Source of the DNA: an uncultured Gammaproteobacteria bacterium
Lineage (GTDB): Bacteria; Pseudomonadota; Gammaproteobacteria; Pseudomonadales; Pseudohongiellaceae
NCBI GenBank assembly: GCA_913060495.1
Contig: CAJXRP010000012.1
Location: 4,092 to 68,091 of the forward strand
Reading direction: 5' to 3'
DNA: 64,000 bases
The position numbers and the translations under genes were made by a program. The notes under the pieces were generated by a model that did not search any database, was not told the origin of the DNA, and saw nothing but the letters and a program-made list of their open reading frames with translations. Positions 1 through 64,000 of the stretch are shown one piece after another; within the stretch, counting starts at the first letter, position 1, and each line of letters begins with the position of its first letter.

Positions 1-93
1 ACCATCATCGTTAATCTCATCCCTGAGCTTGAGTAGTTCGTCATACTCGTCGCCCAGAATGATTTGCTTGATTCGACTAAGATCAGTATCCAC
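1..93 (-). CDS. hypothetical protein, N-terminal part only (runs off window)
   Basis: A minus-strand frame is open from about 120 to position 1, directly downstream of the 129-671 gene. The only candidate start is GTG at 93. The translation (M)DTDLSRIKQIILGDEYDELLKLRDEINDDG is charged and helical. No family recognised. Confidence 0.25.
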   Translation of the reverse strand, partial: MDTDLSRIKQIILGDEYDELLKLRDEINDDG

Positions 94-128
94 GATGTGG
101 TCTTCTAGTTGCAGTAATTGAAATGGAG

Positions 129-671
129 CTATGACTTCTTGTTTTTAGCAGAGGATTTTTCAGGCGCCAGTGATTCAGCCATACCCAAAAATAAAGTCGC
201 GAGAGAGACTCTGTCTGTCTTGGAGTTTAGCAGCTCGTTGTGAATCTCTTCTAGCTGCTTAGCCAAGTCCTCGTTCCAACTGGAAGCTCTGGATTCTAAC
301 GCTTCCAGTTCAGCAGACAATTCTTCGTGCATTTCGTTGCGACTGGCTTCGCTACTTTTATCAAGTGCAGTGATATCGGCATGGGCGGCATCAAATTTGC
401 GCTTAACGTCATCGGCTGTGTCTTTGGCCTGCTTCGCCAATGAGTCCTTGAGCTTTGCAATACTGTCTTCAACTCGCTTGATTTGCTTGTCGAAGTCTTT
501 CGTTAATCTATCGGCTGTAGCTTCAACCAGTTTTTCCAGCGCCTTGGACTTTTCCTTGGTTTCACGAACCTGTGCACCGAAGAGGATGTCTCGTACGGTA
601 TCTAGTTTGTCAGTCAGTTCATTCGACTCTTCCGCCTTCGAAGGCCCCGCTGGCTTTGCTTTACTATTCAT
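129..671 (-). CDS. hypothetical coiled-coil protein
   Basis: 180-aa ORF with an ATG start. It is Lys/Glu/Ala-rich with heptad-like repeats throughout (KDFDKQIKRVEDSIAKLKDSLAKQAKD). No family recognised. Confidence 0.6.
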   Translation of the reverse strand: MNSKAKPAGPSKAEESNELTDKLDTVRDILFGAQVRETKEKSKALEKLVEATADRLTKDFDKQIKRVEDSIAKLKDSLAKQAKDTADDVKRKFDAAHADITALDKSSEASRNEMHEELSAELEALESRASSWNEDLAKQLEEIHNELLNSKTDRVSLATLFLGMAESLAPEKSSAKNKKS

Positions 672-1038
672 GATGTTTCCGTTCTTCTTAAGACTGTGTA
701 TTGAGATTTCAAAAAGGGGGTAAATTCTGACTGTTTCAAAAGATTATTGCCATAGTCTTTTGTAAATATTGACCTTTTTTTTGGGTAAATTTGGGGTTAT
801 TCAAGCTGAATTGGTAAGTTCAGAAGAAAGAACCTCTAGTTCGAAAGGAGCGTAGCCCCGCAGACAGCCGAAGGGTGAGAAATTTGGCATAGCCAAATTA
901 CGAGTCATTCTCTCATGATATATCAAAGTACTCCGACCTCTTGATAACTATAATTAGATTCGCACACACTATTACTAGCTCCAATAGGCACAATTACTGT
1001 ATTTTGACCCCGATGCTTCATCTATTAGAGACCACGTC

Positions 1039-2325
1039 ATGCAAGTAATTCTAGATACCCTGCTAAGCCAAGAATCACTCGTCCAGTTAGGGCTGATCGC
1101 AATTTCTTTCCTAGCTGCAAAGATAGTGGCGTCCGGTATTCGCAGTCGCTTGCCCAGTTTGAAATCCAAGCCCAGCGAGGGAGCCAGTAACAGGCAAGTA
1201 ATAGTTTTTAAGCTGGGGCGCTACATTCAGCTGGCACTAAGTGTGGTGCTTCTAAAATTAGCGGTTGAATTGGCGCCGGTCACGATCGAGCCAGATTGGT
1301 TGATCAGTGTGGCGATTACTGGCGTCTTGCTGTTTGCTTTTGTCTCGTTCCTTAAGGACTTTATCGAGAACAGTTTGGCCTATAAAGCGATGCTTGTTAT
1401 CGGCGTACCATTGCTGTTGCTTCAGTCCTTGGGTGCTTTGCCCTACATTACGTCTGTACTTGAATCTATTTCGCTCGAGATAGGCAATATCAGAGTCAGC
1501 TTACTTGGAGTGTTGCGAGTAGCAATCTTCGGCTCATTCGTTTTCTGGCTTGCTCGTGTCTCTAATACGACTGGCCAGGAAGTAATTAGGAATCAAAAAT
1601 CCATAGATTTTCGGACCCGTGAAGTAGCTGCCAAGCTATTCGAAATCTGTATCGCCATTGCCGTCATTCTTGTATTGCTGCAGATAATGGGTATTAACTT
1701 GACTGCGCTGGCTGTATTCGGTGGAGCTTTGGGTGTTGGTTTAGGTTTCGGCTTGCAGTCCATCGCGTCAAATTTTATCTCCGGTCTAATTATTCTATTA
1801 GATAGATCTCTTTCAATCGGAGATTTCGTGGAATTGGAAGATGGTCGCTCCGGTTTTGTAACTGCTCTCAATATGCGCTCAACCACCTTAGAAACATTTG
1901 ACGGCAAAGATATTATGGTGCCGAACGAAATGTTCATTACCTCATCCTTCGTCAACTGTACCCGTAAGGATCAGAAACAGCGTTATCGCGTAGACTTTAG
2001 TGTTGCCTATGACTCAGACATACGGAAGCTCGTCGACCTTATTAAAGAAGCTGTGGCGACTCATCCCCAAGTTCTTAGCGGTGAAGAGTATCCGATAGAG
2101 GAGCGCCCAGATTGTGAGATAGATAGTTTCGGAGACTCGGGTGTTAATATGTTTGTCGAATTCTGGATTGAGGCTATTGATGATGGCAAGAACCGTGTGG
2201 GTGGTGACCTGCTGCTGATTATCTTTGAGACTATGCGAGAAAATGGCTTCACGATTCCATTTCCGCAGCGTGAAGTTCGAATTCTTAATGAAAACCATGG
2301 GGACACTGACAACTTAACAACTTAG
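1039..2325 (+). CDS. mechanosensitive ion channel (MscS family)
   Basis: 428 aa with several N-terminal TM helices. These are followed by the MscS pore/beta-domain signature GLGFGLQSIASNFISGLIILLDRSLSIGDFVEL...RSTTLETFDGKDIMVPN. Confidence 0.9.
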   Translation: MQVILDTLLSQESLVQLGLIAISFLAAKIVASGIRSRLPSLKSKPSEGASNRQVIVFKLGRYIQLALSVVLLKLAVELAPVTIEPDWLISVAITGVLLFAFVSFLKDFIENSLAYKAMLVIGVPLLLLQSLGALPYITSVLESISLEIGNIRVSLLGVLRVAIFGSFVFWLARVSNTTGQEVIRNQKSIDFRTREVAAKLFEICIAIAVILVLLQIMGINLTALAVFGGALGVGLGFGLQSIASNFISGLIILLDRSLSIGDFVELEDGRSGFVTALNMRSTTLETFDGKDIMVPNEMFITSSFVNCTRKDQKQRYRVDFSVAYDSDIRKLVDLIKEAVATHPQVLSGEEYPIEERPDCEIDSFGDSGVNMFVEFWIEAIDDGKNRVGGDLLLIIFETMRENGFTIPFPQREVRILNENHGDTDNLTT

Positions 2326-2384
2326 TCAGTTTTATTCTTGGTGCATGTCTGTTTAGAAAAGCCTACTTCTGAAGATATGCTGAG

Positions 2385-2552
2385 TTATGTTGCTACGTTG
2401 TCGGTGTCCCCGTTAGCATCCTCGCTAGCAGCTTGAGACTCCTGAGACTCACTTTCGTTTGCTTTCGCTTTTTGTAAGCGCTTCTCTTCTTTCTTTTTCT
2501 TTTTGGCTATTTCTCTTTGGCGTTTCTCGAAATTGTAATTGGGTTTAGCCAC
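2385..2552 (-). CDS. small Lys-rich protein (55 aa), below the ORF-track size cutoff
   Basis: GTG start at 2552, preceded by AGGTGA 6 nt upstream; TAA stop at 2385-2387. Translation: (M)AKPNYNFEKRQREIAKKKKKEEKRLQKAKANESESQESQAASEDANGDTDNVAT. The N-terminal AKPxYxFEKRQRE + poly-K pattern resembles, from memory, small conserved proteobacterial proteins. Confidence 0.55.
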   Translation of the reverse strand: MAKPNYNFEKRQREIAKKKKKEEKRLQKAKANESESQESQAASEDANGDTDNVAT

Positions 2553-2723
2553 TGGAATTCACCTTCATCTAGTTTTTGGTCAGAGTCCATAGGATACGGT
2601 ATTCTTAGACTAAATGCGCTCCCCTCGTTCAATAGGCTGTGCAGCCCAAAATTAGTAATCTATTAGCCTTGATGGGATACTCTTCTCTATTCAGACAGCT
2701 AGGCCTAAAAGAAAGGATAAATT

Positions 2724-3275
2724 GTGGAAGTTTTCGATGTGTTGATCTTAGGGGCGGAGCTGTCGATGGCGCTTGCAGGGTTCGCTGGCATTATTGCGAC
2801 TTTTCAGTTTCGTGATAGGGAAAAGATACGCCGGGCTGATGCTGTGGGCCTTAGCATTATCGTGGTTTATTCCCTTCTTGCAGCGCTGCAGTGTAGTGTC
2901 ATTCTGATATTGAGCGTCATTGGAATTTCTGAGCCGGCACTTTGGGCAACAGCTAGTGTGCTAGTCGCTTTCTTCAGCGCTTACAATCTGTACGGTTTTT
3001 CCAGGAATATGAAGGGGGCAATCAGAAACAAACGATTGCTTGGTGTCATGTGGATGACTCAGTGGGTAACTGTGGTGATATTTATCGTCAACATCCTCAA
3101 TGCAGCAGATACGGTTTTTCACAGAACCCCTGGCCCATTTTTAGTAGGAGTGGCTTGGGGATTGGGGCTTGCAGGCTGGATGTTTTCTCGGCTGTTACTC
3201 GTTCCTATCTGGCGAGCTCTCTACAAGCAAGAAGCCAGCAAGAAGACCATGAGCAAGGACGGCTTAGTTTCCTAA
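2724..3275 (+). CDS. hypothetical integral membrane protein
   Basis: 183 aa with a GTG start and AGGA 6 nt upstream. It has about 5 hydrophobic helices. No family recognised. Confidence 0.6.
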   Translation: MEVFDVLILGAELSMALAGFAGIIATFQFRDREKIRRADAVGLSIIVVYSLLAALQCSVILILSVIGISEPALWATASVLVAFFSAYNLYGFSRNMKGAIRNKRLLGVMWMTQWVTVVIFIVNILNAADTVFHRTPGPFLVGVAWGLGLAGWMFSRLLLVPIWRALYKQEASKKTMSKDGLVS

Positions 3276-3373
3276 ACTTCGAGCTTATGTGATTGCTGGC
3301 TATCAGGTGAAGATTCAACATAAGCTCGGGAAAAGCGAATTACCGAGGAGCACTATCAAACTGCTCTGCTTGA

Positions 3374-3580
3374 TCACAGTTTTTTTTCAACCATTGCTCT
3401 TATCAACTTCGCCTTCACGAAATGATCTAACTTGTGAGTTTGAATCCACCAAGTAGCAGCTTCCATAAGTAGCTCTGGATTATCATTTCGATTTGCGAAG
3501 AAGGCGTAGAAGGATACGCCGACATTGTCGCCCTTGCTCGCAATTTTCTTGTCGCAAATGTCGATGATCCTGCTTCTCAA
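3374..3580 (-). CDS. hypothetical small protein
   Basis: 68-aa ORF, 40 nt downstream of the acyl-CoA ligase gene. It has a TTG start only and a weak SD. No family recognised. Confidence 0.3.
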   Translation of the reverse strand: MRSRIIDICDKKIASKGDNVGVSFYAFFANRNDNPELLMEAATWWIQTHKLDHFVKAKLIRAMVEKKL

Positions 3581-3619
3581 TTCCGCCCTGATAATTAAAT
3601 CACTCCGCTGGCTACCTAT

Positions 3620-5266
3620 TTACGCTGTTGGAAACTGATAGTCCTCAAACGTTTTGCGTAAATCTATTTTGCTGATTTTTCCGGTTGCTGTGTGAGGCAG
3701 TTCATCGACGAATACGACATCATCCGGCCGGGCCATTTTATGCAACTTGTCCTCTAGAAATGTCAGCACATCTTCTCGACTCAAGGCCTTTCCTGGTTGT
3801 AGTACGACTATTAGCAGAGGGCGCTCAGTCCACTTGGGGTGATTCCGCCCAATGACTGCCGCTTCGGCGATGTCGGCATGATTGACCGCCGCATTTTCAA
3901 TTTCGATAGAGCTAATCCATTCGCCGCCAGACTTAATGACATCCTTGGTGCGATCTGTGATTTGCAGATAGCCTTGAGGTGTTATGGATGCAACATCGCC
4001 GGTTTGAAACCAGCCTTCTTCATCGACAGGGCAGTCATCGTCGCCCGGCACATCAGACAGTCCGTAGTAGCCTTTAGCCACCCAAGGGCCTCTTACTTTC
4101 AGTGCGCCGAAGGCAACGCCATCCCAGGGGAGTGTTTCATCGTTTTCACCAACAATTTTCATATCTATACCAAAAACGCCGCGCCCTTGCAGGCACTGCA
4201 AATCGGTAATCTGCTCGGTAGTATAATCTTCCATGCCTTTCTTCAAGGCGAAGACCGTTCCTAGGGGGCTGGTTTCTGTCATGCCCCATCCTTGCACTAC
4301 TGTGCAGTCGTGCTGTTCTCTGAAGCGCTCAATGATGATCCTTGGGCAGGCAGCACCGCCAACGCTAACCCGTGAAAGGCTGGGCACAGACTTCTTGTTG
4401 GCTTCTAGATAGTCGAGCAGGGCTAACCATATGGTGGGAACGCCAGAGCTAAAGGTGACCTCTTCGGCATTCATGAGATCACATAGGGTTTCGCCATCGG
4501 CCATTTTGGGCCCGGGCAATACCAATTTCATCCCTACCATCATCGCTGCATAAGGTGCTCCCCAAGCGTTGACATGAAACATCGGCACTACAGGCAAGCT
4601 AGTCTCTATATTCGATGCGCGGGTAACATCTGGTAGCGCCCCGGCTAGTGCATGAAGCAGTGTGGAGCGATGGCTGTACACGACGCCCTTGGGGTTGCCA
4701 GTTGTGCCCGAGGTGTAGCACATGCCGCTGGCTGTATTCTCATCAAACTGTGGCCAATCATAGTCATCAGACTGCGCGGCTAATACTTCCTCATAACATA
4801 CAACATTCGGTAGGCTGGACTCAGGCATATTCTCCTTAGTCGTGAGCACCACAATTGTCTCTACCTTCGATAAATGTTCTTTCAGTGCTTCCATTAGGGG
4901 CATGACCAAAACATCGACAAACAGAATCTTGTCGTCTGCATGATTGATTATATAGGCTACCTGTTCGGGGAATAGTTTGGGGTTGATGGTGTGGCATACC
5001 ATGCCGCTTCCGGAGACGGCGTAGTAGAGTTCCATATGGCGATGATCATTCCAGGCGAGAGTGCCGATTCTGTCGCCAAATTTTGCTCCAAGTGAATCCA
5101 GTACATTTGCTAGTTGCCGACAGCGTTTGCCGAATGTTTTGTTGTTTTGTCTATGTCGAGGGTTGTCGACAGTTACTGACACCATCTCCACGTCTGGGAA
5201 ATTGTACTCGGCATGTTTCAGTATCGACGAAATCATGAGTTGTGTGTTCATCATCAAAGCTTGCAT
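3620..5266 (-). CDS. AMP-dependent acyl-CoA synthetase (fatty-acid--CoA ligase)
   Basis: AMP-binding motif YTSGTTGNPKGV, plus GWGMTE and a C-terminal ..TATGKISK. I chose the ATG at 5266 (MQALMMNTQLMISS..) because AAGGAA lies 6 nt upstream; the ORF-track start at 5293 is a TTG. Confidence 0.9.
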   Translation of the reverse strand: MQALMMNTQLMISSILKHAEYNFPDVEMVSVTVDNPRHRQNNKTFGKRCRQLANVLDSLGAKFGDRIGTLAWNDHRHMELYYAVSGSGMVCHTINPKLFPEQVAYIINHADDKILFVDVLVMPLMEALKEHLSKVETIVVLTTKENMPESSLPNVVCYEEVLAAQSDDYDWPQFDENTASGMCYTSGTTGNPKGVVYSHRSTLLHALAGALPDVTRASNIETSLPVVPMFHVNAWGAPYAAMMVGMKLVLPGPKMADGETLCDLMNAEEVTFSSGVPTIWLALLDYLEANKKSVPSLSRVSVGGAACPRIIIERFREQHDCTVVQGWGMTETSPLGTVFALKKGMEDYTTEQITDLQCLQGRGVFGIDMKIVGENDETLPWDGVAFGALKVRGPWVAKGYYGLSDVPGDDDCPVDEEGWFQTGDVASITPQGYLQITDRTKDVIKSGGEWISSIEIENAAVNHADIAEAAVIGRNHPKWTERPLLIVVLQPGKALSREDVLTFLEDKLHKMARPDDVVFVDELPHTATGKISKIDLRKTFEDYQFPTA

Positions 5267-5349
5267 AAAGATTTCCTTAAGAGTTCCTTTCAAATTTTAA
5301 TATGGGGAGGAAGCCTGCGCTTCCACAAATTCTTGATTCTTTGTATGTT

Positions 5350-6450
5350 CTATTTGGGCGCTATATCGCACCCAGCCGCATCATCTACACAGCTAATGTC
5401 TGGCACCCGCTTGCCATCAACTAAGTCCTGCACCCAGTCGACAAAGCGTGTGTCTTCTACTTCGTATTCGTAGAATATATTACTTCGTAGAATTGTGTGC
5501 ACTGGTCCGCCAGCGGTGTAGCTGAAGAACTCATCAGTCGCGCCTTCGATTTCCTGATAGTTAGTCAATATTCTCATTGGCAGGCTAAAGCTTCCAGGGG
5601 CATCGCCAATTACATGCGTGAAACTTTTTTGAACCTCATCTTCTGCGGCATTGTATTGTGCTAGGCGCAGATTGGAATTGTGATTCTTGCTGGCAATGTA
5701 GAAGTCTTCGAAACTGAGAGAGTCATTTGTCTCTCCAGCGTATTCCTCCCAGTCGGGTAAAATTGACGCGCTGTCCCAAGCTGTTAGTGTCACTGGTAGC
5801 AGTGGCGTTCTATAACCGCCAGCAGCATCGGCTAAAACCACGACGGGTGATGTGGGGTAGTGCTCGGCAATGTGTCCTGCATAGAACGATGCAGCAATTG
5901 CCCCGGCGCTGCTACCTGCGACAACAATATTGTCTACGGCAGTGAAGTTTTCAAAGATCCAGTTGAGCGACGTCATGCTGTTCTCGAATCCATTATGGTG
6001 TGCGGTGTAGCTTGTTTGATTCCCCTGGGCGTTTTGGTATTCATAGTCCCGCTGCCCGCTGCCAATATGGACATCGCCGGTGCAATAGGGGACAAACACC
6101 ATGTCGTAGTCGGCAAAAGGGTTCTCGGTATTTTCGAGATCGAAGATGCCTTGGGATAGGCTAGGGTTGTTCGCATCCATATCGGCAAAAGGTGAGTGGA
6201 TATTTGGCTCACTGCTTAAATCGCATGCCTGACCGAACCAGCAAGCGCCTCCACCATTGAAGAAGATAAGCAAATTATCGCTGGCATTGGACGTCTTGGC
6301 GTTAAATTGAAACGGGGTGCCTGCAGAACACTGGCCATCGGTTTCTAGTGTGTTCCAGCCATCCTCGAGCCCGTCAGCAGACGGCAAATCAGTCTGCGCA
6401 GTTGCGGCTATTGGGAGCATCAATAAGAGTGTTATAACGAAAGATTTCAT
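5350..6450 (-). CDS. secreted pectin-acetylesterase-family (PAE/Notum-like) hydrolase
   Basis: Signal peptide MKSFVITLLLMLPIAATAQT. Motifs FFNGGGACW, VPYCTGDVH and AGSSAGA are typical of the PAE family. AGGAG SD is present. Confidence 0.8.
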   Translation of the reverse strand: MKSFVITLLLMLPIAATAQTDLPSADGLEDGWNTLETDGQCSAGTPFQFNAKTSNASDNLLIFFNGGGACWFGQACDLSSEPNIHSPFADMDANNPSLSQGIFDLENTENPFADYDMVFVPYCTGDVHIGSGQRDYEYQNAQGNQTSYTAHHNGFENSMTSLNWIFENFTAVDNIVVAGSSAGAIAASFYAGHIAEHYPTSPVVVLADAAGGYRTPLLPVTLTAWDSASILPDWEEYAGETNDSLSFEDFYIASKNHNSNLRLAQYNAAEDEVQKSFTHVIGDAPGSFSLPMRILTNYQEIEGATDEFFSYTAGGPVHTILRSNIFYEYEVEDTRFVDWVQDLVDGKRVPDISCVDDAAGCDIAPK

Positions 6451-6681
6451 GATGCATCTCCTGAATTTGCCGGAATTATGCCGCCAGCTGATTAGCTTAT
6501 TGGTTTAGCTTCTATGGTTGCAGCTGATTAAAGACTATAAGTAATTCTGCGAGAGGAATCAAAGGAATCGGTGGTGTCAGAGCGCCTTGATTCCCAGAAA
6601 AATGTGGATCAAATAATGCCTGCTACGTTACTCTAGTCTTTGATGCCGTTGATTCCTTAATTACTGATTATGGAGATGAAT

Positions 6682-7473
6682 ATGAGCAAGAATAATCCCT
6701 CTGCCCAGCCCTTGGTTGATGCTGAGGCTCTGAGAGATCAAGTCAAACTAAAATACCGTGATGTGGCTACTAACCCTGAGCAGGATTTTCATTTCCACAC
6801 AGGGCGAATGTTGGCGCAGCGCTTAGGGTATGGCGAAGCCATTACTTCTCAACTGCCGGATCATGCGGTGGAGTCTTTCGCAGGTGTAGCGAATCCATTT
6901 TCACTGCGTGATTTGCAGAGCGGGGAAAAAGTAGTAGATCTAGGCTCCGGTGCGGGGTTTGATTGTTTCGTTGCAGCGGCTCTAGTTGGAGACGAGGGCC
7001 AAGTTGTCGGCGTTGACATGACCCCGGAGATGTTGGGTAAGGCGGAAACTTTAGCGGATGGTATGAATTTGAGTAATGTCGAATTCCGAAATGGCTTGCT
7101 TGAAAAACTGCCAGTTGACGATGCCTGGGCAGATGTTGCTATAAGCAATGGTGTGATTAATCTGTGTTCCGACAAGCAAGAGGCCATGGCAGAAATTTAT
7201 CGGATTCTTAAGCCCGGAGGTTATTTGCAGTTTGCAGATATCGCCAATAGCAAGCCTGTACCGCAGTCGGCAATTGAGAATATCGATCTCTGGACTGCTT
7301 GAATCGCCGGTGGCCTGCCGTGTGCAGGCTGGGAGAAGATGTTGAGGGATGCGGGTTTTGTGGATATCCAGATTGGACCCGGAATTGATACGTTTGGCGG
7401 GGCATCGGGAGAGTCTAATGCTAGACAGTTCGGTGTGCTTGGTTATGCGTTTTTGGCAAGAAAGCCGAAGTGA
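6682..7473 (+). CDS. ArsM/UbiE-like SAM-dependent methyltransferase with in-frame UGA (7300-7302): candidate selenoprotein, or a nonsense pseudogene
   Basis: SAM motif VVDLGSGAGFDCF..VVGVDMTPEML. The ORF-track frame stops at ..NIDLWTA(TGA) and continues in the same frame for 56 codons (IAGGLPCAGWEKMLRDAGFVDIQIG..ARKPK) to TGA 7471-7473. The likely start is ATG 6682 (GGAGA SD); ATG 6670 is also possible. Confidence 0.55.
7313..7329 (+). promoter_or_regulatory. SECIS-like hairpin downstream of the in-frame UGA
   Basis: GCCTGC-CGTGT-GCAGGC: a perfect 6-bp stem and a 5-nt loop containing GU. It starts at the 11th nt after the UGA. Confidence 0.35.
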
Positions 7474-7548
7474 CGAATTGTAGATGAAAGCATCGGGGCC
7501 GGCGCGTCAAATTTTCTTCTCTCCGCCCCGTAATTTTACTGAGTGCTG

Positions 7549-8391
7549 TTACCAATCTCTTGGGTCAAGCTTGTAATAGTCTTGTAGTTGTTGGTACAGC
7601 TCCTGGTGATAAGCCGCCATCTCCTTCGGCCGCTCAAAGAAAGTCTCAGTAGCTACAGCAAAAAACTCCGCAGGGTTCGTGGCGCCGTATTGATCCATTA
7701 GGCTATGTCTTCCGCGTACCGCGTCTTTTTGTAACTCTTCAAACTCTTCGCTAAATACATGGGCCCAACTTTTATAAGCGCCGTGTGTATTTAGCACTGG
7801 AGCGCCATTGGTTGACCCTGACTCGTGATCTAGCTGATGTGCAAATTCGTGCAGCACAACATTGTGTCCATCTTGTAAATTCATGACGCCTTTCTGCACA
7901 TTGTCCCAGGCAAGCACGACTTTTCCCTGACTCCAAGACTCTCCCAGCATGGCGATGTGATTCGTGGAAACAAGCCCTAGCTCGTTTGCCACTTCGCGTG
8001 TCGCCACAAAGGTGGAGGGATAGACAAGAATGGATTCCAGATCAGGGTAGGGCGTGCGCCCCTGGTTTAAAATCAGTAAGCAGGCTTGTGCCGCGACAGT
8101 CACCCGTATGTCATCGTCAATTTCCTGGCCAGCACAGCCATAGAATGTCTTATCAGCAAGGAAAACCTTGATAAGTAGCTGTAATTGCTCCTGTTTTTCG
8201 AGGGGAATCTTCGCGATAAAAGGCAATCTATCGTTAAGCGTCTTTTTCCACAGTTCAGGAAAAGTCTGTCCTTCAATGTGCGAGAGACGTATACGGGGCC
8301 AGAATACGACGCGAAAAATAACCGCTACTAAAATAAATAGCAGAACTAGTAGCGAGATAATGGCTTGAGTAGTCACGCGCCATAATAACAA
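7549..8391 (-). CDS. zinc metallopeptidase, MtfA/M90-like, with N-terminal TM helix
   Basis: Has HEFAHQLDHESG (HExxH), a downstream ..NPAEFFAVATETFFERP motif typical of the MtfA family, and an N-terminal hydrophobic helix. The start is uncertain (TTG 8391 or an in-frame GTG 15 nt downstream). Confidence 0.8.
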   Translation of the reverse strand: MLLWRVTTQAIISLLVLLFILVAVIFRVVFWPRIRLSHIEGQTFPELWKKTLNDRLPFIAKIPLEKQEQLQLLIKVFLADKTFYGCAGQEIDDDIRVTVAAQACLLILNQGRTPYPDLESILVYPSTFVATREVANELGLVSTNHIAMLGESWSQGKVVLAWDNVQKGVMNLQDGHNVVLHEFAHQLDHESGSTNGAPVLNTHGAYKSWAHVFSEEFEELQKDAVRGRHSLMDQYGATNPAEFFAVATETFFERPKEMAAYHQELYQQLQDYYKLDPRDW

Positions 8392-8446
8392 GTCGTGGTG
8401 TGATAATGCATGCTCTTTGCATGCTATGCCTGTCTGACAGCTATGA

Positions 8447-8716
8447 CTAGAGTGGAGTCGGCACCGAAGAGCTCGAACTTGGTGTATTCAAAGATCTGGT
8501 GCGTCCTTCGAATAAGTCTTGATAGGTCATACATTCTCGACGGCGAATATGACTGCCTACGCTGACCTCTTCTGTGCAGTACACACGATCTAAATATTCA
8601 ACCGTTCGGTTATAGGCGATGACCTCTGCTGGAGTCATGTTGTTGATCCTATTGCTTGGGGCTGCGCAGCACGCGAGAGCGATCAGAATAAGGAATACGC
8701 CACTTAAGTTTTTCAT
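8447..8716 (-). CDS. hypothetical lipoprotein
   Basis: ATG at 8716 with AAGGG SD. MKNLSGVFLILIALACCAAP carries a lipobox-like LIALAC. 89 aa; no family recognised. Confidence 0.6.
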   Translation of the reverse strand: MKNLSGVFLILIALACCAAPSNRINNMTPAEVIAYNRTVEYLDRVYCTEEVSVGSHIRRRECMTYQDLFEGRTRSLNTPSSSSSVPTPL

Positions 8717-8776
8717 TAAATACCCTTGCGAATAGAATATCACTTATTAGACCCTCGTTAGAGAGGGCTCAAATCG

Positions 8777-9028
8777 TTACGCTACAAGCGCATCGAATTC
8801 ACCGCTGGCGGTGCTCGCTAATAACTCCTGATAGCCGCCTATCGACTTATCGCCTACGAAGATCTGCGGTACCGTGCGTTGCCCGGACTTCTGCATGATT
8901 TCTAGCATGAGTTCCTGGTTGCCTTGCATATTAATCTCTTCGAATTCGTAATCCTTGCTTTCTAAGAGGTTTTTCGCTGCAGTGCAGTAGGCGCAGTAAG
9001 TTGAGGTGTAAATAGTAATTGTAGTCAT
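8777..9028 (-). CDS. grxC: glutaredoxin (Grx3-like)
   Basis: 83 aa. Has IYTSTYCAYCTAAKNLL (a CxxC site, CAYC variant), TVPQIFVGDKSIGGYQEL, and typical glutaredoxin length. Confidence 0.85.
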   Translation of the reverse strand: MTTITIYTSTYCAYCTAAKNLLESKDYEFEEINMQGNQELMLEIMQKSGQRTVPQIFVGDKSIGGYQELLASTASGEFDALVA

Positions 9029-9061
9029 GGGTAGATAATACGTCTAAATAGGTGGTTGGGG

Positions 9062-9094
9062 AATAAAAAAGGGACGCACTTGTGCGTCCCTTTT
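9062..9094 (-). terminator. rho-independent terminator of the TonB-dependent receptor gene
   Basis: On the minus strand: GGGACGCA-CAAG-TGCGTCCC (8-bp stem, 9071-9090) followed by TTTTTTATT. Confidence 0.7.
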
Positions 9095-9156
9095 CTGTAC
9101 TACTTCTAAAATTTGATAGATCTAAGCCCGAAGGCTTAGATCAGATTATCAAATCC

Positions 9157-11931
9157 TTAGAAGTCCATTCTTAGGCGAGCGTAGTAGAACGCTCCTTCAA
9201 TGCCCCAAGGAGTGGAACCATCGTATGCGTTTCCAGATCCAATTGTGCCATCGAAGTTATCAACATCATCTGCACCAGCTTCATCGAATACGTTGTTCGC
9301 ACCGATTACGAAAGTGTAGTTGTCGTTCCAAGTGTAGGCAGCTTCAACATCAAAGATGTTCTCGCCGTCATAGCAGTTATCAACGAATCCGGCACAAGTA
9401 ATATTGTAGCCAGTGCCGTTGACGCCGCGAGGAGTTGGATCGCCGTTGAAGTCCGAGCTAACCCAATCATCGTATGTACGCATACGACCTAGGAAGCGGA
9501 AGTCACCAACAAAATGGTTGTAAGTGAACACACCACGAGTCTCTGGGTTGAAGTTCTCAAGATCAACAACTCGGTTACGGCTAACTTCCGAACCCGCGTT
9601 GTCAACTTCAGTTTCAGTCCAGTTAATGGCTGCTACTAGAGTACCGTTACCCATGTCACCCCAATCCAGATCCCATGTACCAACAAGGTCGATACCAGTT
9701 GTAGTGGTTTCGAAATCGTTAGTGTAGAAGGATACTGAGCTCAGGTCAGAGGCGCCAGGTACACCTAGCTCCTGTAGACATAGTGCCAGGTTACCGGCAG
9801 GGTTAGCACGTGCGCCAGGACAGGCTTGGCCGTCTGGTACAGGTTGACCCTGAATATTGATAGTACCTGTTTGTGAGATACGGTCTTTCAACTCAATGCT
9901 AAAGAAATCGACACTGACGTTGATGTCCGGAGTCACATCCCAAACCATACCAGCTGAGAAGTTAGTTGCATCTTCAGCAGTCAATTGTTCAGCACCTAGG
10001 AACTGAGCGATTGGGTTTGATGGAGGAATCTGACCGCGTTGCTGCAACTCACCGTCAACTGTAATAGTTGAAAGCTTGGTCACGTTTTCTTGACCAGGAG
10101 TTGGAGCTCGGAAGCCCGTGTTGTATGAAGCACGTAGAGTCAATGCATCAGTTACGCGGTATCTACCAGCAATTTTGTAGTTGCTTGTATCACCAAAGCT
10201 CTCGAAGTCTTCGTAACGGAATGCAGCAGACGCTGTGAATGCATCAGTTAGATCGGCCTCAAGCTCGGTATAAACCGCGTAGTTTGAGCGACCCCAAAGA
10301 CCTGCTTGAGGTGGGCTGAAACCAGCAAAACCGTGAGCACCAATACTTAGGTTAGGCAGAGGTGTTGTGCCATCGCTGTAAGTATTTGAGCCGTTAACAT
10401 TTTGGAAAGCGTACTGACCGGCTTGCCAAGAAGCTTCTTCACCAATAATGGTTTCGAAACGCTCATCACGCCACTCACCACCGAATGCAATGCTTAGATC
10501 GGAAGCTAGTCCATCAACAGGCAGCGAGTAAACGAAGTCTGCGTTGAAGTTAGTTTCTGATTGAACATTGGAGCCGATGTCGAAGTCTCTCTGTAGTTCG
10601 CCATTTACGAAACCGTTTGGTCCGTTAGATGGGTTCCATGAGTTATTCAGGAAGAAAGACACCTTGTTACGGCCGTAGCTTGCGCTGAAATCGTAAGTGA
10701 AGTTGGAGTTGAACTCGCCTTTGATACCGGCAATGATGCTGGCATCCTGCAAAGCTCCACCAAATGCTGGTGTATAACCGCCAGGAACGACTTGATTCAT
10801 AACCCAGCAGTTACCAGGCAGTGAGCCTAGCGCTGCGAAGTCAGCAGCAACAGCTGCTTGATCGAGAAGTACGCCGTTTCCGCCTGAACCTGGGCTTGTG
10901 AGCGCAGGACAGTTAGAAGTTACACCAGTTTGGCCGGCTGCGATGTTTGTATCAACAATCGCACGAGTCGAGCCATTGGTGTACGTGCCGCTACGGCTGT
11001 TAGGGTTACGGAAGAAGAAGCCACCTTCAGTTTCGCGCTTACCGTAGTTACCAAACGCATACACTTCTTGTGTGTCTGAAAGTTGGATACCGGAATTAAA
11101 GAAAACGTTCCAGTTATCTTTGTATTCAGGGCCACCCCAAACTTGTGCGTAAGGCTGGGCAATGCTTGCTTGCTGAGCGGCATTACCACTAGCTAGCAAT
11201 GTTGTTGCATCAGTGCGTTGTAGAGAGCGGCTTGTTGCATCCTGCTCACTCCAAGAACCAGTGATGTTGATGAAGCCATCGTCACCAAGAGGTAGGCCGA
11301 TGTTGCCCATGTATTGTGTAAGATTGCCATCACCTTCGCCAAACTCACCAGTACGTGCTTCTAAAGTCATGCCATCTGCATCGTCTTTGAGGACGAAGTT
11401 GATAACACCCGCGATCGCGTCAGAGCCGTATTGTGCAGCGGCGCCATCACGAAGGATTTCAGTTTGCTTGAAAGCTAGTGCAGGAATGGCTGAGATGTCA
11501 GCACCCTGTGAACCAGCTGATAGTGAACCACCAAGTTCGGCGATTACACCAGAGCGGTGACGACGCTTGCCGTTCACCAGTACAAGGATGTTGTCGGGTG
11601 GCAGGCCGCGAAGATTCGCAGGTCTTACCAGAGTGGCAGCATCAGAGATTGAGTTACGGCTAATGTTGAAAGACGGTACAGATGTCTTCAGCATTTCGTT
11701 TAGATCCGCAAAACCCATGTTATTGAATTCATCACCACTGATCACATCAACTGGAACCGATGTATCTGATGCGCTACGTTGTGGACGTCGCGAACCGATT
11801 GTGACGATTTCTTCAACATCGCTGTTGGCTTGCTGTGCAAACACCATCGGCGTGTAAGCCGCTGGCGCTAGCAGTGCAAGCGCTATGGCTGTAGGGAGAA
11901 CCCTCTTAGCCATTGTTGGTCTTCGTGTCAT
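9157..11931 (-). CDS. TonB-dependent outer-membrane receptor
   Basis: 924 aa. Signal peptide ..ALALLAPAAYTPMVFAQQ, plug motifs (EEIVTIGSR, LRGLPPDNILVLVNGKR), a long beta-barrel region, and a C-terminal ..YYARLRMDF. Confidence 0.95.
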   Translation of the reverse strand: MTRRPTMAKRVLPTAIALALLAPAAYTPMVFAQQANSDVEEIVTIGSRRPQRSASDTSVPVDVISGDEFNNMGFADLNEMLKTSVPSFNISRNSISDAATLVRPANLRGLPPDNILVLVNGKRRHRSGVIAELGGSLSAGSQGADISAIPALAFKQTEILRDGAAAQYGSDAIAGVINFVLKDDADGMTLEARTGEFGEGDGNLTQYMGNIGLPLGDDGFINITGSWSEQDATSRSLQRTDATTLLASGNAAQQASIAQPYAQVWGGPEYKDNWNVFFNSGIQLSDTQEVYAFGNYGKRETEGGFFFRNPNSRSGTYTNGSTRAIVDTNIAAGQTGVTSNCPALTSPGSGGNGVLLDQAAVAADFAALGSLPGNCWVMNQVVPGGYTPAFGGALQDASIIAGIKGEFNSNFTYDFSASYGRNKVSFFLNNSWNPSNGPNGFVNGELQRDFDIGSNVQSETNFNADFVYSLPVDGLASDLSIAFGGEWRDERFETIIGEEASWQAGQYAFQNVNGSNTYSDGTTPLPNLSIGAHGFAGFSPPQAGLWGRSNYAVYTELEADLTDAFTASAAFRYEDFESFGDTSNYKIAGRYRVTDALTLRASYNTGFRAPTPGQENVTKLSTITVDGELQQRGQIPPSNPIAQFLGAEQLTAEDATNFSAGMVWDVTPDINVSVDFFSIELKDRISQTGTINIQGQPVPDGQACPGARANPAGNLALCLQELGVPGASDLSSVSFYTNDFETTTTGIDLVGTWDLDWGDMGNGTLVAAINWTETEVDNAGSEVSRNRVVDLENFNPETRGVFTYNHFVGDFRFLGRMRTYDDWVSSDFNGDPTPRGVNGTGYNITCAGFVDNCYDGENIFDVEAAYTWNDNYTFVIGANNVFDEAGADDVDNFDGTIGSGNAYDGSTPWGIEGAFYYARLRMDF

Positions 11932-12401
11932 TTACTTTCCCCTTATAGAAGTAAAGTTATTATGCCTTTCGAATAGGCTTAAAATGAACTTAGCGGTTAT
12001 GCGTCTATCCCTAGAATTGTCGAAACAACCCCATATAGGATACCCGCGATTAACTGCGTGGGTGAAGAATATGATTCTGAGGACAAAAAGTCCAATAAAC
12101 TCGCCACCTTAGCTTGCTTTTCTACCTATTAAAGATGTGCTGTGCACTCAATTGTGGCGTTTTGTGCTTTTATGAGCAAAAATTGCGCAAAAATGGTGCT
12201 AAATACGGCTAAAGTCAGAAAAATGACAAATTCTTCTCGTTTCATGCGCGCGAATTCAGTTTTGGCGTAATTGAGTGGATTCTGTTTAATAATTGGTGAA
12301 TTACGGCTTATTAATGCGAGAGGGCTAACTGTTATTTAGTATTGACCTGAACGGCAGCTAGGGAATAGCATGAGAACACTACATAAGTAGTCAATTTGAA
12401 A

Positions 12402-12434
12402 CCCTCACTCCAGTCGGAGTGGGGGTTTTTTGTT
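12402..12434 (+). terminator. orphan rho-independent terminator / attenuator in front of the hydrolase gene
   Basis: CCCTCACTCC-AGTC-GGAGTGGGGG (10-bp stem with one G.U pair) followed by TTTTTTGTTT. No annotated plus-strand gene lies upstream. It ends 29 nt before ATG 12463. Confidence 0.65.
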
Positions 12435-12462
12435 TGGGAAATCGCGAATTGAGGAACACGCC

Positions 12463-13251
12463 ATGACGGACGACTCCGGCACAGCAAATCCATTGTTTAG
12501 CAATCCGCTGGCCTATCAACTGCCCTATGCAGGTGAGGTCCGTGAGGGCATAAGTTATGCAGATGATTCGAGAGTCTTCGACATCTATTTGCCTGAGCAA
12601 CTCGATGGCCCGGCTCCTGTAGTTGTTCTTGTGACGGGTTATCCAGACCCAGGATTTGAAAAACGACTCGGCATGAAGCAGATGCAGATTCAGGCCTACA
12701 AGGATTGGGCGAAACTATTTGCCGCCAGTGGCATGGCAGCTGTTATTTACAGCAATGTTGATCCTGTAGAAGATCCTTTCACTTTGCTGAACTTTCTGCG
12801 CTCTGAGGCAGGGCAGTTGCAGATCGACCCTGCGCGTATCGCACTGTGGTCTTGTTCGGCTAATGTGCCTAACGCAATTCATGTTCTTCATAAAGATCCT
12901 GCGGTGCGGTGCGCGGCCTTGCTCTACGGATTTATGCTGGACGCGGCGGATTCCACGGTGCTGCAAGAAACGGCACAAACATTTGGCTTCGCGAACCCCC
13001 ACGAAGGAATGGAAAACTATCCAGAGAATACCCCCATCTTGGTCATTAGGGCTGGTAAGGATGAATTTCCCGGCCTGAATGAATCCATCGACATCTTCGA
13101 GAAGGAGGCTGTCGCCCGCAATAGCCCAGTGAGTGTCATTCGCTATCCGGAGGGGGTGCATGGCTTCGATATACTTGATGATTCACGGCGTTCGATAGAG
13201 ATGATTAAACTCTGCGTCGGCTTTCTGCGGCTACGACTAAACGTTTATTGA
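12463..13251 (+). CDS. alpha/beta hydrolase (dienelactone-hydrolase/esterase-like)
   Basis: ATG 12463 with GAGGAA SD; the ORF-track start at 12430 lies inside the terminator T-run. Has the strand motif VVVLVTGYPDPG, the nucleophile-elbow-like segment ALWSCSANV, and a C-terminal GVHGFD. Confidence 0.8.
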   Translation: MTDDSGTANPLFSNPLAYQLPYAGEVREGISYADDSRVFDIYLPEQLDGPAPVVVLVTGYPDPGFEKRLGMKQMQIQAYKDWAKLFAASGMAAVIYSNVDPVEDPFTLLNFLRSEAGQLQIDPARIALWSCSANVPNAIHVLHKDPAVRCAALLYGFMLDAADSTVLQETAQTFGFANPHEGMENYPENTPILVIRAGKDEFPGLNESIDIFEKEAVARNSPVSVIRYPEGVHGFDILDDSRRSIEMIKLCVGFLRLRLNVY

Positions 13252-13446
13252 TTAGATAGTTATCTCTAGTCGGCGACCTGCAGTTGTGGCTCGTCAGAGC
13301 GTGCACTAAGTGATATACCTGTTGGCGGATATTTGATTAAATACCGAACAGTTTTCTGAGGCACTCAATTTTTCCCGAGGTTCCAGTTTTAAAATGTAGG
13401 GCGCATTGGATTGGTAAAAACTGTCTCGTGAAATCGCTCTAGGTAG

Positions 13447-13460
13447 AAGAACTCAAAATA
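13447..13460 (+). repeat. copy of the 14-mer AAGAACTCAAAATA (also present at 19665-19693)
   Basis: Exact 14-nt identity with the tandem repeat unit upstream of 19714. It is located 15-28 nt upstream of ATG 13475, immediately 5' of the AGGAAA SD. Confidence 0.7.
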
Positions 13461-13474
13461 GGAAAATAATAATA

Positions 13475-15502
13475 ATGCAGTTCTGTCGTTCCACGAAGTT
13501 ATTGCTCGCCACCTTGATTCGTCTTCCTGCCTTACTTGTGATTTTTGTGTCGCTGTCGTCTATTAGTTTTGCGCAGGCGGGTCTGACCGAGGCGGATATT
13601 TCGCTGCTGAAGAAGGTTATGCCTGATGCTGTTAGCTTTTCCGAGAAGGCGGGTGATCCGCCAGTCTATCGAGCGTTTTCTACAGCACAGCAGGGCAGTG
13701 AGGGTGAGCTGATCGGTTATTTATTCGAGACGCAAGATTACCCCCCCGAAGAGATCGGCTACAGTGCACCCATAGAAGTATTAGTAGGAATGGATCTCGA
13801 GGGAATACTGTCGGGAATAGAGGTTCTTTATTACCGAGAATCTTATAAAAGCATACGCGGCGATTTTCTCAATACAGAACGTTTTCCCAATCAGTTTGAA
13901 GGCAAGTCAGTATCCGATGGATTCCGCCCTGGTCGCGATCTTGATGGTGTATCCCGCGCTACGATTACTAGTTGGGCTACATCGAGAGGGATTCGCAATG
14001 CGGCGCGTAAAGTAGCGCAGAATTATCTGACGGATTCGGAGTTTGTCGCCAACGCGAACAGCGGTGAAGTAGCGCTGGGTATATTGGAAGCGCAATCCTG
14101 GGAGGAGATGAAAGAGTCTGGGTTAGTCAAAGAATTTCCCATCCAGCTCGAGGACCTAACAGAACTAAATCTGAGTCTCGCGTTTATGGGAAACGAGGCT
14201 ATCGGCGAGCTCTTAGTTGGGCCTGATGATTATTCACGGGCGGAGCGAGAAGCGAGTAACAGGGTGCAAGATGGCAGCATGTTACTGGTGGGTATAGATG
14301 GCAATGCCTCGACACCCTTTCGTCAGGAACGCCTAGCGATCACACAGGGCGATGCTGTATATAATATCGAGCGCCGTCGCTTTGTGTATGTGGGTAGTGC
14401 CGATAACGGCAAGATTGCAGGCAAGGTAAGGTTTGCCGGTGCGATCGTCTTGTCCAGCGACATCGATCTTAGCCAACCTTTTACAGTTTTATATGATACC
14501 GGTGTGCAGGTTGAGTCCGTCGAAGAGCTCGCACAGACGGTTTATCAGATCCCACCTGTTCCTTTTTCCTTGGCTACTGGATCCCCTTTGCCGGCAGAAT
14601 ATATGCCGAAATCTGCGAGTCCGTTTCCTGAGTTTGATGATTTCGAGGAGGTAGACGAAGGTGTAGTTGCCACTTTGATCAATAGTGCGCCGCTAGCGGA
14701 AGTATTAGCACTACTTCTTCTCTTCGCGATGGTGATGACGGCCTTCTTACGTAAGAGTTCGACAATTCGCTGGGTAACGCTAGCCTATACATTGTTTTAT
14801 CTGGGGTTTTACAACGGCACTTTTCTCTCAGTTTCACATATCACCAACGGCATAAAGCTCGGGCCTTCTTTGTTCTTGAACGATTTGCCGTTATTGCTGA
14901 TTGTTGTCTTTACACTAGTTACTACATTGTTTTGGGGTAGAGTGTTTTGTTCCTCGCTATGTCCATTCGGGGCCTTGCAAGATTTTATTACTCGTATCAT
15001 GCCGAAGAAATGGCAGTGGAATGTTCCTCAAGCGATTCATGATAAGGCGCTCTATATTAAGTACGGAGTTCTTGCGCTGCTGGTGGTGACCTCGCTGACG
15101 TTTAGCGACCTAAGCCTGTTTCAATACTTTGAGCCGTTTGGCACGATTTTTTACATCAGTCGTTCTATGGTTCTCTGGGGCATACTAGCTGCGTTCCTAG
15201 TGGCATCGATGTTCATTAGTCGATTTTATTGTCGCTACGCCTGCCCGCTAGGTGCTGCCCTTGGGGTCACTTCCTTTCTCTCTCCCTTTCGAATTAAACG
15301 CGTTCCACAGTGTGAGGTGTGCAAGGTCTGTGAAAAGAGTTGTCCGACTGGCGCGATTCGTGGCCATGAGATCGACTTTAAAGAATGTGTGCGTTGTGAT
15401 ATTTGCGAGAGTAAGCTGATATCAAAGGCGGGAGTCTGCAAGCATACGGTTGAAGACGTGATAGCGCGCCACAAGACTTGGACGCCAGTCACCGTTACTT
15501 AG
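13475..15502 (+). CDS. NosR/NirI-family membrane protein (periplasmic FMN-binding domain + polyferredoxin-like CX3CP and 4Fe-4S motifs)
   Basis: Signal/anchor sequence. FMN_bind-type flavinylation motif DGVSRATITSWATSRGIRNAA. Multiple TM helices with CSSLCPFGALQD and CRYACPLGA. C-terminal CEVCKVCEKSCPTGAI plus CVRCDIC. Confidence 0.8.
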   Translation: MQFCRSTKLLLATLIRLPALLVIFVSLSSISFAQAGLTEADISLLKKVMPDAVSFSEKAGDPPVYRAFSTAQQGSEGELIGYLFETQDYPPEEIGYSAPIEVLVGMDLEGILSGIEVLYYRESYKSIRGDFLNTERFPNQFEGKSVSDGFRPGRDLDGVSRATITSWATSRGIRNAARKVAQNYLTDSEFVANANSGEVALGILEAQSWEEMKESGLVKEFPIQLEDLTELNLSLAFMGNEAIGELLVGPDDYSRAEREASNRVQDGSMLLVGIDGNASTPFRQERLAITQGDAVYNIERRRFVYVGSADNGKIAGKVRFAGAIVLSSDIDLSQPFTVLYDTGVQVESVEELAQTVYQIPPVPFSLATGSPLPAEYMPKSASPFPEFDDFEEVDEGVVATLINSAPLAEVLALLLLFAMVMTAFLRKSSTIRWVTLAYTLFYLGFYNGTFLSVSHITNGIKLGPSLFLNDLPLLLIVVFTLVTTLFWGRVFCSSLCPFGALQDFITRIMPKKWQWNVPQAIHDKALYIKYGVLALLVVTSLTFSDLSLFQYFEPFGTIFYISRSMVLWGILAAFLVASMFISRFYCRYACPLGAALGVTSFLSPFRIKRVPQCEVCKVCEKSCPTGAIRGHEIDFKECVRCDICESKLISKAGVCKHTVEDVIARHKTWTPVTVT

Positions 15503-15542
15503 ACTGAGGTAAAGAACGAGCTCACACAAAAGCTACAAGCAA

Positions 15543-15579
15543 AAAAAAAGACCCACCGTTATGCGCTAGGTCTTTTTTT
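15543..15579. terminator. possible bidirectional terminator between convergent genes
   Basis: AAAAAAAGACC ... GGTCTTTTTTT: 11-bp A/T-rich arms flanking a 15-nt loop. It lies between the 3' ends of 13475-15502 (+) and 15604-16992 (-). Confidence 0.45.
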
Positions 15580-15603
15580 CAACCGTTTTCAACTCTGTAT
15601 CGA

Positions 15604-16992
15604 TTAATCGCTGTCTTCGGTTAGCCAGTTGAAATCGTCTTCACTCTGATCAAGCAGGTTTGCGCGTTCTCTGCGAGTCTGCTCTTCTTTCTGAGCGGTT
15701 TCCAGAATGTCTGCAGGAATAGCGTCGCCTACTACAATGCCGCGTTTAGTGGTTGGCGCAAAGTAGATTCGGGCGTTTGCCATTTCATCGGTAGTCTCGG
15801 GTCCGTATTCAACGGCGGCCGTGGCATCGGGGTTCCAGCGATTCTGTGTAGAGTTATCGAACCACCAGCTCATGTGCATTACAGAACCGGCCGGCAGGAA
15901 TTTGGGTTCTTGATATTCGTATAAGAACTGCCAATTGAAATCGTAGTCAGGCACCCACAAGAGCGTTTCTCTTTCACCATCGGGATACTCAACCTCGTAG
16001 CGCATCGCCTTACCGCGATAGTGCATGTGTGGGCCCATGGAGAGGAGGTAAATGTCTTCTTCGATTTCGTGTGTGTTGGTTACTTTGTAGTTGGGATCGC
16101 CCGGTGGAATAGTCCAGCCACTGTGAGGAAGCAGGTTCGTTTCCACGACGTGATCGATTACGGTGCCATCTTCATAGAATACGAATCCGGCACGAGTCAT
16201 ATCGGTTACCGCCGTGCCTTCGCCTGGGTCCTTGTGGTAGTGCATGTTCACAGTGATGAACGGATCTTCCGGCATGAGTACGCCCCAGCCTTCGGGATAG
16301 GTAAACGGGCCGCGACCTGGAACGCCAACACCCATATGGCTGGAAACAATGTGATGAACCCAGGGTCCGCCTGGATCGAGCTCAGCCTTGGATACCCACT
16401 TGGGTTCGGTATGCGCGCCTTCAGGAACTGGCATCTGTACGGTAGGTTGCCAATCGAGCACATCATCTTCTACATAGACGGGTCGATCAAATTGAACGAC
16501 TAAATCTGGATCGCCAATCCACCATCCCGAGCTAGGTAAAACTGTGTCGCCTGCCTCGGCGATCAGCCCAGAGTTGTCAGCAGCATCGGAAGGCTTGCCT
16601 TCAAGTGCGCCGCCATCTACCCAGGCTACAAGTGTGGCCAGTTCGGCATCTTCAATATAACGTTCGTCTTTGAACTCGCCGCGATGGCGTTCGTGAGCGC
16701 CCCAGGGTGGCATGTAGCCAGTTATCAATGCGTTCTTGATCATCGGTGCCCAGAGTTTTGCCTGATCGTAGTCGAGCAGAGACATCGGCGCAGTTATGCC
16801 GCCAACTTTGGGGCCGTCTGGTTGGTGACAGGCGACGCAGTTCTTCTGGAATAGAGGAAGTGCATCGGCATAGAACGTGGGTGCCGAATCCTGTGCAGAA
16901 ACTATCCCGGATAATAGTAGTGAGCTGAATCCAGTAAGTAGGGCAGACGCAGGTAGTGCTTTCAAAGCTAGGGAGCGGGTTGTGAGTTTCAT
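15604..16992 (-). CDS. secreted cytochrome c domain fused to PHM/DBH-like type-II copper monooxygenase domain (paralog 1)
   Basis: Signal peptide. FYADALPLFQKNCVACHQPDG is a CxxCH in a PSCyt1-like context. Copper-ligand-like pattern: WVHHIV, MHYHKD, GPHMHYRGKAM, YDFNWQFLYEY, TTDEMANARIYF. Confidence 0.75.
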   Translation of the reverse strand: MKLTTRSLALKALPASALLTGFSSLLLSGIVSAQDSAPTFYADALPLFQKNCVACHQPDGPKVGGITAPMSLLDYDQAKLWAPMIKNALITGYMPPWGAHERHRGEFKDERYIEDAELATLVAWVDGGALEGKPSDAADNSGLIAEAGDTVLPSSGWWIGDPDLVVQFDRPVYVEDDVLDWQPTVQMPVPEGAHTEPKWVSKAELDPGGPWVHHIVSSHMGVGVPGRGPFTYPEGWGVLMPEDPFITVNMHYHKDPGEGTAVTDMTRAGFVFYEDGTVIDHVVETNLLPHSGWTIPPGDPNYKVTNTHEIEEDIYLLSMGPHMHYRGKAMRYEVEYPDGERETLLWVPDYDFNWQFLYEYQEPKFLPAGSVMHMSWWFDNSTQNRWNPDATAAVEYGPETTDEMANARIYFAPTTKRGIVVGDAIPADILETAQKEEQTRRERANLLDQSEDDFNWLTEDSD

Positions 16993-17091
16993 GACGAGCT
17001 CTTCTTATTAATTTGTTTCACAGAGACTAATCCCAAAATTTAACAATGTCTAACAAATACAGACTCAGGCGCGCCGTGTGGGTGTAAAAAC

Positions 17092-17108
17092 AATCGGTAA
17101 TACCGATT
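17092..17108. promoter_or_regulatory. perfect 8-1-8 palindrome, candidate operator
   Basis: AATCGGTA-A-TACCGATT. It lies 100-116 nt upstream of the start codon (16992) of the cytochrome c::PHM-like gene. Confidence 0.3.
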
Positions 17109-17584
17109 AACATCATCGATATTACTCATTTTACCTATGAGTTGAGCATAGATAAGATTGGGCCATTGTTAAGTAGACCTTAGTTTGGCCCTCAGTAGTA
17201 GGTTTTTGGCCGTAGTCGTTTGTTTGCAATTTTCATAGGTACTGTCTGCAGTACCATTATGTGCGGTGGTGTGGCGCGCACTGGATCCTTTAATTTAGGT
17301 GAAAGGCAGCGAGCACCACCGTTTTTTTTTGAGCGTTAAGTGGTGGTCTATCGAGCTCGAGCTGAAGCGACGTAAAGCTTAGTGCTCTTATCGGGTCCAA
17401 GGATCATCCATGGCGGCTAAAAATTCAGGGTGGCCGGCAAGAATGCGTGCTGTGTCTTCTGGCTCCGGTGTAGTCGTCCAATCATTTTGCTTGAAGGTGC
17501 CTCCCAATAAAAAGTGCCAGATCAAGTAGCTTGATCTAGCGCTTTTCGTAATTGCCTGTGCGGTTGCCCGCAAAACCTTCGTAT

Positions 17585-18469
17585 CTAGTCGGAGAAGCTG
17601 CCATAGCTCTTCGGGTGAGCTAGTAGCCATTCGACGACCTGCTCTGCGAATGTGTCTGAGAAAGACGGTACGTGCGGACCATCTGCAATAGTCCATAACT
17701 CGCTAGAGCCACCGGCCTTGCATCCTTGATTGAACACCATCACCGAGGATTCATGTCCCTCTAGGTTTTCAACTAAGTCACGTAGTTCACGTTCGGCTGC
17801 TTGAGCCTCACAGCCGTTATATTCGGCCCACTGAGTAACAGTGTCTTTTGCGCTAGGGTAAACGTTGCCGCCAATATCGGCGCCATCGTAGGCTATTGTG
17901 CCATCATTGGTGCCATGAATTTGCAGGATGTGAACTGGATTTTCTGGAGCAGGGCGCATGTCCGCATGGGTAGCACCGGCGAGACTTGCAACTGCTGCGA
18001 TAGTATCGGAGTGATCGTATGCCGCACGGTATGACATGAAGCCACCATTAGAGTGACCTATCAAATAAACGCGATTTGGATCCACATTGAAGTCGGCTTT
18101 TACTTCTTTGATGATGTTAAGTACGTAGGCAGAATCATCAACGTCGGATTGGTAAAAGTTGCAGCACGCGGAAGAAGCATTCCAGAAGCGATTTTCATCT
18201 CCTCCTGCTTCCTTGTCTCCATCGGGAGAGACCAATAGGAAGCCATAGGTGTCGGCAATGGCGCTGAAGCCCATATAGCTGTCCTGACCTGCGCCGCTAG
18301 ATGTGTAGCCGTGAAGGAGGACTATTAGTGGTGCTGGTGTGCCAGCATCATAGTTGGCAGGCACGGTTACGGGAAGCTCGCCGCGGCCTAGGTCGATGGA
18401 TTGCGCTCCCACACTTGCCGAAAATAAGACAAGGACAGTGGCTGTAAGGAGTGTTCGTAGTTTATGCAT
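17585..18469 (-). CDS. secreted esterase, PHB-depolymerase/CE1-like alpha/beta hydrolase
   Basis: Signal peptide MHKLRTLLTATVLVLFSASVGAQS. Has PLIVLLHGYTSSG and the nucleophile motif LIGHSNGGFMS. Confidence 0.85.
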   Translation of the reverse strand: MHKLRTLLTATVLVLFSASVGAQSIDLGRGELPVTVPANYDAGTPAPLIVLLHGYTSSGAGQDSYMGFSAIADTYGFLLVSPDGDKEAGGDENRFWNASSACCNFYQSDVDDSAYVLNIIKEVKADFNVDPNRVYLIGHSNGGFMSYRAAYDHSDTIAAVASLAGATHADMRPAPENPVHILQIHGTNDGTIAYDGADIGGNVYPSAKDTVTQWAEYNGCEAQAAERELRDLVENLEGHESSVMVFNQGCKAGGSSELWTIADGPHVPSFSDTFAEQVVEWLLAHPKSYGSFSD

Positions 18470-18547
18470 TATGTATACCTTTGGTTTTTACTCTGGTTTT
18501 CTAAAATTGGTTGTTGAATAGTAGGTGTTGCATCAATTGTACTAGGC

Positions 18548-19516
18548 TTAGGGTGTAAGAATTATCTTGCCGGTAGTCTTGCGACCCTCCAAGGCCTGAT
18601 GAGCCTCCTGCGCGTCTGCTAGCGGGAAAAAATGCTCGAGTCGCAGCTTTAATTTTCCTTCGTCAATCCATTTAAAGACATCGCCGCTGCGCCATTCGAG
18701 GCTCTCTCGGTCGGCGGTGTAATCGAATAGCGTCGGTCGGGTTAGAAACAGTGAGCCCTTCGGGCCCAGCGTCGCTGGATTGAATTCCGTTACCGGCCCG
18801 CTGGCGTTGCCGTAAAGTACCATGTAGCCAAACCGCTGCAAACACTCGATGCTCTTGTCGAAGGTGGTTTTACCTACAGAATCATAGACCACATTCACCC
18901 CTGCGCCGTCGGTAATGCGCTTCACCTCAGTCTCGAAATCGGTCTCGGAGTACAGAATGACTTCATCTGCACCTGCTTGCCGTGCAAGCTCGGCTTTCTC
19001 TTCCGTCGATACCGTGCCTATGACGTAGGCGCCGGCATTCTTCGCCATTTGAATCAGAATTAGACCCACGCCACCTGCTGCGGCATGAATCAGGCAGCTA
19101 TCGCCATTTTTAATGGGGTAGGTGGATTGCGAAAGATAATGCGCGGTACAGCCCTGCAGCATGGCTGCAGCACCTTCGTTAAATGAAACGCCGTCCGGTA
19201 TTGTGACCACCTTATCCTGATCGACTGCCGAATATTCTGCATAGGCACCGAGTACATTTGTATAGGCGACTCTGTCCCCGATTTTGAAACGACTAACATC
19301 ACTGCCTACTGCTTCGACGGTACCGCTGGCCTCTAGTCCTAGTGTTGCAGGCAGCGGGATCTGGTAGAGACCAGAGCGTTGATAGGTGTCTATATAGTTT
19401 ATGCCAGCAGCTTCAACCTTGATCAATACCTCGGTGGCAGTCGGCTGCGGCTGGTCCGTGTCTTCGTAGCTCATGACCTCAGGGCCGCCGTGTTCTTTAA
19501 TTCTTACCGCTTTCAT
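18548..19516 (-). CDS. qor: NADPH:quinone oxidoreductase (zeta-crystallin/MDR family)
   Basis: 322 aa. N-terminus MKAVRIKEHGGPEVM, cofactor motif AAAGGVGLILIQMAKNAGAYVIGTVS, C-terminus GKTTGKIIL. Confidence 0.9.
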   Translation of the reverse strand: MKAVRIKEHGGPEVMSYEDTDQPQPTATEVLIKVEAAGINYIDTYQRSGLYQIPLPATLGLEASGTVEAVGSDVSRFKIGDRVAYTNVLGAYAEYSAVDQDKVVTIPDGVSFNEGAAAMLQGCTAHYLSQSTYPIKNGDSCLIHAAAGGVGLILIQMAKNAGAYVIGTVSTEEKAELARQAGADEVILYSETDFETEVKRITDGAGVNVVYDSVGKTTFDKSIECLQRFGYMVLYGNASGPVTEFNPATLGPKGSLFLTRPTLFDYTADRESLEWRSGDVFKWIDEGKLKLRLEHFFPLADAQEAHQALEGRKTTGKIILTP

Positions 19517-19663
19517 GGCTTGTCTCTCTTACCTAGAAGGGTCTTTATCGCAGATATTAGCTGTGCTGACAATTCCTGTGTTGCTGCCTCTGCAACTAGT
19601 GACTGGACGGGTGTTGGTTGCAGGTTTATTCTGTGGAGCAGAAACCATTGCCTCATTAAAGAC

Positions 19664-19700
19664 TAAGAACTCAAAATATAAGAACTCAAAATATAAGAAC
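19664..19700 (+). repeat. 15-bp tandem repeat, 2.5 copies (TAAGAACTCAAAATA)
   Basis: Copies at 19664-19678 and 19679-19693, plus a partial copy at 19694-19700. It lies directly upstream of the SD and ATG of the sugar dehydrogenase gene. Confidence 0.85.
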
Positions 19701-19713
19701 AATAGGATTGGCT

Positions 19714-20919
19714 ATGAATAGAAGGATGAAGTTTTCGACAGCGCTACTCGCGATTTCTCTGGGCTGCAGCACATTAATTTTTGCACAAGATGCATTCGTT
19801 GCACCGCCTTCTATTACTGAGCCTGTCGTGTTGCCAAGCTTCGAGGTGGGGCAGATTAAAGTTGTGCCCATTGCCACTGGACTCGCGAATCCCTGGGCTA
19901 TGGCGTTTCGTGACAACGGCGACATTCTAGTTACGGAGCGCTACACAGGTAAGCTGCGTGTGATTCGCGATGGCAAACTGCTTGAGCGAGATATCCCCGG
20001 CGTACCCGAAGTTTATTCCGCTGTGTTTCGTGCAGGGCTTATGGCGGTCGCGGTGCATCCCGACGATGACCAGATCGTCTATATGACTTTTACCAAGGCC
20101 ATCATGCACGAGGGCGAACCGAATCAGGCGGTGAGTTTGGTGCGGGGCAGATTGGTTGAAGACAACCTTGAGAACGTGGAAGAGATTTTTGTAGCGAAGG
20201 GCGTCGACAGTGGTATCGCTGCTTCGGCTCTAATGTTTGCACCTGACGGCAAGTTAATGATGTCGGTAGGAGGCTCCTATGTTTTCCTTGGCACTGGGGA
20301 GTATGCCCAAGATCCAGCGGTGCACTATGGCAAGATGCTGCGCCTGAATGCAGATGGAACGGCTCCCGATGATAATCCCTTTGTCGAATCTGGCGAATTT
20401 TTGCCGGAAGTCTATTCAGTGGGTCATCGTAATCAGTTGGGTATCGCGCTGCATCCAGAGACAGGTCAGCTGTGGGCGAGCGAGAATGGTCCGCAGGGTG
20501 GTGATGAGGCGAATATCATTGTGCCGGGCAAGAACTACGGCTGGCCGTTAGCTTCCTATAGCCGAAATTACCGCGGCAATTGGGTGACGCAGACTCCGTG
20601 GCGAGAAGAGTTCGAGAGCCCGACAGTTGTGTGGTGGCCTTCCATAGCGCCTTCGGCTCTAACTTTCTATACGGGAGAGCATTTTCCGAAATGGCAGGGT
20701 AATCTCTTTGTTGGCGCGATGATGGAGGGGCGTATTCCTGGCACCGGTCATTTGCAGCGAATTGTCTTCAATAGTAGAGGAGAAGAGATCCGCCGCGAAA
20801 GCATGCTAACGGAGCTTAAGCACCGTGTAAGGGATGTTATGCAAGGGCCCGATGGTTATCTCTACATCCTCACAGATGAAGAAGACGGCGCATTGCTTCG
20901 TATTGAGCCTGTGAACTAG
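19714..20919 (+). CDS. PQQ-dependent soluble sugar (aldose/sorbosone) dehydrogenase, YliI-like
   Basis: Signal peptide MNRRMKFSTALLAISLGCSTLIFAQ. Has GHRNQLGIALHPETGQLWASENGPQGGDEANII.PGKNYGWP. ATG 19714 with AGGA SD. Confidence 0.9.
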   Translation: MNRRMKFSTALLAISLGCSTLIFAQDAFVAPPSITEPVVLPSFEVGQIKVVPIATGLANPWAMAFRDNGDILVTERYTGKLRVIRDGKLLERDIPGVPEVYSAVFRAGLMAVAVHPDDDQIVYMTFTKAIMHEGEPNQAVSLVRGRLVEDNLENVEEIFVAKGVDSGIAASALMFAPDGKLMMSVGGSYVFLGTGEYAQDPAVHYGKMLRLNADGTAPDDNPFVESGEFLPEVYSVGHRNQLGIALHPETGQLWASENGPQGGDEANIIVPGKNYGWPLASYSRNYRGNWVTQTPWREEFESPTVVWWPSIAPSALTFYTGEHFPKWQGNLFVGAMMEGRIPGTGHLQRIVFNSRGEEIRRESMLTELKHRVRDVMQGPDGYLYILTDEEDGALLRIEPVN

Positions 20920-21085
20920 CAGGCTCGCTAATTTCCAAAATTCAGTAACTTTCCTGCCGTTTGTCTTTGCGGTTCGGGATATAATTTTTTACTTATCGGC
21001 CTAGCAGCTAGCCAGTAAATTCCTTTTCTAGTTGTAGCTTGTGACTGGTGTGGCGCCTCAAAATTAGATTAGAAGCCAAAATTTG

Positions 21086-22645
21086 TCACGGCCGCGGCGT
21101 GCGTGCCTTAGGTCCGAGTTGGCTGGGCAATAATTCGTAGGCTAGCTCTGCCCATTCACAAAGCATCGATCGCGTGTCTCTGGGGTCTATGATTTCTTCT
21201 ATACCGAATGCTTCTGCTGTCCTAAAGGGAGAGCGGTACTTCTCTAACATGCCCTCTAATTCGCGCCGCCGTGCATCTGGGTCCTCTGCGGCTTCGATGT
21301 CGCGCCGGTAGGCGGCCTGCACTCCACCCTCAATAGGTAATGAGCCCCAGTCTGCGGACGGCCATGCATAGCGTAAGTTAAGTCGATCTGCATTGCCGTG
21401 TCCGGCGCCAGCGACACCATAGCAACGTCGAGTGATTACGGAAACCCAAGGGACAGAAGCTTGGTAGCAGGCCATCAGGGCACGACTACCGATGCGTACC
21501 GTGCCTTCCTCTTCAGCCTGTCGGCCAATCAGAAATCCAGGATTGTCCACTAGGTTTAGTATGGGGATGTGAAAGGTGTCGCACAGATCAACGAATCTCA
21601 TCATCTTCTCTGACGCCGTCGCATTTACCGCGCCACCATGGTGATGGGTGTCGTTCGCCATGATGCCTATCGAATAGCCGTTCAGACGTGCGAGTCCAAC
21701 CACTAGCGATTCGCCATAATTCGGATTTATCTCGAAGAATGTATCCAGGTCAACTACGGCGTTGATGATCTCTCTTACTTGGTACATCTGGCGCCTATCC
21801 CTAGGGATGACAGAGAGTAAGGATTCATCTCTGCGCTCGACCGGATCTGTGTTCGCAATTCTAGGAGGCACCTGCCAAACATTCTGCGGCAGATAAGAGA
21901 GGAAGCGAGAGATTGTCTCAAAAGCCTCCTGTTCTGTTTCTACTTCGTTGTCTACGGCTCCGCTGCCGTGGGTATGGATATCTGAACCACCTAGCTCATT
22001 CTTCTCTATGGGCTTGCCGAAACCGCGCTCGACCACGGGCGGGCCGGCTACAAAGAGCTGGCTGGTGTCTTTTATCATCAGGGAGAAGTGAGAGATAGTG
22101 GTGCGAACGGCGCCGAGTCCGGCTACTGAGCCCATGCATGCGCAGACGACAGGAACGTGTCCCATCAGCCGCATTGTAGTCTCAAATCCATGCAGGGTAG
22201 GGACGTAGGAATGACCTACCATCTCTAGCGTCTTTACCGAGCCGCCACCACCACTGCCGTCTATTAGTCTAACCAAAGGTAGGCGCATCTCAAGAGCATA
22301 GCGTTCGCCGTAGCCGGACTTGTCGCCAATCTTCGCATCGGCTGCGCCACCGCGTACAGTGAAGTCATCTCCGCCGATAACGACTCGTCTGCCGTTAATT
22401 TTTGCCGTACCTAGAACGAAATTTGAAGGTGTAAAATCATCCAGTTGGCCATCGTCGTTGTAACTTGCCTGTCCTGCCAGCGCTCCTATCTCATGGAAGG
22501 TGTTTGCGTCGGCGAGAGCATCGATACGCTCCCGTACAGTGAGTCGTCCGTTGTCATGTTGGCGCTGAATGCGCTCTTCTCCGCCCATGGCGGCAGCCAA
22601 CTGTTCGCGCCGTCTTAATTCATCTACTTCTTCTTGCCAGCTCAT
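21086..22645 (-). CDS. acyl-CoA carboxylase carboxyltransferase (beta) subunit
   Basis: 519 aa with a carboxyl_trans domain: ..GKLTVRERIDAL.., GGDDFTVRGGA, MGSVAGLGA, ANDTHHHGGA. Confidence 0.9.
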   Translation of the reverse strand: MSWQEEVDELRRREQLAAAMGGEERIQRQHDNGRLTVRERIDALADANTFHEIGALAGQASYNDDGQLDDFTPSNFVLGTAKINGRRVVIGGDDFTVRGGAADAKIGDKSGYGERYALEMRLPLVRLIDGSGGGGSVKTLEMVGHSYVPTLHGFETTMRLMGHVPVVCACMGSVAGLGAVRTTISHFSLMIKDTSQLFVAGPPVVERGFGKPIEKNELGGSDIHTHGSGAVDNEVETEQEAFETISRFLSYLPQNVWQVPPRIANTDPVERRDESLLSVIPRDRRQMYQVREIINAVVDLDTFFEINPNYGESLVVGLARLNGYSIGIMANDTHHHGGAVNATASEKMMRFVDLCDTFHIPILNLVDNPGFLIGRQAEEEGTVRIGSRALMACYQASVPWVSVITRRCYGVAGAGHGNADRLNLRYAWPSADWGSLPIEGGVQAAYRRDIEAAEDPDARRRELEGMLEKYRSPFRTAEAFGIEEIIDPRDTRSMLCEWAELAYELLPSQLGPKARTPRP

Positions 22646-22888
22646 GTGCTCTCCCTGTTGCTGCGCTAAGTTAGTTTAATCGAAGAGCGGGTGCAAGCCA
22701 GCATTGCTTGGCCCAAGGTGATGCAGGTATTCCTGTAGGCATTGTCATCAGTTAGGGCTCTAGAAGGCAGCTAGAATCGTGGCTATTTTTGCTGATGGGC
22801 AAGAGGGTGTCTGTAGTTACCGTAAGTAATTGAAAGGACAGTTCGCTCGAGAGGTAGTAGAATACAAAAAAAATCAGGAGTAGCTAGT

Positions 22889-23047
22889 ATGAATGAAATA
22901 TCAGGTAACGAGAAAGAAAACGAAGTGACTCCGGCTGCGAATTCGGAAGAAGCTAAAAAAGTGCCAGATCTGATGGATGCGATCAGTCGTCTGCGGAAGA
23001 GAAAAGTGGATGATGATGCAGAAGAAGGCGAGGAGCCAGCCGAGTAG
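22889..23047 (+). CDS. small acidic hypothetical protein (52 aa), below the ORF-track cutoff
   Basis: ATG 22889 with AGGAG 8 nt upstream. Translation: MNEISGNEKENEVTPAANSEEAKKVPDLMDAISRLRKRKVDDDAEEGEEPAE. No family recognised. Confidence 0.45.
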   Translation: MNEISGNEKENEVTPAANSEEAKKVPDLMDAISRLRKRKVDDDAEEGEEPAE

Positions 23048-23196
23048 ATCTTCTAGGCCTCGTGCCTTTGTAATTTTCCTATGCTAGTCTCGATGCGCTG
23101 CTGTGTATCGAAGGCAGGGTGGCACTAGTGAGGAGTAGAATGCTTGCTAGCTCCTTTTGGATTTAGGTGTGCAAGCGTTTCTCTTTCAATATTAAT

Positions 23197-24072
23197 TTAC
23201 TTTGTGTTCTTGCTTCCTCCAAAGAATGGCACGAGGGAGGGAGTGCTAGCCACGTATTGTTGATAAGCCGGATCCTCTCCCCAGCGCTTCTTGCCACTTT
23301 CCTCTAGAAGTTTTACCCCGCTCACCTTGATCAGTAAGAACGTTACGAAGATCGGAGATATTAGCGTGACATACTGCCAACCTACTAGAGTAGGCAGTGC
23401 GACTACGGCAATTCCTAGCCACAGCACAATTTCGCCGAAATAGTTTGGATGGCGGGAAATAGACCACAAGCCTATTGTTATGAATTTACCTTTATTCTCA
23501 GGATTTTTGCGAAAATTGCTTTTCTGACGATCGGCTACCACCTCTATGCCAAAACCCAGTATCCACAGTGCAACGCCAGCGTAGAAAAAACCATCTAAGG
23601 CGACTTGATTGGCGGAAGTAATGACGGCGAGTCCCGCCGCCATAGTAATGAACACCCAAGCGCCACCGAGCGTCCATGTAAACAGATAGCGAAAGAATTT
23701 GGTCTTTATCTCATCGAAGCGTCTGTCCTTTCCATCTCGCTTAACACGCAGGAATAGGAAGCTGCCAAGTCTTATTGCCCAGACCGCAATAAGTACGCAA
23801 ACAACCAAGCTGCGCGCATCCATATCGGGATGAAATAAATAGGCGACGACAATTGTCGAGATATAGGAGATGGACCCGGTAAGATCGAAGTAGTGTTCTG
23901 TCCTAAGGAAGAATGAAGGGACAAAAACTATCCAGTGCAGCACGAAGCCCACGCTTGCACAGATCAAAAATAGCGGTAAACCATTAGTGTCTAAGCTGCC
24001 CTGACCGCCTGCCAGTGCAATTCCGCTGCTGATAGCTAGTATTACCAGTATGCCAATAAGTGGTTTAATCAT
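23197..24072 (-). CDS. DUF1295 / steroid-5-alpha-reductase-like membrane protein
   Basis: 291 aa, polytopic. Has the characteristic GLWSISRHPNYFGEIVLW motif. Confidence 0.85.
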   Translation of the reverse strand: MIKPLIGILVILAISSGIALAGGQGSLDTNGLPLFLICASVGFVLHWIVFVPSFFLRTEHYFDLTGSISYISTIVVAYLFHPDMDARSLVVCVLIAVWAIRLGSFLFLRVKRDGKDRRFDEIKTKFFRYLFTWTLGGAWVFITMAAGLAVITSANQVALDGFFYAGVALWILGFGIEVVADRQKSNFRKNPENKGKFITIGLWSISRHPNYFGEIVLWLGIAVVALPTLVGWQYVTLISPIFVTFLLIKVSGVKLLEESGKKRWGEDPAYQQYVASTPSLVPFFGGSKNTK

Positions 24073-24275
24073 GGGCGAAGTTCCTGACCTCTCGGTTTTT
24101 CGGGTCTTTTTATAGTTTTTATTGAGTTTGTCGCCTTCTACGCTTGAATTATAGGCATTGGATCACTAGAGACACAATCCTATCCCTCTAGCCGGTGCTT
24201 GGCAGTTAGCCATGCATTGACTATTATCACCCAGTCGTTCTCTTTACGAAAATAATAACATCAGGCCTATTGTCT

Positions 24276-25274
24276 ATGTCTACCCCTGCACCTATCCGGC
24301 TGATCGAGTACGCAATAGCGCGATTTAGTTATCCGGTTTCCACTGTGGGAGCGATTATTGCTATTCCGCTACTAATCCTGTTTGTGATTTCCGGTGGTTT
24401 TGAGCCAATGCCAGAATATCCTTTGTGGAATAGGCCGATGGAGATTATAGGTGTTGTTCTTCTGCTTACTATACTGCCAGCGGGTTTGTTGATGTGGTTT
24501 ACCGCTTGGGTGCGATCTAGTGAGCTGCTATTTGTCGATATTCGCAGCCAGGTGGATGCCCATGCTGAGTTTGATGAGGAGCGTTACAAATTCGGTAGAT
24601 ATTGGCCAATTGCTGTGGTTTTGGGTGTAGCCTTTGCTTTCTATGGAAGTGTCGATGCGGATTTTTTAACTATGGATCCAGACTCTGAAATTTATTTGAC
24701 GACACTGGCGCTAGCCCTTGGCCAAATATTTATGTGGGCAATAATCGCCATCGCACTCTTTTTTATTTTTCAGGATGATTGGCTTTTCTACCAATATGGA
24801 AGATTAGTCCGCGTAAATATCTATGATCTGGACAAGCTAAATGCATTTGGCAGAGCTGTGCTTAGCCAATTCTTGATGGTGGTGGGGGCGCTAGCGTTGA
24901 CTACACTACAGTCTCTGGATAGGCAGTTTCAATGGGATAGCTACATTTATGGGCTTTATGTTGGCATACCCTCTGCGATAATTATCGTGCTTCTTCCGAC
25001 TTGGACTATTCGGCAAAATATTCGCAAGGAAAAGGCGTTAGCTCTGGAATCTATCAACACCGAAATCCAGCTCTCTTCGACAGGATTAGACAATGAATCA
25101 CTGTTGAGATTGAATAGTTTGATAGCACGGCGAGAGCAGGTGCAACATACGCGAACCTGGCCGATGGACATCTCAATATTTTCGCGATTTCTTTTTTATG
25201 TTTTTATTCCGCCGCTCGCATGGCTTGGAGCGGCGTTGGTGGAAGTGATGCTAGATTCCTTTCTGGCGGGATAA
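24276..25274 (+). CDS. hypothetical integral membrane protein
   Basis: About 332 aa with several TM helices. Starts at ATG 24276 (or TTG 24270). No family recognised. Confidence 0.6.
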   Translation: MSTPAPIRLIEYAIARFSYPVSTVGAIIAIPLLILFVISGGFEPMPEYPLWNRPMEIIGVVLLLTILPAGLLMWFTAWVRSSELLFVDIRSQVDAHAEFDEERYKFGRYWPIAVVLGVAFAFYGSVDADFLTMDPDSEIYLTTLALALGQIFMWAIIAIALFFIFQDDWLFYQYGRLVRVNIYDLDKLNAFGRAVLSQFLMVVGALALTTLQSLDRQFQWDSYIYGLYVGIPSAIIIVLLPTWTIRQNIRKEKALALESINTEIQLSSTGLDNESLLRLNSLIARREQVQHTRTWPMDISIFSRFLFYVFIPPLAWLGAALVEVMLDSFLAG

Positions 25275-25298
25275 ATTCTCTAGCTGTTTAGTCCAGCG

Positions 25299-26168
25299 TT
25301 AATCGTTGATGCTGGATCCCATCTTCTTTCGCTTCACTGGAATATCCACGAATTCTGCAGGACGTTTTTCTGCCGCGGCTGTCATCGCCTCCATGATTTC
25401 CGCATTCTGTAACATGCTGGCATTCCATATGCCGATGTAGTCGAGGCTGTCTGCCGTACTGTGGTCCCGAGAGTAGTTGATGATGCGCTTGCTTCCATAG
25501 ATCGCTAGAGGCGCTTTGCTGGCTATCTGCTGCGCTATCTTCATCACTCCGGCTAACAATGCTTCTTGGTCTGGAAATATATCGTTGACGAAACCCAGTG
25601 ACTTCGCTTCATCTGCAAGCATTCGACGTCCAGTATAGGCGAGTTCCTTGACCACACCCTCTGGCAATAGCTTGGTTATGCGCGGGAAGGTTCCGACGTC
25701 GGCGGTCATACCAATATTGATTTCGAAGATGGTGAGAAAGCTTTCGGCAGTCATATAGCGCATATCGCAGGCGGTAATTAGATCTACGCCGCCACCGATG
25801 ACACCACCTTGAATGGCGGCGAGTACTGGAACTCTGCATTCTTCAAGACAGGTGAATGCCTGTTGCAAGTAATCGACTGTGTCGTAAAGCTTCGCTCCAT
25901 GGGTGCGCCGTTGTTTCTCAGCGACTTGTGGGTCATCGCTTTGCTGTGCGTTGTTGCTAAATACGGCGGTATCGATGCCGGCGGTAAAATGAGGGCCCGT
26001 AGAAGACAGGACGATGACACGCGCCTGCGCATTTTCATCCAGCTCTTTGATGATCGCGGGTAATTCGTCCCAGAATTCAGGGATCATGCTGTTTCTTTTT
26101 TCGGGGCGATTTAGAACTATGTGGGCGATCTTGTTCTCAACGGAAACTTCAAAACACTTATAACTCAC
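25299..26168 (-). CDS. enoyl-CoA hydratase/isomerase (crotonase) family, dienoyl-CoA-isomerase-like
   Basis: Has NRPEKRNSM, FTAGID, and an AAIQGGVIGGGVDLITACDMRY oxyanion-hole region. Confidence 0.9.
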   Translation of the reverse strand: MSYKCFEVSVENKIAHIVLNRPEKRNSMIPEFWDELPAIIKELDENAQARVIVLSSTGPHFTAGIDTAVFSNNAQQSDDPQVAEKQRRTHGAKLYDTVDYLQQAFTCLEECRVPVLAAIQGGVIGGGVDLITACDMRYMTAESFLTIFEINIGMTADVGTFPRITKLLPEGVVKELAYTGRRMLADEAKSLGFVNDIFPDQEALLAGVMKIAQQIASKAPLAIYGSKRIINYSRDHSTADSLDYIGIWNASMLQNAEIMEAMTAAAEKRPAEFVDIPVKRKKMGSSIND

Positions 26169-26190
26169 AGCTTAACTCCAACAATAATTT

Positions 26191-26835
26191 CTAGTTTGTG
26201 CGGCAATGGAAATCAATAGTATCAGTGCCTGCGCTAATATTCTGTACCGGTGATCCCCAGGATGTCATTCCGGCATTGGCGAGTCGCCGTCGTCTATCCT
26301 TCATGTAGGCACGAAATAGGGGTAGGGATGTTTCATCCAGGAAAGCTTCGATGTCAAACAACACGACACTGTAGTACTTCGCGATGAAAGTCTGGGTAAG
26401 CTGTTCCCGTGCCTTGTAGGCGGCTATCCCATCGGCAATTCGCGCTTCACCGTAAGCAGTCGATTCATCCCAGGCCGCGCACATGGCGCGCACGTTGGCC
26501 ATTTCGCTACCATTGATGAAGCCGCGGGCATTGGAAAGGGTGATGAATAACTCTTGTAGCTGATTGTCGTTGAGGCCGATGCGGGATTTCGTGTTCGCCG
26601 GCTCAGAGTTTATTTCTTGCATCAATCTATTTAATACCGCCCTGTCGATTTGTTCTGCGGAGAGGGTCTGCGTGAGCACGGTCAGCTCTCTTGGCTCAGG
26701 ATTTCGATATTCCTGTTTCGCTCTGTTGGTATCGAGTTTCGAGAGATCAGCTACGGGCAGAGGATCGGATTGACCGAGACTCGCAGAGGCAAGCAGACTA
26801 AACAGAGCTAAGGTAATCAGGCGGGGAAGTGGCAT
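26191..26835 (-). CDS. secreted hypothetical protein
   Basis: 214 aa. Signal peptide MPLPRLITLALFSLLASASLGQS. No family recognised. Confidence 0.6.
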   Translation of the reverse strand: MPLPRLITLALFSLLASASLGQSDPLPVADLSKLDTNRAKQEYRNPEPRELTVLTQTLSAEQIDRAVLNRLMQEINSEPANTKSRIGLNDNQLQELFITLSNARGFINGSEMANVRAMCAAWDESTAYGEARIADGIAAYKAREQLTQTFIAKYYSVVLFDIEAFLDETSLPLFRAYMKDRRRRLANAGMTSWGSPVQNISAGTDTIDFHCRTN

Positions 26836-27016
26836 TGGAGATATCTTCTGGCGATAGACTCAAGGATATGGCGTTAGAGTACTTTCTTTTTTGCGGCCTC
26901 GCTAGGCTTGGGATCAGTTTACCCTCCAGAGCACTGTTGACCAGTGCAGAAGATAGAGAGAAGATGAAATAGGATTGTTCGGAAGAAGAAAAACAACAAG
27001 GCGATGGGGGACTGAG

Positions 27017-27403
27017 ATGGGTGAACTTACAACGGGTGTGAACTGGTTGGCTGTCGGTGTCGGTACATTATTTAGCTTTGGCCTGGGTGGGCTGTGGTAC
27101 TCCCCAGTCCTGTTTGGCGTGAAGTGGGCAGATGGAGTAGGCCTGGAAATTGAAAAGGATGCCAGGCAGCCAGTTCCAGCTCTGATAATGCAGTTGGTTG
27201 GTACAGTGCTATTCGGGTGGCTTGTCGGAATTTCAGCGGCCAATGAAGCGTTGTTGTTGGCAGTATTGATTGCGATAACATTGAGTGTGATGCTCATCGC
27301 CGCCGGTCTATTCGGTGGAAATAGCCGTTATGCGGCCGTGGTTGAAGGCGCCTTCGTCATCGCGATGTTTTCGATCATGCTGATTTGCCATGCCATTCTG
27401 TAG
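27017..27403 (+). CDS. DUF1761-like small membrane protein
   Basis: MGELTTGVNWLAVGVGTLFSFGLGGLWYSPVLFGVKW.. with four hydrophobic helices. ATG 27017 with a GGGGGA SD. Confidence 0.7.
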   Translation: MGELTTGVNWLAVGVGTLFSFGLGGLWYSPVLFGVKWADGVGLEIEKDARQPVPALIMQLVGTVLFGWLVGISAANEALLLAVLIAITLSVMLIAAGLFGGNSRYAAVVEGAFVIAMFSIMLICHAIL

Positions 27404-27475
27404 TGCTCAAATGGAGATTCTGGCAAAGCGCCAAGGCGCAGGAAGATCTTCGGCGCCTTAGCCTGTCGACAGATT

Positions 27476-28660
27476 CTAAATAGGTGGTCCGCCGCCTGGA
27501 GGGCCTCCGTTTCCTCCGGACTTATCGAAAGAGGAATCTGGGGTTCCTTTGAAGCAGGCTAATACCCAGGGATAGGCATCGGTTACGTAGTAACCGTAAG
27601 AGCCGTTACGCATCATACCGTTGCATTCATCGAGATCGCCGCTGCCTGCAACATATTCATAGTCATCTACGAACGTACCGTCATAGCTTCCACCAGGGTC
27701 ATCCGCTCCGCTGGGACGACTGCCACTGAGCAATTGAAAGCTGCTGCTGACGGCGCGAACCTGTCCGTCATCATCAATGTAGCTGCCAAAGATGGGAAAT
27801 CCATCGGCGGCAAAACCGATCACGGGTGATTCTGACATTGCGTTCTGATCGAACAGGGCCTTTGGATTGCCGTGATAGTGGTAGGTGCCATCTGGCTGCG
27901 TATGGGCATTATTTGCGTCTGTGCCAAACATAGTTAGAGGGCTCATTGGGTCATAGCGCCAAGCCTGATTGATGTCGTTGCAGCCGATGTTGCCATCGCC
28001 CACGCCGAAGCATCCCGCCGCCAAGAGATCTAACTTAACGCCGTTGAGGAAAACAGCATTGTCCGTTGCCAGAGATATGGCTGTAGTTGTGGAGGCGAAT
28101 GCCGGTTCCGTAGGGATTCTGAATTCGGCGCTGACTTCGCTGACATTGGTAGCGAAGGCGGCAGTCGTATCATTGAAGTTGTGGTTCGGTATGCTATTGC
28201 TTAGCAGGACACATTCGCTGCCTTCAACGGTAATGTCGAGAGTGCCGGTAAATTGTATGTTGCGTTTAATATCGGAAACATTCGAGAAACGATTTTCTGC
28301 ATAGAAGCTACATTCTTCGCGCCGATTCGTTAACAGTAGATTGCTGATGTCTGTTTCGTCTACGCTAATCAGCGAGCTAATTTTTCCTACGGAAACCAAG
28401 TCGGGTCCAACCGCGCCGCCAATTGCATATACGTTGTCTCCCTGTACACCTAGGTAGATACCCGTATCTGTATAGTGTCGAACGTAGAAGCCTTGGATCT
28501 CCTGTATTACAGGAGCTGTGGGGCTGAGTAGATCAGGGTAAGCGGCTTCGGCGAAATCAAAAACGGCTTGTGCATTGTCTAAGGTGTCAGCCAATGTGAC
28601 AGATGACAATGAGGAGCAGGCTAGCGTGAGGCAGACGCTGATTCTTTGCAATAATTGCAT
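27476..28660 (-). CDS. secreted YHYH-domain protein
   Basis: Signal peptide, PDGTYHYHGNP motif, and a Gly/Pro-rich C-terminus (GGNGGPPGGGPPI). Confidence 0.75.
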   Translation of the reverse strand: MQLLQRISVCLTLACSSLSSVTLADTLDNAQAVFDFAEAAYPDLLSPTAPVIQEIQGFYVRHYTDTGIYLGVQGDNVYAIGGAVGPDLVSVGKISSLISVDETDISNLLLTNRREECSFYAENRFSNVSDIKRNIQFTGTLDITVEGSECVLLSNSIPNHNFNDTTAAFATNVSEVSAEFRIPTEPAFASTTTAISLATDNAVFLNGVKLDLLAAGCFGVGDGNIGCNDINQAWRYDPMSPLTMFGTDANNAHTQPDGTYHYHGNPKALFDQNAMSESPVIGFAADGFPIFGSYIDDDGQVRAVSSSFQLLSGSRPSGADDPGGSYDGTFVDDYEYVAGSGDLDECNGMMRNGSYGYYVTDAYPWVLACFKGTPDSSFDKSGGNGGPPGGGPPI

Positions 28661-28907
28661 GGAGGTTTCCTTTTTAGTGCACGCTGAAATGGGTAAGGCA
28701 GTGCATGTCGAGTTATACGGGTGAAGTAACTAATCCCTTCGCTTCAGTATAGAGTTATCGACGAGATTAAAAAATTGAACAAATTGTTCGATTCCTTTTC
28801 TTAAGATGCTGTAATTACTAAGAAAATAATGCAAACTCTAGATATTCGTTACTGCTTGGCGATGTATTAGTCTGATCGTCGCTTTGCAAAATTGAAGTGG
28901 GTTAATA

Positions 28908-29924
28908 ATGAGAATCACTACAAAGTTGTCATGTGTGTTTGCTGTTCTCTGTGTTATTTGTTCGGCACCTATCGCTTTTGCGCAATTCCCGCAGGATTTA
29001 CGCGGAACATTAATAGTGCTTAACAAGAATGGGCATGATGCGAATTTTATCGATCTAAGGACAGGAGAAATCCTGGAAACTCTGCCAACCGGACGTGGGC
29101 CACATGAGTTGGTGGTGACCGATGATGGTCGCTGGGCTATCGGGACGGATTACAGTGGTGGCGACAGCCTTACTGTTTTTGATGTTGGGGAATTGGTAGT
29201 TGCTCGCACAATAGATCTACGTGATTACCCGCGACCCCACGGCATACTCTTTCTGCCTGACCAGCAACAGGTAATCGTTACCTCAGAAGCAAGCCAGCAA
29301 TTAGTAATAGTGAATTTTCACGAAGGTGAAATAGTGCGTGCCATCGATACTGGGCAAAGCGGTTCTCATATGGTGGCGCTGTCCGAGGACGGAGCAACTG
29401 CTTACACTAGCAACGGTTCCGCGAATAGCATCTCCGTTATAGATGTCATTACGGGTCAGCTGATAAAGACGTTAGATGTTCCCCACCGGCCCGAGGCGAT
29501 CGCTACAAATAAGCGCGGCGACGAAGTCTGGGTGGGCAGTAACAGCGAAGAAGTTGTTTCCGTGATTTCTGCAGCAAATGGAGAAATTACCAAGCAGTGG
29601 AGTGGTTTCTCTTGGCCTTATCGGATCTTGCTTACAGATGACGAAAAATACGCCGTCATGCCAGATCTTGGTAACGAGCAATTGCGTTTCTTCGATGTGA
29701 TTTCGGGCACCGAGATAGGCAATATTGATCTAGTTGGTGCGCAGCCGCAGGGTGTTATCTTGTATCCAGACGACCGAACACTATTCGTATCGCTCTCCGG
29801 ACAAAACAAAGTTCTGGTAGTAGATATACTGACGCAAGAAATACTCGGTGAATATGCCACGGGAGCTGCGCCGGATGGAATTGGCTATTCACCGCTCGTT
29901 TTGAAGAAGACGATCAGTTATTAA
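28908..29924 (+). CDS. secreted beta-propeller repeat protein (YncE/YVTN-like)
   Basis: Signal peptide. Has a repeated ~40-aa unit with ..G..P.gi....dg...yv.n..s.svsviD-type blades (e.g. [18 protein letters not shown]). Confidence 0.7.
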
Positions 29925-31243
29925 CTAGCGATTGTACCGTAAAGGTCATATTCGTCAGCGTCCTCAATCTTGACCTGAATAAAATCACCCGCCTCCACAT
30001 CTGGATTCGGCTGGATATAGACATTGCCGTCAATTTCTGGCGCATCTGCTGCAGATCGCGCAACAATTTGCTCAGCATTAGCCTCATCTACTAGTGCTTC
30101 GACTACGCGACCAATTTTTGCTTGCAGCTTTGTCGTGCTTATTTCTTGCTGGACTGCCATGAAACGCTCCCAGCGCTCTTGTTTTAGTTCTTCGGCTACG
30201 GGGTTCGCAAGCTCGTTAGCAGCTGCTCCATCAACTGCCGAATATTGAAAGCAACCAACTCGATCCAGCTGGGCGGTCTGCAGAAACTCGAGGAGTTCTT
30301 CGAAGTCGGCATCAGTCTCGCCGGGGAAGCCGACGATGAAGGTGCTGCGCAGCGTGATATCGGGGCATTGTTCACGCCAATTCAGAATTCTATCGAGTGT
30401 TTTTTCTGTTGCGGCTGGACGTTTCATAGCCTTCAGCACATTTAGGCTTGCGTGTTGAAACGGTATGTCCAGGTAGGGCAGTATTTTTCCCTCGGCCATC
30501 AGAGGGATAATCTTGTCGACATGAGGGTAGGGATAAACATAGTGCAATCTGACCCAGATGCCGAGCTGTGCGAGTGCCTCGCAGAGACCTTGCATGCTCG
30601 CCTTAACCGGTTGACCCTGCCAAAAACCAGTTTGGTATTTGGTGTCCACTCCATAGGCGCTAGTATCTTGCGAGATTACTAATAGCTCCCGAACCCCGGC
30701 ATTCGCTAGTCTTTCGGCTTCATCGAGAACGTCTCCTACGGGGCGGCTGACTAGGTCGCCGCGCATGGAAGGGATAATGCAGAAACTGCAGCGATGGTTG
30801 CAGCCTTCAGATATTTTTAAGTAGGCATAGTGTCTTGGAGTTAACTTTATGCCGTGGGCAGGCACGAGATCGATAAAAGGGTCATGTTTAACATTTTGTG
30901 GAAGGAAGTTGTGGACCTGATTGACGACTTGCTCGTAAGCGGCGGGGCCGGTCACGCCTAATACTTTTGGGTGCGCATTGGTAATAATTTCTTTCTGGGC
31001 GCCCATGCAACCTGTTACCAGTACTTTTCCATTCTCAGCAAGGGCCTCGCCAATAGCATCCAGAGATTCTTGCTTGGCGCTGTCTATAAAGCCACAGGTG
31101 TTCACTACGACTAGATCTGCGTCGTCATAGCTAGGCACGATATCGTAGCCATCGGATTTCAATTGAGTGAGTATGCGCTCGGAATCTACTAAGGCTTTTG
31201 GGCAACCGAGGGAGACGAAGCCGACTTTATTGCTTGATGACAT
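29921..31243 (-). CDS. rimO: ribosomal protein S12 methylthiotransferase RimO
   Basis: Has [16 protein letters not shown], radical-SAM CNHRCSFC, and a C-terminal TRAM domain. 440 aa. Confidence 0.95.
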
Positions 31244-31431
31244 GGAGGATCAGACCTGGGTGAATGCTGGGGAGCGGGATTATAGCCAATTCAGGGTGGA
31301 ATTGGCATGCGCTAATCTTTAGTCGTCTATCAGTTTAGCTATTAGCGGTTAGACGCTCTCTTTTCTGCGCTATCAATACGCGCCTGAGCACCTTTCCTGA
31401 GGCGCCTTTGGAGCTTCCGGAATGAACTGGC

Positions 31432-31935
31432 TCACAAGCTCTTGAATTCATCATGGTAGGAAATAATCCCGCGACATCCATTTAGGTAATTCTTTTCTAG
31501 CTCGGCAATCATGAAGACCTCCGCGGGAACATCGTACTGCGACTTGATGGCAAAGTGGGTGGATGGAGTAAATCCAAACCTAGGGTAGTAGTCGGCATGG
31601 CCGAGAACGGCTACTGCTCCATACTGGCTTACACGACACTGTGTTAAACCGGCATCTATGAGTAAGCTACCGATTCCTTGCCGCTGATGGGAAGGAAGCA
31701 CAGCCATTGGTGCTAGGCCCATTAACTTGAGTGAGGGACTTGAGTCGAGGGTAACGGGTGAAAAGAGGATATGACCGACAAGCTTGCCATCGATTTCTGC
31801 CACTAGGGAAATTACCGGTTGGGCATTTTCACGCAGACGATTAACTAATCTGCTTTCTCCATCTTCAGGAAAAGCAGACAGATGAATGGATTGGACAGCC
31901 GCTATGTCGGCGTGACATTCAGCCCTAACTATCAT
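31432..31935 (-). CDS. GNAT family N-acetyltransferase
   Basis: 167 aa. Acetyl-CoA motif QRQGIGSLLIDAGL; YhbS-like. Confidence 0.85.
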   Translation of the reverse strand: MIVRAECHADIAAVQSIHLSAFPEDGESRLVNRLRENAQPVISLVAEIDGKLVGHILFSPVTLDSSPSLKLMGLAPMAVLPSHQRQGIGSLLIDAGLTQCRVSQYGAVAVLGHADYYPRFGFTPSTHFAIKSQYDVPAEVFMIAELEKNYLNGCRGIISYHDEFKSL

Positions 31936-32356
31936 GAAGATCCGTAACCGCGAAATGATGGCTAGTGATATCGAACCCTTCTCTTAAGTAAAATTTATGT
32001 GCGCCAAAACGCGTCACCCCTGAATCTAAATGAAGCTGTTGACAGTTGTTGCTTCGGCCATATTGCTTGAGCCAATCTATGAGAAACTTTCCAGCGCCAC
32101 TAGAGCGGTGCGCTTCATTCGTGACGAGGTCGTCGACATAGATGTGTTTCGTCCATGCGAGTTTCTGTCCCATAACAAATCCGGCGACGCAGAGAACTTT
32201 CCCGGCGTCCTCTACATAGGCGATGCGGTAACCTTCTGCCTGCTGAGATTGGATTTGCTCGATAAGCGAGTTTTCGGAATACTGCGGCCTTAATTGCAAT
32301 AATACTGGGCCAATTAGTTGGAGGTCCTCTAAGCTTTCCGCGAATTTAACCTGCAT
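31925..32356 (-). CDS. GNAT family N-acetyltransferase
   Basis: 143 aa. Has HRSSGAGKFLIDWL..., a C-terminal FYLREGF, and an 11-nt overlap with the next GNAT gene. Confidence 0.85.
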   Translation of the reverse strand: MQVKFAESLEDLQLIGPVLLQLRPQYSENSLIEQIQSQQAEGYRIAYVEDAGKVLCVAGFVMGQKLAWTKHIYVDDLVTNEAHRSSGAGKFLIDWLKQYGRSNNCQQLHLDSGVTRFGAHKFYLREGFDITSHHFAVTDLHDS

Positions 32357-32362
32357 ATAATT

Positions 32363-32668
32363 TTACTCCGGCGTTTGGTTTTCTCGATGTTGCGCAGTTA
32401 AGAAAATTTCATCAAGCGGGTTCTTCGAGGAATTGCGCAACCCCATGTTGCTGCGGTAGAGGTCGATGAAGACCATGATTGCGGTCAGTATCGCAGCGAA
32501 GGATATGAAATAGATCGGGCCCTCGATGCCAAGTTGAGGGAAGCCAAACTTAGCGACGACCCACAAGGTAATGAAGCCCAATGACAACCAGGGGCTATCT
32601 TGAGCTGCAAGCCTCAGCGCATAAAACCAAAAACTTATTAAGACTATCCAGCTGCCTAGCCAAAGCAT
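32363..32668 (-). CDS. hypothetical small membrane protein
   Basis: 101 aa with three hydrophobic helices. No family recognised. Confidence 0.5.
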   Translation of the reverse strand: MLWLGSWIVLISFWFYALRLAAQDSPWLSLGFITLWVVAKFGFPQLGIEGPIYFISFAAILTAIMVFIDLYRSNMGLRNSSKNPLDEIFLTAQHRENQTPE

Positions 32669-32731
32669 AGCTACCTCAGTATTACCACCCCAACCAAAAG
32701 CTTGGGTTTTAATTTTCTCTTCTAAGCAGGA

Positions 32732-33379
32732 TTAGTTTCCAGACAGAAGGCCACTCTGTGCGATTCCGTCGAATATGAACTGCACCGCGAGCGCAGATAA
32801 CAGAACACCGAAAACCCGTGTTACAACGTGCATGCCAGTCACGCCGAACAATTGCTGAATTCTAGAGGCCAGTAGCAGCATGATGAAAGTGAGCAAAATA
32901 ATGGCGAGTAGGGACGCGATTACAGTTGCCTGAAGAACGAGGTTACCCTCGCTGTTGGCCATCAGTAGAATTACGGCGCCCATGGCTCCTGGCCCTGCGA
33001 TTAGTGGCGTGGCGAGGGGGAATACCGAAATATCGCGTTTACCCAGCGCTTCTAACTCTTCTTCTTCAGTGGTTGATGTGCTGCCTGAAGTGCGGGCAAA
33101 CACCATGTCGATGCCAATGAGTAGGAGTAGGATGCCGCCTCCCGTGCGCAGTGCCGCGAGAGAGATGCCAAGCCCGATAAGTAGATATTCTCCAATGAGT
33201 GCGAATAGCACTAGGATGCCTGTGGCGATAAGCGTGCCGCGAATTGCCATGCTGCGACGTCGTGTCGGTGTTTCTGTGGCAGTCAGGCCGGCATAGACGG
33301 CAGCCACATCCAACGGTCCGATGGTGGCGAAGAAAGTGGCCATTGCCACAGTGGCAGTTTCTATTATTACTTGATCCAT
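32732..33379 (-). CDS. MarC family (UPF0056) integral membrane protein
   Basis: 215 aa with six TM helices. The N-terminal FFATIGPLDVAAVY and ..PLATPLIAGPGA motifs are typical of MarC. Confidence 0.85.
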   Translation of the reverse strand: MDQVIIETATVAMATFFATIGPLDVAAVYAGLTATETPTRRRSMAIRGTLIATGILVLFALIGEYLLIGLGISLAALRTGGGILLLLIGIDMVFARTSGSTSTTEEEELEALGKRDISVFPLATPLIAGPGAMGAVILLMANSEGNLVLQATVIASLLAIILLTFIMLLLASRIQQLFGVTGMHVVTRVFGVLLSALAVQFIFDGIAQSGLLSGN

Positions 33380-33430
33380 ATTCTTGGGTTCTTTGCCGTA
33401 GTCGGCGAGTCGATGGTAATGAGTGAAAAC

Positions 33431-34150
33431 CTAATTGGACAGCGCTTTAAGTATGGCCTGCTCGGCATGTATGGCCGTTGTGTCGTAGAGCGTAGTCACT
33501 GTGTGATCTTGTTGCACGAGTAGGGCGATCTCAGTACACCCTAGTATTACAGCTTCTGCACCGTTTTCTGCAAGTTGTGCAATTATCTTCAAATATCTGT
33601 CTCGTGATTTCTGATCGATGGTTCCCAGGCAGAGTTCATTGTAGATGATCCTATGTACATCTTCCCGCTCAGACTTCTCTGGTACGACTACCTCGATACC
33701 GTACTTCTCGGTTAGGCGAGCTTTGTAGAAATCTTGTTCCATAGTGAAGCGAGTGCCTAGCAGGCCCACTTTTTTAATGCCGTCTTCACGCAGACGCTGC
33801 GCCGTGGCATCGGCTATATGTAGGATCGGGATGGAAATACTTTCCTCGATCTGAGGGGCTACCTTGTGCATTGTGTTTGTGCAGATGAGGAGAAAGTCAG
33901 CGCCGCCTTTTTCCACTGCCACAGCAGCCTCTGACAAAATAACAGCGGTGCCTTCCCAGTCCTCAACGTGCTGCAGTTTTTCGATTTCTTCGAAATCCAC
34001 GCTCACCATGCAAATCTTAGCCGAGTGCAAGCCGCCAAGCTTGGCCTTGATGCCCTCATTGATTAATTGGTAGTAAGAGGCAGTTGATTCCCAGCTCATA
34101 CCGCCTAGTAGGCCAATTGTCTTTTGCTTGCTGTTCATTGTTCTATTCAC
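33431..34150 (-). CDS. aspartate/glutamate racemase family protein
   Basis: Has GLLGGMSWESTASYY and a second catalytic-Cys motif, ILGCTEIALL. Confidence 0.85.
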   Translation of the reverse strand: MNRTMNSKQKTIGLLGGMSWESTASYYQLINEGIKAKLGGLHSAKICMVSVDFEEIEKLQHVEDWEGTAVILSEAAVAVEKGGADFLLICTNTMHKVAPQIEESISIPILHIADATAQRLREDGIKKVGLLGTRFTMEQDFYKARLTEKYGIEVVVPEKSEREDVHRIIYNELCLGTIDQKSRDRYLKIIAQLAENGAEAVILGCTEIALLVQQDHTVTTLYDTTAIHAEQAILKALSN

Positions 34151-34412
34151 TAGTGTCGAGTTTGCAGCGCATTGCTATAGGTATGGCCGGTATGATGAAT
34201 TGGGTGCCGCTTATAACATTAAGATGATGGTGATTGATGCGTCGCCGTATGCTCAGAATTGCAACAGCGTCAGTGACAGCATGACCAAGTTTTAGTCAGC
34301 AATTGACCTTGAAAAAGGGCAATCATTCTATTCCGAAATTCTGGCCTATACCACAATTTCCAGAGTTTTCAGCCTGTGGATAGATTAAACTGCTTCAATG
34401 GATCAGGAGTGA

Positions 34413-35156
34413 ATGTGGATGCCTCATAAAATAATACATAAATACAATAACTTACTGTCAAGAAGCGGCGTTTTTGCACTGCTACTCGTGCTCTGCATAG
34501 TGCAGGGAGGAGGATCGCCGGTACTGGCTCAGGATAATGGCGAGTCGGTTCCTAGTGCTTTCGTGGAACTGCGCGAGCTAATTCCAACACTGCATTTAGA
34601 GCTTCGCTATTTCAGTGAAGATAACTTTGTCGGTCGTGTTATCGATGGCTACCATGCTGAAAAAGTGTTCATGACAAAAGAAGCTGCTAGTGCGCTAGCG
34701 AATGTGCAGGATGAGGTCGCCGCCTTCGGTCTAAGCCTGAAGGTCTTTGATGCTTATCGCCCCCAGCCCGCGGTAGATCACTTTGTGCGTTGGGCCGAAG
34801 ACTTGAATGACAAGAAGATGAAACAGGTTTTCTATCCTTCAGTGGCGAAAGAGATCTTGTTTGATGAAGGGTATATATCCGCGCGTTCAGGGCATTCTAG
34901 GGGAAGTACAATCGACTTAACGCTAGTTGAATCCCAAACTGGTGAGGAGCTAGATATGGGCACACCTTGGGACTTCTTCGATCCTTCTTCTTGGCCAAGT
35001 TATCAAGGTCTTTCAGTTCAGGTGCGTGCTAATAGAAATCTACTCGCCTCCGTGATGACCAAACATGGCTTCAGAGCCATCACTACGGAGTGGTGGCACT
35101 TCACTCTTGAGAATGAACCTTTTTCCGATACCTACTTCAATTTCCCAGTTAAGTAA
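34413..35156 (+). CDS. D-alanyl-D-alanine dipeptidase (VanX/DdpX, peptidase M15D) with signal peptide
   Basis: Has FDAYRP, SGHSRGSTIDLTL and EWWHFTL motifs. CAGGAG SD. Confidence 0.85.
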   Translation: MWMPHKIIHKYNNLLSRSGVFALLLVLCIVQGGGSPVLAQDNGESVPSAFVELRELIPTLHLELRYFSEDNFVGRVIDGYHAEKVFMTKEAASALANVQDEVAAFGLSLKVFDAYRPQPAVDHFVRWAEDLNDKKMKQVFYPSVAKEILFDEGYISARSGHSRGSTIDLTLVESQTGEELDMGTPWDFFDPSSWPSYQGLSVQVRANRNLLASVMTKHGFRAITTEWWHFTLENEPFSDTYFNFPVK

Positions 35157-35170
35157 GAGCAGACGATGCT

Positions 35171-35830
35171 ATGAGTAAAATAAGAGCACGAGCCCAGACC
35201 CATTTCCCCGCAGTTTTGTTAACGTTGATTAGTATTATTCAAGCCTTAGCTCTGGAATTGATGTGGTCAAAAATTCTCGAGAGTGATTGGCTTTGGGTTT
35301 TCGGTATACAAGCAATAATTGGCTGGGGCATGATCTTGGGAGTGTTTATGGGCATTCTGCAGGTGTGGGTGATGTACTCAACGATGGTGATGGGATTTGT
35401 TTGGCAGCCCTCTCTTCGAGATTCCATCATTCCTTTCATAATCGGCTTACAGCAATTTATGTTGGTTGCCCTTGTCGGTGAGCAATTCAGTACGCTCTGG
35501 CTATATGTGCTTGGGTCAATTTTTGTCACTGGCAATTGGGTGTCCCACAATAGTTTCAGACGGGCGCGTCAAAATCCGGAGAATGATGAATTCTTCGGCA
35601 AGACAAATCCGGCAACGTTGCGTGATTTCTGGCCAGCCATGTCGATTGTTACGGCCCTTGTTGTGTTTGGCATCGTTATAGACGTGACTCAGAATCAGAC
35701 TTGGCTGCCGATCTTGGCGTTAATCTTCTCTAACGGTGTCTTGATTCTACAGACGTTTATGTTCCGCAGGATGTGGCGATCGATAATGGGTCTGAATGAA
35801 ATGAGTCTAGATGAAGAGGAGATAACGTAG
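35171..35830 (+). CDS. hypothetical integral membrane protein
   Basis: 219 aa with about 6 TM helices. No family recognised. Confidence 0.55.
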   Translation: MSKIRARAQTHFPAVLLTLISIIQALALELMWSKILESDWLWVFGIQAIIGWGMILGVFMGILQVWVMYSTMVMGFVWQPSLRDSIIPFIIGLQQFMLVALVGEQFSTLWLYVLGSIFVTGNWVSHNSFRRARQNPENDEFFGKTNPATLRDFWPAMSIVTALVVFGIVIDVTQNQTWLPILALIFSNGVLILQTFMFRRMWRSIMGLNEMSLDEEEIT

Positions 35831-36585
35831 TGACGCGGCTATTCTTTTTTTTAGTTCTTGTAGGTTTCTCCGGCGCGGTTTTCGCTGGCGGAGAACTGAG
35901 CGACGATATTCGAATTTTCAGCGATGCTCTTGGTTATGATTTACAGTATCGAGTCTATGAGCCCGAGGGTAAACGCAGCAATTCGGAGCTGCCCACGCTC
36001 TATATCACCGATGGTCAATGGTATATATCGCGCGGTGAGCTTCCTGCACTCTTAGATAGAGAGATCGCTGCAGGTAATGTAGAGCCTGTGTTGGTAGTGT
36101 TCGTGGATAGTCGCAACCCCGACAACTTGCAACAGAATAGACGCAATCAGCAGTTCTTTTGTAACCCGCGATACGTCGACTTTTTTACCGAGGAGTTACT
36201 GCCAACAATAGATAAGGAATATCCAACCTCGGCAGTGCGCGACGACCGGGTTATTCTTGGTCTGTCTTTCGGTGGTCGTAACAGTGCTTGTTTTGGGCTC
36301 ATGGCTAATGACTCATTCGCCGGCATCGCGATGCAGTCACCTGCAAATAGTGAGATGGTGGATGAACTGCGTTTTCAATATATGGCGCAGGATAAATTGC
36401 CGCTGAAAATTTTCATGAGTGTCGGTACCGTCAACGACAATACACAGGCGGGTAGGCAATTTATGGAGACGTTAAAGTTTCAGGAATACGACCTGACTTA
36501 CCGTGAAGTCAACGAGGGTCATGACTGGGATAATTGGGGGCCGCTCTTAGATGATGTGTTATACACGTTCTTCACTAAAGAGTAA
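35830..36585 (+). CDS. esterase-family alpha/beta hydrolase (enterochelin-esterase-like 'putative esterase')
   Basis: The GTG start overlaps the upstream stop. Signal peptide present. Has ..RVILGLSFGGRNS.. at the nucleophile elbow and HDWDNW near the C-terminus. Confidence 0.75.
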   Translation: MTRLFFFLVLVGFSGAVFAGGELSDDIRIFSDALGYDLQYRVYEPEGKRSNSELPTLYITDGQWYISRGELPALLDREIAAGNVEPVLVVFVDSRNPDNLQQNRRNQQFFCNPRYVDFFTEELLPTIDKEYPTSAVRDDRVILGLSFGGRNSACFGLMANDSFAGIAMQSPANSEMVDELRFQYMAQDKLPLKIFMSVGTVNDNTQAGRQFMETLKFQEYDLTYREVNEGHDWDNWGPLLDDVLYTFFTKE

Positions 36586-36605
36586 GTGACTAAGATGTTG
36601 TTGCG

Positions 36606-37709
36606 TTAACACGAGCCTGGCATTTCTTCTATCCAGCGGCTTATGAGGTCTATGCCCTCATCGTGTATCAATGATCTGCCAAGTTCAGGCATCATTTCAT
36701 CGGGTTTATCGGAACGCATTCTATATAATAATATTGACTCTTCAGGATGTCCTGGGACTATTGCGTAGCGTAAGTCTCCGGCACCGCCGCCTGCTGCGAC
36801 AGGTGGCTTGCAGACGCCGCGGTTAATAGCGAGGGTCTGAGAGCTGTCGAGAATGAGTCCTGAAGTATCCGCCGCACCTTGCGGATTGTGGCAATGCCCG
36901 CATTGCATATTAAGGTAGGCAAGTGCGCGGTCTTCTAAAGAAGCAGAGGGATCTTGCCAGGATTCGGAGCGTGGAAAATCTTCTACATCACTAATCCAGC
37001 CTCGCGCGACCATTTGCTCAAGAGGTGAAGAGTTGCTGAGTTCGGACTCACTCACAGCTACATTCAGTTGGCTCAAGATCGCGCCAAGTGGGTGCATATC
37101 GCCGTCGGGGTGAACCGTAGTATGGCAGCCAGCGCATTGATTCTCATTGGGTACGAAGTAGGTAAAATTGCTTGGCTCTGCGCTGTCTTGCCCGCTTAAT
37201 GAGATAGGCTTGCTTGCTCCAGCAACCCGCAGAAAGGCTTCGCTCTGCTCATCGTTCCAGACATAGGGAAAAGCATCCCAACCATCGCTCTTGCGGACAA
37301 GCAGCCGTGTCTCTAGCAGTTGATTTTCGTCCAGATTTATCTTTTGCAGTCCGCTATCGGCTATCTTCAGCAAGGCCGTGCCCGATGCGCGGGGATAGTA
37401 AAATGTTTTACTGATTACGGTGCCGACAGGGTAGCTTATTTCACTATCGATGATGTCTGCTTGTAGTCCTTGGGGTATCCACAGCGTGCGCAACTTGTGT
37501 GCGTAGTCTGTGAACAATGGGTTGTTAGGTCGAAAAACTACGCTGGACTCACTGGGGGCGAGTTCGCTGACGTCTACAGAAAATAGCTGCCAATCAGAGA
37601 GGCGCAGCGGCCTTTCGGTTTCATGAAAGACCGGCGACGAGTCCGTGCAAGCGGAAATGAGCAGTAGGTATGCGCCTAAAAACAGAGCGCGGAAAGAGAG
37701 GTCTGTCAT
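36606..37709 (-). CDS. secreted protein with two CxxCH haem-binding motifs (partner of the beta-helix lipoprotein)
   Basis: ATG 37709 overlaps the upstream stop (ATGA). Has an MTDLSFRALFLGAYLLLISAC lipobox-like signal and the motifs CAGCH and CGHCH. Confidence 0.7.
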   Translation of the reverse strand: MTDLSFRALFLGAYLLLISACTDSSPVFHETERPLRLSDWQLFSVDVSELAPSESSVVFRPNNPLFTDYAHKLRTLWIPQGLQADIIDSEISYPVGTVISKTFYYPRASGTALLKIADSGLQKINLDENQLLETRLLVRKSDGWDAFPYVWNDEQSEAFLRVAGASKPISLSGQDSAEPSNFTYFVPNENQCAGCHTTVHPDGDMHPLGAILSQLNVAVSESELSNSSPLEQMVARGWISDVEDFPRSESWQDPSASLEDRALAYLNMQCGHCHNPQGAADTSGLILDSSQTLAINRGVCKPPVAAGGGAGDLRYAIVPGHPEESILLYRMRSDKPDEMMPELGRSLIHDEGIDLISRWIEEMPGSC

Positions 37710-38914
37710 TGACTGCTTAGGCTCATAGAGATCGCTGAGAGTCGAGGAAGTGCGCAATCGTGCGCAGCTGCGTCGAATGACGGTTGAGCGAAACCGTTGC
37801 TGGCATCGAGGGAAACAAAGCTGGTTTCGGCGGATTCAGAAAAGCACAGCGCATCAGCGGCGGTCTTGCCTGGGGATAGCATGCCGTCCCAAACAATGTC
37901 GGGAATGGGCTGTCCGGTTGCAGCCTGCAACAAGCCTAGTGGTTCTGAATCGGGAGTTTCGCCACCTCCCGTATATTGATTATTATGGATGTAGATAGCC
38001 TCTGGGAATGGATCGTAGTTTGGGTCTGTAATCGGTAATTCATTGATCAGATAGCTAACTATAAGTACGTTTGCGCTATTATTGTCTATGAAATTATTTC
38101 CAAACACCTCGATGTTGTCATTAGCCATGATCATTAGGCCGGTGCCTGCTGGCACGCCGGCTACGATGTTGCCTTCGGGTGCGAAGTTAGCAGTGTTGTT
38201 GTCAAAAATTTGGTTGTCATAGACGCGGGTATTTCGACCACCTTGTACAGGGAGGTTGGGTAGATCGAAAACGAGGATGCCGCCAGTATTATTCGTGGTC
38301 ACATTGTCGTGAACATCAGCGAAAGTTGAGTTTTCGATTTCTATGCCCGCAACATTATATTCGGCGCGTGAATTGCGCACGATTATCTGAGAGGACTGCC
38401 CAACGTAGATTCCGGCATCGGAGGCGCCGATGGCTACCGCCTCATCGATCAGCACATTATTCGATTGCACGGGATAGATGCCATAGGCTCCATTCGTGCT
38501 CAGTGGTCCACCAGTCCATTCTGTTCTGACGCGAAGCACCTGTACATTGCTACTCTCGTTGATCTTTATTGCATCGCCGATAGTGTCCTCGATAGCTAGA
38601 TCGCGAATAACAAAATCGTTTGCGCTGACGAGTAGACCTTCTGCTCCCTGCACTTGGTTCTTAAACGAGAGTATGGACTCGTCGATGCCTGCGCCGGCAA
38701 TAGTCACACCGGAGACATTTAGCGAGAGACTGCGCGTGATTTCGTGTACACCAGCAGGGATGGTAATCACATCGCCGGCTTTTGCTTGTATCAATTGCTC
38801 TTGCAGGGCTTCTTCGAAGCTGAGTTCGGGCATGGTGGGTTCTTCATTGCCACAGCTAGCGAGCAGGAGTGCGGCGCCGGCAATCGAGAAAGTTCTTAGT
38901 GTTGAAAATTTCAT
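37706..38914 (-). CDS. parallel beta-helix repeat lipoprotein
   Basis: ATG 38914. MKFSTLRTFSIAGAALLLASCG is a lipobox. Has repeated ~22-aa turns (..NNVLIDEAVAIGASDAGIYVGQS.., ..GIEIENS.., ..GGILVFD..). Confidence 0.75.
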   Translation of the reverse strand: MKFSTLRTFSIAGAALLLASCGNEEPTMPELSFEEALQEQLIQAKAGDVITIPAGVHEITRSLSLNVSGVTIAGAGIDESILSFKNQVQGAEGLLVSANDFVIRDLAIEDTIGDAIKINESSNVQVLRVRTEWTGGPLSTNGAYGIYPVQSNNVLIDEAVAIGASDAGIYVGQSSQIIVRNSRAEYNVAGIEIENSTFADVHDNVTTNNTGGILVFDLPNLPVQGGRNTRVYDNQIFDNNTANFAPEGNIVAGVPAGTGLMIMANDNIEVFGNNFIDNNSANVLIVSYLINELPITDPNYDPFPEAIYIHNNQYTGGGETPDSEPLGLLQAATGQPIPDIVWDGMLSPGKTAADALCFSESAETSFVSLDASNGFAQPSFDAAAHDCALPRLSAISMSLSSQ

Positions 38915-39093
38915 ATTAGTCCCATTGCCTCGAATCCCATCCCCCCATGGCACGGATTTTCGCTAGCAAGCGAGTTCTATTCGTCGGCTGAGTATATGAC
39001 TCTTTATCTAAGCGAGTAAACCGGCAAGCAGACTGGCAGTCTGTGTTGTTGGTGGAGATCTATGGCTATTATTTCGGCAGAGTAGGGAGGGCA

Positions 39094-39137
39094 ATAAAAA
39101 ATGGGTGGCCCGAAGAACGGACCACCCACTATTTTTT
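39094..39137 (-). terminator. rho-independent (bidirectional-looking) terminator after the cupin gene
   Basis: On the minus strand: GGGTGGTCC-GTTCTTC-GGGCCACCC followed by ATTTTTTATT. The hairpin is flanked by A6 and T6 runs on both sides. Confidence 0.7.
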
Positions 39138-39160
39138 ACTCATGCTTCAGAGGGTTATGA

Positions 39161-39634
39161 TCAGGGGCGTCTTGGTGTGGCGTTATAGACTGAGTCAGTC
39201 ACGCCTTCCAGCCAGTTTACTTCACCCTCGTAGATTGTTAGCTGCAGCACGTCTTCGTCAGGGTGGGCGCCGTGCCAGTGCTCTCTGCCAGATGGAGTCC
39301 ACCAGGAATCACCAGGGTGCATCTCCAGCAGTGGGCCGCCACGATCCTGCGTAAGGCCACGGCCTTCTTCAACCATTAGGAGTTGGCCCCAAGAATGACT
39401 GTGCCAATTAGAGCGCACACCAGCGGGGAACACCAAGCGCAGCGTGCTGATTGCGTCGCTGTCTTCGACTCGAGGTGATCCGCCCATGAAATTGCTCTGC
39501 TGTGCAGATGTTAGGTTGGCCTGTGTGCCAAGAACTACCCAACCTAAGGCGAGAGCGGCGCAGACCGAGGTTGCTATTTGCAGGGTTGAAGTTTTCTTCT
39601 GTTTTTCGTTGTTATTACCCATTTTTTTCTCCAA
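39161..39634 (-). CDS. secreted cupin-domain protein
   Basis: N-terminal hydrophobic signal. Cupin motifs SNWHSHSWGQLLMVEEG and PSGREHWHGA. Confidence 0.75.
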   Translation of the reverse strand: MEKKMGNNNEKQKKTSTLQIATSVCAALALGWVVLGTQANLTSAQQSNFMGGSPRVEDSDAISTLRLVFPAGVRSNWHSHSWGQLLMVEEGRGLTQDRGGPLLEMHPGDSWWTPSGREHWHGAHPDEDVLQLTIYEGEVNWLEGVTDSVYNATPRRP

Positions 39635-39795
39635 ATTAATTTAGATCTCAACTCGCCTAGAGTTAACCAATGCCCCGGTAATGTCAATAAATCCAAGATT
39701 GGTCCGCTGCGAAGGCTGGTGTTATTCGGCGTACTACTATAGTTTTACCCTATTCGTTGAACCAGAAAAATAGACTAATAATAAATAGAAGTGCG

Positions 39796-40608
39796 ATGAG
39801 TACAGAATTAAATCCCTATCAAGCTCGAGTAAGCTTGCTGCAGCCAGCCCTAGCCTTTGCTGCGCTAGCTATATTCTTGATTGCATCGACTGCCTCGGCG
39901 CAACAAGCCAATCCCCTATCTTCCGATCCGCGAGCAGCGCGCGCAGGTGGTGTGATCTTTCGCGCCCAGTGTGCTACTTGCCATGGAGCCGATGCGAAGG
40001 GTATTAGCAGCATCGATGCTCCCGACCTGACTATGATGTGGACGCAGCAGGGCATGACCGAGGGGCGGGTGTTCACGCGCATCCAAGCAGGTGTGCCCGG
40101 CAGTATTATGCCGTCACACGATTTTCCCGACACTGAGATTTGGATGTTGGTTAGCTATTTGCGCAGTGTGGCAGTCTCCGGATCTACTGGAGAATTTACC
40201 GGGAACTCTGAGAATGGTGGCCGTTTGTTTGCCGCACATTGCATCGAATGTCATCGTGCCGGTAGTGAAGGTGGTAGTTTGGGGCCCAACTTAGTGCGCA
40301 TCACCCAGCGGCGCTCGCAACCGGCACTGCGTAACTCGGTGCGTGATCCAAACTCCAGTATCGGTCGAGGCTATAAACCAGTCGTTCTGAGTACGGCGAA
40401 TGCTGCTGCAATAAGCGGCATCATCAAAGGCGAAGATGCCTTCTCGATTCAGATTCTGGATAGCAATCAGAGGTTGCGCAGTTTTGCGAAGTCCGAGCTG
40501 CTTTCTTCAGATAGAGACGTCGATTCACTTATGCCGGTTTTCTTGGAGAGGCAATTGAGTGAGTCGCAGCTCGACGATATTTTAAGTTTTCTTCATCAGC
40601 AGCGCTGA
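39796..40608 (+). CDS. dihaem c-type cytochrome
   Basis: Signal peptide. Two CxxCH motifs (CATCHGADAKG and CIECHRAGSEG). The second domain has a long insertion before its C-terminal helix. The start is uncertain (ATG 39796 or TTG 39757). Confidence 0.8.
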   Translation: MSTELNPYQARVSLLQPALAFAALAIFLIASTASAQQANPLSSDPRAARAGGVIFRAQCATCHGADAKGISSIDAPDLTMMWTQQGMTEGRVFTRIQAGVPGSIMPSHDFPDTEIWMLVSYLRSVAVSGSTGEFTGNSENGGRLFAAHCIECHRAGSEGGSLGPNLVRITQRRSQPALRNSVRDPNSSIGRGYKPVVLSTANAAAISGIIKGEDAFSIQILDSNQRLRSFAKSELLSSDRDVDSLMPVFLERQLSESQLDDILSFLHQQR

Positions 40609-40622
40609 TAGCGTAGGTAATA

Positions 40623-42275
40623 ATGAATCAATCCCGAGTTTCTCCTCAAATTCTTAGAAGAATGGTCAAAAAGTCGTCGTTTGTGGCATTCGGCCTGCTT
40701 TTTCCTGCTTTAGCTGCGCTGGCACAAGACGATTCGGGCCCAGATTACGGAGATATCCTACAGGGTTTTGCGGATCCATCTCGATGGCTAACCTATTCCG
40801 GCGACTACAGTGGAAAACGCCACAGCCCATTGACGCAAATAAACACAGAAAACGTTGCCTCGCTACGGCCGGTCTGGACCTTTCAAACAGGCACTACGAC
40901 TCGAGGTCGTGGTTTCGAAACGACGCCTCTGATTGACGATGGAGTGCTGTACGTAACGGGGTCAAATAATTATGCGTGGGCAATCGATGCAAAAACAGGG
41001 CGTCGCTTTTGGCAGTATCGACGCAATCTTCCCGACGACCTAACTTATGGTGCGAGCGCTCCGGTTAACAGAGGCTTCGGCATGCTCGGTAATAGCCTGT
41101 TTATGGTGACGCTCGACGCACACCTGTTAGCGTTCGATAGGCGCAATGGCGATATTCTCTGGGATGTAGAGTTAGCAGACTATCGCGTAGGTTACGCGTC
41201 AACCGGTGCCCCACTGGTAATCGATGGCATGGTCATTACCGGCATATCCGGTGGTGAATACGCGACTCGCGGCTTTATTGATGCCTATGATCCCGATACT
41301 GGTGAGCGACTGTGGCGTTTTAATACGATACCTGGGCCCGGTGAGCCTGGCAGTGAGACTTGGCCCGATGATCCTGAAATTTTGGCGAAGGGTGGCGGTG
41401 GCACTTGGATGAACGGTAGTTATGATCCTGAACTGAACCTAATTTACTGGGGAGTGGGCAATCCAAACCCTGATTATTACGGCGATAGCAGGCCTGGAGA
41501 CAATTTGTATTCGAACTCCCTGGTGGCACTTGATGCGGATACCGGAGAATTGCAATGGCACTATCAGTTTACGCCCCATGACTTGAATGATTGGGATTCT
41601 AATCATATGCCGGTATTGGCGGATATTCAGTGGCAGGGTGAACCGCGCAAGGTCGTCATGGTGGGTAATCGCAATGGTTTCTTCTATGTGCTCGACCGCG
41701 TCTCCGGAGAATTTCTGTTGGGCAAGCCGTTTACTGCAACTACTTGGGCGCGAGAAATAGGCGAGGATGGTAGGCCGATAGTGTTGAATGATGGGAGTAA
41801 GGGTTGTTTGCCAGACCCCTGGGGCAGTACCAATTTCATGCCACCTTCATTTTATCCTGAACTAGGCTTGTTCTACCTTACGGCGCGGGAAACCTGTGCA
41901 ACCTTTGTTCCAGAGGAACCCAGTCTAGCGCCCGGACAGGCCTCCTTCGGAGGTGTCGTGTTTATAGATCCGGAGCAGGGCTCTGGGGCTCTGCGTGCTC
42001 TCGATGTGCAGACTGGCGAATTACGCTGGGAATTTACCTATCCCTCTCCAACCTTTGGAGGTGTGCTAACTACGGCTGCAGGGCTGGTATTCGCTGGCGA
42101 TCACGAGGGCAACTTCATGGCCTTTGATGCAGTGAATGGCGAGAACCTCTGGCACTACCAGACCGGATCGCGCATATGGGGAGCAGGGGCGATGACCCAT
42201 GTCCTCGATGGTCGACAATACGTGTTGATACCCTCCGGTACCACGCTCACAGCCTTCGCACTGCCTGAGCGTTAG
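40623..42275 (+). CDS. PQQ-dependent dehydrogenase (methanol/ethanol-family eight-bladed propeller), atypical
   Basis: Signal peptide. Has WLTYSGDYSGKRHSPL, TTPLIDDGVLYV, GISGGEYATRGF, W-repeat blades, and TPHDLNDWDSN (catalytic Asp region). It lacks the vicinal Cys-Cys (GASAPVNRG instead of CCDxVNRG). Confidence 0.9.
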   Translation: MNQSRVSPQILRRMVKKSSFVAFGLLFPALAALAQDDSGPDYGDILQGFADPSRWLTYSGDYSGKRHSPLTQINTENVASLRPVWTFQTGTTTRGRGFETTPLIDDGVLYVTGSNNYAWAIDAKTGRRFWQYRRNLPDDLTYGASAPVNRGFGMLGNSLFMVTLDAHLLAFDRRNGDILWDVELADYRVGYASTGAPLVIDGMVITGISGGEYATRGFIDAYDPDTGERLWRFNTIPGPGEPGSETWPDDPEILAKGGGGTWMNGSYDPELNLIYWGVGNPNPDYYGDSRPGDNLYSNSLVALDADTGELQWHYQFTPHDLNDWDSNHMPVLADIQWQGEPRKVVMVGNRNGFFYVLDRVSGEFLLGKPFTATTWAREIGEDGRPIVLNDGSKGCLPDPWGSTNFMPPSFYPELGLFYLTARETCATFVPEEPSLAPGQASFGGVVFIDPEQGSGALRALDVQTGELRWEFTYPSPTFGGVLTTAAGLVFAGDHEGNFMAFDAVNGENLWHYQTGSRIWGAGAMTHVLDGRQYVLIPSGTTLTAFALPER

Positions 42276-42477
42276 AGAGATACATAGCGCCTTGTGGCCT
42301 GTAGCGGCGCCTGCTTAAAATGAACGTCGATTTCGTGGACTTTTCGTTCAAGAGATTTTATTCTGACTCGTTGTACATAGGCTTACAGCTCTATTTAAGG
42401 CTGTGTCTAAACAGGAACACCCATCACTAAGAATAGGCGCGCGGCTATAGCCACAGCGCAAATAAGGGAAAACTGAC

Positions 42478-43944
42478 ATGACCGCCAGACACTTTCTTGC
42501 ATTCGCTTTATCTCTATTCGCACTAACTGTTTCATCGTCTCTGCTAGCGCAGGCTCACGATGCTAGTGTGGCGAATCATCAGCCGCATTATTATGATTCG
42601 GCAGACTTCGGTATAGATCCTGAGTCGGTGACTTTCGCGGATCATATTGCACCGATCTTGCAGCGCAGCTGTCAGAGCTGCCATCGTCCAGGTGGGGGCG
42701 GGCCTATGGTGTTGATGACTTACGATGAGGTGCGTCCTTGGGCTCCGGTAATTAAGTACCGCACAGCGATACGAGACCGTATGGGAGCTATGCCTCCCTA
42801 CTTTCTCGAAAAGCACATTGGCATAACTCGCATGAAAGACAACTACTCGTTGTCGGATCTAGATTTAGCGATGATTCAGGCCTGGGCAGACAATGGTGCT
42901 CCGCGCGGTAATCCAGAAGATGAGCCGCCTCTCTTGGAATTCGACAGTGGTAATGATTGGACGATTGGCGAGCCGGATCTAATCGTGCGTTCGGGTGACT
43001 TTTCGCGTCCGGCGGTGGGTCCAGATTGGTGGGGTGATATTGGTCTAGTGCCTACGGGTCTTACAGAAGATCGCTACGTTTCCGCGATACAGGTTCGTGA
43101 GGTCAATGATATTCCTGCTGATGGCGACACCGGTACAGTAGGAGGGCGTTATATTGTTCACCACATGACCTATACCAGCGGTGCACTAAGCGAAGACGGA
43201 TCCGAAGTTGTTGGTGATGTAGTGAGCTGGCCTATTCATGAGGTTGGTCGCAATGCGGATATTTTTCCCCAGAAGGCTGGGCGCTTGCTTCCCGCTAATT
43301 CGGCATTGCACCTCGGTGCTACACATATGCATTCAAATGGGCGCGAGACATCGGCCTATGTAGAATTTGGCATCAAGTTCTTCCCTGTAGGCTACGAGCC
43401 TGAATATAGTCGCCGCGGCCCACGCACGGGCAATGGTATCGACATCGATGTGGTGCCGAATAAGGCGAATCAGGAATTTCATAACTATGTTGTTCTGCAG
43501 GAACACACCAAGATTATCGCCTTCGAACCACACCTGCACGCACCGGGCGTGCGCATGTGCATGGAGGCAATTTGGGGCCACAACCAGTTTACGCTGAACT
43601 GTGTTGGTTATGATCATAACTGGGTAAAGCAATACGTTTACGAAGATGACGCGGCACCGCTTCTTCCGAAAGGTACCATATTGCACACTATAGGATTTCT
43701 GGATACTACAACTGCTAATCCTAATCTAGCCGATGCACGAAATTGGGCCGGCGGTGGACGTCGTTCCGTATCTAATATGTTTATCGATCTTGGTTATTCT
43801 GTTTCTCTTACAGAAGAACAGTTTCAGGCAGAGATGGCGACAAGGCGAGCCAATATGAAGGATCGAAACGACTACGATGTGGGCTGCCCTCTATGTTGGG
43901 CACCCGAGTCGGTGGATTCATCGTTAGCGCAGGGAAATGATTAA
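42478..43944 (+). CDS. secreted cytochrome c domain fused to PHM/DBH-like type-II copper monooxygenase domain (paralog 2)
   Basis: Signal peptide. FADHIAPILQRSCQSCHRPGG is a CxxCH. Also has YIVHHMTY, HLGATHMHSNG, EPHLHAPGVRMCME, YDHNWVKQYVYED and SVSNMFIDL. Confidence 0.8.
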   Translation: MTARHFLAFALSLFALTVSSSLLAQAHDASVANHQPHYYDSADFGIDPESVTFADHIAPILQRSCQSCHRPGGGGPMVLMTYDEVRPWAPVIKYRTAIRDRMGAMPPYFLEKHIGITRMKDNYSLSDLDLAMIQAWADNGAPRGNPEDEPPLLEFDSGNDWTIGEPDLIVRSGDFSRPAVGPDWWGDIGLVPTGLTEDRYVSAIQVREVNDIPADGDTGTVGGRYIVHHMTYTSGALSEDGSEVVGDVVSWPIHEVGRNADIFPQKAGRLLPANSALHLGATHMHSNGRETSAYVEFGIKFFPVGYEPEYSRRGPRTGNGIDIDVVPNKANQEFHNYVVLQEHTKIIAFEPHLHAPGVRMCMEAIWGHNQFTLNCVGYDHNWVKQYVYEDDAAPLLPKGTILHTIGFLDTTTANPNLADARNWAGGGRRSVSNMFIDLGYSVSLTEEQFQAEMATRRANMKDRNDYDVGCPLCWAPESVDSSLAQGND

Positions 43945-44921
43945 TGATGACCTTAGTAAAGCTTAGGTTTTCGTGGATGAGCAGTTTATTACTACTTGCC
44001 TTGCTTGTGGGGCAGTCTGCCAATGCTCAGACTCGATTTATGCAGTTGCGAGGTCAGATTACTTCACCTGCATTCGAGGGCTGGTGGCCAAATGAAGATG
44101 GAACATTCAAATTGTTCTTTGGTTACATGAATACAAATTGGGAGCAGCAGTTTGATCTTCCAATTAGCACGGAGAACTATTTCTCCGAGGTAACTCCGGG
44201 AGAACTGGATGATCTAAGTCAGGATGGGTTTGATTTCGCTTCGGCGGACAGGGGGCAACCTACCCATTTCTATCCCCGACGAAATCCCTTTCTGTTTACT
44301 GTAGATGTGCCTGCTGACTTTGGTGAAAGTGAATTGGTATGGACGCTTAAGACCCAGGGCCAGACCAATCGTGCCTACGGCACGCTAAAGCCAGATTATC
44401 GAATCGACCCGCAAGTGATCTCAACTGAGGTAGGCGGTAACTATGGCAGTCTTAGTGATTCCCTTAGAACGAACATCCCTCCGGAGCTGCGTCTCGAGGG
44501 AGAAAGCTTTCGCGCGGTGCGGGTAGGAGAGCCACTGAGTTTGGCGGTTAGGGCGAGTGATCCTGATAATTTGCCAGCACGTCGTGACCGCCCCCGAAGC
44601 CAAGGAATTGATCAGCTGTATAGGCCTCCATCGTCTATCGTGGCTATGAGCGGCCCGGGTTTGCGTTTTTCCTGGACCGTATACCGAGGCCCTGCGGCGA
44701 AGGCGAGTTTCGAGCCGGCACAATTTAAGACTTATACCGATACTAGAATGTATGCGAATTCGCCTTGGGCACCTCCGTTTGAGATCCCTCAGCCGCCAGA
44801 GGATGGACGCTGGACCGCTGAAGTCGTCTTCGATGAGCCGGGAGAATACGTATTGCGCGGTATCGCTAGTGATGGCTCTCTATTTACCTATCAGAACGTT
44901 AACGTTACGGTAAGCCGTTAG
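43944..44921 (+). CDS. secreted hypothetical protein, translationally coupled to the PHM-like gene
   Basis: The ATG shares its A with the upstream TAA (TAATG). Signal peptide ..LLLLALLVGQSANAQ. 325 aa with a beta-rich C-terminus. No family recognised. Confidence 0.65.
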   Translation: MMTLVKLRFSWMSSLLLLALLVGQSANAQTRFMQLRGQITSPAFEGWWPNEDGTFKLFFGYMNTNWEQQFDLPISTENYFSEVTPGELDDLSQDGFDFASADRGQPTHFYPRRNPFLFTVDVPADFGESELVWTLKTQGQTNRAYGTLKPDYRIDPQVISTEVGGNYGSLSDSLRTNIPPELRLEGESFRAVRVGEPLSLAVRASDPDNLPARRDRPRSQGIDQLYRPPSSIVAMSGPGLRFSWTVYRGPAAKASFEPAQFKTYTDTRMYANSPWAPPFEIPQPPEDGRWTAEVVFDEPGEYVLRGIASDGSLFTYQNVNVTVSR

Positions 44922-45181
44922 CGATGCGTGTTTAGCTGGCAGCATAGTACTGCTGTTCGCTGATGCCGCTACCGAGTCCTTCTTTTTCATCCTCCCTCTT
45001 GGTGCTTGCCGATTTCTTCGGTGAGCGCTCGCTTGTTTGTACCTTGATGTGACTCATTGCATTCACTAGTTTGCTGGATTAGTCTGTTTTTACAGCTAGT
45101 GCTGCTAGTTTGGAAATTTACTAGTTAGTGCAGGCCACCCAGAATGCAGTTGCTGAGACTTCTCGGCAGGGAGAGTTAACT

Positions 45182-46261
45182 ATGAACAAGGTGTCTAATA
45201 CTGCGCAGAAAATCCTTCTCGCAATTTGTCTTACTACCGCCTTTTTGAGTGGCGGGTCGGTGTTCGCGCAACTAGAACCCATCAATGATCGACCAAATCC
45301 ATTTTCCACTACGGACAATTGGGCTACTTTGCCAGATGGGCGTACATGGGGTTCAACTGCGGGAGTCGATATGGATCCTGATGGCAGGCACTTATGGGCA
45401 ATCGATCGCTGTGGTGCGAATAGTTGCATCGGTTCTTCGCTAGACCCGATAGTTAAGATAGATGCGAGTGGCAATGTTGTTGCGACGATAGGTGGTGGCT
45501 TAATGTTATTTCCCCATGGCCTTCACGTAGACCGTGACGGCAATATTTGGGTCACAGATGGGCAGGGCCCCCGCGCGGACAATCCTGCGACTGCGGGGAT
45601 GGGACACGTAGTCTACAAATTAAGTCCAGAGGGCGAAGTGTTGTTGATTCTGGGGCAGCCTGGAGTGGCGGGCGACGGAACAGATGCTCTGCTGGAAACC
45701 CCCTGCGACGTAGTTACCGATGCCGACGGCAATATCTATGTGGGTGATGGCCATAGCGGTCAGAACCTCGATGCCACAGTTGATACGGTTGCGCGGATCG
45801 TAAAATTCGATCGCGATGGCAACATGATTAAGTATTGGGGTGGATGGGGGGCTGCGGCTGGGCAGTTAAAGACGCCCCATGCGCTAGATATCGATTCTCG
45901 AAATCGCTTGATAGTGGGTGATAGGGGTAACAATCGTTTGCAGATATTCGATTTGGAAGGTAACTACATAGGCGAATTTAAATCCTTCAGCCGGCCTAGC
46001 GGAATCTACATTACCGACAATGACACGATCTTTGTCGCCGATTCGGAATCGGAATTCGATGACATAAGAAACCCAGGTTGGCACGCGGGTATCCGTGTGG
46101 GCAGTCTGTTAGATGGCATTGTGGATTACTTCATAGATGGAACGGTGGAGGCCTATCCTGAGGGTTCAAATCCGGAAGGCGTTGCTGTGGATTCTGCTGG
46201 CAATGTATTTGGTGCGGTGGTGTCGGGTGGCGGCGCTCTGGTGAAGTCTGCGCGTCGCTAG
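45182..46261 (+). CDS. secreted NHL-repeat six-bladed propeller, peptidyl-alpha-hydroxyglycine lyase (PAL)-like
   Basis: ATG 45182 with a GGGAGAG SD. Signal peptide MNKVSNTAQKILLAICLTTAFLSGGSVFAQ. Blade motifs: FPHGLHVDRDGNIWVTD, ARIVKFDRDGN..YWG, GQLKTPHALDID, VGDRGNNRLQIFD. Confidence 0.8.
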   Translation: MNKVSNTAQKILLAICLTTAFLSGGSVFAQLEPINDRPNPFSTTDNWATLPDGRTWGSTAGVDMDPDGRHLWAIDRCGANSCIGSSLDPIVKIDASGNVVATIGGGLMLFPHGLHVDRDGNIWVTDGQGPRADNPATAGMGHVVYKLSPEGEVLLILGQPGVAGDGTDALLETPCDVVTDADGNIYVGDGHSGQNLDATVDTVARIVKFDRDGNMIKYWGGWGAAAGQLKTPHALDIDSRNRLIVGDRGNNRLQIFDLEGNYIGEFKSFSRPSGIYITDNDTIFVADSESEFDDIRNPGWHAGIRVGSLLDGIVDYFIDGTVEAYPEGSNPEGVAVDSAGNVFGAVVSGGGALVKSARR

Positions 46262-46269
46262 ATTGTATT

Positions 46270-46614
46270 CTATGATCCAAGCTTGCGCCTGCTTCTAGTA
46301 TCTAAATAGCGGGTGAGCATTTCTGGATCATTGTGCAATTGCTTCTCGATTACTTTGATGAGGTCGTCTTTCGAAACTAAACCGAAGTTGGCAATCAGGT
46401 CGGAGCTAAAAATCAGCGAGACTATGAGAAAGACGAATAACATCAAATAGAGAAATGGCAGCTCTACGCCCCATAGTCTTAACGCCGCCGAAAATAGCAG
46501 CCCAAATATTAGCATCGACCTGAGTGCTGTCTCGCGGTGTATCTGACGCTTAGCACGGATAACAAGATGGAAGTCTCTCTCATTCATATCGATTACACTA
46601 TGCGCCTCACGCAT
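46270..46614 (-). CDS. hypothetical small membrane protein
   Basis: 114 aa with two hydrophobic helices. No family recognised. Confidence 0.5.
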   Translation of the reverse strand: MREAHSVIDMNERDFHLVIRAKRQIHRETALRSMLIFGLLFSAALRLWGVELPFLYLMLFVFLIVSLIFSSDLIANFGLVSKDDLIKVIEKQLHNDPEMLTRYLDTRSRRKLGS

Positions 46615-46840
46615 CCTCTAGGCCTAAAAATTTGATCATTACCTTGTTTTATATCTAATCATAGTAGGTAGCGGCAACAAACAATAAGTTTTAAAGGCTA
46701 TTTTTAACACCTGCCTATAGGCGAGGCGCAGGTGGAGGTAAGATGGCAGGACAGAAATTAGGGGTGTAACTAGCCAGCGGCTTTAGAGAGTAAAATAAAC
46801 AGAGAAATAGTTAACTTGAACAGTTAAAGGATTGCCAAGA

Positions 46841-47236
46841 ATGAAGGTAAAAAAGGGCTACAAGCAATTAGTTGCTGAGGCAGAGCAGCAGATACAAACG
46901 ATAGATTCCTCCGCATTAAAGGCGCGGCTGGAGAATTTGGACGAGTCGGTGGTTATTATCGATCTACGGGACGTTCGTGAGGTTAAGCGCGAAGGCAAGA
47001 TTCCCGGTTCGCTGCACATTCCTCGAGGCATGCTGGAGTTTTGGGTAGATCCCGATAGCCCTTACTATCGCACCGAGTTCGATAAGGCACAGGAGTTGGT
47101 CCTCTATTGCAACAAAGGCTGGCGTTCAGCGCTGTCGGCACAATCGCTGCAGAATATGGGTATCGAGAGTGTCGTGCATCTAAAGGGTGGCATGGAACAG
47201 TGGCAGAAAGACGATGGTACTGTTGAAACGAATTAA
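46841..47236 (+). CDS. rhodanese-like domain protein (sulfurtransferase)
   Basis: Active-site loop YCNKGWRS (CxxxxR). ATG 46841 with AAGGA SD. Confidence 0.85.
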   Translation: MKVKKGYKQLVAEAEQQIQTIDSSALKARLENLDESVVIIDLRDVREVKREGKIPGSLHIPRGMLEFWVDPDSPYYRTEFDKAQELVLYCNKGWRSALSAQSLQNMGIESVVHLKGGMEQWQKDDGTVETN

Positions 47237-47313
47237 ATACGCCGTGAGGTGGACGCTAGCAGTGGACTCTAGCTATGATGTTGCGACCAATTAAAGGCGC
47301 GAGGACAGCGGCT

Positions 47314-48396
47314 ATGAAGACTAAAACTAATATGAGCGGTATATCGGCAATGCTTAGCCGGCGCACTCTCCTTAAGGCAATTCCAGCCCTCTCATTCAGT
47401 CCGGTAGTATTTGCACAACCGACGGCTTCGATAGCAGTGCGTAAATTGCACAGCTATGGCATGCGCGTATCGAATGTAGAGCGATCGGTGAAGTTCTATC
47501 AAGAATTGTTCGGTGCAAGTATCCAGTCGCGACAAGGAGACACTGTCTGTTTGCGAATTGGTGAAGGGCCAAGATTCTTCTCTCTTTCCCCACTACTGCC
47601 AGGGCAACAGCCCGGCTTTAGTCATATTGGTCTCAGCGTCGAAGATTTCGATCTGGAGTCGGTGCGCGATCAGCTCGATGCTTTCGGCGTATCCCGTCGG
47701 GCTGACCCAGGTCCAAATGAGGCTTCTCTCGACATTGCCATGCAGTCTTGGACGAGGACGCGCGGACAGAATGAAGGCGGGTCTGCATCGGGGACTGAGG
47801 AGTTATTTTTCGCAGACATCGAGGGTCTAATTTATCAGCTCTCTGGCACGAATCACTGCGGTGGAGCGGGTGAGTTTGGAGCAGTTTGTGAGCGGGTGGA
47901 AGCGTCATCAGCGGATGGCATGTTTCGCACTGTTGATCTCAGTCACTTTACAAATTTTTTAGCCAATAAAGACCGTGCGAATGAATTCTATACGCGTACC
48001 TTCGGGTTGGGTTTTCAAGCTTATCAGGGACCTGCATCACCGATTGTTGGGGTAGGCGATGGCATTCAGTTTCTAATGTATGTGGGTGGCGATCAGGCAG
48101 GGGCACCGACTGCACCAGCTCGAGTAGATCACGTTTGCCTCAGCATTGAGGACTTTGATGTGGATGGCATTATTGCGAAGCTCGAAGATTATGGCTTCAC
48201 CGCTAGAGAGGACGCGTCTGATACGCCTCCGCTGGTACATTGGATTAGCATGCGCATGCCGAATCGTGGCGGCATTGAGGGCGGAACACCTGAGGTCTAT
48301 TTTTCAGACCCCGATGGAATACGAATTCAACTGCAGGATGCCGTGTACTGTGGCGGCGGCGGATATCTCGGAGACGATTGCAGTGCGCCTGTCTAA
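47314..48396 (+). CDS. VOC (glyoxalase/extradiol-dioxygenase fold) family protein with twin-arginine signal
   Basis: Tat-type signal ..MLSRRTLLKAIPALSFSPVVFAQP. Has repeated VOC modules (HSYGMRVSNVERSVKFY.., FSHIGLSVEDFD, VDHVCLSIEDFD). ATG 47314 with GAGGA SD. Confidence 0.8.
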   Translation: MKTKTNMSGISAMLSRRTLLKAIPALSFSPVVFAQPTASIAVRKLHSYGMRVSNVERSVKFYQELFGASIQSRQGDTVCLRIGEGPRFFSLSPLLPGQQPGFSHIGLSVEDFDLESVRDQLDAFGVSRRADPGPNEASLDIAMQSWTRTRGQNEGGSASGTEELFFADIEGLIYQLSGTNHCGGAGEFGAVCERVEASSADGMFRTVDLSHFTNFLANKDRANEFYTRTFGLGFQAYQGPASPIVGVGDGIQFLMYVGGDQAGAPTAPARVDHVCLSIEDFDVDGIIAKLEDYGFTAREDASDTPPLVHWISMRMPNRGGIEGGTPEVYFSDPDGIRIQLQDAVYCGGGGYLGDDCSAPV

Positions 48397-48439
48397 GTGC
48401 TGTGTTTGATTATTATTGATTGTAGTAAGAGGGAGTAGT

Positions 48440-49456
48440 ATGGAGCATCGATATATTGGAAAGAGCGGATTAAGAGTTAGCCCTATTTGCATGGGGACTA
48501 TGAGTTTTGGTAGTTGGAGCGATAAGAAGGAGTCGTTCAAGATTCTTGAAGAGTCCTATGAGCGTGGTATTAACTTTTTCGATACGGCGGAAGTCTATCC
48601 AGTCCCTCCATCGGCAGAGACTGTCGGTGTAACGGAGCAGATCTTCGGCGAATGGGTTCAGACCAAGCCCAGAGACTCGCTAATCATCGCGACTAAGGTT
48701 GCAGGAGCGGCTGCAGGATGGTTTGTTCCGCCTATCCGCCATGGCCTGACGGCTATCGACAGATTCCATATCGAAACGGCAGTAGAAGGGTCTCTACGTA
48801 GAATGCAGATCGATTATATCGATCTTTATCAGGTGCATTGGCCTGATCCCATCGTGCCTATAGATGAGTCAATGGAGGCGCTAGATAGATTGGTGCAGGC
48901 AGGTAAGGTGAGATATGTCGGAACTTCCAACGAAAATGCCTACGGTTTGACTAAGGCGAACACCGTCGCTGACTATGAAGGCTTGGCTCGATTTCAGTCT
49001 ATTCAGAATAATTTCTCGCTATTGAATCGCCGCTTCTTGGATGAGTTGGCGGAGGTATGTAAAAGGGAGCATGTATCACTCTTGCCGTATTCTCCAATTG
49101 GCGGCGGTGTTCTCAGTGGTAAGTACAATCAGCCAGAGGTTCCAAAAAATTCGCGCTTCGCGGAATACGGTTCCGCAGACCCTAGACAGAAAGCTATGTC
49201 TGCTCGGTTTGTGAACGAAGGAACCTTGGCGTCTACTGCTAAGTACATGGAAATTGCGAAAGAATTAGGCATGTCCCCGGTGACTCTAGCTACGGCTTGG
49301 AGCATGAATTTTGATTTTGTCGCATCGACAATTATTGGTGCGCGAACTGCTGATCAGTTGAAAGAGTCGTTAGCGGCCCTCGATGTAACACTTAGCGATG
49401 AGACAATGAAGCAGTGCGATGAAGTACATAAGCAAATTCTCTATCCGATGGGCTAG
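48440..49456 (+). CDS. NADP(H)-dependent aldo/keto reductase (Tas-like)
   Basis: Has MEHRYIGKSGLRVSPICMGTMSFG, GINFFDTAEVY, IDLYQVHWPD and GTSNE. Confidence 0.9.
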   Translation: MEHRYIGKSGLRVSPICMGTMSFGSWSDKKESFKILEESYERGINFFDTAEVYPVPPSAETVGVTEQIFGEWVQTKPRDSLIIATKVAGAAAGWFVPPIRHGLTAIDRFHIETAVEGSLRRMQIDYIDLYQVHWPDPIVPIDESMEALDRLVQAGKVRYVGTSNENAYGLTKANTVADYEGLARFQSIQNNFSLLNRRFLDELAEVCKREHVSLLPYSPIGGGVLSGKYNQPEVPKNSRFAEYGSADPRQKAMSARFVNEGTLASTAKYMEIAKELGMSPVTLATAWSMNFDFVASTIIGARTADQLKESLAALDVTLSDETMKQCDEVHKQILYPMG

Positions 49457-50258
49457 TCTTTTTAGTCTTCTTGTTGCGGCGACAGCCAGTGCTCAGACGG
49501 TGCATATCTCGCACTGTATGGCTGGCTGTCCGGTTGTTGCTAGCGACAGTACAGTCGACGATGGCGAAATCATTGTAAGACAATTGTTTGCCGCATCTAT
49601 TAATGCCGAGAGCGGGCTTGCAGATTGGCAGGCTTATCGTGTGCTTGCAGGCAGTGTTGGTGTGGCTTCGCTCTTGCCGCGTGTTTGGTTTGAGGATTCT
49701 CTAGTATCTCAGGCTGTGCAGGTAACGGATGATCTAGACAGTCTATCTCAGCTGGTATATTCAGTTTCTAGTGATGCTGAAGAGCGCACCTATCAGACTA
49801 GCGAGATAACTCTACTCTCCGAAGATCAGGGCCGTCTGGTTCCCATGAGCAGTTTTGCTGGCACTCCTTACTGGTCTGAATTGAATTACCTCAGCAATAT
49901 GGCAGCCCTGCCGTTTGAGTTGCGAGTTGGCAGTTGGTCTCGACTCGATCAGGCGATCAATGCACTGGCAGACAAACTGGGGGAAATCTATGTGGTTAGT
50001 GGCCCAATCTACGGCGATGAAGCCGGCGGCCAAGAAACCGGCAGTGTTGCCCAACCCTCAGCTTATTTCAAAATTGTAAGCACCCGCGAATCGTTGAGTG
50101 CTTTCGTGTTCGCAAGCGATCTGCAGCAGCATGTGAATTTCTGCCATCAGGCGAGCACCCTGATTTCGATAGAAGCTGCTACTGGCCTTACCTTATTTCC
50201 TCACCGCGAGCACGATTTTGCTGATACCCTGCATGCGCAATTAACTTGCAAATATTGA
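49419..50258 (+). CDS. secreted DNA/RNA non-specific endonuclease (Serratia NucA) family protein with substituted catalytic motif
   Basis: Signal peptide MKYISKFSIRWASLFSLLVAATASAQ. DQGRLVPMSSFAGTPYWSELNYLSNMAALPFELRVGSWSRLDQ...IYVVSGPIY aligns, from memory, with NucA DRGHQAPLASLAG..WESLNYLSNITPQKSDLNQGAWARLED...VYTVTGPLY. There is a 38-nt overlap with the upstream gene. Confidence 0.8.
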   Translation: MKYISKFSIRWASLFSLLVAATASAQTVHISHCMAGCPVVASDSTVDDGEIIVRQLFAASINAESGLADWQAYRVLAGSVGVASLLPRVWFEDSLVSQAVQVTDDLDSLSQLVYSVSSDAEERTYQTSEITLLSEDQGRLVPMSSFAGTPYWSELNYLSNMAALPFELRVGSWSRLDQAINALADKLGEIYVVSGPIYGDEAGGQETGSVAQPSAYFKIVSTRESLSAFVFASDLQQHVNFCHQASTLISIEAATGLTLFPHREHDFADTLHAQLTCKY

Positions 50259-50286
50259 AAACGACAATCACTGAGAACTCATCATT

Positions 50287-50997
50287 ATGGAATTAGTAGT
50301 AGAACAACAGGTACCTACAACCGTGCCCGTGAAGCTTCAGGCTCAGACCGAGGTAAGTGAGCAGTCTCCACGATTTCCGGTTCATCGAATCTATTGTGTG
50401 GGCAGAAATTATAGTGAACACGTGAAGGAAATGGGGGGAGATCCGAAGCAAGAGCCGCCTGTCTTTTTTAGCAAACCGACTAGCGCCTGTGTCACATTCA
50501 ATCAAGATGTTGTGTATCCCCAAGCAACGAGCGATTTACATCATGAGGTTGAGCTAGTCGTTGCCCTAAAATCGGGGGGCAAGAATATTGATCTCGAAGC
50601 GGCAATAGACTGCGTATATGGATATGCGGTTGGTATAGACTTCACCCGGCGGGACCTTCAGGCTATTGCCAAGAGTAAGGGGCGCCCCTGGGATCTGGCT
50701 AAGGGTTTTGATCAGTCTGCGCCAATTTCTGCAATATTACCCGCGAGCGAAGTGGCTCAGCTTGGTGATAGGGAAATCTCTTTGAAGGTAAATGACGAAG
50801 TTCGGCAACAGGCAAGTCTCAGTGAGATGATTTGGTCTGTACCTGAAATTATTAGTGAGCTATCCAAGTATTTCGAATTGAAATCCGGTGATTTAATCTA
50901 CACGGGAACTCCATCTGGTGTTGCTTCTGTATCCAAAGGCGATCGCCTGTGTGCCTCCGTCGATGGTGTCGGCGTTTTGGATTTTGGAATTGCATAA
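50287..50997 (+). CDS. fumarylacetoacetate hydrolase (FAH) family protein
   Basis: Has RIYCVGRNYSEHVKEMG, PVFFSKP, HHEVELVVAL and DLIYTGTPSGV. Confidence 0.85.
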   Translation: MELVVEQQVPTTVPVKLQAQTEVSEQSPRFPVHRIYCVGRNYSEHVKEMGGDPKQEPPVFFSKPTSACVTFNQDVVYPQATSDLHHEVELVVALKSGGKNIDLEAAIDCVYGYAVGIDFTRRDLQAIAKSKGRPWDLAKGFDQSAPISAILPASEVAQLGDREISLKVNDEVRQQASLSEMIWSVPEIISELSKYFELKSGDLIYTGTPSGVASVSKGDRLCASVDGVGVLDFGIA

Positions 50998-51013
50998 TCG
51001 GGTTTTATTCTAG

Positions 51014-52789
51014 ATGACTACTGACCAAAGTGTTCTGCTGTTGATTCTTTTCGCCCTGCTAGTTTTGTTAGTATGGGGGCGTTGGCGTTACGACATCGTC
51101 GCACTCGGTGCGCTTTTTACTGCCAGCATTTTCGGCTTAATACCACAGACCGAGATGTTCGCTGGATTTGGCAATCCGGCGACCGTTACGGTAATAATGG
51201 TGTTGATAGTAAGCTTTGGTTTAACGAAATCCGGGGCTGTTGAATTCGTGGCTGATGCCATAGAGCCTATTTCTTCGAAACCATTTCTTCATATCGCTGT
51301 ACTGACTTTTCTAGCCGCCTTTCTTTCGATGTTTATGAATAATGTCGGAGCCTTGGCGTTATTGATGCCTATCGCAATTCAGTCTACTACCAAAGCTGGC
51401 CGTTCTCCGGCCACGGTTCTAATGCCGTTGTCATTTGGGTCGATCTTGGGAGGCTTGGTTACTCTGATAGGTACTCCGCCGAATATCTTGATCGCAAATT
51501 ATCGACAGCAGATGACCGGTGAGGCTTTTACAATGTTCGACTATGCGCCTGTAGGCGGTGGCATAGCAATATGTGGCATTTTGTTCATGCTTTTTATCGG
51601 TTGGAAATTGGTTAAGGTACGAAAGCAAACCACGGGCCTTGAACTTTTTGACGTTGAGAAATATTTGTTTGAACTAAAAGTTACCGAAGAGTCGGCTTTT
51701 TTCGAGAAAAAGGCGGGGGAGTTAAAAGACAGTCTTGCAGAGAAAAACTTAACACTCCTATCTATGGTTCACCGGCGAGAGAACATTCCTATCGTTTATC
51801 GACGCCAGCTTATCGCATCGAATGATTTGCTGATGATTCAGGGTTCGCATGACGATATAGCTCAGTTCTCTAAGAGCCATCGTTTGCAGATGGTGTCTGC
51901 TGAGAATGCTCAGAAAGAGGTTTTGCATTCCGAAGATATGCAGGCTGCTGAGGTTGTAGTAACTCCGAATTCTCCTATTGTTGGCAGGACGCCCAGCCAA
52001 TTAAGGTTCAACCGAAAATATGGGGTAAATCTATTAGCAGCATCTCGATCGGGTACGCCCCATAGAGAAAGGCTTCGCAATTTCAAGTTTGCTGTAGGGG
52101 ATGTGTTATTGCTGCACGGTGATGTAAACGAAATCGAAGAAGCGATTATAAAGTTGAATTGCTATCCCCTTGTAAGTCGAGCGCTTGGTCTAGGGAAAAA
52201 TTCTAAGGCGATTCCGGCTATGCTGACATTTATTCTAGCCATTGTGGCCGCTGCTAGTGGGTTGGTCACAATTCAGCTCGCGTTAGGCTTAGCAACCGTT
52301 GCCATGGTCCTTCTAAATATAGTTCCTGTTAGAGAATTTTATGACGGCGTGGATTGGGCTGTTGTCGTACTACTTGGTGCGATGATCCCGCTCGGCACCG
52401 CATTGGAGACAACTGGCACTACGATGTTGTTAGTCAATGGAATTCTTGCGGTTGCCGGTGATATGTCGCCTGTATTTTTGATAGCTATGATATTGATCAT
52501 TACGATGACAGTTTCCGATGTTCTTAATAATGCGGCGACAGCAATTTTAATGGCGCCAATTGCGTACAATATTGCTCTTGCTTTGAACCTGAATCCTGAC
52601 GCCTTCTTGATGGCGGTAGCAGTAGGTGCATCATGTGCATTCCTGACTCCTATCGGGCATCAGAATAACGCTTTGATTATGGGCCCAGGAGGTTACAAGT
52701 TCGGTGACTACTGGCGCATGGGATTACCTTTGGAAATAATCATAGTCATTGTCGCGTTGCCCTTGCTACTAATGGCATGGCCTCTGTAG
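51014..52789 (+). CDS. SLC13/DASS-family anion permease with central TrkA-C (RCK_C) domains
   Basis: 591 aa. Two membrane halves (..FLSMFMNNVGALALLMPIA.., ..SDVLNNAATAILMAPIA..) flank two soluble RCK_C-like modules. Confidence 0.9.
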   Translation: MTTDQSVLLLILFALLVLLVWGRWRYDIVALGALFTASIFGLIPQTEMFAGFGNPATVTVIMVLIVSFGLTKSGAVEFVADAIEPISSKPFLHIAVLTFLAAFLSMFMNNVGALALLMPIAIQSTTKAGRSPATVLMPLSFGSILGGLVTLIGTPPNILIANYRQQMTGEAFTMFDYAPVGGGIAICGILFMLFIGWKLVKVRKQTTGLELFDVEKYLFELKVTEESAFFEKKAGELKDSLAEKNLTLLSMVHRRENIPIVYRRQLIASNDLLMIQGSHDDIAQFSKSHRLQMVSAENAQKEVLHSEDMQAAEVVVTPNSPIVGRTPSQLRFNRKYGVNLLAASRSGTPHRERLRNFKFAVGDVLLLHGDVNEIEEAIIKLNCYPLVSRALGLGKNSKAIPAMLTFILAIVAAASGLVTIQLALGLATVAMVLLNIVPVREFYDGVDWAVVVLLGAMIPLGTALETTGTTMLLVNGILAVAGDMSPVFLIAMILIITMTVSDVLNNAATAILMAPIAYNIALALNLNPDAFLMAVAVGASCAFLTPIGHQNNALIMGPGGYKFGDYWRMGLPLEIIIVIVALPLLLMAWPL

Positions 52790-52865
52790 CTACGACCCGG
52801 TTTCGTGATTGCCAGTAACCTAAGAATGCTTTAACTTATAGATTAACTTTTTTTGAGAATTTCCT

Positions 52866-54308
52866 ATGCGCGTCAACTGGAAGACATACAATTCGGGCAA
52901 ATTTTTTGACGAGATAATTAGTTCTCCCGGATACGCTCGTAAACCAGCACGTCGCTTAGCGAGTCATCTTGCTTCTCTCACTCATGATGAGTTGTTAGAG
53001 AAGAAGCGTGCCGCCGATCTCGCAATCAAGACGATGGGTATCTCCTTTACTGTCTACAGTGACGCCGGGAATATCGATCGCGAATGGCCCTACGACATCA
53101 TTCCACGCATCATCGCCGAGAAGGAATGGGATCAAACCAGTCTAGGTCTGCAGCAGCGCTTACGGGCATTGAACTGTTTCATCAATGACACCTATAACGA
53201 TCAAAAAATATTTAAAGATAAAGTGATTCCGAAGGAACTGGTACTGGATTCGACCAATTTTAGAAAAGAATGCATGGGGATAAAACCGAAGTATGACGTG
53301 TGGGCGCACATCTGTGGTACTGATCTTATCAAGGGCGATGATGGCCAATTCTATGTATTAGAAGATAATCTGCGTGTACCTTCTGGTGTTTCCTATATGT
53401 TGGAGAACAGACGGGTTACGAAGCGAGTGTTTCCTGAGCTATTTGAGAATCATCGTATTCGACCTATTACTGAATATCCGGCGCAGTTGTTCGATACGCT
53501 CGCGGCTATCTCGCCGAGGTCGTCAGACTATCCCGAGGTTGTAGTACTTACTCCAGGAGCCTTCAACTCTGCCTATTTCGAACACTCCTTTCTCGCTCAG
53601 AGAATGGGTGCGGAACTTGTTGAGGGTGGTGACCTTGTTGTTGAAAAAGATAAAGTCTTTATGCGTACGATTGATGGTCTGTCTCAAGTCGATGTGATTT
53701 ATCGTAGAATCGACGACATGTTTCTCGATCCAAAAGTATTTCGAAAAGATTCAACGCTTGGTGTGCCGGGTCTATTTAAGTCTTGGGTAAAAGGCAACGT
53801 GGCTCTTGCGAACGCCCCTGGTGCCGGTGTGGCCGACGACAAAATTATCTATACCTACGTTCCAGAAATGATCAAATACTATCTCGGAGAAGAGCCTCTT
53901 CTGCCGAATGTAGAGAGTTATCTTTGTGTCGATAAGGTTCAGCGCCAGCATGTGCTGCAGAATCTAGATAAGCTTGTGATAAAGCCAGCGAATGAGTCTG
54001 GGGGCTATGGAATGCTTATAGGCCCGCAGGCAAGTAAACGCGAACTGGCTGAGTTCGCTAGAAGAATCAAAGCAGATCCAAGAAATTATATGGCGCAACC
54101 GTTGATATCGCTCTCTACTGTTCCCATCTTGGGTGAACGAGTCGTTGAGCCGCGTCATGTGGATCTACGCCCCTTCATATTGCAGGCGGACAAGACTCAT
54201 GTAACCGCTGGCGGCCTAACGCGAGTCGCCATGGTAAAAGGTTCGTTTATAGTCAATTCATCACAGGGTGGCGGTAGTAAAGACACCTGGATAGTGGGAG
54301 ACAAATAG
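52866..54308 (+). CDS. circularly permuted (type 2) ATP-grasp protein
   Basis: 480 aa. FTVYSDAGNIDREWPYDIIPRII, GTDLIKGDDGQFYVLEDNLRVPSGVSYMLENR, and NAPGAGVADDK are characteristic of the COG2308-type family. Confidence 0.9.
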   Translation: MRVNWKTYNSGKFFDEIISSPGYARKPARRLASHLASLTHDELLEKKRAADLAIKTMGISFTVYSDAGNIDREWPYDIIPRIIAEKEWDQTSLGLQQRLRALNCFINDTYNDQKIFKDKVIPKELVLDSTNFRKECMGIKPKYDVWAHICGTDLIKGDDGQFYVLEDNLRVPSGVSYMLENRRVTKRVFPELFENHRIRPITEYPAQLFDTLAAISPRSSDYPEVVVLTPGAFNSAYFEHSFLAQRMGAELVEGGDLVVEKDKVFMRTIDGLSQVDVIYRRIDDMFLDPKVFRKDSTLGVPGLFKSWVKGNVALANAPGAGVADDKIIYTYVPEMIKYYLGEEPLLPNVESYLCVDKVQRQHVLQNLDKLVIKPANESGGYGMLIGPQASKRELAEFARRIKADPRNYMAQPLISLSTVPILGERVVEPRHVDLRPFILQADKTHVTAGGLTRVAMVKGSFIVNSSQGGGSKDTWIVGDK

Positions 54309-54311
54309 CCC

Positions 54312-55256
54312 ATGCTTTCTCGAGTAGCTGAACGAATTTACTGGCAGGCGCGTTACTTAGAGCGTGCCGAGAACACTGCGCGCTTGCTCAGCGTCTTCTC
54401 AACACTATTATTAGATTTGCCTCCGGGCACAAAGCTAAGCTGGCGGTCTTTGGTTGAGATTACCGGAACCGACCAGGCCTTCGATGAGAAATATAAACAG
54501 GCAAATGAGCGTAATGTAATGCGCTTTCTTTTGCTCGATAGCGCCAGCTCGCTTTTAAATACACTGCAAAACACCCGCGAGAATGCCCGCACGACGCGAG
54601 AAATAATGCCGCTGGAAGCGTTCGAGCAGATTAATGATCTGTTTCACTACGCCAAAGATAATGCCCTAGATTCTATTTCCGGAGGGTCGAGGCATAAGTT
54701 CCTTGAAGAAATAATTTCAAACTGTCACGAAATTTCAGGACTGATGGCTGGCAGCATGAGCAGGGGAGCAGCCTATAGCTTTGTGCGTTTAGGCAGGTCT
54801 CTCGAGCGTGCAGACATGGCAACTCGCATTATCGATGTTGGTTCCGGTAATCTGCTTCCCGATATAGGTACAGGAGCAAAGCCCGCGGAATCCAATGAGC
54901 CCTATGAGAATACGTTGTGGATGAATATCTTGCGTTCGCTTACGGCTTATCAGATGTATCGTCAACATGTTAAGCATCGCGTAAATGGCGAAGACGTGGT
55001 TAGATTTCTCCTGCAAGACGATGATTTTCCACGAGCGGCAACGCATGTATTGACTACAATCACGAAAGTGCTAAAACACCTACCAAATAATACCAAGGCC
55101 ACTAAGCAAGTTAATAAGACTCTGCGAATTATCGAAACAGGCAATATTAGTAAGCTGCTCGATGCGGGCTTGTTCCAATACCTGGATGACTTGCAAGTAG
55201 AGATCGCCAAGATACACACCAGCATTTCCGATACTTGGTTCCTTCCTCACAATTAG
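54312..55256 (+). CDS. alpha-E domain protein
   Basis: MLSRVAERIYWQARYLERAENTARLL.. is the typical alpha-E N-terminus. 314 aa, all-helical, 3-nt gap after the ATP-grasp gene. Confidence 0.85.
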   Translation: MLSRVAERIYWQARYLERAENTARLLSVFSTLLLDLPPGTKLSWRSLVEITGTDQAFDEKYKQANERNVMRFLLLDSASSLLNTLQNTRENARTTREIMPLEAFEQINDLFHYAKDNALDSISGGSRHKFLEEIISNCHEISGLMAGSMSRGAAYSFVRLGRSLERADMATRIIDVGSGNLLPDIGTGAKPAESNEPYENTLWMNILRSLTAYQMYRQHVKHRVNGEDVVRFLLQDDDFPRAATHVLTTITKVLKHLPNNTKATKQVNKTLRIIETGNISKLLDAGLFQYLDDLQVEIAKIHTSISDTWFLPHN

Positions 55257-56249
55257 ATGAAGAACTTTGAATGTAAATGCGGGCAAGTACTCTTCTTCGA
55301 AAACTCCGAGTGCTTGAGTTGCGGCTTTAGCGTTGGCTTCGATCCAGTAACTATGACTATGTGCCGTGCAGATGGGGAAGACGCTGAGTCTAAGCCCACA
55401 CTGCGTCGCTGCAAGAACTCAATTGATTACGATGTGTGTAATTGGTGGGTGAATGATTCTGAATCTGACTACTGTCTTTCCTGCAAGCTGAACCACACGA
55501 TTCCAAATCTGTTAGAAGAGAAACGTCGCGCCTGGTGGAAGAGCCTAGAGTATGCCAAGCGCCGACTTATCTATTCCTTACTTAGCCTGAACTTACCGGT
55601 TGTCGGAAAGCAAGAAGACCCTATGGGGCTGGCCTTCAAATTCATGGAGGATCAGCGTACTAATCCAGAGGTGTTCGAGGAGCATGTGAACACCGGCCAT
55701 GTCGATGGCATGATTACAATAAACATCGCGGAGGCAGATCGTGTTAAGAGCGAAATAGCGCGGCAGTATACGCGAGAGCTGTATCGCACTCTGCTAGGCC
55801 ATTTCCGTCACGAGAGCGGGCACTATTATTTTCTTAAGTTGATCACGTCCCAAGAGCGCAAGCGGCAGTTCGTCGATCTGTTTGGAGACTATACTCAAGA
55901 CTACGGCAAGGCGCTGAAAGACTATTACAAGAACAATTTCATTTCAGCCCATGACCCGAACATGATCAGCCACTATGCGCAGTCGCATCCTTGGGAAGAT
56001 TGGGCCGAAGTCTGGGCACATTACCTACACATGATCGATACCTTAGAAACGGCGAATCAATATCGAGTTAGGCAGAGTTCTGCGCAGTTCGACGATATCG
56101 ATAATACCTTGGATAAGTGGGGAGAGCTGACGCTTTTACTTAATTCGCTGAACAGGAGCATGGGTCTGGAAGATGCTTACCCCTTTGTGCTTTCCGAATT
56201 ATCCCTTAGGAAGCTCCGTTTCGTTCACGGCTTGCTCTATCCCAGTTAG
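55257..56249 (+). CDS. zinc-ribbon + zincin-like metallopeptidase (Peptidase_Mx-type)
   Basis: The start codon abuts the upstream stop (TAGATG). N-terminal CKCG..(x)..CLSCG ribbon. HExxH present as FRHESGHYYF. Confidence 0.8.
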   Translation: MKNFECKCGQVLFFENSECLSCGFSVGFDPVTMTMCRADGEDAESKPTLRRCKNSIDYDVCNWWVNDSESDYCLSCKLNHTIPNLLEEKRRAWWKSLEYAKRRLIYSLLSLNLPVVGKQEDPMGLAFKFMEDQRTNPEVFEEHVNTGHVDGMITINIAEADRVKSEIARQYTRELYRTLLGHFRHESGHYYFLKLITSQERKRQFVDLFGDYTQDYGKALKDYYKNNFISAHDPNMISHYAQSHPWEDWAEVWAHYLHMIDTLETANQYRVRQSSAQFDDIDNTLDKWGELTLLLNSLNRSMGLEDAYPFVLSELSLRKLRFVHGLLYPS

Positions 56250-56964
56250 TCGCCCAAGTTAGTGGCGGCATGCGCAAGAAGGCATCCTTCAGGAGTTGAT
56301 CCCAGGATTTCTTTAGATCGCGTAGGAATTCGCTGTCGTCTTCAAAGCGGTGGAGATTTGTTGCGGTGAGAGAGCCGGTTTTATAGATCAGCATTTCTAT
56401 CGGTGGGCCCACGCTGAGATTACTACGCAGGGTTGAGTCCATAGAAACTAGCGCACACATGGCGCAGGTATCGAGGTCGAGATCTGGCTGCAGGATACGG
56501 TCTAGAATTGGCTTGCCGTATTTGCTCTCGCCGATTTGTAAGTAGGGAGTGTCCTTCGAGGTGGTGATGTGATTCCCCTCAGGATAGACGAGAATAGTTT
56601 CATGCTTGGAGCTGCCGATCTGTCCGCCAATAATAAAACTGGCTTCAAATTTCTTGCCTTCGATTGTGCGCTTTTCCTGTTGCTCTCTGGAAATATCTCC
56701 GATGTAATCAGCAGCCTCTTGGAGGCTCTCTATGTTCAGGAGATTGACCTCTGCACCCTTCTTAATGTCTGATTTGACGGTGGCGATGGTGGCTTGGGTG
56801 GTGGCGAGATTTCCTGCGCTTAGAATGACGAACTGCCGTTCACCGTCGATTCCAAAGTGGAACATTTTGCTATAAGTAGACACCTGATCGATGCCTGCGT
56901 TGGTAAGTGAATCGGAACAGAATACTATTCCTTCGTTCACTGAAACTGCTACACAATAAGTCAT
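56206..56964 (-). CDS. proteasome beta-subunit-like protein (Anbu-type)
   Basis: MTYCVAVSVNEGIVFCSDSLTNAG.. has Thr immediately after Met with no propeptide. 252 aa. Its 3' end overlaps the convergent zincin gene by 44 nt. Confidence 0.85.
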   Translation of the reverse strand: MTYCVAVSVNEGIVFCSDSLTNAGIDQVSTYSKMFHFGIDGERQFVILSAGNLATTQATIATVKSDIKKGAEVNLLNIESLQEAADYIGDISREQQEKRTIEGKKFEASFIIGGQIGSSKHETILVYPEGNHITTSKDTPYLQIGESKYGKPILDRILQPDLDLDTCAMCALVSMDSTLRSNLSVGPPIEMLIYKTGSLTATNLHRFEDDSEFLRDLKKSWDQLLKDAFLRMPPLTWATNWDRASRERNGAS

Positions 56965-57147
56965 TTTTTACTAATTCTGATCAAACAAGCGCTCAATCAT
57001 ACTAACTATACTAGTGACTGGGTAGCGGTATTTTGGGGAATTTAAGCGGCAAGAATGCCCACAAATAGTGTGATGTTTGGCTGGCTCGAACGATCAACAG
57101 CACAGCAAAGAAAACCTGCCGTCGACAACTACTGTGGGCTGTGAGGC

Positions 57148-57384
57148 CTAGCTCATATTGTCGAGCAGGCTATCCAGATCCTCGTAGTCTAATTCATGGT
57201 CGATGCGTTTGCTGTCTAGGCGCTCTTCGATGCGGCGGCGCAGGGCGGTAAACTGCGTCTTCGATGAGGCCACTTTTATCGGCGTTTCGTCCGCTTCAAT
57301 AGCTTCATCATCCGCCAATAAGGCAGTGGCATCTAGAAACTCTTTCGAGTCGTCTATTGAATCATCCCATTGGGTTTCTTTCAT
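57148..57384 (-). CDS. small acidic hypothetical protein
   Basis: MKETQWDDSIDDSKEF...ALRRRIEERLDSKRIDHELDYEDLDSLLDNMS is highly acidic with a basic RRRIEERL core. I preferred ATG 57384 over ATG 57405. Confidence 0.55.
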   Translation of the reverse strand: MKETQWDDSIDDSKEFLDATALLADDEAIEADETPIKVASSKTQFTALRRRIEERLDSKRIDHELDYEDLDSLLDNMS

Positions 57385-57568
57385 GGCGATTCTCACTCTG
57401 TCCATAAACGATAGGTAATAGGAACATAGGCTCCTATTACATCTATCGTTTGTTCAGGCGGGAATCTTCAATAAAATTTGGGGGAAAATAGAAGAATACT
57501 TGAACAATCTCTTCTTTGGTAGAAAGGCTATTTAAAACAGAGTGTTACTGGGTTTGGGGCGCGATGCT

Positions 57569-59320
57569 TCAGGCATCGACGCCTAGTGACTCCATAGTTT
57601 TCTTGCGCAATTCTTTCTTGGCTATCTTGCCGGTAGCAATGCGCGGCAATTGTTCATACTGGAAATAGAATTTTTCGGGTATTTTAAAGGCAGCGATCCG
57701 TGCGCTTAAGAATGTGCTCAACTCCTCGCTACTAAGGGCGCTTTCTTGTTGCAACATTATTGAGGCGCAGGGCATTTCGCCAAGACGTTCGTCAGGTATG
57801 CCATACACAGAAACCTCGCTCACCTCAGGATGTTCGCAGATCGCATATTCTACTTCTGCGCAGCCTATATTTTCCCCGCCACGGATCACTATGTCTTTGG
57901 CGCGATCCAAGATAATAAGGAAGCCTAATTCGTCTAACATGCCTATATCGCCAGTGTGAAACCAGCCGTCTTTGATCACTTCGGCGGTGGCTTCGGGGTT
58001 GTTCCAGTAGCCTTTCATTACCGTCGCACCTTTGATGCAAATCTCGCCGACTTCGCAAGCTTCAAGGGTATTTCCAACGTCGTCCACGATCTGCACACTC
58101 GTTACTGGAGGGGTAGGTCTCCCAGTGCTATTCGGTCTGCTAGCGTAGAACTTGCCGGATATTATCGCGCCGATTGCATTTGTTTCCGTCAGACCATAAC
58201 CAAGGCCTGGAATTGCTGCATCTGGAAATTTTTGCATGATCATATTGAGGTGTTCTGGTGGCCTAGGGGCACCACCACTTTGCACGCCGCGTAAACTACG
58301 CAGGTCAGTCGTATCGAAACTTGGCGCTTGCATGAGTTCCCAAGCCATCGTGGGCACACCATGAAAGACTGAAATCCGCTCTTCCTCGATTAGTTTTAAT
58401 GCGACCTCGGCATCCCATTTGTACATCATCACAAACTTGCGCAGGTAGATGAAGCTGGCTAGAAATTGTGCGTGACTACCAGTTACATGAAATAGTGGGA
58501 CATTCGCGAGTAGGGCGGGTGGAAATTCTGGATTCTCGTCTAATAGCTCGGGTCGCAGGATCTCTGTGATCTCTTTGACGAACTTCCAAGTGTAGAGTGC
58601 GTTGATTATGTTCCGGTGAGTGGAAAGCACTCCTTTGGGCATACCCGTAGAGCCGGAGGTGTACATGATCGAGGCTTTGTCTTCGGGGAATACTTCTGTC
58701 TCATCGAGTTCCGCTTGAGAAAGTGGTTTCATCGATCGAGCTAGTTCATAAAATTCGGGGAACGCAGACTCGGCCTCCGGCTTGAACATTACAATTTGCA
58801 CATCGAGGCTATCTATAAATGGTTTTACTAAGTCCAGTCGTGCCGGGTCTAGAAAGATTAGTTTACTGTCACTGTCGCTAAGGCCGTATTTTAGTTCTGG
58901 GCTCTTCCACCAGGAATTCATGGGCACTGCAATTGCGCCTAGTAGGGTGATCGCCATATACGCTATACACCACTCGGGGGAATTGCGTGCACAAATAGCG
59001 ACACGATCACCCAGTTGAATGCCATATTTTTCTTTGAGCGCACGCGCCATACGCAATGCTAGGTCTAAACTTTCAGCGAAACTAAAGCGCTCTTGCTGAT
59101 ACACCAGAAAAGTTTCGTCACCAGCTTCTAAGCCAAGCTTGTAGAGTGCACCGAGGTTTGTTGGTACGTGGGCGAAAACATTCAATTCCAAACCATCGAT
59201 AGTGACAGTTTCAGTCTCGAGGGCGGCACCTGGCCCCATATGCGCGGCGGCAATGGTTTTTAGCTTGCTCAGGTCATCACTTATTTGTTGTTCGGACAGT
59301 TTGTTTGCTTGAATTGTCAC
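57569..59320 (-). CDS. AMP-dependent acyl-CoA synthetase/ligase
   Basis: Has IMYTSGSTGMPKGV, GYGLTET, WFHTGDIG and ATGKIAKKEL. Confidence 0.9.
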   Translation of the reverse strand: MTIQANKLSEQQISDDLSKLKTIAAAHMGPGAALETETVTIDGLELNVFAHVPTNLGALYKLGLEAGDETFLVYQQERFSFAESLDLALRMARALKEKYGIQLGDRVAICARNSPEWCIAYMAITLLGAIAVPMNSWWKSPELKYGLSDSDSKLIFLDPARLDLVKPFIDSLDVQIVMFKPEAESAFPEFYELARSMKPLSQAELDETEVFPEDKASIMYTSGSTGMPKGVLSTHRNIINALYTWKFVKEITEILRPELLDENPEFPPALLANVPLFHVTGSHAQFLASFIYLRKFVMMYKWDAEVALKLIEEERISVFHGVPTMAWELMQAPSFDTTDLRSLRGVQSGGAPRPPEHLNMIMQKFPDAAIPGLGYGLTETNAIGAIISGKFYASRPNSTGRPTPPVTSVQIVDDVGNTLEACEVGEICIKGATVMKGYWNNPEATAEVIKDGWFHTGDIGMLDELGFLIILDRAKDIVIRGGENIGCAEVEYAICEHPEVSEVSVYGIPDERLGEMPCASIMLQQESALSSEELSTFLSARIAAFKIPEKFYFQYEQLPRIATGKIAKKELRKKTMESLGVDA

Positions 59321-60300
59321 TCTTTATCTATCTCCAGCGTCACTTTTCCCATGACTTTGCGTTCAGTGAACACATTGAACGCATCTACAAAATCAGTCAT
59401 CGCGAAAGATTCGGTGACAATGGGTTTTAATTTTCCTGCGTCGTACATTTCCAACAATTCGGCGAAGTTCTTCTCGTATTCTGCAGGTTCTTCTTTTCTG
59501 AAGCGCCCGAGAAACACACCAACCATGGATGATCCCTTGAGCAGGGCGAGATTAGCCTTGTACTCGGGGATGCGTCCGCTGGCGAATCCCACCACTAGAA
59601 GTCTTCCGTTCCAGTTTATGCAGCGACAGCTTTGATCGAAGAGGTCACCGCCCACTGGATCGTAGATTACGTCAGCGCCCTTGCCATCGGTAAGTTCTTT
59701 TACTTTCTCTTTAAAATCACCCTCACCGTAGTTTAGTAATGCATCGGGGTTTAATCGATTGACGAATTCGAGCTTCTCATCGGAGCTGGCGGCAGCAATG
59801 ACCTTGGCGCCCATCAGCTTGCCGAGTTCAACGGCGGCTAGGCCTACACCACCACTGGCGCCTAGAACTAGCAGGGTTTCGCCGGGCTGCAACTGTGCCC
59901 GTTGCTTCAGGGCGTAATAGGATGTTGTGTAGATCATCGCAAAGCCAGCGGCTGTCTTAAAGTCCATGCTGTCTGGAATCTTACGCAGGCCATCGGCCTT
60001 GACGGCAACCTGTTCGGCTAATCCGCCGATACCGGGAGTGGCCATGACTCTATCGCCCACAGCGAAGCCTTGGAGACCTGTGCCAACAGAGGTAATTATT
60101 CCGCCAACTTCCGAGCCCGGTGTGAAGGGCATTGGTGGTTGAAATTGGTATTTACCCTGAATCTGCAATCCGTCAGGGAAATTCAGTGATGCGGAATAAA
60201 CCTTAACAACCGCCTCATTCTCTGCGGCGATGGGGTCATCGATCTCTTCCAATGCAAGATTTTCAGGGGGGCCATAGGTCTTACAAACGATCGCTTTCAT
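59317..60300 (-). CDS. NADPH:quinone oxidoreductase family (MDR) protein
   Basis: Has MKAIVCKTYGPPENL and GASGGVGLAAVELGKLMGAKVIAAASS. There is a 4-nt overlap with the downstream ligase gene. Confidence 0.9.
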   Translation of the reverse strand: MKAIVCKTYGPPENLALEEIDDPIAAENEAVVKVYSASLNFPDGLQIQGKYQFQPPMPFTPGSEVGGIITSVGTGLQGFAVGDRVMATPGIGGLAEQVAVKADGLRKIPDSMDFKTAAGFAMIYTTSYYALKQRAQLQPGETLLVLGASGGVGLAAVELGKLMGAKVIAAASSDEKLEFVNRLNPDALLNYGEGDFKEKVKELTDGKGADVIYDPVGGDLFDQSCRCINWNGRLLVVGFASGRIPEYKANLALLKGSSMVGVFLGRFRKEEPAEYEKNFAELLEMYDAGKLKPIVTESFAMTDFVDAFNVFTERKVMGKVTLEIDKE

Positions 60301-60469
60301 AGGATTACCTCGAGTACAACGAACGCGGATTCAATCACGAATAGGTCTCTACTTCAATTGTTCAGAGTATTCCTCGATTTCCTTCTGTAGCTGTTGGTGA
60401 TTGTATTGTTGTGGTGAGTGCAAACGCGTATATTTAACCCAAGATTTTTCTCTATCAGTGCATCCCTCG

Positions 60470-61288
60470 ATGAATGAACGAAAACGACAAGCCTATTTAG
60501 AGGCCATGGATATTCAGACCTATTTCCCTAGGCAACAGTTGCCTGGGGCGAAGCCTTCGCCTGTCTACGATTTCCCTGCTATAAGCGCAGCTCTTCCTGA
60601 AATGACTGAGTTGGATGAATTGGCTCAGGCGCAGACTAGAGTCTCAGCGAAGAGTGAGCGGTCAGCAAAGGGGTTGGAGGCGGTTGAAGAGCTGCGCTCA
60701 CAAGCGCCTACCACGCGCAAAGCAACGGTAACGCCAATCCATCAATCGACCCCGGCGCCAGAAAATGCGAATGAAATTGACGCAGCTGCGGATCAAGAGG
60801 GTGGTCTGAGTTTTACGCTACGCTACTATCTCATCAACGAAAGACTGGCTGTGCTCGATGAAGTGCCTGAGCAGGGGTCTAGGCAAATCAACAAAGAATC
60901 TCTGGCCTTGATGCAAGCAATTCTAAAGGCATTGGGACAAGATGGCTTCGAGTCGAACCCGCAGGCGGAAGAATTTTCCTGGCCTTTGCAGGGTGGCTAT
61001 TCCATGAAAAACACGCCGAAAATAGAGGCGGCGAAAGCGATCTCAGGGTTTCTACAGATGCGCAAAGAGACCGATGGCTTCACTAATCTGCTGGTGTTCG
61101 CAGGGCAGGTCGAAGATGTGCTATTGCAGTTTGATGCGAACAAGAACGCGCGAGATTTTGAGAGCAGTAAAGGCTACTTTGTTACGGTAACCCATAGCTT
61201 AGCCTCAATGCTGGCAGTATCCACTTTAAAGAGAGATGTATGGCAGCATTTGCAGGCCCTTAGAAAGCGAATCGATAGTTCTATCTAG
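60470..61288 (+). CDS. hypothetical protein upstream of rimI (possible long DNA polymerase III psi/HolD-like)
   Basis: ATG 60470 (MNERKRQAYLEAMDIQTYFPRQQLPGAKP..). The position upstream of rimI and the N-terminal motif resemble holD (..RRDWQLQQLGITQW.LRRP). The middle is low-complexity. Functional call is weak. Confidence 0.6.
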   Translation: MNERKRQAYLEAMDIQTYFPRQQLPGAKPSPVYDFPAISAALPEMTELDELAQAQTRVSAKSERSAKGLEAVEELRSQAPTTRKATVTPIHQSTPAPENANEIDAAADQEGGLSFTLRYYLINERLAVLDEVPEQGSRQINKESLALMQAILKALGQDGFESNPQAEEFSWPLQGGYSMKNTPKIEAAKAISGFLQMRKETDGFTNLLVFAGQVEDVLLQFDANKNARDFESSKGYFVTVTHSLASMLAVSTLKRDVWQHLQALRKRIDSSI

Positions 61289-61337
61289 ATCTTTATTGTT
61301 AACTTGTCTGAAACCTGTATGCCAATTCCACTGAACT

Positions 61338-61814
61338 ATGCTTCCTGAAAAAAATTCCAAAACAGGCTTCTTTGCGAGAACTATGCGAACTAGCGACGTC
61401 GAACTAGTCGCGCAGAATGAAGCCGCTTGCTATGAACACCCCTGGACTAAGCGCATCATTGTTGATTGTCTTAGGGCTGGCTATCAATGTTGGGTCTTAG
61501 CCAATAAGCAGCAGATAATTGCCCATGCGGTTGTATCTGTAGCAATCGGTGAGTGTCATCTATTAACGCTGTGTGTCCATCCGGAGTATCAGCGTCATGG
61601 CTACGCCAGAAAACTGTTTAAGCTGATGCTTGATCGTGCGCACAAGCAGGAGGCAGAAGTCTGTTTTCTCGAGGTTCGCCGCTCCAATGAAGGCGCGATT
61701 AATCTTTATCGTTCGATGGGTTTTGTGCAGATAGGGGAGCGTAAAAACTACTATCCTGGGAAAGGCGATAGGGAAGACGCGTTGATCATGTCGCGCGATT
61801 TACCATTGCCTTAG
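61338..61814 (+). CDS. rimI: ribosomal-protein-alanine N-acetyltransferase RimI
   Basis: GNAT fold. Has ECHLLTLCVHPEYQRHGYARKLF, FLEVRRSNEGAINLYRSMGF and YYPG..EDALIM. Confidence 0.85.
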   Translation: MLPEKNSKTGFFARTMRTSDVELVAQNEAACYEHPWTKRIIVDCLRAGYQCWVLANKQQIIAHAVVSVAIGECHLLTLCVHPEYQRHGYARKLFKLMLDRAHKQEAEVCFLEVRRSNEGAINLYRSMGFVQIGERKNYYPGKGDREDALIMSRDLPLP

Positions 61815-61841
61815 CCGTTTTGGGAGTAGACGGTCGGTAGT

Positions 61842-62081
61842 TTATTCAGAGCTGTTAATTCTGCTCAGTAATTTCTTCAGCAAGGAGAATACGGCAACGA
61901 GGCACAATGCTGCGAGCATGATTCCAGCAACAAGGAAGATGCTACCTAGCAGCATGTTGAGCAGATCTTCCATGGAGAGATCTTGCCAAGAGGCGACCAC
62001 CCAAACGCAGGCTAGACCGCAAGCAATACCTACCAGTACGGCAGCTGTTTTCTTACGAATTTTCAGTAATGAAAAAATCAA
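61842..62081 (-). CDS. hypothetical small membrane protein
   Basis: 79 aa with two TM helices. The start overlaps the hisC-fusion stop (ATGA). Confidence 0.5.
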   Translation of the reverse strand: MIFSLLKIRKKTAAVLVGIACGLACVWVVASWQDLSMEDLLNMLLGSIFLVAGIMLAALCLVAVFSLLKKLLSRINSSE

Positions 62082-63586
62082 AACTTGGGCCTGTTGTCGT
62101 CATCGTCATAGCTGGCTGTGCAGCCAGGGTAGTCGCTGCAACCCCAGAATACACCATTCTTGCCGCTGCGTTTTACCAGTAGCTGATTGCACTTCTGGCA
62201 TTGATAAGCCGCTTCCGGCACACCATCATGATCTGGCAGAGTGACTTTACAGCCCTTAGAGTATCCGCTGCAAAACCAATAATCCCCTTTTTCCTTATCG
62301 GCCTTTACCAATTGGCGCGTGCACAGAGGGCAACGATAATGTTCATCCACATCTTCAGAGGGTTTGCCATCTACGTCATTAAACGAGGTGCGGCAATCGG
62401 GGAACCCGGTGCAGCCCCAGAAGGGGCCCATCTTGCCTTGGATTCGCCGCAGAGGTTTCTTGCAGCGCGGGCAATAATGTAATCGTTCGTTACTACTGTC
62501 TTGTTCGGTTTCTTGCTGTGTTAGTTCTTTGATCGCAGCAACTAGTGCGGCGTTCTCTGCGGCTGTGCCAATTGAAATACGTAATTTGTCGCGCAATCGA
62601 TCTTGGTCGAAATAGCGCAGCAGAATATTGCGTTGCTTCAATTGCAGATAGAGTTTTTCGGCTCCTATTGATTCTGGAACCTGACATAAAATGAAATTGC
62701 TCTGACTCGCTGGCGCAATAAGACCGAGTTCGGCTAACTCTGTACGTAACTGTTCTCTGCTTTGGCGAATACGCTCGCAGTTTTCCCGTGCGTATTGAAA
62801 CGAATTTAGCGCGGCGGTTGCGAGGCTTTGGGCAATATGGTCCGTGTTGTAACTGTCTCGTGTTTTAAACATCATCGGTTCAATCAAGGATTTCGCTGCA
62901 ATGCCGTAACCAAAGCGCAAGCCCGCAAGAGAGTATGCCTTGCTCAATGTTCTGAGGATCAAAACGTTGTTATGAGATTTAATCAGCGAAATCGAATCGT
63001 AGTTGAGTTCTGGGTCGACAAAATCGACATAGGCCTCATCGATTAACAACAGTCCGGAAAAATTTTTAGCTATCTTCGCGAGATACTCGGTGGATAGCAG
63101 GGCGCCGGTGGGTGCGTTAGGGTTAACCAAAATCAATAGCTTAGCTGCGGACTTATTTAATTGTTCTAGAAAATCTTCTGGCATGCTCCAGTCATCATTG
63201 AGGGCAATCTCTTCAAATTGACACCCCTGAATTTCGGCGAGAACTGGGTATAGAGAGTAGCTGGGCTTGCAGACAGCAATGGTGTCTCGTTGCTCAACAT
63301 AGGTCGTTAATATGAGTCGTAATAATTCATCACCACCATTGGTGGGAATGATCTGCTCAGCGGAGATATTGTGTAAGCGGCTAGCGGCTTCCCGAAAGGA
63401 ATCAGCCATCGGTGACGGATAGCGCCTGAGGGCAGCTACGTCTATCGCTTGCAGCGCTTCGGCCACTTGAGGACTGGGCGGATAAGGGTTCTCATTGGTA
63501 TTGAGTTTAATGGTGTTAGCAGCTCCGGTTTGTTCTCCCGGGGCATAGCCTTGCATTTTCTCAATATTTTTACGTTCGAAAGACAT
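62078..63586 (-). CDS. hisC: histidinol-phosphate aminotransferase fused to three topoisomerase-type C4 zinc ribbons
   Basis: The first ~355 aa are HisC-like (NTNENPYPPSP; PLP-Lys motif LRTLSKAYSLAGLRFGY). The last ~145 aa contain YCPRCKKPL..FWGCTGFPDC, YRCPLCTRQL..YWFCSGYSKGC and YQCQKCNQLL..FWGCSDYPGC. It is one uninterrupted 502-aa frame. Confidence 0.85.
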   Translation of the reverse strand: MSFERKNIEKMQGYAPGEQTGAANTIKLNTNENPYPPSPQVAEALQAIDVAALRRYPSPMADSFREAASRLHNISAEQIIPTNGGDELLRLILTTYVEQRDTIAVCKPSYSLYPVLAEIQGCQFEEIALNDDWSMPEDFLEQLNKSAAKLLILVNPNAPTGALLSTEYLAKIAKNFSGLLLIDEAYVDFVDPELNYDSISLIKSHNNVLILRTLSKAYSLAGLRFGYGIAAKSLIEPMMFKTRDSYNTDHIAQSLATAALNSFQYARENCERIRQSREQLRTELAELGLIAPASQSNFILCQVPESIGAEKLYLQLKQRNILLRYFDQDRLRDKLRISIGTAAENAALVAAIKELTQQETEQDSSNERLHYCPRCKKPLRRIQGKMGPFWGCTGFPDCRTSFNDVDGKPSEDVDEHYRCPLCTRQLVKADKEKGDYWFCSGYSKGCKVTLPDHDGVPEAAYQCQKCNQLLVKRSGKNGVFWGCSDYPGCTASYDDDDNRPKF

Positions 63587-63769
63587 ACTGAAGATTCGTC
63601 AATTAATTGAATAGAGCTAGGAGACCAGAAAATTGTTCAGAGGCGCCCTAGAAGAGTCAGATGAACGGATTGAGACAATTCATCTGTAAACGGTAGGGTG
63701 AAAAGCTTATAGCTTTAATGGGTTTTAGTCTAGCTTCTATACTCGGTCAAACTGCTCGTTGGATCTGTA

Positions 63770-64000
63770 TTAGTTTGGTAAATAGGTGTTCAGCCTATTG
63801 GTCCATCCGGCTATCCAGCGCTGCTCTCTGCGTTCGCTAGGCGCGTTTGCGACGCGCCGCTCCAGAACTCGAGTCGCAGCCGCGACGAAGTCCTCGAGGT
63901 TGGCAGGGCTGCTGCGCATTTCCAATAAAACCTGCAGCAGTCCCCAGCCTTCATCCTGGTAGCGTTCGCTTGGAGCTATGCCGGTTCCCTTAAAATGAAC
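63770..64000 (-). CDS. hypothetical protein, C-terminal part only (gene starts beyond window end)
   Basis: The minus-strand frame is open from 64000 to TAA at 63770-63772. Translation: ..VHFKGTGIAPSERYQDEGWGLLQVLLEMRSSPANLEDFVAAATRVLERRVANAPSERREQRWIAGWTNRLNTYLPN. No family recognised. Confidence 0.5.
   Translation of the reverse strand, partial: VHFKGTGIAPSERYQDEGWGLLQVLLEMRSSPANLEDFVAAATRVLERRVANAPSERREQRWIAGWTNRLNTYLPN

Follow-up and report, generated by a model that had tools for sequence, protein, structure and literature searches.

A probable selenocysteine codon and an associated SECIS-like hairpin in an ArsM-like methyltransferase gene of an uncultured gammaproteobacterium

Arsenite methyltransferase is listed among the experimentally verified prokaryotic selenoprotein families, with the motif UxxG, the model NF008823 and the example WP_011987699.1 (PMC13188914, PMC9312934, citing Fomenko et al. 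2007, Science 315:387), and for 'arsenite S-adenosylmethyltransferase PRK11873' a survey of the marine GOS data found 8 sequences with Sec and 245 with Cys (PMC2398784). In addition, NCBIfam holds three models for ArsM-fusion selenoproteins, all with the same UxxG motif (Haft & Tolstoy 2025, via PMC13188914). Knowledge of Sec/Cys pairs among arsenic methyltransferases dates from 2007, and the findings described below do not overturn existing knowledge. The AsMTs contain four conserved cysteines (44, 72, 174 and 224 in CmArsM), of which Cys174 and Cys224 are the metalloid-binding pair (PMC6138428). [quoted passage not shown]

We analysed a stretch of 64,000 nucleotides from an uncultured Gammaproteobacteria bacterium (referred to, at its full length, as the window), in which the reading frame of an ArsM-like gene is interrupted by an in-frame TGA. 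The features of the gene are as follows.

6682..7473, plus strand: full coding sequence of the ArsM-like SAM-dependent methyltransferase, predicted to encode 263 aa with Sec at residue 207; stop TGA 7471-7473.
6672..6675, plus strand: Shine-Dalgarno-like GGAG, 6 nt before ATG 6682, read directly from the sequence.
6682..7299, plus strand: codons 1-206, annotated in the databases as a whole 206-aa 'arsenite methyltransferase' (P0001 is 100% identical, 206 aa).
7300..7302, plus strand: UGA, candidate selenocysteine U207, aligned with CmArsM Cys224 and lying in a UxxG motif (U-I-A-G).
7303..7470, plus strand: codons 208-263, whose translation requires decoding of the UGA; a helix, the two final beta-strands of the methyltransferase core and a short helix.

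The initial annotation had read the ORF as ending in ..NIDLWTA at TGA 7300-7302 and then staying open for 56 further codons, and the sequence agrees: ...AIENIDLWTA precedes the TGA, and the 56 open codons after it (IAGGLPCAGWEKMLRDAGFVDIQIGPGIDTFGGASGESNARQFGVLGYAFLARKPK; IAGGLPCAGW...ARKPK) lead to TGA 7471-7473, the product being 263 aa plus the stop where about 264 aa had been estimated. A second possible start is present at ATG 6670; ATG 6682 fits the 206-aa length of 35 of the 44 truncated database homologues described below. Among the long ORFs elsewhere in the window (GC content 48.8%), TGA is the least-used stop (8 TGA, 19 TAG and 18 TAA). A global reassignment of UGA was considered and rejected, since TGA serves as an ordinary stop in these 8 of the 45 long ORFs. 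A systematic scan of the window for further TGA read-through candidates gave 31 mechanical hits, none of them plausible except that at 7300; the others had short extensions or overlapped with long ORFs in different frames.

A search of 5.8 billion proteins was carried out, and the best 120 clusters were analysed. We found that 44 of these clusters, which derive from many independent metagenomes and share 77-100% identity with the query, end exactly at ...DLWTA, with lengths of 206, 210 or 214 aa, and that 76 are full-length homologues of 255-275 aa with 60-67% identity. At the column of the UGA, the full-length homologues have Cys in 73 cases and Trp in 2, the search motif being unmatched in the remaining one. 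At the DNA level, TGA occupies this column in 18 species-level genomes from several phyla; the TGA loci of the species-representative genomes are L001, L002, L003, L005, L006, L007, L008, L010, L013, L014, L016, L017, L020-L023 and L025, and their taxa comprise Pseudomonadales, Alphaproteobacteria, Acidimicrobiia/Actinomycetota, Dehalococcoidia/Chloroflexota, Acidobacteriota, Dormiibacterota and Adiutricales. TGC was found at the column in L004, L012, L015, L018 and L039, and the three metagenome contigs of close relatives (L081-L083) all have TGA as well. In every locus compared, the frame runs on to a conserved C-terminus, ...DTFGGA.GE.NAR.F.V.GY.FLARKP. The earlier placement of the UGA at a conserved-Cys position is thus borne out by 73 of the 76 full-length homologues, by the 18 genomes and by the 3 contigs, and the alignment of orthologues that had been proposed as a check gave a column that holds either Cys (TGC/TGT) or TGA and falls on CmArsM Cys224.

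The 44 deposited clusters of this gene (P0001-P0041, P0043, P0093 and P0103; 206-214 aa) are stated to be complete, and some of these truncated entries bear the name arsenite methyltransferase, for example, MFT6825158.1 [Pseudohongiellaceae bacterium]. They are systematically cut off at what is probably a Sec codon.

The initial annotation had also suggested examining whether conservation continues downstream of the UGA, and it does. In comparison with L001, the 150 codons that precede the UGA and the 54 that follow it both gave a dN/dS of 0.09, and the differences after the UGA were distributed over codon positions 1/2/3 as 3/2/19, that is, 19 of the 24 were in third positions. In comparisons with more distant Sec and Cys forms, in which synonymous sites were saturated, pN was ~0.2 on either side of the UGA. 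By this pattern of substitution, the segment after the UGA is evidently translated. An alternative raised earlier was a nonsense pseudogene, in which a simple TGY-to-TGA mutation inactivated an ordinary Cys-containing methyltransferase. Although the product is given as 206 aa by gene callers and in the NCBI/JGI annotation, and Sec machinery was not seen in the 64-kb window, this explanation is effectively refuted: the TGA recurs in 18 species-level genomes that span several phyla, 44 protein clusters with 77-100% identity end at it, and the open frame downstream has a dN/dS of 0.09; the TGA is, moreover, followed by a conserved and covarying hairpin (see below). We therefore give a pseudogene practically no chance of being the correct explanation.

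The Cys-form homologue P0044 was modelled with AlphaFold (pLDDT 88.2, pTM 0.89). Past the Sec/Cys column, the model has helices at residues 211-221 and 241-246 and strands at 224-228 and 250-257, with pLDDT values of 83-98, and this part of it holds the final two strands of the methyltransferase sheet. Since the segment after the UGA would thus supply core strands, a 206-aa product is predicted to be without part of the core. These data bear on the possibility that the UGA is a genuine stop, the 206-aa product being functional and the downstream conservation reflecting a separate small ORF or an RNA element. An ORF of 44 aa does start at ATG 7339 in the same frame, but conservation is already present right after the UGA (IAGGLPCAGW), ahead of this ATG, and in the Cys forms the same segment is part of one continuous protein, in which it provides the two final strands of the Rossmann-type sheet that the 206-aa product would be missing. 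A genuine stop at this position is, in our judgement, extremely improbable.

Shortly after the UGA, the coding sequence contains the following element.

7311..7331, plus strand: bacterial SECIS-type hairpin (putative); stem 7311-7318/7324-7331, with 6 Watson-Crick and 2 G-U pairs; loop CGUGU 7319-7323.

The description given earlier, GCCUGC-CGUGU-GCAGGC at 7313-7329 with a 6-bp stem, is exact in the sequence. GCCUGC (7313-7318) pairs perfectly with GCAGGC (7324-7329) in a 6-bp stem that begins 10 nt past the UGA, two G-U pairs (G7312-U7330 and U7311-G7331) make an extension to 8 bp possible, and the distance from the UGA to the apical loop is 16 nt. The 21-nt hairpin has an energy of -11.8 kcal/mol (z = -3.2), and none of 200 shuffles was equally stable; the wider context of 41-66 nt showed no unusual stability relative to shuffles (z = -1.2 and +0.4), which counts against decoding as selenocysteine. 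Taken from a single sequence, the hairpin is suggestive but not decisive, and it gains its significance when relatives are compared.

When the 18 Sec loci were aligned without gaps, the 8-pair helix was paired in 93.8% of the cells, compared with 26-49% when the register was slid by 1-3 columns. Double-sided changes were present in three pairs (GC<->CG 9:7, CG<->UA 11:3 and one GC->UA), and the observed covariation score was reached by 0 of 500 shuffles. Some of the compensatory changes combine two substitutions, one non-synonymous (Gly->Ala) and the other synonymous (GGC->GGG), so that conservation of the peptide does not account for the helix. In a comparison of four close relatives, with only 84 of 256 codons identical overall, the 11 codons from the UGA onward form the sole fully invariant 11-codon stretch in the gene. 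The equivalent segment in Cys forms has energies of -3.8 (L004) and -1.3 kcal/mol (L012), and the hairpin is missing from most Cys forms. Two observations count against the proposed decoding: the Cys form L018 has one nearby, in a shifted register, and the hairpins of L003, L007 and L008 have an internal mismatch or a shifted register. The divergent Sec forms L016, L017 and L025 keep the stem, with the loop UGGAA. In its CGUGU loop, 8-bp stem, spacing of 16 nt and energy of -11.8 kcal/mol, the window hairpin agrees with the bacterial SECIS model; it resembles the bSECISearch model in the 5-nt loop, the 8-bp stem, the G-U at loop positions 2-3 and the MFE below -7.5, whereas its spacing lies at the lower limit. 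The fdhF SECIS of E. coli presumably has a bulged U, and the window hairpin is without one. The initial annotation had likened this hairpin to the minimal fdhF element, described as a 17-nt upper stem-loop 11 nt from the UGA. The earlier proposal that this hairpin is a SECIS is thus supported by both the published geometry and the covariation, and the comparison among relatives has shown a structurally constrained element with SECIS geometry.

Evidence on the Sec-insertion machinery was also sought. In tblastn searches of the 64-kb window and 80 loci with E. coli queries, no match to selA, selB or selD was better than E = 0.14, and no tRNA-Sec was found in 22 related loci by ARAGORN. A whole-window scan at the Rfam gathering thresholds, together with ARAGORN, returned no RNA family and no tRNA, a result that is neutral as to the SECIS. 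That Sec machinery was not seen in the 64-kb window or in the flanks of the 22 related loci is counted against selenocysteine, as is the presence of Trp in two homologues at the Sec column. In one of these, from Blastococcus deserti (L084:10001-10783; WP_376873747.1, identical to P0042), the codon is truly TGG and the sequence after it is almost identical to the hairpin region of the Sec forms L007 and L008; this TGG looks like a recent TGA-to-TGG conversion that replaced a putative catalytic residue. The second full-length homologue with Trp at this column is P0045.

Recoding of another kind, in which a near-cognate tRNA (Trp or Cys) would read the UGA under stimulation by the hairpin and without Sec machinery, might be suggested by the two Trp (TGG) homologues, of which P0042 retains a hairpin-like sequence downstream, and by the Sec machinery not having been seen in the 64-kb window. 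However, 73 of 76 full-length homologues have Cys at this column, the one place where Cys is near-invariant in the subfamily, and such a pattern is the standard signature of a Sec/Cys pair; in addition, the hairpin matches the geometry of SelB-type bSECIS elements, and the family is already recognised as a selenoprotein family. We consider such non-Sec recoding very unlikely.

The pairing of TGA with Cys in one column, the selection acting downstream and the covariation of the hairpin support selenocysteine, and we hold with high confidence that UGA 7300-7302 is a genuine selenocysteine codon. Decoding of this UGA would yield a 263-aa selenoprotein; the hairpin at 7311-7331, which lies within the coding sequence, may act as a bacterial SECIS that recruits SelB-GTP-Sec-tRNA(Sec) to the ribosome, and translation would then proceed through the last 56 codons. 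In the alignment, Sec207 takes the position of the arsenic-binding Cys224 of CmArsM, and it would most likely serve as a soft-ligand or nucleophilic residue holding the substrate beside the SAM methyl group.

The protein contains the class I methyltransferase domains Methyltransf_31 (E = 1.7e-29), Methyltransf_11 and Methyltransf_25 of Pfam. Its best NCBIfam matches were all to models of ArsM type. The first was NF041537 (ArsM/AhpD selenoprotein), with 224 bits against a cutoff of 510, and scores below the cutoff were likewise obtained with NF008823 (PRK11873, arsenite methyltransferase; 212.9 bits, cutoff 263), NF041536 (ArsM/DUF2284; 207 bits, cutoff 575) and NF047649 (MTase/UXPK-star; 192 bits, cutoff 460). 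The best PDB matches in sequence and fold were CrArsM (5evj), human AS3MT (8xt7) and CmArsM (4fr0/6cx6), the top fold matches, 5evj, 6cx6 and 4fr0, having TM values of 0.66-0.67. On these matches, the protein is assigned to the class I SAM-dependent methyltransferases, in the ArsM/AS3MT lineage. A gap-free alignment to 4fr0_A places U207 on Cys224, G157 on Cys174 and V69 on Cys72, and U207 also aligns with 'LWGEC-LGGAL' of human AS3MT. Residues 1-94 of the window protein contain no Cys, and there is accordingly no equivalent of Cys44. Of the four cysteines that define the AsMTs, the window protein thus keeps Cys224 alone, as the predicted Sec. In an alignment of the subfamily (99 sequences; 18 Sec forms and 81 Cys forms), no column other than that of Sec has a near-invariant Cys (97/99), the Cys72 equivalent is Val in 95/99 and the Cys174 equivalent is Gly in 99/99, and other cysteines of the window protein are poorly conserved (C162 in 52/99 and C214 in 36/99). 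The initial annotation had noted that the Cys of SNC(V) is Gly here, and 'SNGVINLC' is indeed seen instead of the canonical 'SNCVINL'; with three of the four canonical AsMT cysteines lacking from this protein, its doubt about arsenite as the substrate is reasonable. The protein appears to be ArsM-type in fold and in the position of Sec but, by its cysteines, does not qualify as a canonical As(III) methyltransferase, and arsenite as its substrate is uncertain because the equivalents of Cys44, Cys72 and Cys174 are missing.

Two further cysteines are distributed unevenly between the Sec and Cys forms. Eight positions ahead of the Sec column (E199 in the window protein; 'AAVCEIDLWTGC'), a partner Cys is present in 68 of the 81 Cys forms (84%) and in 0 of the 18 Sec forms, and Cys at U+7 (GLPC) occurs in 12/18 Sec forms versus 24/81 Cys forms. 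We do not claim the association of the U-8 Cys with the Sec/Cys state as independent co-evolution, a nearest-neighbour analysis having pointed to one deep split between Sec and Cys clades, and the U-8/U+7 pattern may be phylogenetic rather than functional.

The neighbours of the gene in the window encode an acyl-CoA synthetase, a pectinacetylesterase-like protein, a peptidase M90, a glutaredoxin and a TonB-dependent receptor. No ars-operon genes (arsR, arsC, acr3 and similar) were found beside the gene in the window, nor in L081 or L082. The genes for the peptidase_M90 (MtfA-like) and the small glutaredoxin lie downstream both in the window (7549-9028, minus strand) and in L081 (12171-15829), a relative with 84% identity, the Peptidase_M90 gene being convergent with the methyltransferase gene; this arrangement amounts to synteny conserved at the family level, and no functional link is evident. 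In L014 (~6293) and L018 (2077-2877), a second ArsM-like paralogue lies <=3 kb from the SNG-type gene; this paralogue is of the Cys form and carries the motif 'AAWAGC(I/V)AG'. Different contexts were observed in actinobacteria: in L003 (1547-2992) and L084 (9327-13552), the methyltransferase adjoins an ArsR-type HTH_5/HTH_20-rhodanese regulator, in L012 (4258-5634) and L084 it adjoins a metallo-beta-lactamase-rhodanese fusion (persulfide-dioxygenase-like), and an MFS transporter is also in the neighbourhood in L084. The proteobacterial copies, including that of the window, are without the regulator/rhodanese context. The gene content of the actinobacterial loci hints at sulfur/persulfide (or selenium) chemistry rather than an ars operon.

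A tentative reading, which we regard as possible but rather doubtful, is that the SNG subfamily represents a distinct methyltransferase, not an arsenite methyltransferase, that uses a single catalytic Sec/Cys and acts on another soft nucleophile, e.g. sulfide, persulfide or selenide. It is hinted at by the loss of three of four AsMT cysteines from the window protein, with Val and Gly subfamily-wide in place of Cys72 and Cys174, by the lack in Sec forms of the U-8 partner Cys that 84% of the Cys forms have, and by the actinobacterial context, in which the gene lies between the ArsR-HTH/rhodanese regulator on one side and the MBL/rhodanese fusion with the MFS transporter on the other. If this were true, a single selenol would substitute for the C-x7-C dithiol site.

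Among species representatives, SNG-type genes have TGA in ~18 loci versus TGC in 5-7, and canonical SNC-type ArsMs have TGA in 1 (L059) versus Cys in 49, in a sample biased to the relatives of the query. An unusually frequent use of Sec in the SNG subfamily relative to canonical ArsM is possibly new, subject to the same bias of the sample. The exception, L059 (3487-3546), from a Desulfobacteria MAG, is a canonical 'SNCVINL' ArsM with TGA at the same column (…AYTG*IAGAI…), followed by a hairpin of 8 bp, UCUCACCU-GAUG-AGGUGAGA, whose loop lies 21 nt past the UGA. By its sequence, L059 is a Sec form within the canonical branch, and its putative SECIS is unrelated in sequence to that of the SNG type.

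If the UGA is decoded as proposed, what the annotation presents as complete 206-aa 'arsenite methyltransferases', for this gene and for no fewer than 44 similar database clusters, would truly be 263-aa selenoproteins, and as a consequence of the truncated annotation, surveys of marine arsM genes and of selenoproteomes would miscount and mis-model such genes. The SNG subfamily, in which only the Cys224 equivalent is kept, may offer a clean natural case for the contribution of Sec at a metalloid-binding or nucleophilic site, and it raises the question of whether the 'arsM-like' genes of marine Pseudohongiellaceae and Acidimicrobiia methylate arsenic.

Compared with the arsenite methyltransferase selenoproteins (NF008823), the window protein is alike in fold, in lineage, in the Sec column (UxxG, equivalent to CmArsM Cys224) and in its occurrence in marine bacteria, as well as in having a putative SECIS hairpin in the coding sequence just past the UGA. 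It differs in being without equivalents of Cys44, Cys72 and Cys174 and in being of the 'SNG' and not the 'SNC' type, and the canonical SNC-type Sec form L059 carries a different hairpin. With canonical ArsM/AS3MT, it shares the SAM-binding motif VVDLGSGAG and the Cys224 position, retained as the predicted Sec, whereas it keeps one of the four conserved cysteines, has the Cys174-Cys224 pair broken (G157), is ~100 residues shorter and is without the C-terminal domain and the ars-operon context. The ArsM-fusion selenoproteins (NF041537, NF041536 and NF047649) provide the closest curated match to its methyltransferase domain and have the UxxG Sec motif in common with it; unlike them, the window protein would be a stand-alone selenoprotein of 263 aa with a single Sec, the matches spanning profile positions 9-227 only, and it ends at residue 263, where the fusion proteins have a second domain (AhpD, DUF2284 or UXPK-star) with an additional Sec.

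Follow-up and report, generated by a model that had tools for sequence, protein, structure and literature searches.

We favour, with moderate confidence, a reading in which two adjacent genes, A and B, encode a periplasmic two-copper monooxygenase that is reduced by cytochrome c and works with B as its partner inside a periplasmic oxidation module. The genes lie in a stretch of 64,000 nucleotides from an uncultured marine gammaproteobacterium (the window), and the reading draws on sequence comparison and predicted structures. If it is true, the A family represents an uncharacterised and very widespread type of periplasmic copper monooxygenase. An earlier sequence-only reading of the window had grouped A, B and a third gene, C, as a split counterpart of the animal peptide-amidating enzyme PAM, whose two halves are PHM and PAL. 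The ORF positions that it gave were reproduced:

42478-43944, + strand: gene A, ORF of 488 aa; mono-haem cytochrome c at about residues 50-140 and two-lobe PHM/DBH-fold copper domain at about residues 165-445, predicted from ORF, AF2 model and Foldseek
43944-44921, + strand: gene B, ORF of 325 aa with a TAATG overlap with A; secreted, two Ig-like beta-sandwich domains predicted by AF2
45128/45182-46261, + strand: gene C, ORF of 377/359 aa; secreted six-bladed PAL-like NHL propeller (45182-46261; Pfam NHL, 4.5e-21), a neighbour outside the conserved A-B system

Reading of the sequences revealed Sec-type signal peptides at the N-termini of A, B and C. The stop and start codons of A and B overlap in TAATG at 43942-43946, confirming the translational coupling that had been proposed for this pair, and B adjoined A in 71/72 loci from three phyla (Gammaproteobacteria, Gemmatimonadota and Acidobacteriota).

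Fold and predicted metal sites of gene A

When the AF2 model of A (pLDDT 77) was used in Foldseek, the best 30 PDB matches were human dopamine beta-hydroxylase (DBH) or rat PHM only (E 1.8e-7 to 5.7e-5, probability 1.0, ∼300 aligned columns across both lobes). A further PHM chain stood at rank 32 (E 3.1e-4), and the matches after DBH and PHM were cupins with probability <0.25. Sequence searches with A were less direct. The Pfam searches that had been proposed for these genes recognized NHL in C but left A below the PF01082/PF03712 thresholds, and neither A alone nor a profile of the A family only was recognized by Pfam or matched PHM in the PDB. The link from A to PHM thus rests on transitive homology together with predicted structure, and it passes through a paralogue that the sequence-only reading had located at the right coordinates but whose strand is minus:

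15604-16992, - strand: gene A', paralogue of A in a larger cytochrome c::PHM-like superfamily (26 % identity to A, BLASTP E = 1e-29)

A' has no B partner and scored 17.8 bits against Pfam Cu2_monoox_C, under the cut-off of 23; with a limit of E <= 1e-3, its superfamily numbers 11,213 cluster representatives. When A', A and 84 representatives were combined into one profile, the PDB matches were PHM (1.1e-9), DBH (3.7e-9) and otherwise cytochromes only, and the A/A' superfamily alignment matched the verified rat PHM sequence in hhalign (96.3 %, E = 2e-9, 261 columns). Pfam Cu2_monoox_C was matched by 48 of the 86 superfamily relatives. These results bear out the earlier assignment of A as a haem c::PHM/DBH-like protein and support the conclusion that this secreted protein joins a mono-haem cytochrome c to a PHM/DBH-like domain with a complete predicted CuH/CuM ligand set. 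More than 6,689 homologues of A were found, and the A family is 65-94 % identical across the three phyla, which points to strong functional constraint.

Every motif previously noted in A (FADHIAPILQRSCQSCH, VHHM, HLGATHMH, PHLHAPG, YDHNWVKQYVY and SNMF) was found. The residues picked from them as copper ligands were the right ones, as judged from their alignment columns with rat PHM:

42670-42684, + strand: C65-Q-S-C68-H69, haem c attachment motif; C, C and H invariant in 86/86 superfamily sequences
42790-42792, + strand: Met105 (GAMPP), candidate axial haem ligand; invariant in 86/86, inside an invariant MPP motif
43159-43164, + strand: His228-His229, equivalents of PHM CuH ligands H107/H108; columns of PHM VHH in hmmsearch and hhalign
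43324-43326, + strand: His283, equivalent of PHM CuH ligand H172; column of PHM LQVHY in hmmsearch and hhalign
43531-43539, + strand: His352-Leu-His354, equivalents of PHM CuM ligands H242/H244; aligned to PHM VHTHH in hmmsearch and hhalign
43777-43779, + strand: Met434, equivalent of PHM CuM ligand M314; superfamily DEM on PHM SDEMC in hhalign
43885-43896, + strand: C470-P-L-C473, near the C-terminus of A; nearly invariant in and specific to the A family, absent from A'

In the superfamily alignment that gave the significant match to rat PHM, the ligands of A fall in columns H107, H108, H172, H242, H244 and M314. All six predicted copper ligands are present in 85/86 superfamily sequences and in 44/44 A-family sequences, and an invariant superfamily Gln aligns with PHM Q272 in hhalign. 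A weak Pfam Cytochrome_CBB3 match covers residues 57-108 of A, and Met105 would complete the ligation of this haem.

A therefore resembles PHM, DBH and tyramine beta-monooxygenase, the copper type II ascorbate-dependent monooxygenases (PF01082/PF03712), in its two-lobe beta-sandwich fold and in the matching order and similar spacing of its predicted CuH (His-His...His) and CuM (His-x-His...Met) ligands, with the Gln on PHM Q272. Unlike the eukaryotic enzymes, it is bacterial and periplasmic, and it has an N-terminal c-type cytochrome domain where they use soluble ascorbate as the electron donor. It is reasonable to infer, as had been suggested earlier, that this tethered cytochrome substitutes for ascorbate. 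An analogy only is offered by those copper nitrite reductases that have a cytochrome c domain attached (e.g. PDB 2ZOO): they too combine a periplasmic copper enzyme with a cis-fused donor, but their copper domain is a cupredoxin trimer that reduces nitrite, whereas A has a PHM beta-sandwich predicted to activate O2. The 2ZOO cytochrome domain was also the top PDB sequence match of A', at a non-significant E = 0.033.

Several positions next to the ligands depart in A from the superfamily consensus (Y to M284, R to P356, F to H380 and E to N433), so that altered chemistry is possible. These departures, the conserved CPLC motif and the AhpC-TSA/redoxin fusions seen in 22/86 superfamily relatives would suit a redox protein built on a PHM-like scaffold that carries out no substrate monooxygenation, for example a cytochrome c-linked oxidase, a peroxide-handling or copper-handling protein, or an electron-transfer protein for a neighbouring PQQ dehydrogenase. 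Tight association with cytochromes fits pure electron transfer as well. We nevertheless consider this explanation unlikely. The full CuM His-His-Met set and the Gln aligned with Q272, together a hallmark of the O2-activating site in the PHM/DBH family, are retained, and we know of no precedent for a PHM/DBH fold that serves as a mere electron carrier. In addition, the obligate B gene and the outer-membrane receptor genes found upstream of A-B suggest a specific imported substrate.

Gene B and the recurrent neighbours

The 4,596 homologues of B are all named hypothetical, and B gave no match to Pfam, NCBIfam or PDB sequences. AF2 modelled it with modest confidence (pLDDT 70, pTM 0.45), and Foldseek returned generic Ig-like matches only, with no functional clue. 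B probably serves A as a subunit or by presenting the substrate.

Three further genes recur around A-B:

39161-39634, - strand: secreted cupin, a relative of GtHNL, which is a Mn-dependent hydroxynitrile lyase (PDB 4BIF/4UXA, E = 9e-18; HxHxxxQ...H kept)
39757-40608, + strand: dihaem cytochrome c (Pfam Cytochrom_C, two matched stretches; TIGR02603, 86.7 bits, over cut-off)
40623-42275, + strand: PQQ-dependent dehydrogenase, methanol/ethanol family (TIGR03075, 520 bits, cut-off 480; Pfam PQQ, 3e-89)

These conserved upstream partners had not figured in the sequence-only reading. All three were found near A-B in 25/27 gammaproteobacterial loci. The dihaem cytochrome c, which shares synteny with A-B and the PQQ gene, is likely the electron carrier of the module. 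The genes recur in Gemmatimonadota and Acidobacteriota with different gene orders, exemplified by a locus (L074) that reads outer-membrane receptor-like protein, A, B, cupin and a cytochrome c-PQQ fusion. As the PQQ dehydrogenase was near A-B in 3/9 Gemmatimonadota and 4/20 Acidobacteriota loci, the association is mainly a gammaproteobacterial synteny. The cupin occurs near A-B in all three phyla and is the neighbour most often retained outside the gamma lineage.

In the mechanism that we propose, CuH (His228, His229 and His283) would be the electron-transfer site and CuM (His352, His354 and Met434) the O2-activating site. The His/Met-ligated cytochrome domain would deliver one electron at a time to CuH, and A, acting together with B, would hydroxylate an imported organic compound at one of its C-H bonds. 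The product may then be processed by the PQQ dehydrogenase and/or the cupin, and electrons from the dehydrogenase could return to A via the cytochromes. Particulate methane monooxygenase has been proposed to couple to a PQQ methanol dehydrogenase through cytochrome c. That module shares with the one around A a copper monooxygenase, a PQQ dehydrogenase and c-type cytochromes, so that product oxidation could refund the electrons spent on hydroxylation; however, the methane enzyme is a membrane protein of unrelated fold, and for A the coupling is suggested by gene neighbourhood alone.

The cupin might play a more specific part, as the lyase that cleaves an unstable alpha-hydroxylated intermediate (carbinolamine, hemiaminal or cyanohydrin-like) formed by A; the two would then be a functional analogue of PHM plus PAL assembled from unrelated parts. 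The cupin lies immediately 3' of B in Gemmatimonadota and in several Acidobacteriota loci, and its nearest solved relatives are the structures of GtHNL from Granulicella tundricola, with which it aligns over the whole barrel with conserved metal ligands. A rhodanese gene is syntenic downstream of A-B in gamma loci, which also fits. Unlike GtHNL, however, the window cupin is secreted and lies within a redox gene cluster, and its score against NCBIfam mandelonitrile lyase (95 bits) is under the equivalog cut-off of 140. Cupins are functionally very diverse, and no natural function of GtHNL itself is known to us. We regard this variant as unlikely.

Gene C and the peptide-amidation reading

A split bacterial PAM would require C to act as a PAL-like lyase, releasing amide and glyoxylate from the product of A, with B as an accessory. 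The fold and ligands of A fit this idea, and C was reproduced as a collinear, blade-by-blade homologue of rat PAL: against the verified 3FVZ sequence, hhalign gave 99.2 %, E = 6e-20, over 260 columns with 33 % identity, and the equivalents of the Zn ligands H585 and H690 and of R706 are kept in the six-bladed NHL propeller. Unlike PAL, C has His in place of the catalytic, Zn-binding Tyr654, Glu in place of the Zn ligand His786 (both changes had been noticed earlier) and Gly in place of the Ca ligand Asp787. In A, the PHM residues that bind the substrate carboxylate and backbone, R240/N316/Y318, align with E350/I436/L438. With the peptidylglycine binders absent from A and Tyr654 and His786 replaced in C, the proposed PAM chemistry is not supported, and a glycine-extended peptide is probably not the substrate of A.

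Gene linkage leads to the same conclusion. Neighbourhood comparison, which had been put forward as a check, upheld the A-B pair but not its connection to C. The window and its two closest relatives have A, B and C side by side on the same strand; a C orthologue directly 3' of B was seen in only 2/69 loci, which are those two relatives. A C orthologue was found within 10 kb of A-B in 11/28 Pseudohongiella-like loci but in 0/8 Gemmatimonadota and 0/22 Acidobacteriota loci, so that, unlike in PAL, linkage to a PHM-like gene is confined to one bacterial family. Elsewhere C-family genes occur in unrelated contexts; on one 3.58-Mb contig C is ∼280 kb away from A-B, and one locus (L013) retains the whole synteny with C absent. 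An amidase gene directly upstream of A-B in one genome would suit peptide amidation, but no precursor-peptide gene was evident. A 2026 paper that deals with enzymes forming C-terminal amides in bacterial RiPPs mentions, apart from eukaryotic PAM, just two from bacteria, MicC (an alpha-ketoglutarate non-haem iron enzyme) and MovX (an MNIO enzyme) (PMC12912966), which also counts against a bacterial PAM.

We conclude that C is a separate, lineage-specific neighbour of A-B. As the PAL-like propeller is merely local, these genes most likely do not form a bacterial peptide-amidating pair, and we consider a split PAM very improbable. In the window 260 bp separate the end of B from the ATG of C, and a hairpin in this gap agrees with this conclusion:

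45001-45029, + strand: terminator-like hairpin between B and C (12-bp stem with 6 GC pairs, then a T-rich tail; consensus match only)

C abuts B in the window because a variable cassette between them is missing here. That cassette is usually a TAXI-TRAP transporter, which was found 3' of B in 23 gamma loci.

Gene layout and linkage of A, B and C

The sequence-only reading had proposed a split bacterial PAM set: a haem c::PHM-like protein (A), a coupled secreted protein (B) and a PAL-like NHL propeller (C), PHM and PAL being the two halves of animal PAM, the peptide-amidating enzyme. All three open reading frames are present where they had been placed, all on the plus strand.

42478-43944, plus strand: A, open reading frame with a Sec-type signal peptide by eye
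43944-44921, plus strand: B, open reading frame with a Sec-type signal peptide by eye
45128/45182-46261, plus strand: C, open reading frame with two candidate starts and a Sec-type signal peptide by eye

The proposed TAATG coupling of A and B was also found, the TAA stop of A overlapping the ATG of B at 43942-46. A 12-bp-stem hairpin lies at 45001-45029, inside the 260-bp spacer upstream of the C ATG. For A', a paralogue of A, the earlier position (15604-16992) stands and the strand is corrected to minus. A' is without a B-like partner and is convergent with the gene for a NosR/NapH-like membrane protein (13475-15502, plus strand), whose domains are of the FMN-binding and 4Fe-4S ferredoxin types. 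Other genes in the vicinity encode an esterase of the PHA-depolymerase type (17585-18469) and a propeller resembling sorbosone dehydrogenase (19708-20919).

Lack of conserved linkage across genomes had been named beforehand as grounds for abandoning the split PAM idea. The proteins of the window were mapped onto 80 loci with an A orthologue, taken from GTDB species-representative genomes and each including at most 10 kb of flanking DNA. B was directly 3' of A in 71 of 72 loci (33/34 in Gammaproteobacteria, 10/10 in Gemmatimonadota and 28/28 in Acidobacteriota), confirming the A-B pairing as a unit in three phyla. A C orthologue was directly 3' of B in 2 of 69 loci, those of the two closest relatives (92-94% identity). 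C orthologues were present within 10 kb of A-B in 11/28 gammaproteobacterial, 0/8 Gemmatimonadota and 0/22 Acidobacteriota loci, and none was found within that distance beyond one gammaproteobacterial family among the sampled loci. C-family genes looked up independently had unrelated genes as neighbours, and on one 3.58-Mb contig A-B (2.436 Mb) and the C orthologue (2.153 Mb) are 280 kb apart.

The closest related loci are annotated as Pseudohongiella or Pseudohongiellaceae, which places the window in a marine gammaproteobacterium of this kind. Gene order in this group is beta-helix protein, cupin, cytochrome c, PQQ dehydrogenase, A, B, a variable cassette, NHL protein, small open reading frame, rhodanese, VOC/glyoxalase and aldo-keto reductase. 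The cassette, usually a TAXI-TRAP binding protein and a DctM permease, consists of other genes in locus L011 and is missing from the window and from loci L009 and L010; locus L013 has no NHL gene. With no cassette between 44921 and 45182, B and C come to lie next to each other in the window, which is a local effect and not a conserved operon. A split bacterial PAM, to which the side-by-side placement of PHM-like and PAL-like genes had pointed, is very improbable, since neither co-occurrence nor adjacency of the two is conserved (2/69 loci; 280 kb). A false lead is thereby removed: their proximity reflects chance in the local gene order, and the A/C neighbourhood in the window is no evidence for PAM-type peptide amidation in bacteria.

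Predicted copper and haem sites of A, and its partner B

Pfam and NCBIfam scans of A returned only a weak cytochrome match. At the gathering threshold, A had no match to PF01082 or PF03712, and A' scored 17.8 bits against a cut-off of 23 for Cu2_monoox_C. There was no PHM among the PDB matches of A or A' (phmmer) or of a profile of the A family only, and hhalign of this shallow profile with PHM gave a probability of 0.3 and an alignment out of register. The relationship to PHM emerged only with a diverse superfamily profile built from a cluster-representative search, comprising A', A and 84 diverse representatives (n = 86).

Three independent lines of evidence, structure, transitive homology and residue-level alignment, agree that A is a haem c::PHM-like protein, as had been proposed. 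When an AlphaFold2 model of A (pLDDT 77) was compared with the PDB by Foldseek, the top 30 matches were exclusively human dopamine beta-hydroxylase (DBH) or rat PHM (E = 1.8e-7 to 5.7e-5, probability 1.0). The alignments spanned 264-380 columns, roughly 300, and covered both lobes; the next ranks were unrelated cupins of low probability. As modelled, A has the two-lobe beta-sandwich catalytic core of the PHM/DBH superfamily. A and A' are homologous (E = 1e-29), and the superfamily of A' includes 11,213 cluster representatives at E <= 1e-3. Its profile matched PHM (1.1e-9) and DBH (3.7e-9) in the PDB, all other matches being cytochromes, and Pfam Cu2_monoox_C (PF03712) was detected in 48 of the 86 members at E <= 0.01.

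Alignment of the superfamily profile with rat PHM, the sequence of which was checked against 1SDW, had 96.3% probability over 261 columns and paired HH with H107/H108, HY with H172, HxH with H242/H244, an invariant Q with Q272 and DEM with M314. The predicted ligands in A are H228, H229 and H283 (columns of PHM H107, H108 and H172) for the electron-transfer copper CuH, and H352, H354 and M434 (columns of H242, H244 and M314) for the O2-activating copper CuM. All six residues are kept in 85/86 superfamily and 44/44 A-family sequences. These columns and their conservation indicate that the copper ligands originally assigned to A by eye are probably correct. Substrate recognition is another matter. 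The PHM substrate binders R240 (which contacts the carboxylate), N316 and Y318 are replaced in A by E350, I436 and L438, none of which varies within the A family. Nothing in these predicted positions points to a glycine-extended peptide as substrate, and the peptidylglycine specificity implied by the PAM proposal is not upheld.

The haem residues C65, C68 and H69 (CxxCH) and the distal Met105, part of an MPP motif, are found without exception in 86/86 sequences; A thus has the CxxCH and distal Met of a Class I-type c cytochrome domain, with Pfam Cytochrome_CBB3 scoring 23.4 bits, under its threshold of 27. This invariance suggests that the fused domain may serve as a protein electron donor in place of ascorbate. 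At the C-terminus of A, a CPLCW motif (residues 470-473; 43885-43896) is nearly invariant in the A family. It is no haem site and is missing from A'. AhpC-TSA/redoxin fusions occur in 22/86 superfamily relatives. Thiols may have an accessory role that recurs, either in copper insertion or as a redox-active disulfide.

The 4,596 homologues of B are all named hypothetical, and sequence searches with B in Pfam, NCBIfam and the PDB found no match. Its model (pLDDT 70) consists of two Ig-like beta-sandwich domains with long loops between them, and structural matches were to generic Ig-like domains only. Many aromatic, Arg and Asp residues are conserved among 86 B homologues (32-89% identity). A copper chaperone or metallochaperone role was considered for B and dropped, because these homologues have only one His in common and lack any cluster of Cys or Met. 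We infer that B is a subunit or substrate-presenting partner of A. In six Acidobacteriota loci (L056, L061, L063, L084, L087 and L088), a divergent second A-like/B-like pair adjoins the main one (38-53% identity for A-like and 32-48% for B-like proteins), indicating that duplication and diversification involved both genes together.

Work on PHM, DBH and related proteins has treated them as ascorbate-dependent enzymes of eukaryotes, and there is continuing debate over how electrons arrive at CuH and pass on to CuM. This electron transfer would be tractable in a soluble bacterial homologue that carries its donor fused in cis. The Cu2_monoox_C domain is not itself new in bacteria, since Pfam detects it in some bacterial relatives. 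What is new is the assignment to the PHM/DBH superfamily of a large and strongly conserved pair labelled 'cytochrome c' or 'hypothetical protein' in public records, together with its obligate partner B and the conserved redox neighbourhood of A-B. A full-text literature search of incomplete coverage, which leaves room for an earlier description, returned neither a bacterial PAM nor a characterised cytochrome c::PHM-like enzyme from bacteria. A 2026 paper on C-terminal amides in bacterial RiPPs cites as bacterial enzymes only one alpha-ketoglutarate/non-haem iron enzyme and one MNIO enzyme, and sets these against eukaryotic PAM (PMC12912966).

Comparison of C with PAL

A C-family profile aligned with rat PAL (sequence verified, 3FVZ) at 99.2% probability (hhalign; E = 6e-20, 33% identity, 260 columns). 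The alignment runs from residues 32-345 of C to residues 502-799 of PAM and takes in all six blades, in keeping with the original description of C as a six-bladed NHL propeller collinear with PAL. In a PDB search with C, the NHL domains of TRIM71 and Thin outscored PAL in total, as would be expected of a generic NHL protein. This reading was rejected: the higher totals come from a single canonical blade of C (residues 208-269) that is matched in turn to all six TRIM71/Thin repeats, whereas PAL is the sole PDB entry with a long collinear alignment, a single hmmsearch stretch of 84 bits.

The PAL residues H585, H690 and R706 are kept in C as H112, H233 and R248, but Tyr654, His786 and Asp787 are replaced by His191, Glu332 and Gly333, changes that are fixed throughout the C family. 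The PAL zinc set His585/His690/His786 is therefore broken by an invariant Glu, the catalytic pair Tyr654/Arg706 retains only its Arg, and the structural Ca2+ ligand Asp787 is lost. Two of these changes, Tyr to His and zinc His to Glu, had been recognized from the sequence and were reproduced here. This pattern of kept and replaced residues makes C a PAL-like propeller with a predicted altered metal and catalytic site. None of its 7,559 homologues is named PAL in public sources.

Redox neighbourhood and a possible pathway

Three genes located upstream of A-B in the window recur near A-B elsewhere.

39161-39634, minus strand: secreted cupin
39757-40608, plus strand: dihaem cytochrome c
40623-42275, plus strand: PQQ-dependent dehydrogenase (TIGR03075, 520 bits; cut-off 480)

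Cupin, cytochrome c and PQQ genes are near A-B in 25 of 27 gammaproteobacterial loci. The order in Gemmatimonadota is cytochrome c, PQQ, A, B, cupin, and in the Acidobacteriota locus L074 it is a TonB-receptor-like outer-membrane protein, A, B, cupin and a cytochrome c-PQQ fusion. The dehydrogenase falls in the methanol/ethanol family (TIGR03075), its TIGR04528 score being under cut-off (520 vs 650). The nearest solved relatives of the cupin are structures of the Mn-dependent hydroxynitrile lyase GtHNL (4BIF, E = 9e-18), and its HxHxxxQ...H metal motif is conserved in the 4BIF alignment; against the (R)-mandelonitrile lyase equivalog NF049940 (NCBIfam) it scores 95 bits, with a cut-off of 140.

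What the analysis shows is the fold, ligands, haem motif, A-B coupling and recurrent neighbours. On balance, we think it probable that A is a periplasmic CuH/CuM monooxygenase that would use its tethered cytochrome c instead of ascorbate, a possible parallel to copper nitrite reductases that carry a fused cytochrome c. Electrons could be supplied, and the hydroxylated product oxidized, by the dihaem cytochrome c and PQQ dehydrogenase, and the cupin might act on an unstable intermediate by cleavage or conversion. In gammaproteobacterial genomes a TRAP transporter would take in an acidic product, and in Acidobacteriota an outer-membrane receptor would take in the substrate. This full coupled pathway, with its cycle of hydroxylation and PQQ dehydrogenation, is rather unlikely as a whole.

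Near-full-length homologues number more than 6,000, in marine Gammaproteobacteria, Gemmatimonadota and soil Acidobacteriota. It is conceivable, although doubtful, that A-B is the core of a previously unrecognized and very widespread periplasmic C-H hydroxylation system with a redox-neutral cycle and a cupin lyase. Such a system would be soluble and ascorbate-free, would hydroxylate and then dehydrogenate, and might use a GtHNL-like cupin step instead of PAL. Its PHM-type CuH/CuM monooxygenase would be driven by the tethered cytochrome c and would be in electronic contact with the PQQ dehydrogenase acting on its product. The substrate of A-B would reveal the role of an abundant, strongly conserved and unannotated pair in marine and soil bacteria.

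The Acidobacteriota TonB-receptor-like genes suggest active uptake of the substrate through the outer membrane. They consist of CarboxypepD_reg and a beta-barrel, the L074 copy being one open reading frame from A; in loci L002 and L003 a TonB-dependent receptor is directly upstream of A. A TAXI-type TRAP solute-binding protein and a fused DctM permease follow B in 23 gammaproteobacterial loci, lying between B and the NHL gene in, for example, L012, L019, L026, L032 and L038 (at about 12.5-17.5 kb). This cassette hints that the pathway product is an organic acid taken up by the cell.

Adjoining the cupin at 36606-38953 (minus strand) is a gene pair that is syntenic only in gammaproteobacterial loci. 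One gene encodes a dihaem cytochrome c of the SO2930 family (TIGR03806, 331 bits), the other a parallel beta-helix protein (TIGR03805, 409 bits). Downstream, genes for a rhodanese-domain protein (46832-47236), a secreted two-domain VOC/glyoxalase-fold protein (47275-48396) and an aldo-keto reductase (48416-49456) are syntenic in many gammaproteobacterial loci. In locus L092 (4305-8465, on the 3.58-Mb metagenomic contig), an amidase-signature gene (PF01425) precedes A-B by 116 bp and an 80-aa open reading frame overlaps the end of B; this arrangement, a single observation, might be relevant to the kind of substrate.
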